A DNA stretch of 64,000 bases from Planctomycetia bacterium (GCA_012269595.1 JAAXJX010000005.1:143472-207471); one strand, 5' to 3'; shown: positions 1-64,000, counted from the stretch's first letter. Notes: generated by a model not told the origin, from the sequence alone. Program-made: numbers and translations.

Positions 1-225
1 GTGGCCGGGGGAGGCTATACCCGGGAAACCGCAAGGGAAGCCCTCGATTCTGGAAAATGCGATGCGGTCATGTTTGGCCGCGATTTCATCTCCAACCCGG
101 ATCTGCGCAGGCGTCTTCGTGAAGACTTGCCATTGACCCCCTGGGATCGAAAGTCGTTTTATCTTGGAGGAGCGGAAGGTCTCACCGACTGGCCTCTTGC
201 GGAAGAGAAGGAAGAGAAGCGTTGA
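1..225 (+). CDS. NADH:flavin oxidoreductase, Old Yellow Enzyme family; C-terminal fragment with the 5' end outside the window
   Basis: Translation ...CDAVMFGRDFISNPDLRRRLREDLPL...FYLGGAEGLTDWP matches the conserved OYE/NemA C-terminus (aDlVafGR-fiaNPDL, GYtDYP). Confidence 0.7.
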   Translation: MAGGGYTRETAREALDSGKCDAVMFGRDFISNPDLRRRLREDLPLTPWDRKSFYLGGAEGLTDWPLAEEKEEKR

Positions 226-1337
226 CCCTCGAATTTTTTGCTTCCGCCAGTAAAAACACGGAGAGCGCACTCTGCGATGAACTGCGGGAGCTGGGCTTCC
301 AAAGTGTTCGTCTCAATCGGGGTGGGATCCCCTTTCGGGGAGACTGGAGTGAGGGTTGGCGTGCCTGCCTCGAAAGCCGGATCGCCCAGAGAATCATGGT
401 GCTGATGGGGCGTGGCAAGGCGACGAATGCAGACGAGTTGTACCGCGAGGTTCAGGCGGTTGACTGGAGTCTGTATTTGAACGCGGAGAAAACCCTGTCC
501 GTCCAATGTGTGACGGTGGGCAGCCAATTGAATCACAGCGGATTTGTGGCACTTCGTGCCAAGGATGCCATCGTCGATCAGATCCGTGAGCGTTGGGGGG
601 ATCGTCCCTCCATCGATCGGGATGATGCCGATGTCCGCGTCTTCGTGTATCTCGCCAATGACAAACTTAAAATTTACCTCGACCTCTCTGGTCAGCCGTT
701 GCATCTGCGCGGCTATCGGGCGGAATCAGGGGAAGCTCCCCTGAGGGAAAACCTCGCGGCCGCCATGTTGCGAATGTCGGGCTGGGATCGCCAGTCGCCC
801 CTGATCGATCCTATGTGTGGCTCCGGAACCATCGCCATCGAAGCGGCACAATGGGCTCAGGGACTGGCCCCCGGCTTGGCCCGCCCCACCTTCGGATTTC
901 AGCGGTGGGCCAGTTTCGATGAGGACTCTGAGAATCAGCTCCGGTTGATGAAGGGCGAACTCAGAGGGGCTGCGAGGGGGCAGAGGCCTTCGGTGATTGC
1001 ACGAGATGTGGACGGAGAGGTGCTCGATATTGCCCGGGGGAATGCCCGCAAGGCCGGGGTTCGGCTCTCATTCAAGGAGCAGTCCGTCTTCGATCTGCAG
1101 GCGGATGGACCGGTGATGACCCTCGTCAGTAATCCACCCTATGGCAAGCGTCTGGCAGCGACCCCTGATTTCCTCGATCGGATGGGATCCGTGTTTCGAA
1201 AACTACACGGTTGGCGAATTGCCCTGCTGGCCGGCAGTCGCGCGATTGAAGAAGCCATGAAGGTGAAGCCGGCGAACAGGATCCCAATCCCCAATGGGGA
1301 TCTTCCGTGCGATCTCCTGATTTACGAAATCGACTGA
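222..1337 (+). CDS. THUMP-domain class I SAM-dependent RNA methyltransferase (RlmL N-half / YpsC-like)
   Basis: 371-aa ORF. N-terminal THUMP-like region, then DPMCGSGTIAIEAA (SAM motif I) and LVSNPPYGKRL (NPPY motif IV). The TTG start overlaps the upstream TGA stop. Confidence 0.75.
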   Translation: MTLEFFASASKNTESALCDELRELGFQSVRLNRGGIPFRGDWSEGWRACLESRIAQRIMVLMGRGKATNADELYREVQAVDWSLYLNAEKTLSVQCVTVGSQLNHSGFVALRAKDAIVDQIRERWGDRPSIDRDDADVRVFVYLANDKLKIYLDLSGQPLHLRGYRAESGEAPLRENLAAAMLRMSGWDRQSPLIDPMCGSGTIAIEAAQWAQGLAPGLARPTFGFQRWASFDEDSENQLRLMKGELRGAARGQRPSVIARDVDGEVLDIARGNARKAGVRLSFKEQSVFDLQADGPVMTLVSNPPYGKRLAATPDFLDRMGSVFRKLHGWRIALLAGSRAIEEAMKVKPANRIPIPNGDLPCDLLIYEID

Positions 1338-1346
1338 CCGGGTTCT

Positions 1347-2132
1347 TCAGTCCTTCTTCTTCCACTCTGCAAGGGCATCCCGCGCCACTTCGCGAAGGAA
1401 GTTTCGGCCCTTTTCATTGAGTTGCTGCAATCCCGGAATCTCCAGTTTTTTGGGAGCACGGGTGAGGGGGTTCTTTCCGGAGATCGTCGATTCAATGACG
1501 AGCAGGGACAGATACATGCCAGCCACACTGGGGTGTTCCGCATCCCGGGTGTAGAGATTCAGTGCAGGCTGCCGCTCCTTGCAGAGGGCCCAGGCAAATC
1601 CGACCGGAGCGACTTCCACCTTCAGGGATTTGCCCATGCGAAAGTGTGCCTCTGCGATTTCCTTCATCGAGATCCAGTTCAATCTCTGGTAATCCCACGC
1701 CATGAAGAGAATGGGACGGGCACCGGATTCCCGGACCAGGTCGACAAACTTCTTTGAGTAGGTCTGAAAAGATTCGACGGTCGTCTCCGGGATGTCTTCC
1801 TGCAAGATGACCACATCGTACTTTCCCTTGCGGATCTCCTCGGCGGCAGAAGTCCGCTTCCACATCACTTCCAGCGATGCTCCACCCCGGGTGATGGCTT
1901 TGGTTTCGTATCCCAGTTCAGGGGACATCGATTGGGAGAGGATTTTCAGATGTTGATCGAGACCTCCACGCCAGAAAGTGAAGCTGTTGCCGATGAAGAG
2001 CACTTTTTGGGTCTGTACCTTTTCCGGGGCGGGAGTCGCCTCTGGTTTTTGGGGTGGATTTTTTTCCACCTGGGCAACAGCAGCGGTGCTTGAGCCGAGG
2101 ATCATCAAAAAGAGAAGGGCTGCGAGCCGCAT
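1347..2132 (-). CDS. Secreted SGNH/GDSL-like hydrolase (GNS variant)
   Basis: The ORF runs to 2375, but the ATG at 2132 gives MRLAALLFLMILGSSTAAVAQ, a good signal peptide. Block I is VLFIGNSFT and block V is DAEHP (DxxH). Confidence 0.6.
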   Translation of the reverse strand: MRLAALLFLMILGSSTAAVAQVEKNPPQKPEATPAPEKVQTQKVLFIGNSFTFWRGGLDQHLKILSQSMSPELGYETKAITRGGASLEVMWKRTSAAEEIRKGKYDVVILQEDIPETTVESFQTYSKKFVDLVRESGARPILFMAWDYQRLNWISMKEIAEAHFRMGKSLKVEVAPVGFAWALCKERQPALNLYTRDAEHPSVAGMYLSLLVIESTISGKNPLTRAPKKLEIPGLQQLNEKGRNFLREVARDALAEWKKKD

Positions 2133-2368
2133 TGGGGTTTCGACAGCCTGATTCTGTGAATGGCAGAAAAATCTCATGAATGGCTCCCTGGTTGTCTTTG
2201 AAGCAGAAAAGTAGACCTGAGGGACGTAATTTAAGGGCGAATTCGCGGATTCACGACCCCGAAGATCAGGCAATTTGTCGACAGCGACAGATAATGGACA
2301 CAGGTATCCTGAAGAAGGCAGCCTGACAGCCTGAAGAACACAGACAGTGCCACATTTCGGAGGACGAC

Positions 2369-2890
2369 ATGCCAAAGATTCATAATCTTGAGAGATCCCT
2401 CACTTTGCCGACTGATCTCGATACAGCCTGGGAGTTCATCAGTACTCCAAGAAACCTCGATGCCATCACACCGGATGACATGTCGTTTTCGATTCTGACC
2501 GATGTCCCGGAGGTGATGTACGACGGTCTTTTAATTGAGTATCGGGTCGGAATTCCACTGATCGGGTCCCAAAGATGGTTGACGGAGATCAAGCACATCA
2601 AGGATCGGCATTCCTTTGTGGACGAGCAGCGGATTGGTCCTTACAGCCTCTGGTATCACTACCATGAAATCAAAGAGGTTGAGGGGGGAGTTCATTTCTT
2701 CGACAGGGTGACCTATACCTTGCCTTTCGGCCCTCTCGGATCGTTGGCCCATGCCGTCTACGTCAAATCAGAGTTGGCTAGGATCTTTGATTACAGGAAA
2801 GAAGCGATGACCAGGATCTTCTCCGGAGATTCGATGAAAAGCGGAGTCTCTGCTGAGGCGGTTCAGGAGTCCGGTTCTTCCGGCTCATGA
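2369..2890 (+). CDS. SRPBCC-superfamily protein (COG4276-like)
   Basis: 173-aa ORF with GGAGGA 5 nt upstream of the ATG. Motifs WLTEIKHI...FVDEQRIGPYSLWYHYHEI resemble the SRPBCC/cyclase-dehydrase family. Confidence 0.55.
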   Translation: MPKIHNLERSLTLPTDLDTAWEFISTPRNLDAITPDDMSFSILTDVPEVMYDGLLIEYRVGIPLIGSQRWLTEIKHIKDRHSFVDEQRIGPYSLWYHYHEIKEVEGGVHFFDRVTYTLPFGPLGSLAHAVYVKSELARIFDYRKEAMTRIFSGDSMKSGVSAEAVQESGSSGS

Positions 2891-2898
2891 TCGCTGTC

Positions 2899-2941
2899 AA
2901 AAAAAAGGCCCCGTCGGTTTTCACCGACGGGGCCTTTTTTT
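2899..2941. terminator. Bidirectional rho-independent terminator
   Basis: A8 - GGCCCCGTCGG - 6-nt loop - CCGACGGGGCC - T7, lying between the convergent stops at 2890 (+) and 2956 (-). Confidence 0.85.
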
Positions 2942-2955
2942 GTGTGGGTTTGCCC

Positions 2956-4779
2956 CTAGATTTCGAGATCAAAGTTCAGGTGGAACCCCGCTTCGTCCAT
3001 GCGGAAGTTCTGGTTGTAGTACTGGAAGAACTCTTCGACGCTGAAGATGTTCGGCTGGTCCTGCTCCGGGTCCGGACCGATTTCGGTGAAGGGGGCTGCC
3101 GGAGCTGCGCCTCCACTGAAGAGGTAACTCAGGGTGTAGATCACGTCTCCAATGTCATGATTGCCGTCTGCGTTGGCGTCCGCAGCATTTGCGGGAACCG
3201 ATTCGGGTCCGCTGCTGAAGAGTTTGGACAGGCTGGCGATGGCGTCAGCGACATTGATCTCCTGATCACGGGTGAAATCACCCCTGCGGAACCAGTCCCA
3301 GGGGAAGGGAACTGGAACGAGCCCGGGACAAATCTGCCTTTTGACCGTATCGGGGGTGACGTCCACGATTTCGTGGGCGTTGACCAGAGTGACATTCACA
3401 CTCTCCCAGTCCGTATCTCTCATCGGATCCTGGGGAGTTGACCGGTCGATGTTCAGTGAAAGAACAGGGCAACCGGGAAGGGTTCCGTCATCTTTGGTTC
3501 TGACCAGATATTCGTCCGCCGGACCCTGGCACCACGTCGTCGTAACTCCGCTGGCGTAAAGGGTACCGTCGTACAACTCGTGAACATCCGTGAGGATCTC
3601 AACGTTGTTCGAACCGTATCCGTAGAAGAAGACAATGTTGCCATTGGGTTCGACACGCAGAACCGCACCATCGCGATCAAAGGCGCCGCGACCGGCAAGA
3701 ATGAACTCGCCATTATTGGTTTCCCGGATATCCCCATGGGAAATGAATCCGTGGTAGCGATCCTGCTGAAGGAGAATCAGTGAAGCGGGAGTCAAAGTGA
3801 AGATCTGCGTTGAGAGCGGGGCACCGGTCGCTTCCTTGACGTGGCTGACCACTTTTACCAGGCCATTTGAGGCCAGCTCGATTCCGCGACCCTTGGAGTC
3901 GGCGAAGGTGGGGCCGTAGATTCCACTTTTGAGGACATTGCCACCGGGGTCTGTGCGCACGACGAGAGTTTCTGCGGAACCGGGGACGCCAACCTGACGG
4001 GTTCCACCTGTGATCAGGTAACCGTCGGGGACAAACTCCCCGGTTTGGGGGTCCTCCATGGCAGGAATGGCAACGATATCGTCAAAGCCGGCCATGGAGC
4101 CGATACCGAAGCCGTTTGTGAGATAACGGAGGTCGTGATAGAGACGCATGTAGTTGAGATTCAGGTTGGGCTGGGTATTCAGGATGAAGGGTACGACTCC
4201 AATGTTTCCAGCAAACCGGAGTGATCCGACGACCACCAGATTCCCCTGGTGGTCCTGAATGATCTTGTTTCCGACTCCGGTAACGGGGGTGAGGTTCGCC
4301 CCTGCTATCGGCAGGTTTCCACCATAGGTTCTGGTTGCGAGAACATGGCCGTTGGTATCGGTGGTGATCACAAAAATGGGATCAGGAGTGGCTGTCTGAA
4401 TGTTGATTCCTGTAATGGCATAGCCGATCGAGCCTCCGGCGTCATCCACGACCTCGGTAACAGAAATCGGAAACTGATTGATGGATGGAAACTGACCGAT
4501 TTTTCGAGACCAGATGACGTTGCTGTCCTCGTCGACTTTGGACAGATAGATTTTGATCCCGAGTCCTGCATTGGTGACGTTGAAGTTCATGATGGGTGAA
4601 ACCGTGACGTAGTTGCCGTCGGTGGTGGGGATCATTTCCATCGACAACTCAAAGTTGTTCGTTCCAAAATTGGCCATATGTTCCTGGGCTGCAACTGGGC
4701 TGAAGGTCAACAGACCCACGAGCATGAGACTGAACAACTGTGCGGCGAGCACTTTGGGTTTGGGAGTGAGGGAGGACAT
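2956..4779 (-). CDS. Secreted repeat (beta-propeller-like) protein with a C-terminal dockerin-like module
   Basis: 607 aa. Signal peptide LFSLMLVGLLTFSPVAAQE. Recurrent blade-like motif (GYAITG...IFVITTDTNGHVLATRTYGG; GYLITGG...LVVRTDPGGNVLKSGIYG; ILAGRG...VLRVEPNGNIVFFYGYG). Dockerin-like module near the C-terminus. Confidence 0.6.
   Translation of the reverse strand: MSSLTPKPKVLAAQLFSLMLVGLLTFSPVAAQEHMANFGTNNFELSMEMIPTTDGNYVTVSPIMNFNVTNAGLGIKIYLSKVDEDSNVIWSRKIGQFPSINQFPISVTEVVDDAGGSIGYAITGINIQTATPDPIFVITTDTNGHVLATRTYGGNLPIAGANLTPVTGVGNKIIQDHQGNLVVVGSLRFAGNIGVVPFILNTQPNLNLNYMRLYHDLRYLTNGFGIGSMAGFDDIVAIPAMEDPQTGEFVPDGYLITGGTRQVGVPGSAETLVVRTDPGGNVLKSGIYGPTFADSKGRGIELASNGLVKVVSHVKEATGAPLSTQIFTLTPASLILLQQDRYHGFISHGDIRETNNGEFILAGRGAFDRDGAVLRVEPNGNIVFFYGYGSNNVEILTDVHELYDGTLYASGVTTTWCQGPADEYLVRTKDDGTLPGCPVLSLNIDRSTPQDPMRDTDWESVNVTLVNAHEIVDVTPDTVKRQICPGLVPVPFPWDWFRRGDFTRDQEINVADAIASLSKLFSSGPESVPANAADANADGNHDIGDVIYTLSYLFSGGAAPAAPFTEIGPDPEQDQPNIFSVEEFFQYYNQNFRMDEAGFHLNFDLEI
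3091..3291 (-). other. Dockerin-like duplicated EF-hand module (first loop degenerate)
   Basis: FRRGDFTRDQEINVADAIASLSKLFSSG...ADANADGNHDIGDVIYTLSYLFSGGAAP. Confidence 0.65.
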
Positions 4780-5013
4780 GGGACCTCTTTCCGAAAATGA
4801 CTTCGGGTAACTCGGCCCGATTACCGCCTGAAGAATCCTCAGGAAGGTTCAATCCGGGGATCAGGTTGGGAAGGACAAAAAATCCTGAACCCCTCTTAAA
4901 TGCGGCTTATTGGCCAATTGACGCTTCCATTTGACAAGAAATTCATGATTTGATTACCGTATGGGCGTTCGGGCACGGTCGCCGCGGTGTCCCGGGCAGG
5001 GATCGAGGGAATC

Positions 5014-5199
5014 ATGGGGAACTGGACGAACTCCGTAATCTGCGGACTCATCGGTGCAGTGGTGGGATGTGTGGCCTACTTCCTGGTCAACAAAGTGGTG
5101 GCAGACATGGATCTGTTCACTGCGGTCGGAATCGCCTCCTTCTTTGGAGCGTTCTTCTCGAACGTCTTCACTGCCAACAAGGAGCAGATTCCCGCCTGA
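5014..5199 (+). CDS. Small two-TM membrane protein
   Basis: GAGGGA precedes the ATG at 5014. MGNWTNSVICGLIGAVVGCVAYFLV...AVGIASFFGAFFSNVF gives two hydrophobic helices. A terminator follows. Confidence 0.45.
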   Translation: MGNWTNSVICGLIGAVVGCVAYFLVNKVVADMDLFTAVGIASFFGAFFSNVFTANKEQIPA

Positions 5200-5223
5200 T
5201 CAGGTTGGATCTGTTGAAGTTGG

Positions 5224-5257
5224 AAGCCCCTCCGGAAATCCGGGGGGGCTTTTTTTG
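5224..5257 (+). terminator. Rho-independent terminator
   Basis: AAGCCCCTCCGG-AAAT-CCGGGGGGGCTT hairpin followed by a T-run. Confidence 0.75.
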
Positions 5258-5378
5258 TTGGCCAGTCAAAGATTTACAGATGAATCAGCCCCGTGAGTGT
5301 CCCTCAATCGGCGCGAGGGATAAACTGCTCCTGAAACAATACGACCTCGGTTAACTGCTTACTCGGGCGGGATGAAAG

Positions 5379-7592
5379 ATGGTCCTGATCATGATGACGA
5401 CACTGTATGCAATGGGACTCGATGGCGAAGCGGGTGGCGATCCCCAAACCGGTGGTTGGAGATTGAGGGACAGTCCGAGTGCCTATTTGAGAGAACATGC
5501 CGAAAATCCGGTGGAGTGGTGGACTTGGGGCGATGAGGCCTTTGAGGCCGCCCGCGATCTCGATCGCCCGGTGTTTTTGTCGATCGGATATTCCAGCTGC
5601 CACTGGTGTCATGTGATGCGCCGGGAGTCTTTTTCCGATCCTGCGATTGCCGCTTTTCTGAATGCACATTTCATTTCCATCAAGGTGGATCGTGAAGATC
5701 AACCCCATGTGGACGAGGTTTACATGGACGCGGTGAGAGCGATGACGGGTGGAGGGGGGTGGCCACTCTCTGCATTCCTGTTGCCGGATGGAAAGCCATT
5801 TTATGGAGGAACCTATTTTCCACCGCGTCAGCGCTTTAATCGGCCGGGTTTCCTGGAGCTGATCTCTTCGATTGAGAAAGCCTGGCGTGAAGACCGCGCC
5901 CGCATGCAGGAGAGTGCAGAGGGACTGATCGAACACCTTGAGGGCCGGGAAAACAGGGTTCATGAAGGTCAGACCCTGGACTTATTCCTCTCAGGAGGGG
6001 TCCAGACCGCCTCAGCTACCTACACCGCCAACCCCGCCGGTTTCGGACAGGCTCCGAGGTTTCCTGCACCGAGATTTCTGGAGTTTCTTGCCGGTGAAGG
6101 TTTGTCCACGCAGGACATACCCACCGTCAATCGCTCTCTGGCAGTGCTTCGGGAAATGGGGCGTGGAGGAATTCTTGACCAGGTAGGTGGCGGATTCCAT
6201 CGATACAGTGTGGATGCTGCATGGCAGGTCCCTCACTTCGAAAAGATGCTCTACAACCAGGGCTCATTGGCAGAAAGTTATCTTGAAGTGGGTCGAATGA
6301 CCGGTGAAAGCGACTTGCTGGAGACTGGAAAAAATGTACTCGATGCAATGTTGAAACAATTCCAACTGGAAGATGGCAGCTTTGCCAGTTCCTGGGATGC
6401 CGACTCCGGTGGGGTGGAAGGATCCTATTACGTCTGGACCCCTGATCAGGTGAATGAGTTGTTACCTGAGGGTGTTGCAAAGAACGTCTGCGAATATCTG
6501 GGGATTTCTGAAGACGGAAATTTTGAAGAACTGGAGGCCAGTGTTCCCAGGCAGGCGGTGACCTATGAAGCCCTCTCACAGTCCTCTGGTTTATCGGTGG
6601 GTGAGTTGCGGAAACAAGTCGAGGATGGAATTGCCCAACTCCTTGAAGCAAGAGAATCACGGGTTGCACCAAAACGGGATGACAAGGTTATTCTTGGCTG
6701 GAATGCGCTTTCGATTTCAGGGCTTGCCCGAGGCGCAGCGATTCTGGGAGAAACCCGGTTTGCGGATGAGGCCAGGAGAGCCCACTCTGCGGTGGCCGCA
6801 GCGATGGTCACAAAAGACGGCTTTCTCCGGCGAGTCGATCACTTTGTCGAATCAGATGGAAGCCACAGCAGAATCGCAGGAAACGCGGCCACCCTTCAGG
6901 ATGCTGCGCTCTGGGTGAAATGCTGCCTTGATTTGTACGAAGCGACCTTCGATTCCCAATTCCTTCAATCAGCAGAGGAGGCGGTGAATCTTGTTCAACA
7001 AGAGTTTGGTCTCCTCGAAGAAGGTCATGGATTCTATGAAGCCCCCAACAGTATCCAACTCGTGGTCGATCGACGTCGTGACTACTTTGATGGGGCATTG
7101 CCCTCCGGGAATGCGACGATGGCGCGCAATCTTTTGCGTATGTATGAACTCACCGGAAATGCGGACCATGAAGAAACGGCCCTCCATTTGGTGACAGCCT
7201 CGTTGGAGCGAGTGGGTCCCTACCCAATGGGTGCGGCAGAGTTGTTGCTGGCCGTTCAATCTGTTTCCAGGGGGACACCGGTGGTGGCTATCGTAGGAGA
7301 TCCCGACTTGGCAGAAACCCGGGAGATGATCCGCGCTGCCCGCAATTGTCGGGTACCCCAAGTGGTGATCGCCTTCCGATCCGACATGAATGGCGATTCG
7401 GATAGCGGAGTCGTTCCGGTGTTGAAGGGGAGAAATTCGAAGGAAGGCAAACCGCTGGCATATTTGTGCATCGATCAGGTCTGCGAAGTTCCTTTTGAAA
7501 ATGTGGGGGAATTGACCCTGCGACTCTCCGAATTGGAAAAACGCTCAGGGTCCCAGTCGGCACAATCCAGCGGGAAAGAGTCTGGCGAATGA
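5379..7592 (+). CDS. Thioredoxin-domain protein, YyaL/DUF255 family (N-acylglucosamine 2-epimerase-like fold)
   Basis: SAYLREHAENPVEWWTWGDEAFEAARDLDRPVFLSIGYSSCHWCHVMRRESF...ISIKVDREDQPHVDEVYM is the family signature with the CxxC. The start could also be one of the ATGs at 5391-5412. Confidence 0.85.
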   Translation: MVLIMMTTLYAMGLDGEAGGDPQTGGWRLRDSPSAYLREHAENPVEWWTWGDEAFEAARDLDRPVFLSIGYSSCHWCHVMRRESFSDPAIAAFLNAHFISIKVDREDQPHVDEVYMDAVRAMTGGGGWPLSAFLLPDGKPFYGGTYFPPRQRFNRPGFLELISSIEKAWREDRARMQESAEGLIEHLEGRENRVHEGQTLDLFLSGGVQTASATYTANPAGFGQAPRFPAPRFLEFLAGEGLSTQDIPTVNRSLAVLREMGRGGILDQVGGGFHRYSVDAAWQVPHFEKMLYNQGSLAESYLEVGRMTGESDLLETGKNVLDAMLKQFQLEDGSFASSWDADSGGVEGSYYVWTPDQVNELLPEGVAKNVCEYLGISEDGNFEELEASVPRQAVTYEALSQSSGLSVGELRKQVEDGIAQLLEARESRVAPKRDDKVILGWNALSISGLARGAAILGETRFADEARRAHSAVAAAMVTKDGFLRRVDHFVESDGSHSRIAGNAATLQDAALWVKCCLDLYEATFDSQFLQSAEEAVNLVQQEFGLLEEGHGFYEAPNSIQLVVDRRRDYFDGALPSGNATMARNLLRMYELTGNADHEETALHLVTASLERVGPYPMGAAELLLAVQSVSRGTPVVAIVGDPDLAETREMIRAARNCRVPQVVIAFRSDMNGDSDSGVVPVLKGRNSKEGKPLAYLCIDQVCEVPFENVGELTLRLSELEKRSGSQSAQSSGKESGE

Positions 7593-8074
7593 GTGAGGCT
7601 CAGGGTCAAGGACGACACAAGGCGAGTGTCCGCATTGTCGTCGATGCGGACGGTTGTCCCGTGAAGGACGAAGTTGCGAAAGTGGCCAAGAGGCTGGATC
7701 TGCCGGTGATTTTTGTTGCCAATCGATCGATGCGCATCCCTCAAGGGAAGGGATTTCGATTGGAAGTGGTTCCTGAGTTGTTTGACGCCGCTGACGACTG
7801 GATCGCTGAAAACTGTGATTCCCGAACAGTGGTTGTTTGCTGTGATATTCCCCTTGCCTCCCGTTGTGTTGCGGCAGGAGCAAACGTCGTTGATCCACGG
7901 GGGCGAATTCTGGATGAGGAATCGGTGGGGGAGGCGTTGGCCCGAAGGGATCTCTCGACCCACCTCCGGGACCTGGGATTACCCACAAAAGGGCCGGCCC
8001 CGTTTACTCCGCGGGATCGTTCCAGTTTTCTGCAGGCGATGGATCGGGTCTTGCAGCCCTTGCTTCGCGATTAG
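7589..8074 (+). CDS. YaiI/YqxD family protein (DUF188, UPF0178)
   Basis: IVVDADGCPVKDEV...VIFVAN...DAADDWIAENCDSRTVVVCCDIPLASRCV. ATGA overlap with the upstream stop. Confidence 0.75.
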   Translation: MSEAQGQGRHKASVRIVVDADGCPVKDEVAKVAKRLDLPVIFVANRSMRIPQGKGFRLEVVPELFDAADDWIAENCDSRTVVVCCDIPLASRCVAAGANVVDPRGRILDEESVGEALARRDLSTHLRDLGLPTKGPAPFTPRDRSSFLQAMDRVLQPLLRD

Positions 8075-9093
8075 CAACCCTGGTGAGGGATCAGGCACTC
8101 CAGTGGGTCCGTGGTGGTGTCTTCTCCACAGGTGCTGTGAGGATCGGCAGGAGGAGCTCCTCCTGTAAACAGATATCCCAGTAACAGAACCGCATCCGCA
8201 ATATCGACCACTCCATTGTCGTCAATATCACTGCTGTCCATACAGCCCGGCTCTGCGCCACCGGTAAAGAGGTATCCCAGCATGTTGATGGAATCGCTGA
8301 GATCGATGGCGCCGTCACCGCCGACGTCTCCGCGTCTGAACGGAGTTCCTGACAGGTCTGGATATACCAGTTCACAGGAAACAAAGGACAGTGAAAACTC
8401 AACACTGAATGCATCGAGAACACCGTCTCCATCGAGATCCGTGTCGACCACGATTCCCACAAACTCGAGTACCTGGGTCATGGTGTCGTAGTTGAAAGGA
8501 AAACCGTCAAAAGGAAATGGGGCGGGGATGGCATCGAACAGTTCTGCGGGAATCGCAGTGGGAATCCCTGGTGTGACCGCCGCAGATCCACCCGGTTCGA
8601 TGGTCAGATCCAGGGTGACTCCCGGAAGGGAGATTCCACCCGGTCCCTGAAGATCTGCAGGGCCTGCGCTCAGTTCTCCACCGACGATGGAGCCAGATTC
8701 AAAGAGGACCAATGGTTGTCCATTGTCATCGACACTTTCGGGAGTGACTTCAAACAGATTGTTGCCACTGAAGTTGTTGGTTTCATCTCCGTCGACGTCC
8801 ACCCCGAGAACGGAGGCCACAGAGATGGCGTCATCGTTCTGCATCTGAGGGTCATCCAGCTCGCGGATCTCAAGGAGATTGAATTGGGGACTGGCCCCAA
8901 TCTGGCTCTGGAGTATGGGGTCAAGAAGTGCGGAGGCGGGCTCCAGTGCTCCCCCTGTGATACTGATTCCCGAGTTCACAAACGCGTCCTCGATCGGCTC
9001 ACCGGAATGAACCACCGGAAAAACACAGAGGAGCAGGAGAAGGCAAGAAAATGCAGAGGGCAGTTTGTTGCGCACGGGGTTTCCAATCTTCAA
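8071..9093 (-). CDS. Secreted protein of unknown function with a C-terminal dockerin-like module and Cys tail
   Basis: The ORF is open to the ATG at 9228. That start puts about 50 non-signal residues before the signal peptide and leaves only 30 bp to the divergent gene. TTG 9093 (MKIGNPVRNKLPSAFSCLLLLLCVFPVVHSG) or GTG 9075 gives a proper signal peptide. Start uncertain. Confidence 0.6.
   Translation of the reverse strand: MKIGNPVRNKLPSAFSCLLLLLCVFPVVHSGEPIEDAFVNSGISITGGALEPASALLDPILQSQIGASPQFNLLEIRELDDPQMQNDDAISVASVLGVDVDGDETNNFSGNNLFEVTPESVDDNGQPLVLFESGSIVGGELSAGPADLQGPGGISLPGVTLDLTIEPGGSAAVTPGIPTAIPAELFDAIPAPFPFDGFPFNYDTMTQVLEFVGIVVDTDLDGDGVLDAFSVEFSLSFVSCELVYPDLSGTPFRRGDVGGDGAIDLSDSINMLGYLFTGGAEPGCMDSSDIDDNGVVDIADAVLLLGYLFTGGAPPADPHSTCGEDTTTDPLECLIPHQGC
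8074..8340 (-). other. Dockerin-like duplicated EF-hand module plus Cys tail
   Basis: FRRGDVGGDGAIDLSDSINMLGYLFTGGAEPGCMDSSDIDDNGVVDIADAVLLLGYLFTGGAPPADPHSTCGEDTTTDPLECLIPHQGC-stop. Confidence 0.75.
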
Positions 9094-9258
9094 TTTCGGA
9101 GATCTGGCAAAGTGCCCAAATGTCGTGAAAGAAGGACTTACAGACCAACTACCAGAATAGCGTTGGGAAGAGGCAGGGGATACCCCCGGGGTCGAGTTGG
9201 CGATATCAGCGGATATGATAGAGAACACAGCGGAAGTTTTTTCCGGGAGGAGAATCCT

Positions 9259-11952
9259 GTGGCAGAACCACGTTCACTTATCCGACTTCTTTTGACTCTG
9301 ATCCTGTTCTCGCTGATCGGACTGAGGGGCCCAGTGGCTCAATCTGCTGATATTCCCTTCGTCAGGGGAGACGCCAACGTCGATGGCTCCGTCAATCTCT
9401 CCGATGGAATCTGGCTCCTTCAGCATCTGTTTCAATCAGGGCCCGGTGGAGACTGCTTTGCAGCAAGAGACTTCAATGCGGACGGCACCGTGGACCTTGC
9501 GGATGCCTTGTCGATTATCCAGTTTCAATTATTGGATGGAGCGGCGCCCAGGCATCCCTATCCCCATTGCGGAGACTCCGCCATCGGAGATTGTCAAAGC
9601 TATCCCGTATGCCCGGAAGTTTCTGACGTAACGGTTAACCGTGACGAATTTGGAGTCTGGCATATCGAGGGTGGAACACTTTTCGAACTGTATGAGGCCT
9701 TTGGTTACGAAGTCGCTGTCGATCGATTGTGGCAGATGGAATATTACCGCCGACTTTGTACAGGAACTCTCTCTGAAATTTATGGGCCAGATCAAATCTC
9801 AACTGACATCAGTATTCGCATCCTGGGTTACTCAGATGAAGAGTACATGGAGGGATATCAGGGAATCTCAGAGAGAGCTCAGGAATTGGTGCAGGGATAT
9901 CTCGCAGGAATCAATCGTCGCATCTCTGAAATCGACCAGGACTCCTCACTCCTTCCCTATGAGTTTGTCGAGTTCGGTTTTTCTCCTGCTCCATGGACCG
10001 TCATTGACATGATGGCACTCCAGGTGACCCTGCTCAGAAATTTCGATTCGGAAGCGCTTTCAACTCACCAACTGAATAACGCAGTACTGTTGGCAGAGCT
10101 TCAGGAAAGTCATCCTGAGGATGGCCTGGCGATGTTCAACGATCTTCGTTGGTTGGATGATCCGGATGCCCCGACGATGATTCCACCTTCTGGTGGAGCC
10201 TCCGGTTTCCTTCCCCAGACAACTTCTCTCCCTGTGCCTCAGGCAGGGCAGTACCAGTTGGACAACCTTCGAGCCTTGCGAGATGGTGTTCACGACATTT
10301 TTGAGGGGACGCGCGAGCGTATCTCGAATATTGGTACACCTCCGAGAATGGGCAGTTACGCATGGGTCGTCAGTGGCGATCTGACCGATACCGGATTGCC
10401 GATGATCTATGCGGGACCACAGATGGGATTCACGGCTCCCGGTCTGGTGATAGAGGGCTCTTTGCGAGGGGCTGGAATCGATGTATCCGGAATGGCTCTG
10501 GCGGGTTTGCCGGGGATCATCATCGGCCGGACCCCCCGTCATGCGTGGTCCGGTCAGGTTGCTCATGCGCATACCGTGGATATCTACCTTGAGGAAGTAG
10601 AGGATATTTTTCTCCATCGCACTGAGATGATTCCTCTGGGGAATGACCAATTTCTGAACTTGCCGATTTACCGCAGTGTCCACGGTCCCATCGTATCGCC
10701 CATCATTCTCAGCACCGAGAACCTTGAGGGGCCGGTGGCAGCCTGGAAGTATTCTCATTGGAAGAAGGAATTGGCGACAGTGGACGTCAACCTCGATTAC
10801 GTCCTTGCCCGCAATATGGATGATTTTGCTGATGCAATGGACCGCTTCTGCGTAAGCCTTCATGTCTGCTATGCCGATCGGCGCGGCAATGTGGGCTACT
10901 GGATGTCCGGTCTGGATCCGGTTCGGACAGAGGGGGCAGATCCACGCCTTCCACAGTTGGGGGATGGCTCGATGGAGTGGACTGACCCTGTGACCTACAA
11001 GGAGCGAATCACGGTCGAAAACCCTGAACGCGGTTGGATCGCTGGTTGGAACAACAAGGCCGCTGAAGGTGAGGCGGGTGGTGCGAGCCCTGGTCACGCA
11101 TATGGTCGATTCCACAGGGCGCATGCGATGCAAGATCGAATGGAAGATGCTGTGGCAAATGGACCCGTCAGCTATGAATTCGTTCGAGATCTCGCACTGG
11201 AAGTCAGTGCCACCGATTGTTGCAATTTGGGGAACAAGGGCGGAAACCGCTGGTTTTTTGTCGATCAATTTTTCACGAGTTCGGTCGAGGCGGATCTCAA
11301 TCCGGATCGATTGGCTGCCCTGGAACTCCTGGAAAGTTGGGACGGCTATTTTGTCGAGGGTGGTCCAGAGGGTTGGATCGAAAATACCGTCAATGCTGAT
11401 GCCTGGGTTCTTCAGGAAAACTGGATCAACAGGATGATCGAACTGGTGTTTGAAGATGAACTCAATACCGAGACCCTCGGTTGGAATAATCAGGACAGAA
11501 ATTTGCTGTTCAATGTTCTGCTGCGAGCCTTGCCGGGAAATCAGCCGCAGTTGGCCAATCAAATTAATTGGTTCGAAGATCGTGGGGCTGGGTTCAAGCC
11601 GACAGATCCTGCTGAGTTGGCAGTTCTCGCTTTGGATCTCACGTTGACAGAGTTGGGACCGAGACCCTGGAATCAACCCCGAGCGACCATCGACTATGTG
11701 GCTGAAAGCAGTCTGGGTTTGGTCTGGAGTGCTCCCTGGCTGAACAGGTCTACCTATGCCCAGGTTGTTGAAATGGGTTCGGAGGGACCGGTGAGAATTG
11801 AATCGATGATTCCACTCGGTCAATCCGGCGATGTTCGCGTTGGACCATCCGGTGAGCCGGTTTTCGATGAGCAATACTTTGGGTTTACCGAAGTTTTTGA
11901 CGGATTCCTTCACCGTCCTTTCCCACTCTTTACCGGTGAAACATCCGATTGA
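9259..11952 (+). CDS. Penicillin/AHL acylase family Ntn hydrolase (peptidase S45) with an N-terminal dockerin-like module
   Basis: The ORF track opens at 8716, but that part is antisense to the previous gene. The GTG at 9259 has GGGAGGAG 7 nt upstream and gives signal peptide LIRLLLTLILFSLIGLRGPVAQSA. Acylase motifs: GVWHIEG...AVDRLWQME (alpha chain) and PRMG-SYAWVVSG (candidate beta-chain N-terminal Ser, codon at 10354). Confidence 0.8.
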   Translation: MAEPRSLIRLLLTLILFSLIGLRGPVAQSADIPFVRGDANVDGSVNLSDGIWLLQHLFQSGPGGDCFAARDFNADGTVDLADALSIIQFQLLDGAAPRHPYPHCGDSAIGDCQSYPVCPEVSDVTVNRDEFGVWHIEGGTLFELYEAFGYEVAVDRLWQMEYYRRLCTGTLSEIYGPDQISTDISIRILGYSDEEYMEGYQGISERAQELVQGYLAGINRRISEIDQDSSLLPYEFVEFGFSPAPWTVIDMMALQVTLLRNFDSEALSTHQLNNAVLLAELQESHPEDGLAMFNDLRWLDDPDAPTMIPPSGGASGFLPQTTSLPVPQAGQYQLDNLRALRDGVHDIFEGTRERISNIGTPPRMGSYAWVVSGDLTDTGLPMIYAGPQMGFTAPGLVIEGSLRGAGIDVSGMALAGLPGIIIGRTPRHAWSGQVAHAHTVDIYLEEVEDIFLHRTEMIPLGNDQFLNLPIYRSVHGPIVSPIILSTENLEGPVAAWKYSHWKKELATVDVNLDYVLARNMDDFADAMDRFCVSLHVCYADRRGNVGYWMSGLDPVRTEGADPRLPQLGDGSMEWTDPVTYKERITVENPERGWIAGWNNKAAEGEAGGASPGHAYGRFHRAHAMQDRMEDAVANGPVSYEFVRDLALEVSATDCCNLGNKGGNRWFFVDQFFTSSVEADLNPDRLAALELLESWDGYFVEGGPEGWIENTVNADAWVLQENWINRMIELVFEDELNTETLGWNNQDRNLLFNVLLRALPGNQPQLANQINWFEDRGAGFKPTDPAELAVLALDLTLTELGPRPWNQPRATIDYVAESSLGLVWSAPWLNRSTYAQVVEMGSEGPVRIESMIPLGQSGDVRVGPSGEPVFDEQYFGFTEVFDGFLHRPFPLFTGETSD
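9358..9615 (+). other. Dockerin-like duplicated EF-hand module plus Cys segment, in N-terminal position
   Basis: FVRGDANVDGSVNLSDGIWLLQHLFQSGPGGDCFAARDFNADGTVDLADALSIIQFQLLDGAAPRHPYPHCGDSAIGDCQSYPVCP. Confidence 0.75.
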
Positions 11953-12902
11953 AGAATTGCCTCGGAGTTCTTCTTCTGCTGGTGATGCTGGGGTGCCAAA
12001 CCTCATGGATCGCTTCCAATGCCAGTGGGGTGGTCTCCCGTATGGCGGGATCCAGAACACCCAACGAGTTGCTATCGGAAGACGAACTTCCCGCCGGATG
12101 GCGTTCTGCATTGGAAGAGTTGCCGCTTCTGCTCAACTTCGCAAAAGAGGCGGGGCTCAATGTTGGGGGCGCCTACCAGAGGATCGATGTCGATCGTGAT
12201 CCGGTCAGTTACATCGTGGTTGCCGCCAATCCCCGGAATCTTGAGCTTCACCATTGGGACTTTCCCGTTGTGGGGATGGCCCCCTACAAGGGGTATCGAT
12301 TTCTGGAGCACGCGGAAGAGGAAAAAAACAGGCTGTTGGCTGAAGATATGATCGCCGAAGTCTATCCAGTTTCAGCATTCAGCAGTCTGGGTTGGTTTCC
12401 GGAGACGTTGCCAGGCGGTGTGCTGTCACTTCCCGCTACCCAGAGAGTTCGACTTATTTTTCATGAGTTGGTGCATCGGACGATCTTTTTCAATGGAAGA
12501 GCAGACCTGAATGAGAGTCTTGCCAATCACTTCGGAAACTTGCTCGCCCGGCGCTGGTTTGAGGAAGCAGAGGGAAAGAACGGAATTCACCTGCTGTTGC
12601 TGGATCGGGAGATTCAGGATGAAGAGACCCTGCGAGAGCACTTGTATCAGCTGCAGAAAAGTTGGAGTCCGCAAACTGTTACAGAAGAGTTGGCAGCACT
12701 CTCCCTCACACTTGAGCAAGAGTCATGGATGTCCCAAATGGGGCAACAAAATTCTGTCCGAAAGTGGACCCTTCCCACGATACTGATGTGGCAGGTCTAC
12801 GATGCGGGGGCATGGCCCTGGCAAGAACTCTGGCAGGAATGCGATCAGGACTTCCAGGTCCTGAAATGGCGGATTCGCCAGGATTTTCCCGGAACCCCCT
12901 GA
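11949..12902 (+). CDS. Predicted zinc aminopeptidase (DUF2265-like), probable lipoprotein
   Basis: The TTG start overlaps the upstream TGA. N-terminus MKNCLGVLLLLVMLGC is lipobox-like. IFHELVHRT is an HExxH motif, followed by NESLANHFG. Confidence 0.65.
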   Translation: MKNCLGVLLLLVMLGCQTSWIASNASGVVSRMAGSRTPNELLSEDELPAGWRSALEELPLLLNFAKEAGLNVGGAYQRIDVDRDPVSYIVVAANPRNLELHHWDFPVVGMAPYKGYRFLEHAEEEKNRLLAEDMIAEVYPVSAFSSLGWFPETLPGGVLSLPATQRVRLIFHELVHRTIFFNGRADLNESLANHFGNLLARRWFEEAEGKNGIHLLLLDREIQDEETLREHLYQLQKSWSPQTVTEELAALSLTLEQESWMSQMGQQNSVRKWTLPTILMWQVYDAGAWPWQELWQECDQDFQVLKWRIRQDFPGTP

Positions 12903-13027
12903 TATCAGGTCTCGTTGCTTGGATGTCGACTCTGGAGAGTTGTTGGGCTCTCTGGGGTGGCTGAAGGGCGAGGAAGGCCCTGTTCCCCGTATCTGGACAG
13001 GCTTCTGACCCGCAGAAAGGGAGATCC

Positions 13028-13600
13028 ATGAACAGGAAAAGCGAAACACTGAGACACTCGTTCGAGGAGGTCTTCATGCCCTATCTCGACGATGTCTTTC
13101 GCTTCTCACTGGGTCTGACACGAAATCGGGCCCAGGCGGAAGATCTGGTCCAGGATACTTACATGAAGGCCTTCAAGGCATTTCCGACCTTCAGGTCCGG
13201 GAGCAATGCCAAATCATGGCTCTTCAGGATTTGTAAAAACCATTTCATTGACCGGTACCGGGTGAAAGCTCGCAGGCCCGTCCATCAATCACTGGCTGCG
13301 GATGTTGCCACTGCGGATGCCCGTCATTCCGTTCAGGTTTTTGAACGGGATGGGATTGAAAATGAAGAGACTTTTTTGGATCTTTTCGGTGACGAAGTAA
13401 ATCGGTTTCTCCGGGAGTTGCCCGAGGATTTCCGAAGGGCTTTGTTGTTGTGTGATCTTGAGGGGTTGCGTTACGACGAAATCGCAGAGGTTCTCGACAT
13501 TCCAGTGGGAACGGTGCGATCACGGATTTCCAGGGCTCGCGCATTCTTGCGAGAGCGTTTGGAGAGTTACGCGACAGAACTGGGATACGGCAAGGGATAA
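13028..13600 (+). CDS. ECF (group IV) sigma-70 family RNA polymerase sigma factor
   Basis: AGGGAG SD. Region 2: AEDLVQDTYMKAFKAF...WLFRICKNHFIDRYR. Region 4: LPEDFRRALLLCDLEGLRYDEIAEVLDIPVGTVRSRISRAR. Confidence 0.9.
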   Translation: MNRKSETLRHSFEEVFMPYLDDVFRFSLGLTRNRAQAEDLVQDTYMKAFKAFPTFRSGSNAKSWLFRICKNHFIDRYRVKARRPVHQSLAADVATADARHSVQVFERDGIENEETFLDLFGDEVNRFLRELPEDFRRALLLCDLEGLRYDEIAEVLDIPVGTVRSRISRARAFLRERLESYATELGYGKG

Positions 13601-13619
13601 CGGACAGGAATCTGGGCTC

Positions 13620-14423
13620 ATGAACGATTGTATCCGCTATCAGGAGAAGCTTCACGATTGGGTGGATCAGGAACTCGATCTGCCGACCAGTGAAGAAATT
13701 CAGCTTCATTTGTCCCAGTGTCCTCAATGCGCTGATGCCGCCAAGGGCATCCAGCACATGAAAGAACTGGTTCGCAGTAAAGCCTGGAAACCGGATGCAC
13801 CCGTAAGCTTGCAGCAGGGAGTAAAAGAGATGCTGGCCGTGGAATCCGCACGTCAGCCTCAATACCGTTGGTCCGGAAGAACCATTTTGCCTCTTGCGGC
13901 AACAGCAGCCTTGATTCTTGTCCTTTTGACCCCTGGGTTCTTTGATCCAGGGGTTTCGAATTCCCAGTTGGATGCAAAAGTGATCAGCGAACCGGTGTTT
14001 AATTCCCACCTTCAATCGATGAGTGGGGATGACAAGCCGGAGTCCCTTTTCAGATCTTCAACGGAGGCATCCCGTTATGTATCCAAGCTCCTGAACTGTG
14101 CAGTGCTGGTTCCCGAGTTTGAAAATTTCAATCTTTGGGGCGTTTCGGTTCTGGAGGTTGGAAAACATGAGATTCCAAAGGTGTTTTACAAAGGGGCAGA
14201 TTCCCATCTGTCCCTTTTTCTTGTGGGTTTGAAGTATGAGAGTTTCTCAGGAATCCACACTCTTCGGGATGGCGTCAAGTTTGCCGTTTATTGCTATCCG
14301 GGTACCAACTATTGCTGTGTTCTTGCCACCTCTGATCACCCCAGTCAGCATTTGCCAGTGATTGGTCACTGCCATTGTCAGGTGAAGAATTGTTTCGCTG
14401 ATTGTGACTGTCACGAAGATTGA
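13620..14423 (+). CDS. Anti-sigma factor (zf-HC2 type), single-pass, with a Cys/His-rich C-terminal tail
   Basis: ATG at 13620, which is in-frame codon 57 of the 13452 ORF. HLSQCPQCADAAKGIQH is the zf-HC2 motif. TM segment ILPLAATAALILVLLTPGFF. Tail HLPVIGHCHCQVKNCFADCDCHED. Confidence 0.8.
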   Translation: MNDCIRYQEKLHDWVDQELDLPTSEEIQLHLSQCPQCADAAKGIQHMKELVRSKAWKPDAPVSLQQGVKEMLAVESARQPQYRWSGRTILPLAATAALILVLLTPGFFDPGVSNSQLDAKVISEPVFNSHLQSMSGDDKPESLFRSSTEASRYVSKLLNCAVLVPEFENFNLWGVSVLEVGKHEIPKVFYKGADSHLSLFLVGLKYESFSGIHTLRDGVKFAVYCYPGTNYCCVLATSDHPSQHLPVIGHCHCQVKNCFADCDCHED

Positions 14424-14591
14424 TCCCCGCTGTTTCAAAATGGGTCGGAAATTTCCGGTACTTGTTTTTGGTCCCCAAATGGGGTGAACTCGCCTTTTTT
14501 CGTACTTCCGGGATCTGATTCTGGTCCCTGATTCGTTTCCATTGCCAAGAAGGCTTGCGACTTTCCCCTTTGAGGATCATTCTCCTTGAGA

Positions 14592-14675
14592 GGGCGAGTG
14601 GCGGAACTGGCAGACGCGGGGGACTTAAAATCCCCTCCCCGTTTGGGGGTCCGGGTTCGATTCCCGGCTCGCCCA
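14592..14675 (+). tRNA. tRNA-Leu (anticodon UAA), CCA not encoded
   Basis: Acceptor GGGCGAG/CTCGCCC. Anticodon arm GGGGA-CTTAAAA-TCCCC. Long variable arm TCCCCGTTTGGGGGT. T-arm CCGGG-TTCGATT-CCCGG. Confidence 0.93.
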
Positions 14676-14702
14676 CACTTTTCCTGGAAGAAGGGAGACT
14701 TC

Positions 14703-15512
14703 ATGTCCCGATTCGGAAATCTTCGGTCGACGGTGTGCATCGCCGCTGGCCTGCTCATTCTTTTTCTTGCCGGCTGTCAAGCCGGAGGTGCGGGAACCCT
14801 GCGTCTTCGGGGAGAGAACTGGTCTCCCAGTCCCGGTGGCGCCATTCGGGCTTCCGACCTGGGATCTGCAGGTGACCTAATCGATCTCGAGGGAGATCTC
14901 GGATTGGGGGAGGAAGAATCCCTCTGGGTCTATGCAGTGGAGAGTGATTTGGGATTGGGAACTGTTGAGGCGACGAGCATCGACTTCACCAGTTCGGGAA
15001 CCAACCTGCTTGCCGGAACTCTCGACTTCGGTGGAGAAATTTTTGAAGCGGGCAGCATTTCCAGTGACCTCAACCTTGAGTTGACGACCATACGCAACAA
15101 AGGTGCTCTCCTGGGCATGGGACCTGTGGGGTTGAAGTATCTATGGGGTGCTGACCATCTGGTTCTTGACTCCACCATCTCCGGATCGGTGGGAGGAACC
15201 GAGACTTCAGTGACCGAAAGCATCGATGAATGGGTTCCGACGATTGGTCTCGGCGCTTCAGTGGGAATCCCCATTGGAAGTGACTGGGGGCTTGAACTGG
15301 ACGCCGAGGTAGCAGGATTGTGGATCAGTTACGGTGATATCGACGGAACCTATCAGGGAACAACCCTGCGTGCAGGCTTGAGACAGGGATCAGGAATGCT
15401 GATCGGTGTGGGTCACAGGTCTCTGATCATTGATATCGAGGATGATGGTTCAGGAACTTCTGCGGATATTGACCTCGGTGGAACCTACCTGTTCCTCGAA
15501 TGGGCCATTTGA
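14703..15512 (+). CDS. Lipoprotein, possibly an outer-membrane beta-barrel type
   Basis: The ATG at 14703 gives MSRFGNLRSTVCIAAGLLILFLAGC (LAGC lipobox). The upstream part of the 14586 ORF reads through the tRNA. Gly/Ser/Thr-rich alternating pattern. Function unknown. Confidence 0.55.
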   Translation: MSRFGNLRSTVCIAAGLLILFLAGCQAGGAGTLRLRGENWSPSPGGAIRASDLGSAGDLIDLEGDLGLGEEESLWVYAVESDLGLGTVEATSIDFTSSGTNLLAGTLDFGGEIFEAGSISSDLNLELTTIRNKGALLGMGPVGLKYLWGADHLVLDSTISGSVGGTETSVTESIDEWVPTIGLGASVGIPIGSDWGLELDAEVAGLWISYGDIDGTYQGTTLRAGLRQGSGMLIGVGHRSLIIDIEDDGSGTSADIDLGGTYLFLEWAI

Positions 15513-15537
15513 ATTTTGAAGTTGTTTTCATAGAAAC

Positions 15538-15577
15538 AAAAAAAGGAGAGTGTCCTGCAGGACACTCTCCTTTTTTT
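15538..15577. terminator. Bidirectional rho-independent terminator
   Basis: A7 - GGAGAGTGTCC-TGCA-GGACACTCTCC - T7, between the convergent stops at 15512 (+) and 15593 (-). Confidence 0.9.
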
Positions 15578-15592
15578 AGATGAATCCCGTCT

Positions 15593-17347
15593 TCAGGGGC
15601 AGCTGACAGCTGCTCCGCAATCAAGACCATCTGCAGTCGGGTCTGGTCCGCATGTCTCAGAGCCGGGCGCGGGCATCGCAGTACCGGAGGAGAAGAGGAA
15701 GGACAGGGTAAAGACCGCGTCTCCAATATCGATGGCGCCATCGTCATTGGAGTCACTGGCATCGAAGCATTCGGGCAATCCGACGCCACCAAAGAGTGCG
15801 GACAGAAGAGAGACCGCATCGCTGATATCGACGGCGCCGTCGAGGTTCCCGTCTCCTCTGCGGAAGAAGGGGTCTTCACAGGCGTCAAGGATTCCATTGC
15901 TGTTGGAATCTCCGTTCTGGGTCAGAATCTGAACCAGATCCCAGGTGCCGTTATTGTCGCAATCTTCCGGAGTCGCCTCATAGACTTGCTCAAGGCCCGA
16001 AAGATCGAATGCATCGACATCCCCATCCTGATCAAGATCGTGCAGTGCACAGGGAGAGTCTGCATTGAAACTGCCCGGTGCATCTCCGGTCCAGCAATCG
16101 ATAAAGCCGGGGAGATCTGCTTCGTTGAGGAAGTTGTTTCCATCCGTGTCGTACTCCCTGCGTCCCAGCGAATCCAGGAATGCGACGACCTTGTCCTGCT
16201 CACTCTTGTCGAGATTGTTCCACGCCTGTTGTGAGGCAAAAGCGTCGCCGTAATGCCAGTTGACGGCATCATTGATTCCCTGATAGGGATCCTGAACGAG
16301 GACACGTCCGTCATGGAGAAGTTGTCCCCGAATTCTGAGACCCCAGAGTGGGGGGGTTTTCATTTCGGTTTCCAGAGCATCTCCCTGGGCAATTCCGTCT
16401 CCCAGTGCGCCCATGTCATGAAGCAGGAAGTCACTGTAGGGACGGAAGGTGACGCCGGACATACCAGCTTCGGGGCTGGTTCCCGTTGTGAACTCAGGGT
16501 GGTGACAGGTCGCACAGCCGATGTCGGTGAAAATCGTTTCACCGGACATGCCACTCCGAGGTGTTTGGGGAGGAGCTGCCAGGAACATCTGGAAGTCCGT
16601 GATCCTTTGCAGGTAGGGGACACCGTTATCCATCGGCTCTTCCGGGTCTGCGACGGAATCGCAGATCGGAAGCAGTGTCGTGTCGCCATTGGGAGCATTC
16701 TCGGCGGCGAGAACACTGTTGGTGATGCCCATTTCCATCAGGGTGGCGTCACCACTGAAGGACATCAGTGTGGCAAGCTGGGATTTCCAACCAAAGCGGC
16801 CGACCGCCAGAGGCGCTGCGGGCGACTCCAGAAGCGGTACCCAGTGAACCATTCCGCCATTGGATTGAAGCGCGACGATATCTGCTCCGTCGACCGCTTC
16901 GATCAAACCCGCTCCGAGGATGGAGGGGGTAATTCGATCCGCGATGATCGTGGCATTGGCGGGAACGATTTCGAGACACTCTGTGGAGATGGCATTGGCC
17001 TGAAGAAGGGATCCACCCTCTGCATCCAGAGGGTCAAAAGGGGCGCCTTTGTCTGCAGCACCAAATCGGGTCACCGTAATGGGACTGGTTCCCCCGATGG
17101 GAAGGGCATGGCATGAGGCACAGGAGTCCTGATTGAATCCAGGGCCGAGGCCCTCTGCTTCACTGAAGGTTCTCAGAAACTGCTCTTTCCCCAGAAAGAA
17201 TCTCTCCAACTGGTCACTGTTCAGAAAGGGGAGAGGATCGCCTGCTTTGGGTTGAGGAGACTGGGCCAAGGCCGAAGTCCCCATCGTCAGGCAACCGAAA
17301 ACCACACAAATGAACAGACCTGCGGTGATATGGATGGATCTCAACAT
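15593..17347 (-). CDS. Di-haem oxidoreductase/peroxidase-like protein (DUF1111 family) fused to EF-hand-like and dockerin-like modules
   Basis: Signal peptide. Two CxxCH motifs (CASCH at aa 76-80, CATCH at aa 278-282). GRFGWKSQ is typical of the DUF1111 family. C-terminal about 185 aa are Asp-rich Ca-loop repeats plus the dockerin module. Confidence 0.8.
   Translation of the reverse strand: MLRSIHITAGLFICVVFGCLTMGTSALAQSPQPKAGDPLPFLNSDQLERFFLGKEQFLRTFSEAEGLGPGFNQDSCASCHALPIGGTSPITVTRFGAADKGAPFDPLDAEGGSLLQANAISTECLEIVPANATIIADRITPSILGAGLIEAVDGADIVALQSNGGMVHWVPLLESPAAPLAVGRFGWKSQLATLMSFSGDATLMEMGITNSVLAAENAPNGDTTLLPICDSVADPEEPMDNGVPYLQRITDFQMFLAAPPQTPRSGMSGETIFTDIGCATCHHPEFTTGTSPEAGMSGVTFRPYSDFLLHDMGALGDGIAQGDALETEMKTPPLWGLRIRGQLLHDGRVLVQDPYQGINDAVNWHYGDAFASQQAWNNLDKSEQDKVVAFLDSLGRREYDTDGNNFLNEADLPGFIDCWTGDAPGSFNADSPCALHDLDQDGDVDAFDLSGLEQVYEATPEDCDNNGTWDLVQILTQNGDSNSNGILDACEDPFFRRGDGNLDGAVDISDAVSLLSALFGGVGLPECFDASDSNDDGAIDIGDAVFTLSFLFSSGTAMPAPGSETCGPDPTADGLDCGAAVSCP
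15596..15865 (-). other. Dockerin-like duplicated EF-hand module plus Cys tail
   Basis: FRRGDGNLDGAVDISDAVSLLSALFGGVGLPECFDASDSNDDGAIDIGDAVFTLSFLFSSGTAMPAPGSETCGPDPTADGLDCGAAVSCP-stop. Confidence 0.8.
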
Positions 17348-17499
17348 GATCTTTCCCTCTATCCCTTGGCCTCAGCGAGGCCGCTCACATAAATGTGCCT
17401 GCAATGCAGGATCACGTAGGTCGCAAGAGAGCCTCGTTTTCCTCCAGGGAAAGCGATTTGCAGATCGGTCAGCACTCCCGCTCTGACCACGTCACCCGC

Positions 17500-17552
17500 A
17501 AAAAAGGGGTACCCCAACTTTCAGAGACATCTCTGAAAGTTGGAAGTACCCC
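17500..17552 (-). terminator. Rho-independent terminator for the FG-GAP gene
   Basis: Minus strand reads GGGGTACTTCCAACTTTCAGAG-ATGT-CTCTGAAAGTTGGGGTACCCC followed by T6. Confidence 0.8.
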
Positions 17553-17643
17553 GGCTCAGGTTTGATCCCGACCCGCAAGCCTGTGGTCAGGCCTGCGGAT
17601 CGGGGGTGTCAAACAGGGTCACCCATGAGGGTGAACCGGGTTG

Positions 17644-20211
17644 TTAAGGACAACCCACGCCACAGTCGAGACTGTCCGCGGTGGGATCCTCACCACAATT
17701 AATCGGCTCGGGAAGCGAGGCTCCGCCGAACAGGAAACTCAGGGCTGCGACGGCGTCGGCAATGTCGATGTTTCCATCGTCATTGGCGTCGGCGGCATCC
17801 TGACAGTTCACTGGTGTCGAGTTGAACAACAGCTGAAGCATGCTGACCGGATCACTGATGTCACGGCTGCCGTCCAGATTGACATCACCCCTTTGGAAGG
17901 TGACGGCTCCGGTTCCGTTGCAACTGGCCTCTTCGATGGTGAAGTCGTCAACTCCAGCCTCGCAGAGGGAGTTGTTCGGTGCATCCGACGCAGTGAATCG
18001 AACCTGAATGTTGGCACTCGGGGTCACGATATCGCTGACCGTGAACTCAAAGCTTTGCCAGGCACTACCGGTACCCAGTGCGCCACCCACTACCAGAGCG
18101 GTGTTCCAGGTTGCCCCACCGTCATTGGAAACGGAGACGACAAAGTCGTCGAGTTGGGACGGATCCGATTCAATGTTGGCGTACCAGAGATTGAAGCGAA
18201 TCGTTGCATCAGTTCCGGCGAGATTCAGGCTCGGACTGATCAGGTGAGCCGGTCCACCGTCGAGGTCCGCACTGCCTGCAGCTCCACCAACAGCACCGTT
18301 ACCAGTGATCCAGCAGAAGTTGCCACTGGCCGGATCTTCGGGCTGGGACTGGATTCCGCCACTGACCGTTCCATTCGGGTTGGCCAGTTCCCATGCACCC
18401 GCGGTCACGGAAGCATCGGTGACGACACTCCAACCACCGACAAGGCCGGTTTCAAAGTCGTCGACAATCTGGCTGAGGCTGTCCGCCACCTGCAAAGTGG
18501 TTGTGGCGGTCGTCTCGGTGACGCCATTGGTCAGCGAAGCACTGACGAACCACGAAATGGTGGAAGTGGCGGTGTTGCCGTCCAGCACACCCTCGTAGTT
18601 GAGTCCTCCGGTTGAGGCCATGGCAGTTTCCACAAAGGCGCCGCCGTCTGCAGAGGTGTGCAATCTGACGGTGGCCTGATCGAGAATTCCTCCACCAAAT
18701 GCTTCAACGCTGACGCTGACCGGAACGGTGTCCGTGCAGGGTACAGAGGTGGGGTTGCTGGGTGAGGCGACGATGTTGAGCCCGATGGGCGCTTCATTCA
18801 TCCACACCTCGGTGCCAGTGCAGGTACCGATGACCATGTCGAGCCAGCCATCACCGTTGATATCGAAGACTGCGACGTCATGGACTCCGTTGGGGCGCCA
18901 GAGAGCACCGTCATTTTCCTGACGGAGGGTCACGTTGGGTGCATCTCCCATGTTGTGGTAGATGTGCATGCGACGGTTACAGCCTGCGATGTCGACGTCA
19001 ACGTCGGTGATGATGACATCGTTCCAGCCGTCATTGTCGAGGTCGGCGATGACCGAGTTGCCGCCAAAGCCATCGTCGCCACCTGCACCGGTACCACCGG
19101 CAAAGTCGTAAAGGAAACGATTGAAGTTGGCGAGTCCGCTGGCGTCATTGCCGTTGTTCAAAAGGTAAGAATCCGCACCGTCGTCGGTGACCACGATGTC
19201 GTTGGCACCGTCATTGTTGAGGTCACCCACCGTGATGTGGTAGGGGGCCATGCTCGGGAAGCTTTCCTTGTGAGCACTGAAGGATCCGATGGCACCATTG
19301 TTGTTGTAAGCCACTCCAACATACTGCGGCGGGTTCAGGGCGGTGTCCTTGATGATGTCCAGGTGGCCATCGCCATTCATGTCGCGGATTGCCGAAGCCA
19401 TTCCAAAGGCAGACTGCTGGAAGGGGAATGGGCTTCCTCCAACGACGATGCTGCCGCTGAAGACCAAAGCCGTTCCGTCGGTAAAGAAACCGTTACCATC
19501 GTTGAGAAGCAGGCGGTCGTTGAAGTCGAGGGTTTGTGCCCCTCCACTGTCGTAGTCACCCATGTACAGATCGAGATCGCCGTCCTCGTCGATGTCACCG
19601 ATGTCCACGGAGCAGAATCGGGGAGCGTGAGGGAAGCCGTTGGCGGCATTGCCCTCGAACTGTTCCATTCTTGCATCCTCGTGGCGGAATCCACCCCATG
19701 TGCCTCCAACGAGGCCAAGGTTCATGTAGATTCGGGGGTAGGAAATGTGCTTGGGCTGGCCATCTGCAAGGGTGATCACGGTCACCATATCGAGCCAACC
19801 GTCATTGTTGAAATCACCCAGCATGACATCACGGTCATTGGTGGGGGTCAGGAAGCCATTGTCTCCCGGGACGTCGGAAGCACTGGCATAAAGACTGGTT
19901 CTGTCGACAAGAACACCGTTCTCATTCATGAAAAGAACGTTGGTCTTGAAGGCACCCACACCACCACTGGTGAAGGGCTGTTTGCGAACGCAGATCAGAT
20001 CGATGTCTCCATCGTTGTCGACGTCACCCCAAATGTAGTCCTTTTCCTCAGGGTCTGAGGTGGAGATCTGGGCATTGGCCGAAATGCGTGTGGCAGTTTC
20101 ATTGGTGAACTGCACCCAGTCCGGCTGGCCGAAGACAGGATTGCTGTTAAAGGCTCCTGGCAACAGCATCAACGCTGCAAACGTAATGGAGAAAAGCGGC
20201 AAAGTGCGCAT
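17644..20211 (-). CDS. Secreted FG-GAP/VCBS-repeat (integrin-alpha-like propeller) protein with a MAM/jelly-roll-like domain and C-terminal dockerin-like module
   Basis: 855 aa with a signal peptide. Seven Ca-loop repeats (DVDNDGDIDL, GDFNNDGWLDM, GDIDEDGDLDL, RDMNGDGHLDI, GDLNNDGANDI, ADLDNDGWNDV, FDINGDGWLDM). DDFETGLVGGWSV...VSVSNDGGATWN...AGVDDFTIEE resembles MAM / choice-of-anchor-J domains. Confidence 0.8.
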   Translation of the reverse strand: MRTLPLFSITFAALMLLPGAFNSNPVFGQPDWVQFTNETATRISANAQISTSDPEEKDYIWGDVDNDGDIDLICVRKQPFTSGGVGAFKTNVLFMNENGVLVDRTSLYASASDVPGDNGFLTPTNDRDVMLGDFNNDGWLDMVTVITLADGQPKHISYPRIYMNLGLVGGTWGGFRHEDARMEQFEGNAANGFPHAPRFCSVDIGDIDEDGDLDLYMGDYDSGGAQTLDFNDRLLLNDGNGFFTDGTALVFSGSIVVGGSPFPFQQSAFGMASAIRDMNGDGHLDIIKDTALNPPQYVGVAYNNNGAIGSFSAHKESFPSMAPYHITVGDLNNDGANDIVVTDDGADSYLLNNGNDASGLANFNRFLYDFAGGTGAGGDDGFGGNSVIADLDNDGWNDVIITDVDVDIAGCNRRMHIYHNMGDAPNVTLRQENDGALWRPNGVHDVAVFDINGDGWLDMVIGTCTGTEVWMNEAPIGLNIVASPSNPTSVPCTDTVPVSVSVEAFGGGILDQATVRLHTSADGGAFVETAMASTGGLNYEGVLDGNTATSTISWFVSASLTNGVTETTATTTLQVADSLSQIVDDFETGLVGGWSVVTDASVTAGAWELANPNGTVSGGIQSQPEDPASGNFCWITGNGAVGGAAGSADLDGGPAHLISPSLNLAGTDATIRFNLWYANIESDPSQLDDFVVSVSNDGGATWNTALVVGGALGTGSAWQSFEFTVSDIVTPSANIQVRFTASDAPNNSLCEAGVDDFTIEEASCNGTGAVTFQRGDVNLDGSRDISDPVSMLQLLFNSTPVNCQDAADANDDGNIDIADAVAALSFLFGGASLPEPINCGEDPTADSLDCGVGCP
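17647..17898 (-). other. Dockerin-like duplicated EF-hand module plus Cys tail
   Basis: FQRGDVNLDGSRDISDPVSMLQLLFNSTPVNCQDAADANDDGNIDIADAVAALSFLFGGASLPEPINCGEDPTADSLDCGVGCP-stop. Confidence 0.8.
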
Positions 20212-20935
20212 GTTGGGGACACTCCCTTCCCAAGGAATAAGCTCGCATTCCCGATCAGCAAAATCGTATCTCCCATTGGGAGAATGCTTTGCAAGTTACC
20301 GGTGCTCCCTGATCGATTCCTCCATGACGGGGGACGAAACAGAAGTCAGGCCGCAATCGGCAATCGGTAATGTGAGCATCGAACTACCCCCCCGGGCAGT
20401 TCTATAAATCGTTGACTCCGAAGGCCCCTCATTCTTGCCCCGGAAGTCAGCCGCTACCGATCTTGACGCAATTCAGCGCTTCCCATGATCGGCAGAGGAC
20501 ACATTTTCACCGAAAGAAAATCCATCGGTTTCCTGATTATAGGGCTCCAGAGGCACTAGGGGGATACATTAGGCATCCAATCACGGCCCTTAAGGCGACC
20601 GGTTTTACAGAGTTCTGAGTCCCAAAGCCCTGATCGCTGAAACATGCTCCCTTTGGGGCAGTTTAGAGCGGTTCAGATTCGGGCAAATTGCCCTGATTTG
20701 AAGGGATTTGAGCCTGTTACTCCCTGCAGAATCTGGCGACCCATTTGGATGAATATCCGTAATCCTGAGGGTTTGAGACCCGAATTCAGGGAAATATTGC
20801 CCGATGATCCCATTGAGGCCCCGGGGATCAAGGTCGCCCACTGAATCAACGAATCGGGTGGTTTGCCGGGTTTTTGGCAGGGGATGTTAATCTTACCTGA
20901 AGGGCCCCGCGTTCCACCCCGGGGAATCACAGGTC

Positions 20936-23530
20936 ATGCCGATGCGCCCATCCCCAAGCACGAATTTTGAAGACTCCACTTCTGTTTACAAGGTGCCGAT
21001 CACCCCACATGAGGGGGATGCTGCGCGGGCACTGATTCGTGCCATCGAGGTTCATGGAGAAGGGGTCTGGTTCCTGCATTCGACCTCCATGGAGAATCCC
21101 GTTCTCAGTATTGAGGTTCGGGACGATCTCCTCGTTGACCTGGAGCGACCCGGCCACAGATCCCTGCTCCACCGGGCATTGCTCAAAGAGACTCTGTTGA
21201 AAAAACGGGATCTGGAGCGACTGGAACAACGGGGCCTGGAAGAGAATCGTTGTCCCGGTGTTCTCTGCCTTGAGGCTGGAATCGTCGATGCGGTGAGAGC
21301 TGCGGAAAGTATTGCAGCAGAAATCTCATCCGACCTGCAGGAAGTCCTCCATTTGAAAGAGGGTTATTGGCAGGGGCCGGTTCTCCAGCCCATCGATTCC
21401 GGAATGCGCGGTCGAGTTGAAGTGGGATTGAGTTGTCAACAGGCACTGTTGCGCAGTGCGAGACAACACGGGAGTTGGAACCTGATCGGGGAACTGCCGC
21501 TTTTGCGTGAAGTCATGGCTGCCGGTCCCTCTGCTTTTGCACTGGTTCAACATGCGGAGACCTCTGCAGAAGTACGATCGCTTCTCGAAGCGGCGGATGG
21601 TCAGAAAGACCTTTTCGAATTGACTCGCCACCGACCTGATCCATGGCGAGCCCTCGATCGAGCTCTCGAACTCATGGAGATGGGACACCTCCAGACCCTC
21701 AGTGCCATCCAGCTGTTTCAGTTGGGAGAGGGGAAATTGGAGGCCGGAAACGCCGAGGAGGCCCTTCGCCATTGGCGGAGAGCGGAAGAAAAAGGTCTCG
21801 ATGATTTCGATCTCTGCGGTCGTATCGGTGAAATTTGCGCACGAAGTGATCGGCGTCAGGAGGCGTTGTTCAGACTGCGTCAGCATGCCCGCAAATCGAC
21901 AGAGCAACTGCGATTTGAAGCTGCTCGTCAGGCGTGGACCGAATTGGTTTGTCTGGATCCAACCGATGATGAAGCCATCGATCGAGCGGTTCAATTCTGG
22001 ATCAAGGAGCCGGGGAAAGACCTTGCGGTATGCCTCAAGTTGGCCTCCTCTCTCAAGGGGAGTGGGCGTTGGGGTGAGATCGCAGAGTTGGTATCCGGAG
22101 TCGGAGTGCGTCAGCCGGATGTCCGGTTACACGAATGGCACGCCGAAGCGGCCAGAGCCCTCGGTGATGAGGAAATGGAACTGAAGGCCATCTGGCGTCA
22201 GGCGGAATGCTTGCGAACCGGTTCCGATCCATTTGCTGCGATTCCCTGCTACAAGGATTTGTTGGGACGTGGCCACGAGGTGGGAAAGGTCTCTCTGAGA
22301 CTGGCAGAAATGCAACTTCAACAGGGAGAGGTCTCAGCGGCTCGCAACACTTTGAAGCCGGTGTTTCAGGGGAAACTCAAGGCCGCTCTTTATGATTGTG
22401 AAGAATCTCTGGCGATCCTTCAGTCCTGCAGTCGTCATGACTCGGTTCCATTCGAGATACTGGACTTCCTTTTCGAGGTGGAAACGGATCGTGGAAATGC
22501 CGAGGCCTCTCGCCGGTACCTGGTTCAAATGCTGGAAAGTGCCAGTGTCGAAAACGATGACCTCCTGGTCAGTTTTCGTGTGAAGAGTTGGTTCACTGAA
22601 AACAAGAGTGACTATTCCCTTCTTGAGCAATGGATCAGCAGGATTGCAGGGAACAGCAGGGACTCAGAAGTCCTGGCTGCCTTTGAATTTGCATTGAGAC
22701 AGCTGGAACTGACCAGCGAGCAGCGTTTGGACATTGCCCGCAAAGGCCTGGATACGGATCCGAGTCATCCTGTATTCCTGAAAACCCTGATTTCGTCAGA
22801 GCACTTCCCAGAGGAAGAGAAAGCGGAATGGTACCGTCGGATCAGCCTGAGGGGAGTCGCAGACGGGGAAATGCTGCCTGTTTCGGGAGTGGAATCGTTC
22901 ACCACGGAATTCGGTTGGCGAAACCCTCTTCTGAATCTGGTTTGCCAGCAAAAGCCCCTGTCCGGGAAGACGCTGAACAGTGTCTCTGAATCGGTTTTGA
23001 CCGATGGAGACTACCTGCGCAAACTTTTGTTGGAGCATGCCGAGATGGACAGCGATCTCAGGCAACAACTTTCCAGTATGAAGCCGGCAGCCGCATCTCC
23101 AGCCCCCTCAACCAGAGCCACTGTGGTCCGCTCCAGTATTGGGGGAATCACAGAAAAACTGAAAAACATCCACGGTGAGCCACAAGTGTCCGGCACTCCC
23201 GCAGTGGAATCGGAGGACTCTTCCTGTGTTGACTCTTCCCGGGAAGAGACGGTCAGTGTTGCTTCCGATCAGGGAGGGGGATCTTCAGGGATCCAATCAG
23301 CCCTCGATCGCCTGAAAGCCATGAGAAATCCTGTTTCCACCAACGGTGGGGCTGGCGAGACTGAAAAATCCGATAAAGATCGGCAAGAAATTCCCACTTC
23401 ACTGGAGGAGCGAAAACCACCGTCGGGTAACGCTCAACCCAAGGTGAATGCTGCCATCGCTCGATTGGGAGCCCTGCGAAATGGGGGGAACTTGGCGACC
23501 GGCGTTGACGAAGAACGCCATGATCCCTAG
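20936..23530 (+). CDS. Large cytoplasmic helical-repeat (TPR-like) protein with a weak DUF4388-like N-terminus and a disordered C-terminus
   Basis: 864-aa ORF. The N-terminus GDAARALIRAIEVHGEGVWFL...VLSIEVRDDLLV resembles the PatA-N/DUF4388 pattern. The middle is alpha-helical repeats. The tail is Ser/Gly/Glu-rich. Confidence 0.4.
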   Translation: MPMRPSPSTNFEDSTSVYKVPITPHEGDAARALIRAIEVHGEGVWFLHSTSMENPVLSIEVRDDLLVDLERPGHRSLLHRALLKETLLKKRDLERLEQRGLEENRCPGVLCLEAGIVDAVRAAESIAAEISSDLQEVLHLKEGYWQGPVLQPIDSGMRGRVEVGLSCQQALLRSARQHGSWNLIGELPLLREVMAAGPSAFALVQHAETSAEVRSLLEAADGQKDLFELTRHRPDPWRALDRALELMEMGHLQTLSAIQLFQLGEGKLEAGNAEEALRHWRRAEEKGLDDFDLCGRIGEICARSDRRQEALFRLRQHARKSTEQLRFEAARQAWTELVCLDPTDDEAIDRAVQFWIKEPGKDLAVCLKLASSLKGSGRWGEIAELVSGVGVRQPDVRLHEWHAEAARALGDEEMELKAIWRQAECLRTGSDPFAAIPCYKDLLGRGHEVGKVSLRLAEMQLQQGEVSAARNTLKPVFQGKLKAALYDCEESLAILQSCSRHDSVPFEILDFLFEVETDRGNAEASRRYLVQMLESASVENDDLLVSFRVKSWFTENKSDYSLLEQWISRIAGNSRDSEVLAAFEFALRQLELTSEQRLDIARKGLDTDPSHPVFLKTLISSEHFPEEEKAEWYRRISLRGVADGEMLPVSGVESFTTEFGWRNPLLNLVCQQKPLSGKTLNSVSESVLTDGDYLRKLLLEHAEMDSDLRQQLSSMKPAAASPAPSTRATVVRSSIGGITEKLKNIHGEPQVSGTPAVESEDSSCVDSSREETVSVASDQGGGSSGIQSALDRLKAMRNPVSTNGGAGETEKSDKDRQEIPTSLEERKPPSGNAQPKVNAAIARLGALRNGGNLATGVDEERHDP

Positions 23531-23553
23531 GATCAGATGAGAGAGTTGACAGG

Positions 23554-23627
23554 GGCGGCATCGCCAAGTGGTAAGGCACGGGTTTGCAAAACCCGCATCC
23601 CCGGTTCGAATCCGGGTGCCGCCTCCA
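23554..23627 (+). tRNA. tRNA-Cys (anticodon GCA), CCA encoded
   Basis: Acceptor GGCGGCA/TGCCGCC. Anticodon arm CGGGT-TTGCAAA-ACCCG. T-arm CCCGG-TTCGAAT-CCGGG. 3' end TCCA. Confidence 0.93.
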
Positions 23628-23691
23628 ACTTTCCTACCTTATTCCTCTTCTGTTGATCCTGTCTTTTAAACCATGCCTTCAGATTTCCGAC

Positions 23692-25173
23692 TCAGGGGAT
23701 CAGATCCCAGAATTCGGGTTGGTCGTGAAGGGATTTGAGGTCCGGGTCCTCGACTGCGTGGGAAAAACGGTCGTAGCCCATGTTGATGGCCTCAGCCAAA
23801 CTGGCGATGGCTTCCTCGGGCATGCCTGACAATGCCAGGGCACAAGCCAAATTGTAGTGTGCCGTTTCCCGCGACGGATCAAGTTCCAGCGACTTGCGGA
23901 ATTGAAGAATGGCTTCCGGTAACTCTCTTTGACGAAGCAGAACCAGTCCGAGAGCATGCCGGGCCGCCGCGTCATGGGGGAGCCGGTCATTGAGATCTTC
24001 GAGAATCAGTCTTGCCCCGGGGAGGTCGCCCGAATCGCGAAGTTGGTAAGCCGCCCTGATCATGGCATCGCGGCTGGCAACCTCCAGGCGATTGGCTCCG
24101 TATCTGCGTTCCAGCAGCAAGATTCTCGCCCCTCTGGAGTCACCCAGGAGAGAGAGCAGTTCGGCACACCGTCTTCGCAAGACAGGATCTGCGTCCTGTG
24201 TGGCGACGTAATGAAGTGTCGGGCGAAGATCCTCGCGCATGACTCCCATCAATCTGGAGAGTCGCTGGAGTTTTTTCTCACCGCTCAGGGTTTTCCAATC
24301 CCCAAGGGTGATGGCGTGATGGCCATCCCACTTCTCTGGAAGTCTGAGGAGGGTTCTTGTCTCCCACTCCCTGATCAGGTCGATGTCCACGGGTAACAGG
24401 GAAGAATCGGATTCCGCAGATTTGAGGCGCAAAAATTCCACAGCCCCTGGACCCATATCGAGAAAGTATCTGCGCCCTCTTTGCTCCAGAATCGGATCGA
24501 AACGCAACAGGTTTGTCCACGCTTGCTGACAGGCTTCTGCTTGCAGACTTACACGGAACGGATCACTGAATGCGGATTGGATCCAATCGGGAAGTGCTGA
24601 AAGCCATCGAAGTTCATGTTCCGCAAGTTCTTTCGTTTCGAACTGCGGGTGATCTGTGAGCCACCTTTGCAGGATTTCGTCAACGATTCTGTCATAGCTC
24701 CTGAGAAGAAGTGGAGATCGAAGGGAATTCCACTCCACATGACGGGCGATACTGGCCGCCAGAAATCCTTTTCCTGAGCGCGCCGTTTCCAGAAGTGCAG
24801 AGAACTTTTTTCGCAGTTCTTTTCTCTCCAGTGCCACTTCAGCATTGGCGGGATCCGCAGCAGATCGGACTCGAAGTTCTTCCATTTCGAGAATCGATTG
24901 ATCCACTTCTTCCAGAATTGAAAGCAGCAGTGAATCGAGTTTGAATTCGAGATAGGCACGGGTTCGGGGGGTAATCGATTGTTCCAGCGATTGGGCCAAA
25001 AGGGGGATGTGGCTGCGGTCAAATTGATCCAGCTGTGACAGGGCTCGGGCCGCCAATAAGGGGTTGTCGGAATCCAGGTGAGAAGGAAGATCGCCCGAGG
25101 TCGATGTGGCGTACCCCGTCATGGTTGTCAGCAAAAGCCAGATCAGCAGGAGTGGGCCCGGCAATCTGCTCAT
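23692..25173 (-). CDS. Secreted protein with C-terminal TPR repeats
   Basis: Signal peptide LLLIWLLLTTMTGYATS. C-terminal TPR units (ARHALGLVLLRQRELPEAILQFRKSLELDPSRETAHYNLACALALSGMPEEAI). The start overlaps the upstream stop by 4 nt. Confidence 0.6.
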   Translation of the reverse strand: MSRLPGPLLLIWLLLTTMTGYATSTSGDLPSHLDSDNPLLAARALSQLDQFDRSHIPLLAQSLEQSITPRTRAYLEFKLDSLLLSILEEVDQSILEMEELRVRSAADPANAEVALERKELRKKFSALLETARSGKGFLAASIARHVEWNSLRSPLLLRSYDRIVDEILQRWLTDHPQFETKELAEHELRWLSALPDWIQSAFSDPFRVSLQAEACQQAWTNLLRFDPILEQRGRRYFLDMGPGAVEFLRLKSAESDSSLLPVDIDLIREWETRTLLRLPEKWDGHHAITLGDWKTLSGEKKLQRLSRLMGVMREDLRPTLHYVATQDADPVLRRRCAELLSLLGDSRGARILLLERRYGANRLEVASRDAMIRAAYQLRDSGDLPGARLILEDLNDRLPHDAAARHALGLVLLRQRELPEAILQFRKSLELDPSRETAHYNLACALALSGMPEEAIASLAEAINMGYDRFSHAVEDPDLKSLHDQPEFWDLIP

Positions 25174-26588
25174 TGGATCAGGATCGGTCCTTCATCGGGG
25201 ATTTCGAGAGAATCGAAGACTGCGATAAATTGATCCTTGTCGACCGCAATCCTGGGAGAGATTTCCAGGGTTCGGGAGGGGGACCCGTCTGCATTTCTCT
25301 CAAGGGGGTAGCCGGCTGATTCGAGCCAATCACCCCAAAGCATTTGAAGCGCATGTCGGGAAGTTTCCGGTGAATCGTTGCCATCACGATTCTTGACCGG
25401 AGCAAATTCCAGATCTCGCGATGCTTCCACAACGATGGCCTGATCAGAGAGTGGAAGGACATCAAAAATGAAAGTTTCAAAGCGCACGGAATTCGGAGTT
25501 TCTGATTCACTCCATTCATGATCGATCCAGTGTTTGACCGATTTTTTCGCCATATGAAAGGGCATTGGCAATGCAGGGGTGTTTCCCGCCTCGTCACCGA
25601 GAACAAAATCCAGATCGATGACGTGCATGGCGACATTGCCGGCGCGGAAGGAGAGTTTTCCATCGTCATCGCGTCGATTTCGTTCTTCGTCACCCAATTC
25701 ACTGTATTCAATGATCCGCAGATGCTCACCGGTTTGGCAGAAGACGCCCACTTTCTCATCGGGATCGGTTTTGGCGACCGCTTTGGAACTGAACTGGGAA
25801 CCGTGGATGCGATGCAGACCCACTAATTCCGGATCGCCGATGGGAGCCAGGGGGTTATCAACCTGATGAGTGTAGACATGTCGGATTCCCCGCTGCCGAA
25901 AGAGGTCGGCATGTCGCTGCATGAGACGAATTGCTCCGCCGTGCCCGTCGGGACTGAAGAGAACCCGGCCGGGACCCTTGCGAAGGATTTTTCCCCTGCG
26001 CGGGTCGATCACCGGTAACTCCTCCTGAGGCAAAATGATGACATCGGAGGAGTTGAGTCCATGGAATTGATGATCACGGAAGTATTGAACGGTTTCTTCA
26101 TGGTTGGAGGGACTGGTCATGATCCACCACGGGATGGCGGTCCCCACCTCTTTCTGCCTCCTCAGAAGTGACTCTGCAAAGAATTGGAAGAGGGTCATCT
26201 GCGTCAATGGCAACAGCGGGTAGCTCCCCTTGGGCCCGGCGTGACCCAATCGGGTACCGACGCCACCAGCGAGCAACATGACGCCGACTTCACCACGGGA
26301 CAGCGCCTCCAGTCCGAGACTTTTGGCTTCTTCGCGACCCGGGTCGCCGAGCGGGATCATGGGTGGGGGTGACGGAGTCGCGACAGGGAGGCTCTCCGGA
26401 TCGGAAGTGAGGTGGTCACTCACCAATTGTTGCAGGAATCCAAGATCGATCCTGGAGAGATCGTCCAGCAGTTTTCTCCTGCCGGTCGAATCGAGGTCCT
26501 CCCAGTCATCGAAGAGGTGTCCCTGGTCCGCCTCAAGAAATTTGGCTACCAGAGTTTGATCTTCGGCTCCCTCAACATGAATGCGCAC
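25170..26588 (-). CDS. UDP-sugar pyrophosphorylase (UDPGP / UAP1-like family)
   Basis: VGVMLLAGGVGTRLGHAGPKGSYPL (nucleotide-binding loop), IPWWIMTSPSNHEETVQYF, SPDGHGG. Confidence 0.8.
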   Translation of the reverse strand: MRIHVEGAEDQTLVAKFLEADQGHLFDDWEDLDSTGRRKLLDDLSRIDLGFLQQLVSDHLTSDPESLPVATPSPPPMIPLGDPGREEAKSLGLEALSRGEVGVMLLAGGVGTRLGHAGPKGSYPLLPLTQMTLFQFFAESLLRRQKEVGTAIPWWIMTSPSNHEETVQYFRDHQFHGLNSSDVIILPQEELPVIDPRRGKILRKGPGRVLFSPDGHGGAIRLMQRHADLFRQRGIRHVYTHQVDNPLAPIGDPELVGLHRIHGSQFSSKAVAKTDPDEKVGVFCQTGEHLRIIEYSELGDEERNRRDDDGKLSFRAGNVAMHVIDLDFVLGDEAGNTPALPMPFHMAKKSVKHWIDHEWSESETPNSVRFETFIFDVLPLSDQAIVVEASRDLEFAPVKNRDGNDSPETSRHALQMLWGDWLESAGYPLERNADGSPSRTLEISPRIAVDKDQFIAVFDSLEIPDEGPILIQ

Positions 26589-26901
26589 GTTTCATTCCTC
26601 CGGAAGACTCTTTGACCACGGCAATCGGGGTGGCCTTGTCGCCGATGGTACGGCAAATGGCGATTCATGCCACCTTATCCAGAGGCGGTTCCCGGACTGG
26701 AAATTCGACCTTCTCCGGTCCATCAGGGGGAACTTCTCTTGTTCCACTTTGCTCTCTCGGTTTCACTGCAGAAACTGAACCCTTCAGTCAGGAGGGCAAG
26801 TTCTGGAAAAGTGATGCGGGTCGAAGGAAACCCCTGCCTGTTGGCCTTCGGGGTAAAGGAGGGGCATTGTCACAAACCCCGTTGGAAAAAACCCGGTCGC
26901 A

Positions 26902-26930
26902 AAAGTCCGAGTGACTAAAGTCCGAGTGAC
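26902..26930. repeat. Exact tandem repeat of AAAGTCCGAGTGAC (15-bp period, 2 copies) in the intergenic region
   Basis: AAAGTCCGAGTGAC-T-AAAGTCCGAGTGAC, about 60 nt upstream of the proposed nadC start. Confidence 0.9.
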
Positions 26931-26991
26931 AAAACCCAGAATCGCATGAATCCTGTTCAGGCAGGATTGCTGATTTGACAGGGAGACCAAA

Positions 26992-28029
26992 CTGAATCAC
27001 GAACCCCACTTCTGGAGTCAGCCGGAGACTCTCAGCGCCCTCGAGGTTTGGATCGAGTCCGCACTGCAGGAAGATGCTGCAGGGGCGGATTTGACGGCCC
27101 CTGTTCTGCGGAATTCAGTCCTTCCTCATTCTGCGGGCGAAGAATCTGCTGCGGGCGAAGAATCTGCTACTGGCGAGAACACTGCAGTCGAGAATTCCGG
27201 GGAAGGGCGAAATCCATTGATCGCCAGGGGAGTGATTACGGCCAAGGCCCATGGGGTGATCTGCGGACTGGAAGCGGTCGAACAGGTACTGAAGCACCTC
27301 GATCCGGAACTTCGAACTGTGGAGACTCGAGCAGATGGATGCGTCGTGAAACCCGGTGAGGAGATCTTCGTCGCTACCGGGTTGGCCACTTCCCTGTTGG
27401 CTGGAGAAAGAACAGCCCTGAACATCTGCAGCCACTTGTCAGGGATTGCCACCGCCACGGCAAATCTGGTGCAGATTGCAGGGGGGGTGAAAATCTATGA
27501 CACCCGCAAGACACTGCCGGGAATTCGCAGATTCCAGAAGTATGCGGTGACGGTGGGTGGGGGCAACAACCATCGACATGACCTCGCAGACTTTCCGATG
27601 TTCAAGGAGAACCACCGGGCGATCCTTCAGAAATCCCGTCCTCAACTGGCAGGAAATCCCCTCGAGGAGATCCGCTGGATCAAGTCTGAACTGGCCCGTG
27701 AAGGATATTCGGGAACCATCAGTATTGAGGTGGAGGATGAAGCCAGCCTCAGAGCTTGTCTGGAAGAGGGAATCGAAGTGATTCTGGTCGACAACATTTC
27801 CCCTTCCACTCTGGCAAAATGGATCGATCGGGCCCGTCTCGATCAGATTCCAGTCGATGGTTCCCATTTGGAGGCGAGTGGAGGCATCGACGGGGATACC
27901 CTTGCGGAACATGCTTCCAGCGGGGTGGGAAGAATTTCCGTGGGAGCGATCACCCACTCCAGTAAAGTTCTCGATCTGAGTATGTCAGTGGAGTTGTTGT
28001 CTGAGGATTCGGGAGCCGGGGATGACTGA
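26992..28029 (+). CDS. nadC: Nicotinate-nucleotide pyrophosphorylase (carboxylating)
   Basis: GERTALNICSHLSGIATAT..., YDTRKTLPGIRRFQKYAVTVGGGNNHR. The conserved N-terminal helix ALQEDAAGADLT lies upstream of the first ATG/GTG/TTG (TTG 27091). The frame is open from 26974, and the CTG at 26992 has GGGAG 6 nt upstream. The exact start is uncertain. Confidence 0.85.
   Translation: MNHEPHFWSQPETLSALEVWIESALQEDAAGADLTAPVLRNSVLPHSAGEESAAGEESATGENTAVENSGEGRNPLIARGVITAKAHGVICGLEAVEQVLKHLDPELRTVETRADGCVVKPGEEIFVATGLATSLLAGERTALNICSHLSGIATATANLVQIAGGVKIYDTRKTLPGIRRFQKYAVTVGGGNNHRHDLADFPMFKENHRAILQKSRPQLAGNPLEEIRWIKSELAREGYSGTISIEVEDEASLRACLEEGIEVILVDNISPSTLAKWIDRARLDQIPVDGSHLEASGGIDGDTLAEHASSGVGRISVGAITHSSKVLDLSMSVELLSEDSGAGDD
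27133..27186 (+). repeat. In-frame 18-bp tandem repeat inside nadC (2 exact copies plus 1 degenerate)
   Basis: GCGGGCGAAGAATCTGCT x2, then ACTGGCGAGAACACTGCA. Encodes AGEESA-AGEESA-TGENTA. Confidence 0.9.
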
Positions 28030-28645
28030 TTCATCAAAAATCGGTGACGGTGCAGATACTTCAGCAGAAGAGATGTCCCATGTGGATTCTGAAGTGAAGA
28101 TCGCCCCGAAGAATACTGCCGGTATCGGTTTCTGGCGCAAGCTGTTGCAGTTGGATGACACTCCGGAATCGATCGCTCTCGGGGCTGCCGTCGGAATGTT
28201 CATCGCATGGACGCCAACAGTGGGAATTCAGATGGTCGTCGTGATCCTGCTGGCTCTGGTGATTCCCATGAATCGCCTGGCTGGATTGATCGTCATTTAT
28301 ATCTCGAACCCGCTGACGATGATCCCCATGTATTACCTGGAGTATCTCCTCGGATTGCAAGTCTTGGGGGATCAGGGAATGAACTACGATGAGTTTCTGG
28401 TGTTCTTCAACGAGATACTGGAAATCGCCAACCGGGAAACTTTCTGGACCGCCACAAAGGTCTTTCTCGAGCAGTTGGGTTATCCGGTGTTGAAAGCCCT
28501 GACTGTGGGTGGGACTCTCCTCGGAATTCTGACCGCAATCCCAACGTACCCCCTGACTTTAAAGTGGGTGAAGGGGTACCGTAATTCCCGCAGCAAAGCG
28601 AAAGCTGCAAACCCCCTCAAAACTGAGGCTGAAGGGAACGAATGA
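28022..28645 (+). CDS. DUF2062-family membrane protein
   Basis: FWRKLLQLDDTPESIALGAAVGMFIAWTPTVGIQMVVVILLALVIPMNRLAGLIVIYISNPLT. Overlaps the nadC stop by 8 nt. Confidence 0.7.
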   Translation: MTDSSKIGDGADTSAEEMSHVDSEVKIAPKNTAGIGFWRKLLQLDDTPESIALGAAVGMFIAWTPTVGIQMVVVILLALVIPMNRLAGLIVIYISNPLTMIPMYYLEYLLGLQVLGDQGMNYDEFLVFFNEILEIANRETFWTATKVFLEQLGYPVLKALTVGGTLLGILTAIPTYPLTLKWVKGYRNSRSKAKAANPLKTEAEGNE

Positions 28646-29154
28646 TGTCCATCAACGGAATGATCGATCTTCGACGGGTATCGATGCTGACCTTGTTTGC
28701 GATCACAATTCTTTGCAGTGGTTGCCAGCAGAAGGGAGCGGTTCCAATTCAGGCCAGGCCCGGAAAGCACCCTGTGGAAATTTCAGGCCACAAGGTTTGG
28801 TGCATGATTGCGGCAGACAATGCATCCCGCCAAAGGGGATTGATGTACCGATCGAGTCTTCCCGATGATGAGGGAATGCTCTTCATCTTTCCACAGGCGT
28901 CCTCCCAGGGCTTCTGGATGAAAAATTGCCTGATGGACATGGACATCGCCTACATCGATGATGCCGGCAAGATCGTCGATATCATCACCATGAAAGCTCC
29001 CAAACCCGGAGACGTCCTGTTTCCGCGATATCGCTCCAGTCAGCCGGTTCGTTACGCTCTCGAAACCAATCCTGGCTGGTTTGCCAAACGCGGTATTGAA
29101 GTCGGGGAAATGGTGCAGGGTTATCGCGGGCCGGGAAATCTGGTTCCGCGCTGA
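28642..29154 (+). CDS. DUF192-family protein, probable lipoprotein
   Basis: LFAITILCSGC lipobox-like. GLMYRSSLPDDEGMLFIF...GFWMKNCLMDMDIAYID...YALETNPGWF. ATGA overlap with the upstream stop. Confidence 0.7.
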   Translation: MMSINGMIDLRRVSMLTLFAITILCSGCQQKGAVPIQARPGKHPVEISGHKVWCMIAADNASRQRGLMYRSSLPDDEGMLFIFPQASSQGFWMKNCLMDMDIAYIDDAGKIVDIITMKAPKPGDVLFPRYRSSQPVRYALETNPGWFAKRGIEVGEMVQGYRGPGNLVPR

Positions 29155-29183
29155 TCGGGGATTCGACCACGAAAGGCGACGAG

Positions 29184-29600
29184 TTGATTCGCAATCCGGA
29201 TCAGACTCGCCAGTGGCAGATCGCTTCGATTCTCTTCTGGTTGATCCTTCTCGGGTTGCATGGACTCGTGATGGGGCCCCTTTGGTCCGACGGCGATCCT
29301 GATCTCAAACTGTTGCACGAGAGCCCGCGTGACCAATCGTGGGTGACGGTGGACTTGAGGACGGATCCGCTGGCTCGCTTGCAGTTGATCTCCGGAATCG
29401 GGCCCGGTTTGGCGGCCAAAATTGTCACCGCCCGGGTGGAAAGAGAGCGAGCGGGGCTTTCTGCCCTTCCCTGTCGTTGTACATTCATGCAGATCCCCGG
29501 GCTTCCTGACAGGGCCCTGATGGATGCCGGGCCGTGGGTCTTGCCCCTGCCCTGTCCCGGCTTTGAATGCCTTCACGACGATCAGGCAGGGGAGAGATAG
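29184..29600 (+). CDS. ComEA-like helix-hairpin-helix DNA-binding protein
   Basis: TM helix, then VDLRTDPLARLQLISGIGPGLAAKIVTARVE...MQIPGLPDRAL (two HhH units). TTG start. Confidence 0.55.
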   Translation: MIRNPDQTRQWQIASILFWLILLGLHGLVMGPLWSDGDPDLKLLHESPRDQSWVTVDLRTDPLARLQLISGIGPGLAAKIVTARVERERAGLSALPCRCTFMQIPGLPDRALMDAGPWVLPLPCPGFECLHDDQAGER

Positions 29601-29631
29601 CAATGAAAGGTGATCTCTTACCGGGTCAGCC

Positions 29632-31674
29632 ATGAAACAGTTTCGATATCCCGGATCACCCTTTGTGGTCCATTCCGAGTTTGAACCCGCCGGGGACCAA
29701 CCACAGGCCATCGATCGCCTTGCGGAGGGCATCGATTCCGGTCGAGAAGGTCAAATTCTTCTCGGTGTGACCGGGTCGGGAAAAACCTACATGATGGCAC
29801 ACCTTATCGCCCGGTCAGGTCGCCCGGCCATCATCATCTCCCATAACAAGACTCTGGCTGCCCAGCTCTACTCGGAGATGAAGCGGTTCCTCCCGGAGAA
29901 TGCGGTCGAGTACTTTGTTTCCTATTACGACTACTACCAACCGGAAGCCTACGTACCGTCGCGGGATATCTACATTGAGAAAGACGCAGCGGTCAACGCG
30001 GATCTGGACCGTTTGAGATTGGCCACCACCGCCAGTCTTCTGACACGGCCTGACGTGGTCATCATCTCTTCTGTCTCCTGCATCTATGGACTGGGATCGC
30101 CGGAAGCATTCAAGGGAAAGATGATTCACCTTGCCGAGGGGCAGGAGCTGGATCGGGAAGAACTGCTGCGCAAGCTCATCGACATTCAATACGAACGCAA
30201 TGATATCGAGCCTGCCAGGGGTACCTTCCGTGCACGTGGTGACATCGTTGAGATTCATGCAGCCAACGAAGAGGTGGCTTATCGTGTCGACCTGTTCGGC
30301 GATACCATCGAAAGAATTGAGGAATTCCATCCGGTCAGTGGGGTGATTCTCGGGCAGTTGGATCAACTGACCATCTTTCCGGCGAAGCATTATGTGATCA
30401 ATGAACGGGATCTGGATCGGGGGGTGGCAGGAATCCAGAAGGAACTCGGTGACAGGCTCAAAGAGTTGCGGGAGAACGGCAAAGATCTGGAAGCGCACCG
30501 TTTACAGTCAAGAACCCGTTACGATATCGAGCTCCTCAATGAGGCCGGATACTGTCCCGGAATCGAGAATTACGCCCGCCACTTCAACGGATTGGCTCCG
30601 GGTGAGCGGCCACCGAATCTGCTCGATTATTTCCCGGAGAACCACCTGACCCTGGTCGATGAATCCCATGTCACCCTTCCGCAGTTGGGCGGGATGCACG
30701 AGGGGGATCGCTCGCGAAAACAGACTCTCGTCGATCATGGATTTCGTCTCCCCAGTGCTCTGGACAACCGTCCGATGCGATTTGACGAATGGCGCAAGGT
30801 GACCGGGCAAACACTGTTTTTGTCTGCTACCCCGGGCCCCATCGAATTGGAAGCAACCCAGGGTGAAGTGGTGGAAGTGATCAACCGCCCGACCGGGCTT
30901 CTGGATCCGGTCGTGGAGGTGAAACCTGCCACAGGTCAGGTACCGGATCTTCTGGAAGAGATACGCGTCACAATTGCCGCGGGATTCCGGGTGTTGGTCA
31001 CAACCCTGACCAAACGAATGTCGGAAGACCTGAGTGACTTTTTTCAGGAAACTGAGATCAAGGCTCGTTACCTGCATTCGGAGATCGACACTCTGGAAAG
31101 GGTGGAGATCCTTCAGGAGTTGAGGAAGGGCGTCTACGATGTCCTTGTGGGAGTCAATCTACTGCGGGAAGGCCTCGACTTGCCTGAAGTGGCACTGGTG
31201 GCCATCATGGATGCAGACAAGGAAGGCTTTCTGCGAAGCGAGACTTCCCTGATCCAGACGATTGGACGTGCTGCCCGAAATGCCGAAGCACGGGTCATCC
31301 TTTATGGCGACGTCGTCACCGGATCGATGGAGCGGGCGATCGCCGAAACCAATCGCCGTCGAGGGATACAACAGGCGTTCAATGAAGAGCATGGAATCAC
31401 CCCGAAGACCGTGATTCGCGATCTGGGAACGACTGTTGAGGAAGAGGTGCGAGAGCGGATCGAGGAGGTTCAGGGGAACGTGGATCACGTTCCTGTCGCA
31501 GAACGGGAGGAGAAGGCCCGGCAACTTGAGAAAGAGATGCTGGAGGCGGCTCAGGCCCTCGATTTTGAAAAGGCGGCTCTCCTTCGTGACCAGGTGCAGC
31601 GATTACGTGGAGAAGAGACCGCACCTGCAACCCCGTCCCCGGCCAAGCGCCGGGGAAAAAGAAAAAGACACTGA
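29632..31674 (+). CDS. uvrB: Excinuclease ABC subunit B
   Basis: FEPAGDQPQAIDRLAEGI...LLGVTGSGKTYMMA (Walker A), YYDYYQPEAY, DESH, and the C-terminal UVR motif ALDFEKAALLRDQV. Confidence 0.97.
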   Translation: MKQFRYPGSPFVVHSEFEPAGDQPQAIDRLAEGIDSGREGQILLGVTGSGKTYMMAHLIARSGRPAIIISHNKTLAAQLYSEMKRFLPENAVEYFVSYYDYYQPEAYVPSRDIYIEKDAAVNADLDRLRLATTASLLTRPDVVIISSVSCIYGLGSPEAFKGKMIHLAEGQELDREELLRKLIDIQYERNDIEPARGTFRARGDIVEIHAANEEVAYRVDLFGDTIERIEEFHPVSGVILGQLDQLTIFPAKHYVINERDLDRGVAGIQKELGDRLKELRENGKDLEAHRLQSRTRYDIELLNEAGYCPGIENYARHFNGLAPGERPPNLLDYFPENHLTLVDESHVTLPQLGGMHEGDRSRKQTLVDHGFRLPSALDNRPMRFDEWRKVTGQTLFLSATPGPIELEATQGEVVEVINRPTGLLDPVVEVKPATGQVPDLLEEIRVTIAAGFRVLVTTLTKRMSEDLSDFFQETEIKARYLHSEIDTLERVEILQELRKGVYDVLVGVNLLREGLDLPEVALVAIMDADKEGFLRSETSLIQTIGRAARNAEARVILYGDVVTGSMERAIAETNRRRGIQQAFNEEHGITPKTVIRDLGTTVEEEVRERIEEVQGNVDHVPVAEREEKARQLEKEMLEAAQALDFEKAALLRDQVQRLRGEETAPATPSPAKRRGKRKRH

Positions 31675-31701
31675 ATACCCGCACCGAAAAGGGCGATTCT
31701 T

Positions 31702-34407
31702 TTGGCGCAAGGCACTCCTGAAATTCCTGGTTTCCAACCTCTTGAGATCCGTGGAGGCGGTGAATTGGGGATCTGGATCGAGGCTCGCCAGGTTCGGTTG
31801 GATCGCAAGGTTCTGCTGAAGGTTCTGCCTGCGGCAGAATCCCACCAGGAAGCCGATTTCCTTCGTGAAGTTCAGGGAATGGTTCAACTGGATGGGCGTG
31901 GTGTACTGAGGGTGATCGAAGAGGGGCAGGTCGGGAAAGCCCGTTTTGTCGCTTTGGATGAAGCAGGAGGCCTTCGCCCCGCTTCCGGAGATCTGGGGGA
32001 AGAAGAAGTTCCCCAACTGGCCAGTATGCTTCTTTCCCTCTACCTCGATGCTCACGAATTGGGTATGCGTCCCGGGAGAATCCCGGTCGAATCCCTGCGT
32101 CAATTACCGGCGGGAGGATTTGTCGTCGGTGAACTGGGCAGAGTGACGGTCATCGACAAGAAAGATGATTTCGAAACTTTACGAGCAGCCGCTTCCGAAA
32201 CCCTGAGGCGCTGGTGTCGATCCCTGGGTCTGGAAGTACAAGTCGAACCCTATCTGGACGACTTGCGGCAAACTGGAATCCCTTTGAGGCAACTGCTGAG
32301 TCAGTGGCAGTTGAAATCTCTGGCAGGGACTGGCACTACCCCCGCAATGGGAACATGGCCCGGGTCCCGAAGGTCTATGGTGTTGGGTCTCCTTTTGTTT
32401 GCAGCGATCCTCCTGATTTGGGTGAACTCTGCAGAAGATCCTGTAGGTGAGAGGGCCCCCTCGTCGATTTCGAATTTGTCGCAGGGAAGTCCGTCAGGGG
32501 GCGAAGCAGAAACCTCTTTGGAAAAAGACACGGCCCCATCGGGCTCTACCGTATCTCTCGAGGAGCGGTCCCGGCCTTCCGGGGAGAAGATGGAGAAGAA
32601 TCCCTCCGGGGAGGAGTCTGCAGAAGAGCAACCCGTGACACCTGTGCAGTGGGATCAGCTCATGCTTGTGGATCAACACCGGCGGGCGTGGGCCCAGTGG
32701 TGTGAGGAAGTTGATCCGGGTTCTCTGCCTGGAAGTGGCGCCCTTCTAACCACGCTTTCTCTTTCCGATTCAGATCGCTCCGCGATTGAGGGCGCACTTT
32801 TGTGGCAGGAATCACTGTTGTTTAAAAGGTCGCTGGTAGAGATGGAAAGGTATGTTTCCCAGTGCGAAGTCGAGCCCGCTGAAGCGCTGATGAATCAAGT
32901 CAGGGATCGACTGCCTGAGAGCCGGTTGTCGAAATTGGAAGACGCCCTGCTGGAGGCAAAACGGAAACTTGCCCTTCAGGAAGAGTTGTGGACCGCCTTG
33001 TTGAAGAGGGCACTGGAATCGATTCTTGAAACAGGGAGTTTTGAAGCGCTCAAGGCTGGAGCGAATCAGGGTTGGTTACCCGGCACCCGATTCGATTCAC
33101 GAAAGTCTGAGTTTATTGAAGAACTTTCAAGGATGGATTCTCTTCAACGAAGTGTGATTCGTTCTTTGCGTCAATCATTGGAGGTGAATGCCACCCTGAC
33201 GATTCCTCTGAAATCGGGCACATCTTTGAAAGCACGATTACTGGAGGTCGAATCAGCAAGACTGGTGGTCAAGCCTGTCGGAAGAAAAGAGCCGGTTGTT
33301 CTTACCTGGTCTGAAATCGACCCTCTGTGGAGTACGGATTGGCTGAAGTCAGCAGAGGGGGGGCCCGCTTCTTCCCCTGATCCGCGATTGATTCTTCTTT
33401 GGGGTGGATTGGAAGGAGTGGAGGCGGGCGAGGGTGTGCCGGGTCTTTCGCCGGTTTTGGAGGAAGCCATCGCCATCACCCGGGAGTGGCGACTGAATCT
33501 GGCATGGCAACAATTGGAAGCCCTTGCCGATTCCGGAGAGGACACCGGGTTGCGAGCGTCGGTGGAGGCACTGATACAGCGCTTTGGCAGAGAGCAGTGG
33601 TCTGATTCCCGGATGCGAACCCTTGAAGAATGGTGGATTTTGCCTCAGGTGGAAATCGGACCCACGGCCATCGGTCTGTATTCCGGTGCCGCGAAGGTGG
33701 AGTGGTCGCGACAGGAAAACCCATCCACATCGACTTCTGGGGAATCTCCCCGTTTTGAATTGGACCTGCTCTGGAATTCATCGGCAGGGATTGCTGCGGA
33801 TTGGACCGGGGGATCCAAGGGGGATTTGAAGGATGCCCGGGGCGGTGGCGTTCTGATTCGCGGTGGGATCAATCTCCAGTCGCGACTTCAATTTGAGGAG
33901 AGGGTTCGCCTGCTGATTGAAGGCGCGATCACGGTCAGGGAAAAGCCGAATCTCAACCTGATTCTCTGGACCGGAAGTGATGCCCCTCTTTGGTTCGGTC
34001 TGGGATTTCGTCCCCCTGAGAGATCTTCCTTTACTTCCGCAGGTGAAACGGTGCTTCTGCCCGCCCACGGGATCATGAAGGTTCCGGACATGAATTTGCC
34101 TGATTCCGATTCCGGAGAGGATCCGCTTCCTTTTCCACTGCCGGTCATGGGGCCTCGTTTGACCCCTGGCCAGTTACTGCAGGTCGAGCTGTTGGATACT
34201 CCGGAGGGATCCGAGATGTCTCTGAATGGTCGCAACATCCTGAGTTTTCCCAGAAATGCAAAGCCGGGAAAGGGGGGAATCGCCTTTCAGACCTTCGACA
34301 GTCCGGTCATGATTCGCGCCATTCGGGTGGAGGGGACCGTGGCCCTGAGCCAGTGGCGAGCCCTGCTATTGGAAAACGCCCAAAAAACCCTCTGGAACCG
34401 CCCTTAA
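31702..34407 (+). CDS. Single-pass membrane protein with an N-terminal degenerate Ser/Thr-kinase-like (pseudokinase) domain and a large extracytoplasmic region
   Basis: Gly-loop-like RGGGELG, VLLKVL (VAIK-like Lys) and FLREVQ (helix-C Glu) are kept. The catalytic-loop position reads AHELGMRPGRIPVESL, with no HRD Asp/Asn. TM segment MVLGLLLFAAILLIWV. The C-terminal GGIAFQTFDSPVMIRAIRVEG resembles ConA-like/DUF1080 ends. TTG start. Confidence 0.5.
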   Translation: MAQGTPEIPGFQPLEIRGGGELGIWIEARQVRLDRKVLLKVLPAAESHQEADFLREVQGMVQLDGRGVLRVIEEGQVGKARFVALDEAGGLRPASGDLGEEEVPQLASMLLSLYLDAHELGMRPGRIPVESLRQLPAGGFVVGELGRVTVIDKKDDFETLRAAASETLRRWCRSLGLEVQVEPYLDDLRQTGIPLRQLLSQWQLKSLAGTGTTPAMGTWPGSRRSMVLGLLLFAAILLIWVNSAEDPVGERAPSSISNLSQGSPSGGEAETSLEKDTAPSGSTVSLEERSRPSGEKMEKNPSGEESAEEQPVTPVQWDQLMLVDQHRRAWAQWCEEVDPGSLPGSGALLTTLSLSDSDRSAIEGALLWQESLLFKRSLVEMERYVSQCEVEPAEALMNQVRDRLPESRLSKLEDALLEAKRKLALQEELWTALLKRALESILETGSFEALKAGANQGWLPGTRFDSRKSEFIEELSRMDSLQRSVIRSLRQSLEVNATLTIPLKSGTSLKARLLEVESARLVVKPVGRKEPVVLTWSEIDPLWSTDWLKSAEGGPASSPDPRLILLWGGLEGVEAGEGVPGLSPVLEEAIAITREWRLNLAWQQLEALADSGEDTGLRASVEALIQRFGREQWSDSRMRTLEEWWILPQVEIGPTAIGLYSGAAKVEWSRQENPSTSTSGESPRFELDLLWNSSAGIAADWTGGSKGDLKDARGGGVLIRGGINLQSRLQFEERVRLLIEGAITVREKPNLNLILWTGSDAPLWFGLGFRPPERSSFTSAGETVLLPAHGIMKVPDMNLPDSDSGEDPLPFPLPVMGPRLTPGQLLQVELLDTPEGSEMSLNGRNILSFPRNAKPGKGGIAFQTFDSPVMIRAIRVEGTVALSQWRALLLENAQKTLWNRP

Positions 34408-34661
34408 ACCCCATTTAAGGCCTTCGCCAGACTTGCCCCGCAACTTCCCCTCATCTAAACTTTGAGGAGTGCTCCACTTGCGGTGAGGGCACCGCCAGAT
34501 CTGCCAATGTTCAGGGATTCTGCACGAGCCCTTCGGGGAAACATGGTGCCGGAACCAGGAACCGGAGATTTGGATTTCAGAGAGTCGATTCGGTGTCGGG
34601 ATGGCATTGGGATCCTCTCTTTCCACTGTGCTGAAAAGTGTTCCGGGTCCGGTGAACAAGC

Positions 34662-34700
34662 CGGATCAACATCAACGGATCAACACCAACGGATCAACAC
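34662..34700 (+). repeat. Three tandem CGGATCAACA units (14-nt period) in the 5' leader, abutting the SD
   Basis: CGGATCAACAT-CAA-CGGATCAACAC-CAA-CGGATCAACAC-C-AAGGAG-N5-ATG (34713). Confidence 0.9.
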
Positions 34701-34712
34701 CAAGGAGTTCTG

Positions 34713-36680
34713 ATGTCACTGTCTCTCCATTCAACCTTCCTCCGCGGTTGTCTTCTGATTTGCCTCTGCTTCCTTTGCTCTGCGGACTTTATGGCAGAAA
34801 CCCATGCGTCCAGTCCTGTCGGTTCTGCGAGCGAGGTCGACGAGTTCTCTGCACTCAAGGTCGGTGACCGGGTCAGAGTGGTTCTTCGCCGGGGTGGAAG
34901 ATATGAAGGAGAGATCGTCGAGAAGAGTGGTGACTCCATCTCGATCAAACACAAGTTTGGTACGGCAAAGGTCTCACGTCAGGATCTCCTCGAATGGGAG
35001 CGATTCAAAACCCTCGCCGAGCAATATGAAGAGCGAGCCGCTGATTGCAAGACCGCCAATGACTGGTGTGATCTGGGCGATTGGGCAGTCGAACAGGGTG
35101 AGATCGAGCTCAGTCGTCAAGCCTTCCGTGAGGCGACCAAACTCCAATCCAACAATGCCCGTGCGCGCAAGGCTTTGGGTGAGGTCGAACACGACGGAAA
35201 GTGGATGCCACTCGAGGAAGCGATGGCGGCCCAGGGTAAACAGCTCTACGGAGGAGAATGGCTGACACCAGACGAGATCGCTGAGCGTGAAGAGGCCGAT
35301 TCTGCTGCACGCAGGGCCGAATCCCTCAAGGGCAGGGATGCCTATGTGGTCGAACTCCGGGGCAGGGCGTGGGCCGAGGTTGAGCCGATTGTGACGACCA
35401 ATTACGTCGTCTATTGCAACTCCACCGAGGAGAACGCCCGCTACTACGCGGATGTGATGGAGGCCCTCTACAAGGCCTACGATAAAGTCTTTATCGAGAA
35501 ATTCTGGCCCCGCAAGTTTCGCAAGAGCCCTCGCAGTGATGTTTACATCCATGCAAACCATCAGCAGTTCATGGACTGGACTGGCAATGGCCCTGGTATC
35601 GGCGGATTTTATAATCTGTTGCGTCAGGACGTGACCGGATACCACGGATCCTTCGGTTCCACCGGCAGTACGGAAGAAGTCCTCGCGCACGAGGGAACCC
35701 ACCAGTTCGAAGGCATGATCTTCAAGGACCTGCGCTTCCTGCCGATCTGGTTTATTGAGGGCCTGGCAGTCTACTTTGGTGATGGTTCGAAGATTGGCCG
35801 CCGCAAAGTGGAGATTAACCAGATTCCCCGTGACAGATTGGTTGGCTTGCAGCAGGCGATCGAGGATGGCTCCTACTGCGATCTTCGCAAGTTGTTGAGA
35901 GTCCCACAGCAGCGGTTCAGTGGATTCTTTTACGGTCATGCCTGGGGAATCCTCTACTGGTGCATCTACGGAAATCAGGCTCCGGTTAAAGCCTGGACCA
36001 CCAAAGAGAATACCGGCGGCAAGGTTCTGGAGGATTGGCTCTACCACGTTCAGGAAATGGACGGGATGTGCAACTATGAAAAAGAGGCACAGTTCTTTGA
36101 GGGCCTGATCACGAAGCACACCGGTCTGTCCATCGATGAGTGGGAAGAGGAATACAAGAACTGGATCCTCAAGTTGCCCGTGGAGGAAATCGGTCGCAAG
36201 CGTGGCCGGGAGTTCTCCAGTGAAGCGATTAAATTGGAGATCACCAAGCCTGCGGGATGGCGCTGGGAAAAATCCGGATCGCTGTACTCGGATGAGGTTG
36301 TCGCTTCTACCAGTACCGGCTCCAAGAAACGCAGGGCCTCCACCTACGCCTGGCCCAATTGGCAGCATGCCGAATTGAGTGAGGATTACGCCCGTTCACT
36401 GGTGGGCAATATCTTCCGCGATGTGAAATATGTTGACGAGCTTCAAGAGCGTCAGATGGGAGGAAATCCCATGATGGTGGCGGTCTTTGATGGCAAGCGT
36501 GTCATAGGCCTCGGTGAAAACAACACTCCCCAGTTGGGCGAAGAGCGTCGCTTTGCGGTCGGCTTCTTTGGCTCTCCTGACAAGATTTACGGAAACGTCT
36601 TGGAGTGTGAGTCCTCTGACTGGGAAAGTGCCGAGAAGTTCTTCGAAGAGTACACTGAAAAATTCAAATACACGGGCTGA
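34713..36680 (+). CDS. DUF1570-family putative zinc metallopeptidase (paralog 1)
   Basis: Signal peptide. The beta-module LKVGDRVRVVLRRGGRYEGEIVEKSGDSISIK. VLAHEGTHQF (HExxH) and WFIEGLAVYFGDGSK. Confidence 0.75.
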   Translation: MSLSLHSTFLRGCLLICLCFLCSADFMAETHASSPVGSASEVDEFSALKVGDRVRVVLRRGGRYEGEIVEKSGDSISIKHKFGTAKVSRQDLLEWERFKTLAEQYEERAADCKTANDWCDLGDWAVEQGEIELSRQAFREATKLQSNNARARKALGEVEHDGKWMPLEEAMAAQGKQLYGGEWLTPDEIAEREEADSAARRAESLKGRDAYVVELRGRAWAEVEPIVTTNYVVYCNSTEENARYYADVMEALYKAYDKVFIEKFWPRKFRKSPRSDVYIHANHQQFMDWTGNGPGIGGFYNLLRQDVTGYHGSFGSTGSTEEVLAHEGTHQFEGMIFKDLRFLPIWFIEGLAVYFGDGSKIGRRKVEINQIPRDRLVGLQQAIEDGSYCDLRKLLRVPQQRFSGFFYGHAWGILYWCIYGNQAPVKAWTTKENTGGKVLEDWLYHVQEMDGMCNYEKEAQFFEGLITKHTGLSIDEWEEEYKNWILKLPVEEIGRKRGREFSSEAIKLEITKPAGWRWEKSGSLYSDEVVASTSTGSKKRRASTYAWPNWQHAELSEDYARSLVGNIFRDVKYVDELQERQMGGNPMMVAVFDGKRVIGLGENNTPQLGEERRFAVGFFGSPDKIYGNVLECESSDWESAEKFFEEYTEKFKYTG

Positions 36681-36696
36681 GTCCCCCTGGGAAACC

Positions 36697-38823
36697 ATGA
36701 TGACCACTTCAAAATATTTTGTCTTTTACACGATCTTGACGACCCTCTTCCTCGGAGGACTGGGTGATCTGTTCGCCGGGAGTTCGACAGAGTCAGAAAA
36801 CTTCCTGACACTGCAACTGGGCGAGCGAGTGATCGTCGTTCTCAAGGATGGCAGTGAAGTGGTCGGAGAACTTGTGGAGGAGACTGAGACGGAGATTTCC
36901 GTCAAAAGTGTCTTTGGTGTAACCACCATCGAAAGTACCCGGATCGAAGAAGTGATCCGTGGTGAAGAAGTGGATCGCCGCGAATTCCGCAAACGGGAAA
37001 AAAGTGCCAATCGTCGTGGGTCTGCCAAGGCTTTTCTCGATCTTGCCCGCTGGGCGGAGCAGAGGGGACTTTCTGCCCAGTCGATGAGCGCTTATCAAAG
37101 GGTCCTTGAACTGGACCCTGAAAATGAGCCCGCAAGAATCGCACTGGGTTGGGGACAAACTTCTGACGGAGTCTGGAAAAAACCTTCAGAGGTGAAGGAG
37201 TTGATCGCCAAAGGCTGGAATCTGTCGGGTGGAAAGTTGTCTGCACCAGGCGGAACGGGAGAATCCACCGGAACTCCCGGAAAACCTCCTGTCCAGAAAC
37301 CCAAACCCAGGATTCCAGAAGCATCTCCCGCACCCGGCAGTACGGCTGAAGCACTCTCTCCTGAGCAGAAGAAGCGCCGAGAGAAAGAGTTGGAAAAACG
37401 CCGAGAGAACCGTGAGAAATTTGAAGAGAAGAAGCGTAAAGAGTACGAAGGTGTACCCTGGCCCAATCGCAGCATCATCAAGTCCAGAAATTGGCAGATT
37501 GAGTGCAACAGCACTCCGGAAGTCTCCCGAACCTATCAATGGATTATGGAAGCGCTCTCTTCAACATTGGGCAAGTTTTTCAAAGCCAAGGATGTCCGTC
37601 GTCAAAAACCGGTGGTCAAGATTTACCGCAATCATGATGAATTCATGCTCAAGACGGGTATGGGACCGGGGGTTGGGGGATTCTATCAACCTTCCAGTCA
37701 AAATGTCGTCGCCTATCACGGGACCTTCGGCCTGACCGGAACTACCTATACTGTTCTGGCCCATGAGGGAACGCATGCATTCCAGGGCAAGAAGATGGCC
37801 AATATGGGGAATTATCCCAACTGGTACATCGAAGGGATGGCCGTTTACTTCGGAGATGGCTCCAAGCTGGATTACAAAAAGAAAAAGATCGTCAGTGGAT
37901 TGATTCCGAGAGATCGTCTCTTCCACATTCAGGACAAGATCCGTGAAAACAAGCACACTCCCCTGTCCAAGTTGGGGGGGCTTGCACGCAACCGTTTCAG
38001 CGGTACCCACTATGCGGATTCGTGGGCAGTTTGGCACTACCTGATCAATGGCCCCGAGAGCAAAAAGGGTCAACGCTTCCTTGCAGAATATTGGATCATG
38101 GGAGAGAAGCGCAGAGTCGCACAACGCCAGTTCAACGAATTGGCTGAAAAATACTTCGGTAGCGTGGCCGAGATGGAAAAGGATTGGCAAGCCTACGTTC
38201 TCTCCCTCAAGCCTGATCCTGCAGGTGAGATCGATGGTGATGTCTTCACGTCCATGGATTTCATGTTCAAAATCACACGACCCAACTCAGAGTGGGATTT
38301 CATTCTGGAAGACATCGAGGATCGCGATCTGGTACTTCTGCGCAAGGGTGACACTCGTAATGAGATCAGGGTGCGTCTGCTCTCAAAATCTGAGGAGACC
38401 CAGACTCCGGAAGATTGGGTTCAGGCAGACCTGTTGCCTGCATTGCGAAAAAAATACGATAACGTGATTCAACTGGAGGGTGAGTTGGGTGGGCTGAAAG
38501 CCTTCGTCTTCGAGTACGAAGATCGAGCTCCGGAGCCACCAAAGAAGGACGAAGAGAAAGATGCGGAGAAGTCGGGGGACACCAAAACCCGGAATCTCGC
38601 TCTACAGGATCCTCCCGACGGCGAGAAATCGGGAGACAAGAAGGAAGAAGTCGCCGAGCGCGAGCCCTTCAAACCTCTCAAGCACCGCTCATACGTCCTT
38701 GTCGGAGTCAGTAACGCTTACGAGTTAAGAGGATCTTTCGAGCTTCCTGAGTTCAACTCACATTTGCCGGATCTCGATTGGGTCTCCTTCTCATTTGAGA
38801 AGATTCTTCAAAACCGTTGGTAG
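36697..38823 (+). CDS. DUF1570-family putative zinc metallopeptidase (paralog 2) with a Lys/Glu-rich insert and acidic C-terminal region
   Basis: The ATG at 36697 (MMTTSKYFVFYTILTTLFLGGL) lies 17 nt after the paralog-1 stop. LQLGERVIVVLKDGSEVVGELVEETETEISVK, VLAHEGTHAF, WYIEGMAVYFGDGSK. Confidence 0.75.
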   Translation: MMTTSKYFVFYTILTTLFLGGLGDLFAGSSTESENFLTLQLGERVIVVLKDGSEVVGELVEETETEISVKSVFGVTTIESTRIEEVIRGEEVDRREFRKREKSANRRGSAKAFLDLARWAEQRGLSAQSMSAYQRVLELDPENEPARIALGWGQTSDGVWKKPSEVKELIAKGWNLSGGKLSAPGGTGESTGTPGKPPVQKPKPRIPEASPAPGSTAEALSPEQKKRREKELEKRRENREKFEEKKRKEYEGVPWPNRSIIKSRNWQIECNSTPEVSRTYQWIMEALSSTLGKFFKAKDVRRQKPVVKIYRNHDEFMLKTGMGPGVGGFYQPSSQNVVAYHGTFGLTGTTYTVLAHEGTHAFQGKKMANMGNYPNWYIEGMAVYFGDGSKLDYKKKKIVSGLIPRDRLFHIQDKIRENKHTPLSKLGGLARNRFSGTHYADSWAVWHYLINGPESKKGQRFLAEYWIMGEKRRVAQRQFNELAEKYFGSVAEMEKDWQAYVLSLKPDPAGEIDGDVFTSMDFMFKITRPNSEWDFILEDIEDRDLVLLRKGDTRNEIRVRLLSKSEETQTPEDWVQADLLPALRKKYDNVIQLEGELGGLKAFVFEYEDRAPEPPKKDEEKDAEKSGDTKTRNLALQDPPDGEKSGDKKEEVAEREPFKPLKHRSYVLVGVSNAYELRGSFELPEFNSHLPDLDWVSFSFEKILQNRW

Positions 38824-38839
38824 TGGATCCGTATCCAAA

Positions 38840-39520
38840 TCATTGACCGGGCGACAATTTGAGCGTCACTCCGCCCGGAGCATGGGTGAGGTCTTTGATC
38901 TCGAGGGGTAAAAATCCCAGGTCGCTGACTTGTTGGAGAATCCTGTCGACGATTTTTTTGGCGGCCTCTTCCTCGATAACTTCGCCAGGTTGCTGCGTGT
39001 AGATGAACCCCCAGCTGTACTCATCCAGACGAACGCTTTCGACAACTTTGTTGAGAATCCGGAATTCTCCGGTCATGGTGAAGTTGAGAAAGCGACCCCG
39101 TTTCAGATAATCCTGATCTTCTGCATCTTCAGGGATACCGAGGCTGACCCTGAGGGAGAGAGATCCATCGGGAGAACTCTGACAATGAAAGCCGCTTCCC
39201 GCAGACAGTTTCCCGGATTCGATTCCTTCTTCGATCCACCGTTGAATCGTCAGATTCCATGAGTCCGAATCAGCAGTGACTTCGAGGTCTCCGAGGTACC
39301 ACTCTTCCGGGATTTGGACAGGCTCAGCCAATGTTTCGATGGGGGGCATCGGCAGTGGTTCGCGAGGGAGTCCCCCTGAAGTCACCATCCACAGGGCAAT
39401 CAGTAAACCCACCGCCAGAGTCAGGATCAGTACAGTGGCACAGCCGATCAACTTGAAGAGCGGGCGCGAGGTTTGTCCCTCAGGTTGAGGTTCGGGTTTG
39501 GGTGTCGATTCGGAGCTCAT
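38840..39520 (-). CDS. Single-pass membrane protein, unknown function
   Basis: The ATG at 39520 is preceded by GGAAGGAAG. MSSESTPKPEPQPEG..., then TM segment LIGCATVLILTLAVGLLIALWMV. The ORF is open to 39598. Confidence 0.45.
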   Translation of the reverse strand: MSSESTPKPEPQPEGQTSRPLFKLIGCATVLILTLAVGLLIALWMVTSGGLPREPLPMPPIETLAEPVQIPEEWYLGDLEVTADSDSWNLTIQRWIEEGIESGKLSAGSGFHCQSSPDGSLSLRVSLGIPEDAEDQDYLKRGRFLNFTMTGEFRILNKVVESVRLDEYSWGFIYTQQPGEVIEEEAAKKIVDRILQQVSDLGFLPLEIKDLTHAPGGVTLKLSPGQ

Positions 39521-39666
39521 CTGGATCTTCTTCCTTCCGAGGTGGATATCATGTCCTGCGGGTTCTTCCAGAGGTGGAAATCTCGGAATATGGGCCATAA
39601 TTATCGGTCAATTCCCTCCCAGAATTAGGCAGAAATCGATATAAGCAGAGGTAAGACCGGTGGGGT

Positions 39667-42600
39667 TTGTCAGATTTCTCCAGGACCGCCGGTTCCTTTC
39701 GTGACCAAAGTTGGATCTCGGGGGACTCGATGCAGAATGGTGACAGCAACAATCGCTTCCAGGGACGCCTTGCGGGGCTTGTCGACCCGGCAGATTCTCA
39801 TGTCGTAGATGACAAGCTTGCCCCCTTGCTCAGAGACTTTCTCGAGCAATACGACGCTGTTCTGGATGAGCTGGATGATGAAAATGTTCTGCGTCGGCTT
39901 GCGGGCGATCTGCTGGCAACTTTCAACCTTTTTCTCGATCGTCAGAAAGACCAGATTCTGGTCAGGATTACTTCCGAGAAAAAAAGCGGCAGGAAGTCAG
40001 CAAGTACCTTCATCGATGTGGTCTGCAAAGACCAACCCTTTGTTGTCGATACGATCCAACTGATTCTGGAAACCCACTCATTGGCTGTGGTCAGTAAGCA
40101 CTCGGCCAGTGCACCTGTCATCAGAAACCAGGACGGGCGAGTTCGGGCCATCGATGGAACCGATTCCGGTGCTGTCGACGAGATTATTTGTCACTTCGAA
40201 GTGGCGCAATCTTCCGACGATGAGCTCTTGGCGACTCTTCAGGCTGAAGTTCAAATGAGGCTTGAGCAGGCTTTTGTCATCGTTCGCGATTACAAACGCA
40301 TGAAAGCGGTCATCCAGGATTCGATTCGCAACATCCGCAAAGTCTCCAGCAAAAAATCCCAGCAGAACCTGGTTGAGACCCGTGAACTTCTGGAGTGGTT
40401 GTTGTTGGACAACTTCGTCTTTTTCGGGGTCGAGAGGTGGGGGGAAAACGCTCATTCAGTGGATTCTCTTCAATTGGGAATCGAATCTGCAGAGTCGAGT
40501 GACAGGGAAATCCTGCAGCAGGGGCAGGCAACGCTCCAATCGGAAGACTGCCCCAAGGGTAGACTGGTTGCTTTCAAGGGCTTTGAGGAATCTCTCGTTC
40601 ACAGAAAGGGAAAGCTGGATCACTTTCTCCTTCTGGAGGAGGGACCGGAGGGAGAATTCCAGTTTGTTCATATCTGGGGTTTATTCACCTTCAAGGCTCT
40701 TCAGGTCCCCGGAGTCCGAATCCCCTTTGTACGTGAAAAGCTGGAAGAGGTGGTCTCGCAGCACCCATTCCCCAAGGGAGGATTGCGGTACAAGTCTTAT
40801 GAAACCGCATTCAACTCAATCCCTGTCGAGTTCCTCTTTGAGGCTGGAAATGGGGAAATCGAGGGTGTGATTCAGGCGATTCACTACGTTGAGAGATCGA
40901 GGGAAATCCACGGTCACATGGTGATGGGGGCTGATCGCCGGCGCGGGTTGTACTTTCTCATCACGCCGCGCGAAGGGTATTCGGAAGAGCAACGATCGGG
41001 AATTGAGAAAATCCTGGTCGAATCAATGGGAGCGAACTATTCCGATTCTAGGTTCCACATCGGAAAACATGGAACGGTGTTGTTGTCGTTTTTCCTGACT
41101 GCGACCGAGGAACTTGCCGATGTAGAGGAAACGGTGATCCAAGAGCAGGTGAAGTTGTTGACCGGAACATGGTCAGAGCGATTTCATCGATATCTGGAAT
41201 CGGTTTCCGAGGAGGACTCTGACGCACTCTTCATGAGATACAGGGATGCGTTTCCTCAGGAGTATCAGGTACTTCACAGTCCTCATGAAGCCTTTGTGGA
41301 CGCAACCTGCCTTGAAAGTGTCCGGTCTGACAGTGGGCCTGAAATGGAGTTCAATCTCTTCAGAACAGAAGACGATGTTGCTAACAACTCCGCAAGAATC
41401 AGGCTTTACCAACGGAAAAATCAACTCCTGTCCACGACGTTGCCGATCCTGGATAATTTTGGGATCAGTATTGTTGATCAAAATGCATACCGAGTTCGCC
41501 CCAGTTCAGGGGATGTCTTCACCATTGATACATTCCAGGTTCATGGAATCTATGACGACCAGCATCCACTGATTCGAAACAAGACGGAGTTCCTCTCCGC
41601 TCTCAGAAGCATCTTTCTGGGGGGCGCTAGCAGCGACGGACTCGACCGCCTGGTGATTGAAACCGGGCTGTGTCATCAGGATGTGGAATTGATCCGCAAT
41701 CAGTTGCATTACATGCATCAGTTGGGATTGTCGACCACGGTTGCGTTTGCTTCCGATACGCTGTGCCAACATCAGGAGATTACCAAAAGCCTCCTTCAGT
41801 ACTATTCATTGAGGTTTAACCCCGCATTGGATCTGGATCTCAAGAGCAGGGAACAGCAAGCGCAGGAAATCTACGAAGATCTGCAGAGAACACTGATCGA
41901 GGTCCGGTCCAGTGCCCAAGACCAGTTCCTCAGAAAGATTATTGAAGTCTTTCGGGCGACTCTCAGAACCACACGGTATCTGGAAACTGATCCTGCACTT
42001 CAAGCCTACAAATACCAATCAGGGGCCCTTCCCCATGGCCCACAGCCCCGACCTTGGCGCGAGATCTATGTCCATCATCCTGAAGTGGAGGGGATCCACT
42101 TGCGGGGAGGGCCTCTCGCACGGGGTGGACTGCGCTGGTCCGATCGGGTGACCGATTTCAGGACTGAGGTCTACGGTCTGCAGCAGACTCAAATGGTCAA
42201 AAACGTGCTGATTGTTCCTGTGGGGGCCAAGGGTGGATTTGTTCTGCGAAAGCCCGCCGGAAATCGTCAGGATCGGCGTGAACAGGCGGACCGGGTCTAC
42301 AGGCTTTTCATCAAGGGACTTCTGAAAATCACCGACAACGTGATCGACGGAAAGGTCGAGCATCCCGAGAACATCATCTGCTGGGACGGCGAAGATCCCT
42401 ATCTCGTGGTTGCAGCAGACAAGGGAACTGCTCACCTCTCTGATACTGCCAACTCCATCTCTGAAGAGCATGGTTTCTGGCTGGATGACGCTTTTGCCTC
42501 CGGAGGCAAGCACGGGTACGACCACAAGGAATTGGCAATTACTGCACGTGGAGCATGGGAAGAAGCGAAGATTCACTTCCGCAGATTGGGAATCCGTGAA

Positions 42601-44511
42601 GAAGTGACGCCCTATTCCGTAGTGGGAATCGGTGACATGAGTGGCGACGTGTTTGGAAATGGAATGATCCTTGCCAAAAAAGGCAAGCTTCTCGCCGCTT
42701 TCAATCATTTGCACATTTTCATCGACCCCGATCCGGATCTTGAAACGTCTTACGCTGAGCGCTGCAGGCTTTTTAACCTTCAGCGATCTAATTGGTCTGA
42801 CTACAACACAGACCTGATCTCTCAGGGAGGCGGAGTCTTTGACAGAACGCTGAAAACCATCGATTTGCCAGAGATCTCACGAGAGTTGTTGGAGCTGCCA
42901 GCGGATGAAACCTTCACACCGGATCAGATCATTCAGGCGATTCTCAAATTGCCTGTGGATATGGTCTTCAATGGTGGAATCGGCACATACATCCGAGCGG
43001 ACGAAGAACGAGACCAGGACGTGGGAGACCCGGCGAACAGCGCCTGCAGGATTCCCGCTTCTGCCGTGAGATGCCGCATGCTTGTCGAAGGGGGTAACCT
43101 TGGAGTCACTCCCAAGGGCCGGATTCAAATCTCCAGTCAAGGCACCATGCTCAATACGGACTTCATTGATAACTCAGGTGGGGTGGATTGCTCAGACCAT
43201 GAGGTCAATCTGAAGACTTTGCTTTCACAGGAGGTCCGTACAGGAAGATTGAATTTCGACGAGCGGAATTCCCTCCTTGAGGAAGTTCAGGACGAGGTAT
43301 GTGAGTTGGTCCTCGAAAATAACCGTGATCAGGGACTCCTGTTGGGGCTCGACGAAATTCGAAGTCATAGCGATCCGTTTTCGTTCGAACGTACCATCTC
43401 CGTTCTGGAAGACCGGGAAATCCTTAACCGATCCGAGCAGTTCTTGCCAACCCCAGAGGAATTAGCCAAGCGTCATGCCGAGGGGCAGTCTCTGACTCGT
43501 CCCGAGCTTGCGGTTATCGCTGCTCACGCAAAGATGGATGTTTACCGCAGATTGCTGAAGCAGCCGGCGGGGAGGATCGATGAAGAGAGACTGCTCTTCG
43601 ATTACTTCCCGGAAGCGGTCAGGGAGAGATTCCCCGAAGCGGTTCGACAGCACCAACTTAAACGGGAAATTGCCATGACAGTGGCAACCAACCGGATCAT
43701 CAACAGGGCCGGCTCCTCTTTCTTCACCGATATGGAGCGTGAAACGGGTCGATCCGTGGGGCATGTGGCTCAGGCTTATCTGGTCGCAGATGACCTTGTG
43801 GGTGCAGAGAAAATGCGCAGGTCGATTTACGCACTGACCGAGATGGATTCGGAAACAGCGGATCAGGCTCTGGTAAGGATTGAGGAATGCCTTCGCCGTG
43901 CTGCGGCATGGTTGCTCAGTACTCATGACGATGATCGACTTCAGCGAATACAGGCTCTGATTCTCGAGGGAGTCAGCCCCTTGGAAGAATACGAGCAGTC
44001 GATCCCATCTTGCCTGGCTCTTCCTGAACTTGAAAGATTCAACGCTTACGTCAACGAGGCCGTACAAGCAGGTTTCCCAGAAGATCTGGCGATCAGGCTT
44101 GCCAAGTTCGAATATCTGACGGCTGGTGTGAGAATCCTGGACGTCAGTAACACCTACAGTTTGAGAGTGGACCATGTTGCCCGCCTTTATTACCTGTTGG
44201 GTAATGAGAGTGGATTGCACCCCCTCGTTCGAAAGTGCGATGAATCGGTCCTTTCCGGTCGCTGGGACTCACTCTCGATGCGAATTCTCCGGAATACGAT
44301 TCTGGATGGATTGTGGGCCTTGGTTGCCAGAATTTGTGAGTCGAACCCCGACTCTCAAACCCCGGGTTGGATCGAAGAAAGCATCCGTGAGTTGCGGGCC
44401 AATCCGAGCTTTGGAGCCCTCGAGTCTGATATCCGGAGAATCGGATCTGACGAGTTGAGTATCGCCTCGGTGCAGGTGTTGAGTGTGAGATTCCGCAGAC
44501 TGGTCGAGTAG
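39667..44511 (+). CDS. gdhB: NAD-specific glutamate dehydrogenase, large (about 180 kDa) class
   Basis: 1614 aa. GGLRWSDRVTDFRTEVYGLQQTQMVKNVLIVPVGAKGGFV and GIGDMSGDVFGNGM are signatures of the Bac_GDH family. Start is TTG 39667 or ATG 39730. Confidence 0.88.
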   Translation: MSDFSRTAGSFRDQSWISGDSMQNGDSNNRFQGRLAGLVDPADSHVVDDKLAPLLRDFLEQYDAVLDELDDENVLRRLAGDLLATFNLFLDRQKDQILVRITSEKKSGRKSASTFIDVVCKDQPFVVDTIQLILETHSLAVVSKHSASAPVIRNQDGRVRAIDGTDSGAVDEIICHFEVAQSSDDELLATLQAEVQMRLEQAFVIVRDYKRMKAVIQDSIRNIRKVSSKKSQQNLVETRELLEWLLLDNFVFFGVERWGENAHSVDSLQLGIESAESSDREILQQGQATLQSEDCPKGRLVAFKGFEESLVHRKGKLDHFLLLEEGPEGEFQFVHIWGLFTFKALQVPGVRIPFVREKLEEVVSQHPFPKGGLRYKSYETAFNSIPVEFLFEAGNGEIEGVIQAIHYVERSREIHGHMVMGADRRRGLYFLITPREGYSEEQRSGIEKILVESMGANYSDSRFHIGKHGTVLLSFFLTATEELADVEETVIQEQVKLLTGTWSERFHRYLESVSEEDSDALFMRYRDAFPQEYQVLHSPHEAFVDATCLESVRSDSGPEMEFNLFRTEDDVANNSARIRLYQRKNQLLSTTLPILDNFGISIVDQNAYRVRPSSGDVFTIDTFQVHGIYDDQHPLIRNKTEFLSALRSIFLGGASSDGLDRLVIETGLCHQDVELIRNQLHYMHQLGLSTTVAFASDTLCQHQEITKSLLQYYSLRFNPALDLDLKSREQQAQEIYEDLQRTLIEVRSSAQDQFLRKIIEVFRATLRTTRYLETDPALQAYKYQSGALPHGPQPRPWREIYVHHPEVEGIHLRGGPLARGGLRWSDRVTDFRTEVYGLQQTQMVKNVLIVPVGAKGGFVLRKPAGNRQDRREQADRVYRLFIKGLLKITDNVIDGKVEHPENIICWDGEDPYLVVAADKGTAHLSDTANSISEEHGFWLDDAFASGGKHGYDHKELAITARGAWEEAKIHFRRLGIREEVTPYSVVGIGDMSGDVFGNGMILAKKGKLLAAFNHLHIFIDPDPDLETSYAERCRLFNLQRSNWSDYNTDLISQGGGVFDRTLKTIDLPEISRELLELPADETFTPDQIIQAILKLPVDMVFNGGIGTYIRADEERDQDVGDPANSACRIPASAVRCRMLVEGGNLGVTPKGRIQISSQGTMLNTDFIDNSGGVDCSDHEVNLKTLLSQEVRTGRLNFDERNSLLEEVQDEVCELVLENNRDQGLLLGLDEIRSHSDPFSFERTISVLEDREILNRSEQFLPTPEELAKRHAEGQSLTRPELAVIAAHAKMDVYRRLLKQPAGRIDEERLLFDYFPEAVRERFPEAVRQHQLKREIAMTVATNRIINRAGSSFFTDMERETGRSVGHVAQAYLVADDLVGAEKMRRSIYALTEMDSETADQALVRIEECLRRAAAWLLSTHDDDRLQRIQALILEGVSPLEEYEQSIPSCLALPELERFNAYVNEAVQAGFPEDLAIRLAKFEYLTAGVRILDVSNTYSLRVDHVARLYYLLGNESGLHPLVRKCDESVLSGRWDSLSMRILRNTILDGLWALVARICESNPDSQTPGWIEESIRELRANPSFGALESDIRRIGSDELSIASVQVLSVRFRRLVE

Positions 44512-44522
44512 GAGGCTCGGTT

Positions 44523-45392
44523 TTGACCCAGCATTCCGGAGCAGTTTCGAGAGTTTTGTGGCTGACACTGGGGGCCAACCTCACCGTCGCAGTTTGCAAG
44601 CTCATCTTCGGATTCATGAGTGGGTTGGCTTCTGTGATCGCAGACGGCTATCACTCGCTTCTGGATGCCTCGAGTAACCTGGTTGGCCTTGTTGGAATCC
44701 GAATCTCAGCCGCTCCTCCTGATGACGATCATCCCTATGGACATCAGAAATTCGAGATCTTCTCCTCGATGGGAATCGCCCTGTTGCTGTTTGTAGCCGC
44801 ATACAACATCGTCGGTGAGGCGATGGAACGCTGGCAATCCCGCGAGGTGCATGAAGCGCTTGCATGGGGATACCCTTTGCTTGGCATGACACTGGTCGTG
44901 ACCTATCTGTTGCAACGGTGGCAGCGAAAGAAGGCCCGTGAGCTTTCAAGCGCTATATTGCATGCCGACAGTGAACACACCCGGTCCGATTTTCTTGCCA
45001 CTTTGGGAGCACTCATGGCAGTCATTGCACTGGATCTGGGCTATCCGGAAGTGGATGCCATCGTGGCACTTTGTATTGGTCTTGCGATAGCCCGTTCCGG
45101 AGTCCTGATCGCCTTGCAATCAGCGGGCATTCTTGCAGACAAGGCCCCTCTGCCAGCCTCCGAGATCATCCGCAGGGCGGAGGGATTCCCGGAGGTTCGC
45201 CTGGTCAGGGATGTTCGGAGTCGGGGATTTGGCAGTGGGATCTTTGTCGACCTGAGCATTCAACTGGATTCGAATCTCAGCCTAGAATCCGCCCATGAGA
45301 TCGCTCACAAGGTCGAGGATCGGTTGAGGGCTGATATCCCCGGGATCCACGATGTCGTGATCCACGTGGAGCCTTATGGCTCAAGTAAATGA
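44523..45392 (+). CDS. Cation diffusion facilitator (CDF) family metal efflux transporter
   Basis: GGAGG 7 nt before TTG 44523. ADGYHSLLDASSNLVGLVGI...DDDHPYGHQKFEIFSS...HADSEHTRSD. Confidence 0.85.
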   Translation: MTQHSGAVSRVLWLTLGANLTVAVCKLIFGFMSGLASVIADGYHSLLDASSNLVGLVGIRISAAPPDDDHPYGHQKFEIFSSMGIALLLFVAAYNIVGEAMERWQSREVHEALAWGYPLLGMTLVVTYLLQRWQRKKARELSSAILHADSEHTRSDFLATLGALMAVIALDLGYPEVDAIVALCIGLAIARSGVLIALQSAGILADKAPLPASEIIRRAEGFPEVRLVRDVRSRGFGSGIFVDLSIQLDSNLSLESAHEIAHKVEDRLRADIPGIHDVVIHVEPYGSSK

Positions 45393-45413
45393 TGACAACG
45401 CCTGCGGCCAGTT

Positions 45414-46373
45414 TCAGATCAGCTGAATCAACCACCAACAGTATGTTCCAAACAACAATACTCCGACGGCTTTAACGGGCAGCCTGCCCTTGATCAGTGT
45501 ACCAAGCAAGATCAGTGATCCTGTCATGGCTGCCATCACGATCAAATCCACTGAGAGAGCACTGATGTTCAGGGGGAGGGGAGCGACAACAGATGCCGCT
45601 CCGATGATGGCAATCGTGTTGAAGATGTTTGAGCCGACTATGTTGCCCAGAGCGATCCCGGTTGATCCTTTTCGGAGAGCCACGATAGAGGCAAAGAGTT
45701 CAGGTGCACCGGTTCCCGCTGCAACGACGGTAAGACCCACGACAGTTTCACTGATACCAATCAATTGAGCGAGATTGCTGGCGCCTGATACAAGAAGGTC
45801 TGCTCCGATCCATAGGCCGAGCATTCCAGAAACAAGTTTCAGATAGGTTTTCAAAGCACTTTCGTCTGAAAGAAGTTCGTCAATATCCGGGCCTGCTCCT
45901 TGCGCCCTTCCGCGCAAAAAGTTCAAGACCAGCAATACGGCGAAGATCAGTAAAAGAAGGCTTCCTTGAGAAACGTCAAGCTTGGCCACTCCGTCGGAGT
46001 CCTGCATACCATAGATCAGTCCAAGAAATCCAAGGGTGAGCAATGTGAGAACCCTGATTTCTGTCTTGCCTCCGACGAGCCCTTTTTGATCCTTCCAGAT
46101 AAAGATCAGGCCCAAAACGACTCCAATATTGAAGATGTTGCTACCGATCACATTTCCCAGAGTCAATCCTGAACTGCCCTCTACCTGGGCGATGACGGCT
46201 ACCACGAGTTCAGGAAGGGAGGTGCCTGCAGCAACGACAGTCGTTCCCATGAAGATGGGGGAGAGATTCCAACGAGTTCCGAGATTGACCGCTGCGCCGA
46301 TCAGCCAGTCTCCAGCGAACATGAGGAGCAGGAGTCCAGCCAGTAACGAGGAAATCGCATAAAACCAGTCCAT
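45414..46373 (-). CDS. Ca2+/Na+ antiporter, CaCA (YrbG-like) family
   Basis: Two alpha-repeats: GTSLPELVVAVIA...GNVIGSNIFNIGVVLG and GTGAPELFASIVA...GNIVGSNIFNTIAIIG. Confidence 0.88.
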   Translation of the reverse strand: MDWFYAISSLLAGLLLLMFAGDWLIGAAVNLGTRWNLSPIFMGTTVVAAGTSLPELVVAVIAQVEGSSGLTLGNVIGSNIFNIGVVLGLIFIWKDQKGLVGGKTEIRVLTLLTLGFLGLIYGMQDSDGVAKLDVSQGSLLLLIFAVLLVLNFLRGRAQGAGPDIDELLSDESALKTYLKLVSGMLGLWIGADLLVSGASNLAQLIGISETVVGLTVVAAGTGAPELFASIVALRKGSTGIALGNIVGSNIFNTIAIIGAASVVAPLPLNISALSVDLIVMAAMTGSLILLGTLIKGRLPVKAVGVLLFGTYCWWLIQLI

Positions 46374-46382
46374 TGAAACCCC

Positions 46383-47525
46383 TTAGAACGGTGCAAAGAG
46401 AATGCTGAAGAAAGCCGTTACAGGTTCCTGTTCTCGAAGGTCTTCCGTGGAATCACGCAAGAGAGTCAGAGTCTCCCTCGCATCATTGAAGAGGCTGGGG
46501 TCCTTGATCAAACTGTGCAAGGTTCCTGGACCATTGTTGATGTCCTGGCTGATTTGCGAAATTGCACCGATTGCTGACGCCACTTCATCACCGAGCTTTT
46601 TGCTGTGTATCAGGCGTGCAAGCATACCGGCACCCTCTGGCCCCAGTTCTTCTGTGACCTTGCTGATTGACCGCATCGATTCTCTCACTGTGGTGACAAA
46701 CTCCTCGTCATGAATGACGGCTCCGAGGAGTCCCCTTGCATTGGCAATGGCATCGAGTGAAACGGTCAAGTCACCAATCGTTTTCTTGAGATTTTCCCGG
46801 GTTTCACGGTCCTTGAGGAGGAGGCCCAGCGTACCCTCGCCTGCTTCGATCGCGCCCATTTCCGAGTCGACCCTGCTCAGGACACGATTGAATTGAACCT
46901 GTTGATCAGATCCCTCCAGAAGCAGAGATCCCACGAGCCCTTCGCCGGCTTTGAGTCGTGCGGTCAGGATCTCCAGATTTTCTACGGAGTTGAGAAACTG
47001 TGTTTTGGCTTTGTCGCTGGTCAACAAGCCACCAAAGATACCTTGGCCGGAATCCAGTTTCTGAAGCAGGCTGGACAGGGATGAAAGCCCGTCTTCGATG
47101 CTGCCTCGGGTGTTGTTAAGAAGGTCTCCCACTTCACCGAGAACGTCTCCTCCAGCCAAACCGCGCAAGTCATCAGTGGCGACCAGGTCTCCCACACCAG
47201 GGGTGTATCGCAGGTAGGTTCCCCCCAAAGCACTCGCAGGAAGGATTTTGAACTCATAACCTTCCCGAGGCTCGAGATTCTGACCGAGTTGAATGGTGGC
47301 TACGGCGAGATCCCGTTGGGGATCGAGAACGATCTTGTCGACGACCCCGGAGCGAAGCCCGCGGATCCTGACCGGATCCCCGGCTTTCATCCCTGACACG
47401 TCTTCGAAGCCGACATTGAGTGTCAGTGCAGATCCTGAAGGGTACTCCTGCAACATGAAGGTCAGTGCACCTACCAGGGTCAGGGCCAGTATGAAAATCC
47501 CACCGACAAGAAAGTCTCTGCTCAT
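46383..47525 (-). CDS. mlaD: MlaD/MCE-family substrate-binding protein with an extended C-terminal repeat region
   Basis: N-terminal TM helix plus the MCE domain (FEDVSGMKAGDPVRIRGLRSGVVDKI). The 380 aa include six G-x-G-h-h-G-x-L-h repeats. Confidence 0.8.
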   Translation of the reverse strand: MSRDFLVGGIFILALTLVGALTFMLQEYPSGSALTLNVGFEDVSGMKAGDPVRIRGLRSGVVDKIVLDPQRDLAVATIQLGQNLEPREGYEFKILPASALGGTYLRYTPGVGDLVATDDLRGLAGGDVLGEVGDLLNNTRGSIEDGLSSLSSLLQKLDSGQGIFGGLLTSDKAKTQFLNSVENLEILTARLKAGEGLVGSLLLEGSDQQVQFNRVLSRVDSEMGAIEAGEGTLGLLLKDRETRENLKKTIGDLTVSLDAIANARGLLGAVIHDEEFVTTVRESMRSISKVTEELGPEGAGMLARLIHSKKLGDEVASAIGAISQISQDINNGPGTLHSLIKDPSLFNDARETLTLLRDSTEDLREQEPVTAFFSILFAPF

Positions 47526-47543
47526 GAGACCTCATTTCTATCT

Positions 47544-48311
47544 TCAATCATTCGAACTCCCGTCGAGGAGTCCTCTGCTGAGAGGCCCGGAGATTTGCCC
47601 CTCCAGAAACTGGCGAACCGCAGGGTCTGCAGAGTCGCGGAAATCATCCACATTTTCGAGGGCATGGATCTGACCTTCATGAAGCAGGGCAATCCTGTCT
47701 GCCACCTCGAAAGCGGAGTTCATATCATGGGTCACCAGCACCTGGGTGATCCCCGTGGTTTTCAATCGATTGACAAGCTTGTTGATGATGCTGGAGGAGA
47801 TGGGGTCGAGTCCGGAGGTGGGCTCATCGTGCAGCACAATCTTGGGATGGCTCACGAGGGCCCTTGCGAGTCCGGCTCTTTTGCGCATGCCTCCCGAGAT
47901 TTCTCCTGGAAGTTTGTCTCCATGTTGGTCAAGTTCCACTTCCCTGAGTGCGTCTTTCACTCGCTGATCAACTTCACTTTTCGCGAGTTTGTGGGTTTCC
48001 AGAAGGGGGAGTGCCACGTTTTCTGCGATGGAGAGCCAATTCAGAAGCGCACCATCCTGAAACAGATAACCGACCTGACTGCGAACTGCCGCCAACTGGT
48101 CCGTCGATGTTTCGGTGAGACTCTTCCCGAGGACTTCTACGCGTCCGCTATCCGGTTGCATCAAGCCAACGATGTGACGCAGGGTAACGCTCTTGCCCGT
48201 TCCTGATCGGCCGAGGAGGACCAGAGTCTCACCTTCTTCAATCGTGACGCTGAGGTTTGAAAGAATCGTTCGCCCGGAGAGGACCTTGGTGACATTTTCA
48301 AGTTGAATCAT
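47544..48311 (-). CDS. mlaF: ABC transporter ATP-binding protein, MlaF type
   Basis: GRSGTGKSV (Walker A), ISGGMRKRAGLARAL (signature), IVLHDEPTSGLD (Walker B). ATG 48311 forms an ATGA overlap with the mlaE stop. An alternative ATG lies at 48326. Confidence 0.88.
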   Translation of the reverse strand: MIQLENVTKVLSGRTILSNLSVTIEEGETLVLLGRSGTGKSVTLRHIVGLMQPDSGRVEVLGKSLTETSTDQLAAVRSQVGYLFQDGALLNWLSIAENVALPLLETHKLAKSEVDQRVKDALREVELDQHGDKLPGEISGGMRKRAGLARALVSHPKIVLHDEPTSGLDPISSSIINKLVNRLKTTGITQVLVTHDMNSAFEVADRIALLHEGQIHALENVDDFRDSADPAVRQFLEGQISGPLSRGLLDGSSND

Positions 48312-49087
48312 GACAGATACCACCATGACAGGTAGTAACCAAGAATGATCACGAGAAGGAAAGTGATGACGACGGCTCTTCGTGCAGCCTCGCCGACTCC
48401 GGTAGCTCCACCCCGTGTCAGCAATCCCTGAGTTGAGCCGACTGTTGCAATGGTGATTCCAAAGACCACAGATTTGATCAACCCAATGTGGACATCCCCC
48501 AATTGAAGGTTCTCAAGGGCATCATTGGAAAAGGCGATCCAGGTCACTCCAAAATTGTTTGCGGCAACGATGCTGGCACCCAGGATTCCGATAAAAGCTG
48601 CAAAGATGGTCATGACCGGTGTCACCAGAGTGAGCGCAATCAAGCGGGGAAGAACCAGAAACTTGACGGGTGAAATGGACATGATCTCCAGGGCATCGAT
48701 CTCCTCGGAGACTTTCATCGTACCGATTTCAGCAGCGATACCACTGCCAAGGCTTGCCGTCAAAATGAGCGCAGTCATGAAAGGGCCCATTTCCCGAATC
48801 ATGGAAATGGCGACGATACGCCCAATGAGATTTTCCTGCCCCAGAGAAGCGAGGGAGTCGCCTCCGTTGAGTGCGAGGATCATTCCAGTGAAGAGTGCGA
48901 CCACCGCGGTCACGGTGAAGGAACCCAGGGTGTAGGTGAAGATGAGATTGAGGCAATCTCTCATGCGCCTGCGGGTGAACAGATGAGGGAGGTTCAGTAT
49001 CGTCCTGCAAAGCAGAACGAGACCGTAACCGGTAGTCTCGGCACTGCGTCCGAGAAAATGCCCAAGGGCTTCAATCCAGCCCGTCAT
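48308..49087 (-). CDS. mlaE: ABC transporter permease, MlaE type
   Basis: 259 aa, multi-TM. IREMGPFMTALILTASLGSGIAAEIGTMKVSEEIDALEIMSISP is the MlaE signature. Confidence 0.88.
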   Translation of the reverse strand: MTGWIEALGHFLGRSAETTGYGLVLLCRTILNLPHLFTRRRMRDCLNLIFTYTLGSFTVTAVVALFTGMILALNGGDSLASLGQENLIGRIVAISMIREMGPFMTALILTASLGSGIAAEIGTMKVSEEIDALEIMSISPVKFLVLPRLIALTLVTPVMTIFAAFIGILGASIVAANNFGVTWIAFSNDALENLQLGDVHIGLIKSVVFGITIATVGSTQGLLTRGGATGVGEAARRAVVITFLLVIILGYYLSWWYLS

Positions 49088-49180
49088 TCTGCTCCATTCC
49101 CCGCGAGCGATCCTTGATTGGGGGGTGCTCCCCTCCGACGAACCGCTTTTGTTCCCCTGACAGGAGTAGAACCCCTGTTT

Positions 49181-50509
49181 TCAGAACTGAATGTACATGA
49201 GACGCCACCGGGTGTCATCTGATCGCGGGTCCCGTTCCTTCGACAGGAGCCCACCCAAGAGCGAGAACTCGATCTGATCCGAGGATTTTCTCGTATTCAG
49301 GAATCCCCACAGGAGCTCAAAATCCCAGCCTTCGCTGGAGGACTTCCAGCGGGCCAGTTGAGTCGAGCGTCCATGGGACCACTCAAAGCCCCGTGGGGCA
49401 TCAAAAGGAAGCAACGCCGGAAAGGAGCCCCGGGTTTCACCACGTTCATCTGTTTTCCAGCGGCCAAGAGGCCATAAGAGCCGGTCAGACCGAGTTCCAT
49501 CGGCTTTGGAGGTGTCGTCAATGGATCGCCAGAAGGGGAAGAGCCTGCGAACCTCACGGGTTTTTTCCCCGGCCGTTTGTGATTCCCACTGCCAGAGGGG
49601 CCACAGGGTAAAGCCGGTGGACAAACCCTCCTGTTTATGAAAACCCCAGAAGGGGTAGAGTTCGATCCGGTTCCACTGACCGTTTCGTGTGCCAATGGTC
49701 CAGGGAAGAAATGTCCAGGAGGAGACCCCTGCTGCCGTATTGTGTTCTTCCCACCAAAACGGAAATGCAATCGATCGGAGTATTCTGTCTCTGCTTTCGA
49801 TTTGTCCAATGAATGGCCAGATCCACCACGAATGAACGGGGTTATCGGTGTCGAGTCGACTGGCCTTTTCGTTCCAGAAGGGCCACATGATAGTGCGTGA
49901 TTGATCCCTGATTTTGCCATCGACGGTGAAGCCCGTTGATTCGCCATAAAATGGAAAGACTCTCCATCCTTTTCTCAGCGGACCATCATCGAGGCCGGCA
50001 ATGGGAAAAAGATAATGCTCGGCGATCTGACTGCGATCCTGGAGTCTTGCCCAGAGTGGGAAGAGGAGGTAATCGATCCTGTCTTTGCCGAGCAATCCGC
50101 GGATAGTTCCGCCAAGAGGGCCCAAAGCAAGGTAGTCACCTTCTTTGGGATCGGTGCCCCAAAGGACGAGGGGAAGAATGAATCCATCGACATCCCAGCG
50201 CCCATCGGCATGCTTGTGAGCCGATCGGTGGTAGATGGGAAGTAACCACGTTTGATTCTCATTCTCTTCAACCCGATTCATGTAGATCGGCCAGAGTACA
50301 CGGGTTTCACTGAGCGACTCACTTTTTGCGGTTGAGAAAAAGGGCCACCAGTGGCGCGATTCGAGGGTTTCACCATTCGAAAGTGTCTCTGTGCGTTCCA
50401 GATAAAATGGAGGAAATCCCCGCTCTGCATCCGCAGTTGTGGTGCACCCACACAAGAAGAGTGTGAGGAGACACGGCAAAGTTAGAATACCCGAGTTGAA
50501 TCGCGTCAA
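49181..50509 (-). CDS. Lipoprotein with about 11 repeated aromatic-Pro motifs (h-W/F/Y/L-P-h-h) and a terminal Phe; unknown family
   Basis: TTG start. LTLFLCGC lipobox. Repeats LWPIY, LLPIY, LFPLW, LFPIA, VFPFY, MWPFW, IWPFI, AFPFW, LYPFW, LWPLW, LFPFW, LWPLG. C-terminus RLMYIQF-stop. Confidence 0.55.
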   Translation of the reverse strand: MTRFNSGILTLPCLLTLFLCGCTTTADAERGFPPFYLERTETLSNGETLESRHWWPFFSTAKSESLSETRVLWPIYMNRVEENENQTWLLPIYHRSAHKHADGRWDVDGFILPLVLWGTDPKEGDYLALGPLGGTIRGLLGKDRIDYLLFPLWARLQDRSQIAEHYLFPIAGLDDGPLRKGWRVFPFYGESTGFTVDGKIRDQSRTIMWPFWNEKASRLDTDNPVHSWWIWPFIGQIESRDRILRSIAFPFWWEEHNTAAGVSSWTFLPWTIGTRNGQWNRIELYPFWGFHKQEGLSTGFTLWPLWQWESQTAGEKTREVRRLFPFWRSIDDTSKADGTRSDRLLWPLGRWKTDERGETRGSFPALLPFDAPRGFEWSHGRSTQLARWKSSSEGWDFELLWGFLNTRKSSDQIEFSLLGGLLSKERDPRSDDTRWRLMYIQF

Positions 50510-50566
50510 AAAATCCCCAGTTCCCCAAATCCCCAGTACACCAATATCAGGATTACCCTGATATCT

Positions 50567-53500
50567 TCAGCGAACCAGCCGAATCGGCAAGAGTAAATCC
50601 GGGCAACAGCCTTCCCAAAGACGGTCCATCACTTTGTGGAGGACCATTCCGGGAGTCAAGCCAAGATACTTTGTCGCTCCACTTCCGGTGTCGTCGTCGG
50701 TAATCGCGACACCCAGACGCATCTTCAGGCCTGGCCAGGGGCTGGAAACCGTTTCTCCCCTTTGAGTGAGGATGGAATCCCACGGAATGGTCATTTCATA
50801 AGTGACACCCATGCGGTCGGCCCTTCTGAGGACGACATGTTCCCCTTCCGGCTCTTCCGCATCGTCCTCATCTTCCGGGAAGGGCATTTCTTCTCCGGAT
50901 TCTCCTTCGGGATTTTCAGGATTCTCGGCTTCGGGATCCTCCTGCTGGCGTGGGGGGACGAAAGCCAATGTCAAAACCTGATCATCGTTGCGTGGAGTCT
51001 GTCCTCCATCACCAAGGGTGTCGAGAATCAACAGAAGGCAATCTCCGGTCCAGGTATGGGAATCACGATCGTGGACGGTGATGTGATCATCCTCGACTTC
51101 AATCGCAATATGCAGACCACTTTCAGTCCAGCCGAGAAACATCTTTGCGGACAGATCCATGTGGTCATTCCAGGGGATCTTGATCTCTCCGATACCCTGC
51201 AAGCTTCGTACAAATCGGGGGGTCTCCATGGACAAGCCCGCTGTCGCTTCCCATGGCTCAGAGAGTGAACCATCAATCACGGGTTGGATGGGCATGTAGG
51301 GGACCCTGATCTCCTCCAGTCCAGACAATGCTCGCAAGCGTTCGAGAGATTCCAGTTCCCAGCTGGCGTCTTTTTTTATCTGCAATGGCTGATTGGTTGT
51401 TTTGATCAGAGATTCCCGGATTTCCACCTGGTGGGCCAGCGTGTCCTTCTGGAGCAAGCCCTGAGTCAGGGTCATTTCGGAGACACCCAGTGAATGGAGG
51501 AGATCGAACCAATCCTCTGTATCTTTTTTCAGCGGTTGTCTCGCATGGAAAGCGGCCGAGCCCCTGGCGCAGACGACAATCAGCTGGTCACCAAGAATCG
51601 TGGCGCCGTGCAGTCTGCCTAGGGGGCGGGTGTAATGGGTGACCACTTCCAGGCCATTTTTCTGGGAGAGAGGAGTCCCGGTATATCGATCAAGAATGGA
51701 GAGGTCTCCCCTCAATCGATCGACCACGAGAAGCCAGGGGCCATGTTCCACCAGTTCAACGGCGTCGTAGGCGGGGACGAGATCCCGAGTCCAGAGAAGT
51801 TCTGCTTCGGGGACGGTTTGAATCGTTGAAGTTTCCGGAGTTTTGAGGCAAAGGAGGCTTCGTTCCGTGAAACCATCGCAGAGGACGAGGAGTTCCTGTC
51901 CCAGTGATTTGACGGCGACGATCCTTCGCAACTCCTGAGGCAGTTTCCTCTGCCAACTTGGATCTCCGGATTCAAAATTGATTCCCATCAGAGTGGGATC
52001 CTGTTCAGTCCAGTACATTCGGGCTATGACCTGTTGTTGGTCCAGCGAGAGGTAGATGTCTGAGACAGGGGAGGGAGTTCTGAACTCCCAAAGAGTGAGA
52101 CCGTCGGCGTCTTTACGGGTGATCAGTCCCCCTTCGGTACCATACAGGCAACCGTCGGCAGCGAAGACAGGAGCGTTGGCCAAACCGGGGACATCTCCCT
52201 TCAGTTTCCAACTGTGAAGGACTGCACCATCCCCAAGATTGCGGATTTCCACTTTGTCGGGAATCGAATATCCCAATAGCACCTGTCCATTTTGAAGGGC
52301 AGGGGTATCGATCAGGATTCCAGAATCGGCGATAGACCACCGAGTTTGACCATCTTCCGGATTGAGATGGTAGAGGCGCCGTGAATCAGAGACAGCAATG
52401 ATCGCCTCATGATTACTGACGCAATGAACCCAGATTTGCTGATCTGCAGTGAAATCCCCTGAATCTGTCGAAGGAAGTGGGGGGACCGATTTTTTCCAAA
52501 CCAGTCGTCCCGAATCGAGATCGATTTTGAAAATGTGGTTTTTGTTCCACAACAAAAGACCTTCAGCATGCAGTCCGAGAAGTTGACATGCTTGACGTTG
52601 GCGATTGAGGAAGATGCCCCCTCGAACCGTGGGAGCAGATTCTTCAAGATCGAACTTCCACAATGATTTTCCCTGACGGCTGTCAATGAGGCGTGCTCCA
52701 TTGGCAGTCAAAATCAGATACCGCAAATCCTCCTCGTAACCCGGAAAAGTATTCAGCGAGTGAAGCGTCGTCGCCCGAAGTTGTTCAAGGTCGAGCCTTC
52801 CGGTCCATGAAATTTCCAGAGGCAAACCGGGGACTTCGGGGATTTTCAGTTCCGGATCTGGAATCTGCTTTTTCAGTTCATCGAGTCTTTGTGACAGGGT
52901 AGAGGTCAGGGTTTCACCATCCAGTGTGCGGGTCAGCAGCCGATTGCCATGATCTCTGCGTAATTCTTCAATAACCGCGAGGGCTTTACGTCGTTGTCCC
53001 TGTTCTCTGAGGACTTCCGCTTTGCGGAGTCGTGCGACCACACTCTCGTCGCTTCGGGATTCTCGTAAAATCAGAAGATCCAGTTGTTGCAAAGATGCTT
53101 CGAGGTCCTTGGCTCTGTAGAAAGCCTCAGCAGCCCTGAGGCGGGCCAGCCTTCCGGTGGGAGTACCGGGATGAGAGGTGGCCAGAGTGCGCAACCTTTC
53201 CGGTGTCTGACTGTCGAGACTGGCCAGGTGATCCCGGGCACGAGCTTCCCGTTTAAGGATTCTCTCCTGATTTCCCGGCTTCATATCCAATTGAAGCAAC
53301 AGTCCGGTGAATGCATTTTCAGCGCTGATCGATGGGCCTGTTTTCAGCGTCACTTGCACTTCACGAAGTCTTTGCACCGGCTCCGTCAGCAACAATTGGC
53401 AGATCTTGTCTGCGGTTTCGATCGCCTCATTTTGAAGAGCATTGACGGCTCTCTCCCAGCCGATACGAATTCGTTGGCGGCTGGTGTTTTCGGCACTGAT

Positions 53501-55477
53501 CAGTGCTATCTCTGATCGGCTAAACAGATCTTCAGGCAATGTTCGTTGGGGCTGATCGAGAATCCAGCGGAGTTGATTCTTGAGTCGACCAAAGACAGGA
53601 TCGGGTCTCCCCAGATCGAACTTTGCAAGAGAACTTTGTAGAAGATCGGTTTCTCCACGAATCAGCGAGGCCAGCAAAGCTTCTCCGTCACCCCGCTCAA
53701 GATCTCTTTGAACACCCTGTGATTGCCACCAATAAAGACCATTGGCCGTGATCGTGCTGAAGCCGGTGCGGGTAAACCGAATCGCCCTGGGTGGAGTCAC
53801 CCAGGCCATATGGGAAATCCAGCCTCCCTTCGAGTCGATGGCACTGAGGACTTTGGATGTGGTCAGGAGAATCTGTTCACCTTCACGAAAATCGATAGAA
53901 AGAGGTTTTCCCGGGGACGGGTTTGGCCACACCGTTTGCCATTCGAGTGAAGCTGACTGGTTTTTCTCTACAGGGATTCGCCACGACTTCACTTTTCCAT
54001 CTGTCGTGATCATCACACACTGATCACCTGATCTGGAAACTTCCCAAAGGGTTCCTTCTGCCACAGGGAGTCCGGTGTGAATGTGACCGGTGGTCGCAGA
54101 AAGTTGTTGGATTCTGGAAGTTCCCGGTACCTGGAGAAACACCCGGTCTTCCCTGACCTGCAGCGCAGGACGATTCAGATCGACAAACTCCAGATGGTCG
54201 CGCAAACCGGCGGGTCCTCGGGGTTGCAGATCTCTCGACCAAAGGATGGCACCGTCCTGTTCACGCAGGGCCAGAACATTTCCTCTTCCACTGTTCCAGA
54301 AGATTCGGCCACGATCGTAGACTGGGGGGGCTGTCCAGCTATGGAGAGCGAGCCACGTTGCCCCCGTGCTTTCTCCCAGTGATCTGACCCATGCCACCTG
54401 ACCATCCCTTGTGATCCTGGCCATGTAGGCTTCGAGCCGGTTGCCGATGTATTGCTGGATGACGATGGCAAAGCCGCCGGGAACAGCGATAGGCTCAGAT
54501 AGTTGGGACCAGGATGATCGTTCATCCTTCCCGAGTAACCGTTCCCTGAAAATGGTCCAAAGTACTTCACCGCTGACGGGGTCCAACCCGTGAATTCCGC
54601 CAGTACTGACCATGGCAATTTGTTGAACTGAATATGAAGGGCGTTGCTGGCGAATCTGGATCCGGGAATCAGGGCCTGGTGACGAAGGGGTTGGAGTTGT
54701 CTTCCAGAGAAGGTCACCATTCCCGGAGTCATACGCCCTGAGATTGTCTGAAGACTGAACCCAGAGAGTCTTCCCCGATTGAAGCATTGCCCTTTGCTTG
54801 CGCGGTTCTTCCCAGGGGGCGGAATCACTGGATTCTTCCAGAGTGAATCTCTGCAAGGACAGGGGTTTGATTTGATCGAGGTTGATTGGTGGCAGACGCA
54901 GGGGACGGGTTGGAAAACTTTCAGGGGTCTCTTCCGCCATGGGAGAGAAGCTTCGCAGTAACTCGTATAGCCCGAAGTCTCCTCTCTCCAATGCTGCATG
55001 GGTCAGTGGCCTGAGCCATTCTTCACCGACGATTTCTGGACTCAGGTCAAGAAGCCGACGACTTCTCTGACGGTCGAGCGAGGCATCAAACCCAACGGGA
55101 GGAGAGTTCTCAAATCGGCTTTGCAGGGCCAGTCGCATTTCTTTCCGGGCGCCTCTGGAAAGTTCCGGTGGCATCGTTTCGAGAATCATTTTCAGGTATG
55201 GGCCGGCACCTACATGAAAGTCTTCACTCAGGGTGAAGGTTCCTCCCGGGTCTCCGTCAAAGATCCGGTCCGCCAGCCTGACCATCGCAGGATTCAACTC
55301 TGAAGGGTCACCCGTGATCAGTGCTTCTTCCACAGATCGGGAGAGGCGATCCAGATCTGCCGAGCGGGGAGGGATCCAAGGTTGGTTTTGGCCGAGACAG
55401 ATACAGGGAAGGCTGATCAGGCACAGGGCCAGCCAGATTGCTCGAGCCAGAAGTTGTTTTGGGCGAGGGGGCAGCAA
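50567..55477 (-). CDS. Giant secreted protein: PQQ-like beta-propeller repeats, TPR-like region, more propeller repeats, and a C-terminal CBM9/DOMON-like domain
   Basis: 1636 aa. TTG start with AGGAGG 4 nt upstream. Signal peptide AIWLALCLISLPCICLGQ. PQQ-like motifs (AYDSGNGDLLWKT, LDPVSGEVLWTI, REQDGAILWSR, DLDSGRLVWKK, NPEDGQTRWSI). The C-terminal PVIDGSLSEPWEA...LHIAIEVEDDHI is CBM9-like. Confidence 0.65.
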   Translation of the reverse strand: MLPPRPKQLLARAIWLALCLISLPCICLGQNQPWIPPRSADLDRLSRSVEEALITGDPSELNPAMVRLADRIFDGDPGGTFTLSEDFHVGAGPYLKMILETMPPELSRGARKEMRLALQSRFENSPPVGFDASLDRQRSRRLLDLSPEIVGEEWLRPLTHAALERGDFGLYELLRSFSPMAEETPESFPTRPLRLPPINLDQIKPLSLQRFTLEESSDSAPWEEPRKQRAMLQSGKTLWVQSSDNLRAYDSGNGDLLWKTTPTPSSPGPDSRIQIRQQRPSYSVQQIAMVSTGGIHGLDPVSGEVLWTIFRERLLGKDERSSWSQLSEPIAVPGGFAIVIQQYIGNRLEAYMARITRDGQVAWVRSLGESTGATWLALHSWTAPPVYDRGRIFWNSGRGNVLALREQDGAILWSRDLQPRGPAGLRDHLEFVDLNRPALQVREDRVFLQVPGTSRIQQLSATTGHIHTGLPVAEGTLWEVSRSGDQCVMITTDGKVKSWRIPVEKNQSASLEWQTVWPNPSPGKPLSIDFREGEQILLTTSKVLSAIDSKGGWISHMAWVTPPRAIRFTRTGFSTITANGLYWWQSQGVQRDLERGDGEALLASLIRGETDLLQSSLAKFDLGRPDPVFGRLKNQLRWILDQPQRTLPEDLFSRSEIALISAENTSRQRIRIGWERAVNALQNEAIETADKICQLLLTEPVQRLREVQVTLKTGPSISAENAFTGLLLQLDMKPGNQERILKREARARDHLASLDSQTPERLRTLATSHPGTPTGRLARLRAAEAFYRAKDLEASLQQLDLLILRESRSDESVVARLRKAEVLREQGQRRKALAVIEELRRDHGNRLLTRTLDGETLTSTLSQRLDELKKQIPDPELKIPEVPGLPLEISWTGRLDLEQLRATTLHSLNTFPGYEEDLRYLILTANGARLIDSRQGKSLWKFDLEESAPTVRGGIFLNRQRQACQLLGLHAEGLLLWNKNHIFKIDLDSGRLVWKKSVPPLPSTDSGDFTADQQIWVHCVSNHEAIIAVSDSRRLYHLNPEDGQTRWSIADSGILIDTPALQNGQVLLGYSIPDKVEIRNLGDGAVLHSWKLKGDVPGLANAPVFAADGCLYGTEGGLITRKDADGLTLWEFRTPSPVSDIYLSLDQQQVIARMYWTEQDPTLMGINFESGDPSWQRKLPQELRRIVAVKSLGQELLVLCDGFTERSLLCLKTPETSTIQTVPEAELLWTRDLVPAYDAVELVEHGPWLLVVDRLRGDLSILDRYTGTPLSQKNGLEVVTHYTRPLGRLHGATILGDQLIVVCARGSAAFHARQPLKKDTEDWFDLLHSLGVSEMTLTQGLLQKDTLAHQVEIRESLIKTTNQPLQIKKDASWELESLERLRALSGLEEIRVPYMPIQPVIDGSLSEPWEATAGLSMETPRFVRSLQGIGEIKIPWNDHMDLSAKMFLGWTESGLHIAIEVEDDHITVHDRDSHTWTGDCLLLILDTLGDGGQTPRNDDQVLTLAFVPPRQQEDPEAENPENPEGESGEEMPFPEDEDDAEEPEGEHVVLRRADRMGVTYEMTIPWDSILTQRGETVSSPWPGLKMRLGVAITDDDTGSGATKYLGLTPGMVLHKVMDRLWEGCCPDLLLPIRLVR

Positions 55478-55532
55478 GAAGCCTCCTGAATGCAGTGGGT
55501 CTCCTTGCTTTTAAGCGATAGGTGCCGGGGGC

Positions 55533-56444
55533 TCAACCGTTGGTTGTGGAGGCGGTTCCTGCCCAGGCACAGATATGTGCTACCGCGATGTCGCCAAACT
55601 CACGAACCTGGGTCTTCCAGGATTCCCTGTGGGGGTCCTCGGGGCGATCGGGGACTGCCAACAGTCCCTCGAGCCTGCCGAACAGGAAGAGGGGGAAGAG
55701 CAGGATTCGGTTTGAATGATCAAAGAGGCCTTCCCGCTCCACTTCCCGGCAGGTTTCACCGGGATCCGTGAATCCCGCGCAAGCAACAGATTCCAGCTCT
55801 GAGTCGATCACGGAATTTCGGGAGTAAGTGGGGTATAGCCTTTGGTCCTTGCGCAGGTAGAGCAGCAACTCTTCACATTGAAGTTCCTCAAACAGGGAAT
55901 TTCTCCAGCGCTGGAGGGGGGTTTTTGCACCGGTTCGAAGCCAGGTTCTGGCTTGCGATTCAGGAGAGCCGGCAGACTTTTTTTTCTTTTCCTCTTCAAG
56001 GAAGTGAAGAGTTCGCTGGAGGTCACCCTGTAGGCGCAGATTGGTACTGCGCAACTGGCGCCGCTCAGCGGCCTGAGTGACGACCAACTTGAGATCCCTG
56101 TCCAGATCGATCACCGGTTTTTCGATGTAGGAGTAGGCTCCCAATCGCATTGCATCGAGGGCACTTTCCAGAGTTGCCGATCCGGAGGCAATGATGACTT
56201 CGACCTCAGGGGCATGCTCCTTGATCGCTCTCAAGAGACCGATTCCATCCATTCGGGGCATGCGGAAATCTGCGATAACCACATCCGGTTCTTTTTCCCG
56301 AACCTTTTGGAGACCTTCCACTCCGTCTCTGGCTGTCGAGACGTGGAATCCCTCCGTTTGCAGGTAGATCTGAAAACTTTCCCTGACAAAAGGATCGTCT
56401 TCTACTACGAGGACCTCGATTTGTGGATACCAACCGGGATTCAC
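55533..56444 (-). CDS. Response regulator: receiver domain plus a GAF-like C-terminal domain, with no HTH
   Basis: VLVVEDDPFVRE...PDVVIADFRMPRMDGIGLL...VIIASGS (phospho-acceptor Asp context). The C-terminal FPLFLFGRLEGLLAVPD is GAF-like. The GTG start overlaps the kinase TGA (GTGA). Confidence 0.8.
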   Translation of the reverse strand: MNPGWYPQIEVLVVEDDPFVRESFQIYLQTEGFHVSTARDGVEGLQKVREKEPDVVIADFRMPRMDGIGLLRAIKEHAPEVEVIIASGSATLESALDAMRLGAYSYIEKPVIDLDRDLKLVVTQAAERRQLRSTNLRLQGDLQRTLHFLEEEKKKKSAGSPESQARTWLRTGAKTPLQRWRNSLFEELQCEELLLYLRKDQRLYPTYSRNSVIDSELESVACAGFTDPGETCREVEREGLFDHSNRILLFPLFLFGRLEGLLAVPDRPEDPHRESWKTQVREFGDIAVAHICAWAGTASTTNG

Positions 56445-58135
56445 TGCAGTTCTCCCTGCCAGTGGTCGGTCACATCCAGAGGATTGATTTCTTCGCTGCC
56501 CAACTGGGCCATGGCATCGGGGAGAACAATTCTGAAGCGTGCGCCTCGTCCTGGCTCCGTTTCAAGATCGATCATTCCACCGGCACCATCGACGATTCGT
56601 TGAACGACATAAAGACCAAGACCGCTGCCTTTATCCGTTTCTTTTGTCGAGTAGAGAGGGTCAAAAGCATGGCGTGCCACTTCGGTCGTCATACCCGGAC
56701 CGTCATCTTCGAAGACCAGTTCGATGCCTCCTTGTGAAAGGTGTTTCCCCGTGACGTGAATGGAGCCGCCATGACCCGCTTCATGCATCGCATCCGCTGC
56801 ATTCAGGGACAAGTTCATGACCACTTGTCGCAAGGCAGTAGAGTCGCCCGTCAGATGAAGGTCCGCGGGGACGTCCAGCGTTGTCGCGATTTCCGCATTG
56901 CGCAGTCGGGCTTCGCAGATGGCCAGCGTTCCCTCGATCACTTCACGCACATTGAAGGCTTTTTCAGATCCAGGTTTGAATGGCCTGGTTCTGGCAAATG
57001 CCAACAGGTTACGACACAGTGCTCGACAGAAGTCTGCGGCTTCCTGTGCCTTGTTGATCAACTTGCGATTTTGTTCAACATTCTGGGGATTTTTTTCAAT
57101 GCTTCGATTCGCCAACTGGAGGAAACCGATCACCGAACCCAGAGGATTGTTCAGGTCATGGGCAAAACCACTGGCGAGTCGCCCGATGGCGACCATTTTC
57201 TCCTGTCGGGTCAGTTGTTCCCGGCTTTCCAGAAGAGCCTCGTGGGCTGCACGGGTTTCACGGAAAAGCCGTGAGTTCTCGAGATTGACCGCCAGGTGCA
57301 CTCCCAGGCTGGCAACCCAGTTCAGTTCCTCTTCAGAGAAGGGGCTGGAGCCGGTTCCCCGCTCCAGATAGAGAACCGACGTTTCCGAATCCTTGCCCAC
57401 GAGAGGCAGAGCGAGAGCGGAAAGGGCCTGTTTTCTGCGAACACATACACTGGCTTCAAACGCATTGCCGACTTCAGATGAGATCAGACCTTCCCGTCTT
57501 CTGCGTGAAGCTTCGACGAGAGTCATGCTGGGATCGAGTCCTTCGAGATCGACAGGTTTGTGATCCCGTTCACCCAAAGCTCTTTTCGTGCCTTCTTCAT
57601 TCCACTGAATCCAACCCCACGATTCAAAGTGGACGCCGGAGCGCATGACCTCGACAACTCCCCGAATCAGATCTTCAGGGGGAGTTGAGGTTTGATTGAG
57701 GAGACCCACTTCGAAGAGGGCTTCCTGAAGGCTTTTGGTGACACCACTGTGTTGGGAATCCTGTTGGAGACGTTTTTGAAGAGAAGCGGGGTCCACCTTG
57801 ATGGAGAATGTACTCATGTGTTCCTGAACGGCATGAACCGTCAACGAACATTCACCGATGGTGATCACATCTCCCGCTTCAAGAACACAGCGGGTCACGA
57901 CTTCTCCGTTGACCAGTGTGCCGTTGCGACTGCCATCGTCTCGAAGCATCCACAGTGAATCATCGGTAGGGCTGATTTCGGCATGTTGCCGGGAGGCACG
58001 AGTGTCATCGATGACCAGATCACAGCCCGGGTCACGTCCGAGACGAACAGTCTCAGATCCCAGTACGAGTCTTTGCCCCCGACCGGGGCCCTCGGTGATG
58101 ATGAGATGCATGGGGCCTCCCGGGACCCGCTTCAT
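56441..58135 (-). CDS. FHA-GAF-HisKA-HATPase sensor histidine kinase, apparently cytoplasmic
   Basis: FHA: VRLGRDPGCDLVIDDTRASRQHAEI...DDGSRNGTLVNG. GAF: ALPLVGKDSETSVLYLER...NSRLF. H-box FAHDLNNPLGSV. G-boxes DDGPGM and GSGLGL. Start is ATG 58135 or 58111. The ATG at 58237 abuts a terminator and is unlikely. Confidence 0.85.
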   Translation of the reverse strand: MKRVPGGPMHLIITEGPGRGQRLVLGSETVRLGRDPGCDLVIDDTRASRQHAEISPTDDSLWMLRDDGSRNGTLVNGEVVTRCVLEAGDVITIGECSLTVHAVQEHMSTFSIKVDPASLQKRLQQDSQHSGVTKSLQEALFEVGLLNQTSTPPEDLIRGVVEVMRSGVHFESWGWIQWNEEGTKRALGERDHKPVDLEGLDPSMTLVEASRRRREGLISSEVGNAFEASVCVRRKQALSALALPLVGKDSETSVLYLERGTGSSPFSEEELNWVASLGVHLAVNLENSRLFRETRAAHEALLESREQLTRQEKMVAIGRLASGFAHDLNNPLGSVIGFLQLANRSIEKNPQNVEQNRKLINKAQEAADFCRALCRNLLAFARTRPFKPGSEKAFNVREVIEGTLAICEARLRNAEIATTLDVPADLHLTGDSTALRQVVMNLSLNAADAMHEAGHGGSIHVTGKHLSQGGIELVFEDDGPGMTTEVARHAFDPLYSTKETDKGSGLGLYVVQRIVDGAGGMIDLETEPGRGARFRIVLPDAMAQLGSEEINPLDVTDHWQGELQ

Positions 58136-58237
58136 GCGGGAATCCCTGCACAGAAGAATACGATGCAGCCCGAATTCCGGCGTTTGGGGGAGTCCTCCCG
58201 GCTGGGAGTCGCTTCGGCAAGATTTTCCGTGGGGCAT

Positions 58238-58279
58238 AAAAAAGCCCCGTAAACCCCGGGAGACGGGGGATACGGGGCT
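58238..58279 (-). terminator. Rho-independent terminator after etfA
   Basis: Minus strand reads GCCCCGTA...TACGGGGC with a nested CCCCG/CGGGG stem, followed by T6. Confidence 0.8.
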
Positions 58280-58303
58280 ATTGGGTCAGTCAGGGTCTGC
58301 TGG

Positions 58304-59263
58304 CTACTGGAGGACCGCTTTCAGGTCCGACTGCAGTTTCGGTACCACTTCAAAGAGATCTCCAACGATGCCGTAAGTGGCAACACCAAAGATGGGGGCT
58401 GCAGCATCCTTGTTGATCGCAACGATGGTTCGCGAAGAAGACATTCCCGCAAGGTGCTGGATTGCTCCCGAGATGCCGACAGCGACGTAGAGTTTGGGGC
58501 TGACCGTTTTTCCTGTTTGACCAACCTGATCAGAGTGGGGGCGCCAGCCAAGATCAACCACGGCACGCGAGGCCCCGACAGCCGCTCCGAGAACTTCCGC
58601 CAGCTCTTCGAGCAACTTGAAGTTTTCAGGTTCCTTGAGGCCGCGTCCTCCGGAGACGATGATCTCGGCTTCGGTGAGTTCGACCTGGCCGGTAGATCCC
58701 TGTTCAAAGGCGGTACGATTCCAGCCTTTCTCGGCGGCGCCGGCCTCTTCCTGGCAGGCTGCAGCATCGACCGTCAGTTTTTCGCCGTAGTTCGGGCGAA
58801 TGGAAAGTGCAACACGATCGGAATGCACTTTCTGTCGCAGGTGTGCCTTGCCTGCATAAATGGGACGCTCAAACTCAACAGTTCCGTCATTGACGCTGAC
58901 GTCAACACAGTCTGCCGCGACGGGAATCCCCATTCCTCCAGCGACCAGTGACAGCACTTCCTTGCCTGCCGAAGTGGCGGCACAGACGACCATTTGTGCA
59001 TTACGACTTTCACAAACGCCCATGATCTCACGGGCGATGGTGTCATTGCCGCAGGTATCCCAGTCGTCACGGGTGCGAGTCACAATGTGATGGGCTCCGG
59101 CGGTCATGATCTGATCAGGAATCGCAGTTCCCGCTCCATCGCAGACGACGCCGGTGACTTCACCAGAGGTGGAGTCTGCCAACTTGCGGGCGACTCCCAA
59201 AGCTTCGATGGCCGGTGATTTGATTTCGCCGGCTTTGGATTCAATCCAGACAACGATATTCAT
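58304..59263 (-). CDS. etfA: Electron transfer flavoprotein subunit alpha
   Basis: [20 protein letters not shown] (FAD-binding signature) and IIVSGGRG. Confidence 0.92.
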
Positions 59264-59283
59264 TTTGATCTTCCGTCCCGTCC

Positions 59284-60033
59284 TTAGATGACCTTGGATT
59301 CCTCGCGAAGCAGGCGAATCAGTTCTTCCACCGCTTCTGGACCCTCACCAACGATGCGCCCCTCCGGTCTTGGAGGAGGGGGAGTGATGGCGGAGGTTTC
59401 AAAAGCCCTCTCACCGGGCTGGGCCTCGACCGTTTCGATCGGTTTCTTTTTGGCCTTCATGATGTCCTTGAGCTTGGGATAACGCGGCTCATTCAGACTC
59501 TTGTCTGCACCGAGCACCACAGGAAGAGATCCTTCCAGTGTTTCGCGGCCTCCGTCCACATCTCTCTCGATGCGGACAGTGGCGCCGTCCACTTCAAGAG
59601 ACGCGATGCTGTTTGCAAAGGGCCGCCCCAGTTGGCTGGCCACGAGTGCTCCCACCTGGGAGCCCTGAGCATCGACGGATTGGCGCCCGAAGAGAATCAG
59701 GTCATCTCCTCTGCTCTCCAAAATCTGCGAGAGACAACGCGCAATCTGGACAGGATCCAGATCATCTTCAGTCTGGATGTGGACGGCATCGTCAGCCCCC
59801 ATTCCCAGTGCCTGACGCAGTTCCTTGGTGGCGGATGCGGGTCCACAGGTGATCACTGTCACGGTGCCCTCACCGGCCTTTTCCTTGAGGCGCAGTCCCT
59901 CTTCGATGGCAAATTCATCGTAGGGGCTGATGATCCACTGGACCTCGCTCTGGTCGATGGAAGTCCCGTCCGCGGCGAAATTCAGCCGGGTCGCGGTATC
60001 CGGTACTCTCTTGATGCAAACGGCGATCTTCAC
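59284..60033 (-). CDS. etfB: Electron transfer flavoprotein subunit beta
   Basis: MKIAVCIKRVPDT...ISPYDEFAIEEGLRLKE...DLILFGRQSVD. Confidence 0.92.
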   Translation of the reverse strand: MKIAVCIKRVPDTATRLNFAADGTSIDQSEVQWIISPYDEFAIEEGLRLKEKAGEGTVTVITCGPASATKELRQALGMGADDAVHIQTEDDLDPVQIARCLSQILESRGDDLILFGRQSVDAQGSQVGALVASQLGRPFANSIASLEVDGATVRIERDVDGGRETLEGSLPVVLGADKSLNEPRYPKLKDIMKAKKKPIETVEAQPGERAFETSAITPPPPRPEGRIVGEGPEAVEELIRLLREESKVI

Positions 60034-60115
60034 CGTGCTCCTCCTTTACCTGGGGTCATGGGAAAGATTCCGGTCGAAACCGATTTTTCCAACCCCTATC
60101 AAGAGGCGTCAGCGA

Positions 60116-61174
60116 TCATTTGGCAAGCGGTTTCGGATCTTCCAGCAGGGGAAATGACTGAAACGGGGGCAGGGAATCGAGATTCAGTGCCTCGATCAGC
60201 TCAGCCATGTCCCCGCCCGGGGGGCAGAGAAGATGGCTGGGAGTTCCCCAGACAGGGTGGGGGAAAACCAGTTGGAAACTGTGGAGTAATGCACGGTCCG
60301 GATGAGGGACTCCCTCCGGGAGTTGACCTCCACAGGCTGCGAGGGACTCAACGGTCTGACCATATCCGACATCACCGAGGATCGGGTGTCCGGCAACCTG
60401 AAGGTGGATTCTGATCTGGTTCTGGCGACCGGTGATGGGGCGGCAGAGAACCAGAGAGACTCCGTTTTTACTGCCCAATGTGGAAAAGAGGGTTCTCGAA
60501 GGCTTTCCGTGTTCTTCATCTGCACGGGCCAATCGATTTCCCTTGGATCTCGACTGATCCAACTGGGCCGAAACCGGAGCGTCGATTTCAAATTCCACTT
60601 CCCGGGGAACTCCTTCGACGATGGCGAGATAACTTTTTTTGACCCGGTCCTTTTCAAATGAGTCCTGCACTCTTCTGCGCGCCTCCACCGATTTGGCAAC
60701 CAGCAAGAGGCCGGAGGTCTCCCGGTCAAGGCGATGACAGAGGCGATGGGTGGCCTGTCTCAGGCATGAATCATTGAGGGGTTGCCAATCGCTGTGGAGG
60801 CCATCGACCACGGTGCCAGAATGGGTTCTTCCCACGGGATGAACGAGGATGCCTGCCGGTTTATTGAGAGCGACCAGCCAGGGATCCTCATGGATGACCG
60901 GCAGTCCACCTGAATTTGCAGGAGAATCGGACTCCGAATCGCCATCGAGAAAGACCTCGACTTCATCACCGGTCGAGACTTTGGTGGAGGCCTTGACGCA
61001 TTGACCGTTGACCTGAACCCGTTCCAGTTGGATTAACTTTTGGATCTTGGTTCTGGATTTCCAACCAAGCCGGTCCTGCAGCCAGATATCCAGACGGATT
61101 CTCACATCCTGGCGCACCCTGAAGAGGGCTGAGCCAGGGGGGCGTGAGAGATCTCGGCCGGAAGGCAAGACCAT
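60116..61174 (-). CDS. rluD: RluA-family 23S rRNA pseudouridine synthase with an S4 domain (RluD type)
   Basis: S4 region RLDIWLQDRL...SRTKIQKLI. Catalytic HRLDRETSGLLLVAKS. Start ATG 61174; the ORF is open to 61243. Confidence 0.75.
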   Translation of the reverse strand: MVLPSGRDLSRPPGSALFRVRQDVRIRLDIWLQDRLGWKSRTKIQKLIQLERVQVNGQCVKASTKVSTGDEVEVFLDGDSESDSPANSGGLPVIHEDPWLVALNKPAGILVHPVGRTHSGTVVDGLHSDWQPLNDSCLRQATHRLCHRLDRETSGLLLVAKSVEARRRVQDSFEKDRVKKSYLAIVEGVPREVEFEIDAPVSAQLDQSRSKGNRLARADEEHGKPSRTLFSTLGSKNGVSLVLCRPITGRQNQIRIHLQVAGHPILGDVGYGQTVESLAACGGQLPEGVPHPDRALLHSFQLVFPHPVWGTPSHLLCPPGGDMAELIEALNLDSLPPFQSFPLLEDPKPLAK

Positions 61175-61490
61175 GGCTGTTTTCCTCTCTCTGTGGATTC
61201 TCAGGCTGATTGAAACGTGGATTCTACCAACAGCCCTGACCACCGGAATGATCCGGAGAGGGCCTGCTCTGAACGAATTCCCATTCTAGTGCCGCCCCTT
61301 CGTTGGGGAGAGCAATTCGGGTCCGAGTCTGTGGGGGAGACTTGACCGCCGAGAATCGTCTCCCTACCATCCCGCAAGAACGTCGCGGACCCGTGATCGG
61401 TCCGACCGGCGTGGCAAGCCATGAAACCGGCTTCTGAACCGCAGTACAGCGGTTCTCGAGCGACTGCCCCGGGGGCGGGATTGGGATAAC

Positions 61491-61946
61491 GTGGACACCC
61501 AGCGACTCAAGGAACTCATCGAGTTGATGGATCGCAACCAGCTGGAAGAGCTGGAGGTGGTCGACGGCGAACAGCGTGTTCGCTTGCGTAAAAAACCTGA
61601 AAAGCCCCGTGAAGTGGTGCAAGTGGCAGCAGGTGTTCCCGCTGTTGCTGCAGCTGCTCCTGCGGCCGCTGCCGATACGGGGGCGACAGCCGAAGCTGCT
61701 CCGGTGGACGCTTCCAATGCTGTTCTCTCTCCGATGGTTGGAACCTTTTATCGGGCCCCGGGACCGGGAGCGGAACCCTTCGTAGAGGTGGGCGACCAGG
61801 TCGAGGAGGGGCAAGTCCTTTGCATCGTTGAAGCGATGAAAGTGATGAACGAGGTCAAGGCGGAACGATCCGGAGTGATCAGTTCTCACCTTGTTGAAGA
61901 CGGAACCCCCGTGGAATTTGGCCAACCCCTCTTCAGCTTTTCCTGA
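61491..61946 (+). CDS. accB: Acetyl-CoA carboxylase biotin carboxyl carrier protein
   Basis: Ala/Pro-rich linker, then SPMVGTFY...[14 protein letters not shown] (biotinyl-Lys motif). GTG start. Confidence 0.9.
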
Positions 61947-61986
61947 AGTGGTGGTCCATATTGAATCGAAATGATCGGGTCAGAGT

Positions 61987-63339
61987 ATGAAGCCGTTTTC
62001 CCGCATACTGGTTGCCAATCGTGGTGAGATTGCCCAACGGGTCATCCGCGCATGCCGCGAACTCGGCATCGAATCCGTGGCGGTCTATTCCGAAGCGGAT
62101 CGCCACGCGAGTTACCTCGACCTTGCCGATCACAAAGTCTGCATAGGCCCTGCGCCGAGCCTCAATTCCTATCTGGACATCTCCAAAATCATCGCAGCGG
62201 CCGAGATTACAGATGTTGAGGCGATTCATCCGGGTTATGGATTCCTCTCCGAAAATCCACAGTTTGCCGAGATCTGTCAGTCATGCCGGATCCAGTTCAT
62301 CGGTCCCACCGTCGATAATATTCGTCAGTTGGGTGACAAGGCGATGGCACGGGAGTTGGCGATGGCCAGTGAGGTTCCCGTCGTTCCCGGTTCACCAGAG
62401 ATCGTCGAAGATGAAGAGGAAGGGCTGCGGATTTCGAGAGAGATCGGCTTCCCGGTCCTGATCAAGGCGGTGGCTGGGGGAGGCGGACGTGGCATGAGGA
62501 TTGCCCGCGAGGAATCAACCTTCGTTGCGGCATATCAGGCGGCAAGGACTGAAGCTGCCAATGCTTTCAAGAACTCGGACGTTTACATTGAAAAACTCAT
62601 CGAGAAACCGCGTCACGTCGAGATCCAGATTCTTGCAGATTCCTATGGAAGCGTGATTCACCTCGGTGAGAGGGACTGTTCCCTCCAGCGCAGACACCAG
62701 AAGTTGGTTGAAGAGAGCCCGTCACCCGCCGTGGATGACGATCTTCGGGCACGCATGGGGGCAAGTGCTGTGAATCTGGCCAAGGCCTCCGGATACCGGG
62801 GGGCAGGAACCGTCGAATTCCTGCTCGATCGGGAGGGCAACTACTACTTCATCGAGATGAACACACGGATTCAGGTCGAGCATCCGGTGACAGAGATGGT
62901 TACAGGAATCGATCTGGTCCAGGAACAGATCCGCATCGCCAGTGGAGTTCCCCTGCGATACCGCCAGGAAGATATCAAAATCAATGGCCATGCCATGGAA
63001 TGCAGGATCAACGCCGAGGACCCCTCGCGTGATTTTGCACCTTCACCGGGAAAAATCGTCGATTTCCGTGCTCCCGGGGGGATGGGAGTGCGTCTCGATT
63101 CGCACGTTTACTCGGGATACACCGTTCCCAGTAACTATGATTCACTTCTCGGCAAGCTGATCGTCCACCGTGACACCCGGGAAGAGGCGATTCTGACGAT
63201 GCGACGTGCGCTCGATGAGTTCACCATCGACGGTGTTCACACCACGATCCCCTTCTACAGCGAAGTGCTCCAGCACTTCCACTTCGTCAAGGGCAATCTC
63301 GACACCGGCTTCATTGAAGAGTATCTGATCGACGCCTGA
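61987..63339 (+). CDS. accC: Acetyl-CoA carboxylase biotin carboxylase subunit
   Basis: [10 protein letters not shown]..., [22 protein letters not shown]. Confidence 0.96.
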
Positions 63340-63595
63340 TCAACTTTTGATCGAGAACCGGGCTTTCATCATAGGGCGGCTTCCCGCGTCTCATACTCGC
63401 TCGGGATTTCTGGAACTCCGGAGTGGATTTTCAGCGTCATTTCAAGCGTATCTGCAGACCTATAAACCACTTTCGGGTCTTGCCTCTCGTCCGTCATCGG
63501 TCACAATGGATCAATCGTCTCCAAGCACTGTTTTTCGTGGTGCAACGGTTCGTCCCAAGACCTGTGGGAGACGCCATTCTCGGAAGGGAAGTGAC

Positions 63596-64000
63596 ATGAC
63601 CAGTTTTTTCCGGACCCGCTCGACGGGCCAAACCCGGACCGCTTCATCCAAAGCGGGTTTCACCCTGATCGAACTGATGATTGTTGTGGCGATCATTGGA
63701 GTTCTCTCCACTCTGGTAACCAAGATGATTCAGATGGCCCAGGCCCGCAGTTTCGAGGCCAATGCCAAGAGTGACATCTCCACCCTTACGAGTGCCCTTG
63801 AGGCCTACGCCCGTGATGAAGGCGTCTATCCCGGATGGGATATGAAGTTGGGCGGAGAAGATCTGGAGACATTCAACTGTTTCCCGATCCTTTTCGAAAA
63901 TCTTCAGGGGGAGCGTCCGCCCGAGGGAAAAGCAGGCAAAAATGCTCCCTACAGCGATATGGCTGCGGATCGGATTGCCATCATCGATGAAGATTTCGAG
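63596..64000 (+). CDS. Prepilin-type N-terminal cleavage/methylation-domain protein (type II secretion / type IV pilin-like); 3' end outside the window
   Basis: Not in the ORF track because no stop falls inside the window. The ATG at 63596 follows GGAAGGGAAG. KAGFTLIELMIVVAIIGVLSTLV is the canonical G/FTLIE pilin N-terminus. The frame stays open for 135 codons to the window end. Confidence 0.8.
   Translation, partial: MTSFFRTRSTGQTRTASSKAGFTLIELMIVVAIIGVLSTLVTKMIQMAQARSFEANAKSDISTLTSALEAYARDEGVYPGWDMKLGGEDLETFNCFPILFENLQGERPPEGKAGKNAPYSDMAADRIAIIDEDFE

Follow-up and report, generated by a model that had tools for sequence, protein, structure and literature searches.

The new element of the marine planctomycete gene cluster analyzed here is protein X, a 442-aa member of a large unnamed family that is encoded beside MlaEFD, while MlaEFD itself is an ordinary Mla-type lipid transporter. 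By analogy with known systems, we hold with moderate confidence that the core of the cluster is a four-gene X-MlaE-MlaF-MlaD module that would act as a 'long MlaD' ATP-driven MCE lipid transporter, with X docking its needle at the outer membrane. More tentatively, X may represent an undescribed, phylum-spanning class of outer-membrane-side MCE-needle receptor, a Trp-rimmed beta-hairpin repeat of new fold that would cap or collar the MlaD tip via the MlaD tail. If true, this receptor class would explain how the barrel-less 'ancestral' MlaEFD reaches the outer membrane in PVC bacteria, Methylomirabilota, Desulfuromonadales and others.

Judged by gene order, X is a conserved fourth component and the dedicated partner of the transporter. 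Our metagenome sample comprised 80 loci picked solely by one X motif, which may over-represent a subfamily, and 78 of them contain X. MlaE is the next gene after X, on the same strand, in 45 of the 48 metagenome loci with enough downstream DNA, and the full X-MlaE-MlaF-MlaD set is present in 24 of the 26 that extend 3.2 kb or more beyond X on the downstream side. Distant or divergent contexts checked by hand also place X directly upstream of MlaE, MlaF and a long MlaD (8/8). The four genes occur with unrelated flanks on contigs from Kiritimatiellia, Methylomirabilales and elsewhere (L003-L006, 4/4, and L155), X being first in the gene order and often overlapping mlaE by 4 nt (L003-L006). Gene adjacency alone would equally fit X as a chaperone, cargo or assembly factor.

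In the window, i.e. the whole 64-kb stretch of DNA that was analyzed, the eight minus-strand ORFs that the earlier note had listed, from the kinase through the antiporter, are all present, and a Pfam scan of the cluster proteins confirmed the domain descriptions given there. The junctions recomputed from coordinates also have the lengths reported before: the kinase and regulator genes overlap by 4 nt, the next three gaps are 55, 57 and 93 nt, the mlaE/mlaF junction is ATGA, and gaps of 18 nt and 9 nt separate mlaF from mlaD and mlaD from the antiporter gene, respectively. The terminator previously placed upstream at 58238-58279 was found as a minus-strand hairpin at 58242..58279 (-28.7 kcal/mol, z = -3.75, a stability that 0 of 200 shuffles reach), with UUUUUU after it. 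It closes the upstream ETF-alpha/beta unit and sets the cluster's 5' limit. Terminator-like sites within the cluster are weak and all inside coding sequence, and their number (22 in the region) is not in excess of shuffles (16.9 +/- 4.7), in agreement with the claim that the cluster holds no strong internal terminator.

The short junctions and the absence of an internal terminator would suit a reading in which the whole eight-gene run is one regulated trans-envelope machine, with the 1636-aa protein as a structural part and the FHA kinase in control. This reading should be considered unlikely. In its favor, all loci of the lineage that are long enough retain the order kinase-regulator-1636-aa protein-X-MlaEFD-antiporter, down to 35% X identity, and in L028 it is kept although the ETF genes are absent; in L030, the 1636-aa protein is still directly upstream of X after a local rearrangement. 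However, the housekeeping neighbors RluD, ETF, GDH and AccBC are conserved along with the cluster, and much of the synteny is therefore inherited. Moreover, X-MlaEFD works without the kinase, regulator, 1636-aa protein and antiporter in all other phyla. As only X-MlaE-MlaF-MlaD is kept across phyla, we rejected the seven or eight genes as one conserved unit. What stands of the regulated trans-envelope machine proposed in the earlier note is that an MCE/Mla ABC transporter, which probably spans the envelope, forms the center of the cluster. In the comparison with related genomes that was suggested there, X co-occurs with MlaEFD across phyla, and the 1636-aa protein joins them only in one marine Planctomycetota lineage.

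The two-component genes add to the case against a single machine. The histidine kinase (56441..58135, minus strand) is a cytoplasmic protein with no transmembrane segment, in which Pfam detects FHA (66.8 bits), HisKA (37.7) and HATPase_c (82.9) domains, as well as a GAF-like region whose GAF_2 match is weak and below the cut-off (E=7e-4), yet covers the whole profile (positions 2-136 of 136). Its start is 58135, as given previously, or 58111, as in the gene call of L032 (556 aa), because the ATG at 58237 falls inside the terminator U-tract. The response regulator (55533..56444, minus strand) consists of a REC domain (Response_reg, 97.8 bits) and a C-terminal region of 183 aa that has no meaningful Pfam match even at E<=10. 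REC is thus the only domain detected and no DNA-binding domain was found, as had been claimed together with the FHA input of the kinase, and a classical two-component transcriptional system was rejected since the regulator is without a DNA-binding output domain. When compared to the L028 and L030 counterparts, REC alone aligns and the C-terminal region is poorly conserved. The regulator is absent from L002 and L029, and the kinase is missing from L030, where the 1636-aa protein-X-Mla block persists, while L157 has a kinase-regulator-1636-aa-like block with neither X nor Mla adjacent. The kinase and regulator primarily track the 1636-aa protein rather than Mla.

The 1636-aa secreted protein (50567..55477, minus strand) presents, in order, an N-terminal propeller, a TPR_21-like helical region, a BamB-like PQQ_2 propeller and a CBM9-like C-terminus with an acidic insert. 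Its PDB sequence matches are to BamB only (residues 987-1117, E about 2e-8); its PQQ_2-type propeller aligns to BamB structures and the TPR_21 (YfgM-like) segment is also present. Nonetheless, BamB is a lipoprotein of ~390 aa, whereas this protein has four times that length, contains two propellers and a CBM9-like end and, by sequence, is no lipoprotein, and its scores of 53.5 and 49.8 bits, relative to equivalog cut-offs of 423 and 285, led us to reject it as BamB. The CBM9_1 match, obtained when the C-terminus was scanned alone, is at threshold level (23.7 bits vs a cut-off of 23.4); being the sole basis for the 'polymer handling' suggested previously, it does not sustain that suggestion. 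Only nine homologues were found, eight from the close marine lineage and one distant relative, and within the clade the protein is always upstream of X. From this distribution, the 1636-aa protein is a lineage-specific accessory, joined to X-Mla only in one marine Planctomycetota lineage. At the other end of the cluster, the CaCA (YrbG-type) Ca2+/Na+ antiporter (45414..46373, minus strand; Na_Ca_ex 178.3 bits, TIGR00367 184.2 vs a cut-off of 179.65) is co-directional and lies 3' of mlaD, in a position conserved solely in this lineage. It occurs neither in L030 nor in any non-planctomycete locus, and is lineage-specific and outside the transporter core.

Protein X (49181..50509, minus strand) has a signal peptide and the lipobox Cys of a lipoprotein (lipobox LFLCGC, reading ...LTLFLCGC-TTT), and is extremely rich in Trp (7.2%), Phe and Leu. 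It matches no family in Pfam (at E<=0.01) or NCBIfam, and PDB sequences give a single chance-level match, to the thrombin light chain (E=0.73). A profile search nonetheless places it in a family of 3,340 protein clusters at E<=1e-3 (1,383 at E<=1e-30), in which every named member is called 'hypothetical'. By a crude regular expression, ~90% of the family have a signal-peptide h-region and ~41% a lipobox-like Cys, the rest having a plain signal peptide; outer-membrane anchoring is therefore not universal. The AlphaFold2 model (pLDDT 93, pTM 0.79) is an all-beta hairpin repeat of ~42 short beta-strands, for which Foldseek found no similar fold among solved structures (TM-score at most 0.2). The strands, of 5-8 residues each, are mostly polar; hydrophobic residues cluster in the turns at one edge. 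There are 16 aromatic-Pro-aromatic turns, and since the aromatic-Pro motifs occur in every second turn of the model, they fall on one edge of the sheet; the invariant columns of the family are these motif prolines and tryptophans. The predicted 'aromatic rim' was deduced from the strand/turn string, with a simple meander assumed. The lipoprotein call made in the earlier note thus holds, while the OMP-like terminal Phe noted with it is not a family trait (22 of 204 members, 11%). An outer-membrane beta-barrel with a C-terminal beta-signal was rejected, as the terminal aromatic is not conserved and the predicted strands are too short for such a barrel.

The transporter genes follow X on the minus strand. 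MlaE (48308..49087) is an MlaE-type ABC permease (PF02405, 219.7 bits vs a cut-off of 22.5; TIGR00056, 201.4 bits), on which no fused STAS domain was found. The ATPase (47544..48311; 255 aa, as in the gene call of L032) is of the MlaF type (ABC_tran 118.9 bits), its 163.8 bits against the cut-off of 441 of the MlaF equivalog model making it MlaF-like rather than an equivalog. MlaD (46383..47525) is a long MCE protein (PF02470, 42.4 bits vs a cut-off of 25.1) composed of a TM helix, one MCE domain, ~250 helical residues that contain GxGTLGxLLxD repeats and, at the C-terminus, the conserved tail REQEPVTAFFSILFAPF. Its AF2 model has a helix at 2-26, strands at 34-122 (pLDDT 72-85) and low-confidence helices at 128-377; with no strands after residue 122, there is no C-terminal beta-barrel. 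PF28544 (Helical_needle) is on record for MlaD homologues, and the MlaD alignment profile matches PDB chain 13hr_I (312 aa) over residues 4-261 (E=4.2e-12), in addition to MlaD, Mce1 and LetB chains. From the length of this chain, which is that of PA3213, and from the chain count, 13hr appears to be the PA3213-PA3214 complex of PMC13631591.

Most of the window (all but ~2 kb at 17.6-19.6 kb and the last ~1 kb) is tiled by loci whose called genes have no MlaA (PF04333), MlaC (PF05494) or STAS match on record, in line with what the earlier note had observed, and on these grounds the canonical proteobacterial Mla pathway (MlaA-F) was rejected for this tiled part. The absence is not the anomaly it was taken for, because MlaEFD without MlaA, MlaB and MlaC is normal outside Proteobacteria (Grasekamp 2023, PMC10665443). 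MlaEFD with a long helical MlaD is a widespread and probably ancestral form, of which PVC bacteria have a barrel-less version (PMC10665443).

Common to the X-linked MlaD proteins is the tail D/E..P[IV][ST]x[FV]..hh.G.[LA]F, with F as its last residue in 25 of 27 metagenome loci and 7/7 of the first set. Two paralogous long MlaD proteins differ in this respect: P0266, which has the same tail, has X upstream, while P0263, with a different tail, does not (n=1 on each side). As P0263 also ends in Phe, it is the whole tail motif, and not Phe, that tracks X. A conserved tail that tracks X points to docking at the distal end of MlaD. In a known pair, PA3213 binds a hydrophobic groove of PA3214 with its last seven residues, and removing the C-terminal peptide abolishes binding in both the PA3213-PA3214 pair and the PqiB-PqiC pair (PMC13631591). 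By analogy with these pairs, X is probably an outer-membrane-side dock for the MlaD needle.

In the mechanism we propose, MlaE2F2 would sit in the inner membrane, where six MlaD subunits would form the MCE ring and their ~250-residue helical extensions a needle across the periplasm. X, a signal-peptide-bearing or lipid-anchored all-beta protein with a row of invariant Trp/Phe-Pro turns on one sheet edge, would lie against the outer membrane, at its inner face, and receive the conserved hydrophobic MlaD tail, thereby playing the part of the unrelated PqiC-like lipoproteins (PA3214, MpcA, PqiC) or of the fused MlaD barrel of Veillonella. In the marine Planctomycetota lineage, the module has gained the periplasmic 1636-aa protein upstream and the Ca2+/Na+ antiporter downstream. 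While the gene content, the linkage of X to MlaEFD across phyla, the repeat architecture of X and the conserved MlaD tail are observed, we infer the location of X, its contact with MlaD, a lipid substrate, the direction of transport and any regulatory link.

X could alternatively be a periplasmic lipid carrier or loader, a stand-in for MlaC that would shuttle or pass substrate to the MlaD ring instead of acting as a needle cap. Over half of the family is without a lipobox and would be soluble in the periplasm, the Trp, Phe and Leu content of X is extremely high, the tiled window contains no MlaC, and the tight operon linkage of X and Mla fits a carrier equally well. We nevertheless consider a carrier quite unlikely, as known systems with a needle-forming long MlaD have no need of a shuttle (PMC10665443, PMC12436622), as the strands of X are polar and its hydrophobic residues sit in one-edge turns instead of lining a pocket, and as the tail that tracks X points to the distal end. 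In another reading, X would be either cargo or client of the transporter or else an assembly factor that is no longer needed once the needle has been built. This is compatible with X being first and often overlapping mlaE, which would allow co-production for assembly, but is highly improbable, given that MCE systems are known to move lipids and small hydrophobic molecules rather than folded 50-kDa proteins (PMC5561183; PMC13631591) and that both the invariant aromatic motif on one edge of X and the co-varying tail of MlaD speak for a lasting interface.

Among known MCE systems, the 'Mla-Pqi chimeric' PA3211-PA3214 of P. aeruginosa and MpcEFDA of Brucella abortus are similar to the X-MlaEFD module in having an MlaE-type permease, an MlaF-type ATPase and a four-gene operon, with a single-MCE protein that carries a long helical needle, one dedicated secreted or lipoprotein partner, and no MlaA or MlaC. 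The profile of the cluster MlaD matches PA3213 across both the MCE domain and the needle. The partner, however, differs: theirs is a PqiC-like, octameric alpha/beta lipoprotein of ~190 aa that is encoded last, whereas X is unrelated, 440-500 aa long, all-beta, Trp-rich and repetitive, and is encoded first. A PqiC-like (ABC_trans_aux) lipoprotein gene was not found in any related locus examined, and X itself has no such match. MpcE, furthermore, has a fused STAS domain that the cluster MlaE is without. E. coli MlaFEDB-MlaC-MlaA shares the homologous permease, ATPase and MCE domain, but its MlaD is short and has no needle, and it relies on the soluble shuttle MlaC, the MlaA-OmpC outer-membrane complex and the STAS protein MlaB. 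In E. coli PqiABC, a hexameric MCE needle similarly carries a cap, an outer-membrane lipoprotein ring to which the needle C-terminal peptide binds, although PqiA is no ABC transporter, PqiB contains three MCE domains and PqiC is unrelated to X. Veillonella parvula (PMC10665443), finally, also has MlaEFD only, with a helical MlaD extension proposed to bridge the periplasm. There, MlaD ends in an outer-membrane beta-barrel, while the cluster MlaD ends in a 17-residue hydrophobic tail and is genetically coupled to a separate X; as the MlaD of PVC bacteria is without the barrel that contacts the outer membrane (PMC10665443), a role is left for a separate partner.

Eight minus-strand ORFs run in one direction between positions 45414 and 58237, and their identities were assigned from Pfam and NCBIfam scans. 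The first encodes a soluble histidine kinase (56441..58135) with FHA, GAF-like, HisKA and HATPase_c regions, of which the GAF-like match is below threshold, yet spans the whole length of the profile. It is followed by a regulator (55533..56444) that contains a REC domain only, its C-terminal 183 residues being without any match, and by a secreted 1636-aa protein (50567..55477) that combines two propeller regions of the PQQ_2/BamB-like type with a TPR_21 segment and a CBM9-like C-terminus. The next gene (49181..50509) encodes a 442-aa lipoprotein, called X here, with no match in Pfam or NCBIfam, and is directly followed by MlaE (48308..49087; 219.7 bits), an MlaF-like ABC ATPase (47544..48311) and a 380-aa MCE/MlaD protein (46383..47525). 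A YrbG-type Ca2+/Na+ antiporter (45414..46373) is the last of the eight. The gene junctions listed in the earlier note were reproduced exactly, and the terminator it had placed at the start of the cluster is convincing as an intrinsic terminator for the ETF genes ahead of it, with a hairpin at 58242-58279 (-28.7 kcal/mol, z = -3.75) and a run of six U behind the hairpin. As had also been noticed, genes for MlaA, MlaC or a STAS protein were not seen among the Pfam matches of called genes in three loci tiling most of the window. This lack had drawn attention earlier; however, Grasekamp et al. describe MlaEFD alone with a long MlaD in most bacteria, a widespread and probably ancestral form (PMC10665443), so that the lack of MlaA, MlaB and MlaC is to be expected and is ordinary for such a system.

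The contexts of X homologues were compared at falling identity, using 25 loci from marine Planctomycetota MAGs that were gathered with a clade-only X alignment. Among named genomes, the marine Planctomycetota MAG MCMED-G47 is nearest (X 97% identical), and the 1636-aa protein is found with identical sequence on the ENA scaffold ROBB19-1_scaffold_4. All contigs of sufficient length among these 25 loci keep the order RluD-ETFb-ETFa-kinase-regulator-1636-aa protein-X-MlaE-MlaF-MlaD-antiporter. As the housekeeping neighbours ETF, glutamate dehydrogenase (GDH) and AccBC are equally kept, this synteny should be considered partly plain inheritance. Locus L028 (X 35% identical) presents kinase-regulator-1636-aa protein-X-MlaEFD-antiporter with ETF absent, locus L030 (X 33% identical) presents AccB-AccC-1636-aa protein-X-MlaEFD with kinase and antiporter absent, and the regulator gene is absent from L002 and L029. 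The most distant relative of the 1636-aa protein that was found, P0070, is a 1796-aa PQQ/CBM9 protein in L157:1403-11129, where it follows an RluD-like gene, a HisKA fragment, a hybrid kinase and a REC-only regulator, with no X or Mla gene adjoining this run. This suggests a separate module, made up of the two-component pair and the giant protein. The pair follows the 1636-aa protein more than Mla, and the genomic evidence thus ties it to that protein and not to the transporter, while the antiporter is a local neighbour only.

The surroundings of the cluster present several features of their own. At 39667-45392 (+), an NAD-specific large glutamate dehydrogenase (1593-1614 aa) is followed by a CDF cation-efflux gene, which is convergent with the CaCA antiporter at a distance of 21 nt, so that two cation transporters lie tail to tail; the order glutamate dehydrogenase-CDF-antiporter is kept across the lineage. 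The fatty-acid synthesis genes accB-accC (biotin carboxyl carrier protein and biotin carboxylase; ~61491-63339 (+)) are divergent from rluD, and an inversion in L030 has moved them directly 5' of the 1636-aa protein-X-MlaEFD block. For four large ORFs at 31702-38823 (+) and 20936-23530 (+), of 901, 655, ~707 and 864 aa, no Pfam match is recorded; three of them lie consecutively, just 3' of uvrB. An FG-GAP repeat protein of 855 aa is encoded at 17644-20211 (-), and L030:16105-19481 contains two such genes in tandem, where their proximity to the Mla block is probably a coincidence.

Outside the lineage, X is found directly 5' of MlaE-MlaF-MlaD, frequently with 4-nt overlaps, among wholly different neighbours (one Kiritimatiellia contig, one Methylomirabilales contig and three others). 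A metagenome sample was obtained by scanning contigs with a hand-made degenerate DNA motif based on a conserved part of X (FPLGG-14 residues-LFPLY), and the 80 loci returned were scored with HMMs. In this motif-picked sample, X is present in 78 of the 80 loci, MlaE comes next on the same strand in 45 of the 48 that extend 700 nt or more downstream, and the full X-MlaE-MlaF-MlaD set is found in 24 of the 26 that extend 3.2 kb or more downstream. A variant order, MlaF-X-MlaD, occurs in L045:1-3395, where the X gene is placed between those for the ATPase and the MCE protein rather than 5' of MlaE. The sole clear exceptions to linkage are L095 and L100, whose X-family genes have more than 4 kb downstream without MlaE or MlaD on the same strand. 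Given the lineage, cross-phylum and metagenome contexts, the conserved unit is X-MlaEFD, and the X family is a nearly obligate neighbour of barrel-less long-MlaD systems. The 1636-aa protein is an addition peculiar to the lineage, although its absence elsewhere is weakly established, as the full-length homology search drew on at most 8,000 candidates, dominated by propeller repeats, and gave nine proteins among these. The single syntenic cluster proposed earlier thus holds across phyla for X with mlaEFD, but not for the 1636-aa protein, which seems to have been added in one lineage.

The signal peptide of X contains a lipobox (LFLCGC), and the protein has a tryptophan content of 7.2% and 16 aromatic-Pro-aromatic motifs, 17-24 residues apart with one 38-residue gap. 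Its AlphaFold2 model (pLDDT 93.1, pTM 0.79; 52-sequence alignment) is all-beta but for one short helix, with ~42 mostly polar strands, each 5-8 residues long. When the sequence is laid on the predicted strand string, the motifs fall in every second turn, which would bring all of them to one edge of the sheet if the fold is a meander. The invariant columns of the family alignment are the motif prolines and tryptophans. A Foldseek search of the model against the PDB gave no TM-score above 0.2 and local matches only; the weak matches (YD/Rhs shells, OspA single-layer sheets and assorted propellers) were not taken as homology, and the X profile found a single chance-level match among PDB sequences (E=0.73). 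When 1.84 billion representative proteins were searched with the X profile, 3,340 clusters matched at E<=1e-3 and 1,383 still did so at E<=1e-30, with a length of 440-550 residues in nearly all of the best 150 of the 3,340 matches. All named members, from sources that include Planctomycetia, Kiritimatiellia, Methylomirabilales/Methylomirabilis and Desulfuromonadales/Desulfuromonas, are called 'hypothetical protein', and no description of the family was found in the literature searched, whose coverage is thin for subscription journals. The family is large and unannotated, and its modelled fold is apparently new. One 'hypothetical' protein of 1767 aa on a 270-kb contig, P0072, contains 10 distinct segments that match the X profile (500 bits) and looks like a giant multi-copy form of the X repeat.

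The AlphaFold2 monomer of MlaD is confident for the MCE domain only, with low confidence beyond it (pLDDT 52), and was used for secondary structure alone, with a TM helix at 2-26, a beta domain at 34-122 and helices up to residue 377. The Pfam family Helical_needle is recorded on MlaD homologues. Residues ~160-340 contain five or six repeats of G-x-G-T/I-L-G-x-L-L-x-D (GxGTLGxLLxD), conserved from Planctomycetota to Methylomirabilales, which presumably mark the boundaries of needle modules. Among PDB sequences, the MlaD family profile matches solved MlaD, Mce1 and LetB chains, as well as 13hr_I over residues 4-261 (E=4e-12), a 312-aa 'Mce/MlaD domain-containing protein' that, given its length and the deposition of eight chains, we take to be PA3213 of the PA3213-PA3214 complex (PMC13631591); the C-terminal half of MlaD alone gave no match there. 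The MlaD proteins linked to X have a conserved C-terminal tail in common, D/E..P[IV][ST]x[FV]..hh.G.[LA]F-COOH, which is present in all seven of the first set and has a terminal F in 25 of the 27 from metagenomes. In a small test of tail specificity on two distant MlaD paralogues, P0266, with X upstream (X HMM E=2e-121), has the X-type tail, and P0263, with no X, ends in ...RRYFKFSLF.

For the lineage-specific genes, the BamB-like propellers and the TPR segment suggest that the 1636-aa protein may be a periplasmic scaffold, while the 'polymer handling' proposed earlier finds no real support, as the CBM9 match is only at threshold (23.7 bits against a cut-off of 23.4, with the C-terminus scanned alone). 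Judging by its domains, the FHA-kinase/REC pair cannot act directly on transcription. The region of the regulator beyond REC (55533-56084, residues 121-303) has no family match, cannot be aligned to its L028 or L030 counterparts and appears fast-evolving, making a role as 'output domain' doubtful. A GAF-like fold, suspected there from the sequence pattern, was rejected, given the Pfam result and the lack of conservation in L028 and L030.

Phospholipid traffic between diderm membranes is still debated, and mechanistic work comes nearly all from Proteobacteria. The earlier idea of a trans-envelope MCE machine should be narrowed: a transporter of a known kind is indeed at the centre, but its conserved partner set is X alone, and it is the X family that appears new. 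While the linkage across phyla, the repeat structure of X and the conserved MlaD tail are observed, we infer the X-MlaD contact, the location of X, the substrate and the direction of transport as follows. Inner-membrane MlaE2F2 would drive lipids through the hexameric MlaD ring and needle, while X, lipid-anchored in this organism, would sit on the periplasmic side of the outer membrane, the Trp/Phe-Pro edge being placed at the membrane interface, and would there receive the hydrophobic C-terminal tails of MlaD. Taken as a whole, this docking of an MlaEFD needle on an outer-membrane-side X seems to us just on the probable side. The main rival is that X serves as a periplasmic carrier or loader, which is favoured by the large number of members that have no lipobox: a signal-peptide h-region is found in ~90% of the family and a lipobox-like Cys in only ~41%. 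An outer-membrane barrel with a beta-signal is ruled out by the short, polar strands and by the C-terminal residue, which is not conserved (F in 11%), so that the OMP-like terminal Phe pointed out earlier is no family trait; X as a disguised MlaA or MlaC has no Pfam signal in its favour.

Docking on X bears on a matter left open by Grasekamp et al., namely how barrel-less long MlaD proteins, including all PVC versions, contact the outer membrane (PMC10665443). With more than 3,000 clusters, unannotated yet confidently foldable, the X family offers a concrete candidate for the component that barrel-less MlaEFD is missing, and deserves a Pfam or NCBIfam model, which would give names to thousands of mlaE-adjacent 'hypothetical proteins'. 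Brucella MpcEFDA (PMC12436622) consists of four genes, for MlaE, MlaF, a needle MCE protein and an outer-membrane lipoprotein resembling PqiC, and Pseudomonas PA3211-PA3214 has the same make-up (PMC13631591). There, the last seven residues of PA3213 occupy a hydrophobic groove of the PA3214 lipoprotein, and deleting the peptide at the C-terminus eliminates binding in PA3213-PA3214 as well as in PqiB-PqiC (PMC13631591). If X is the docking partner, it would be a third structurally unrelated solution beside PqiC-like rings and fused barrels. The present module shares the logic of these two systems and has a homologous needle protein, whereas X is unrelated to their PqiC-like partner in sequence, size and predicted fold, and its gene is the first of the module, while that of the PqiC-like lipoprotein is the last.
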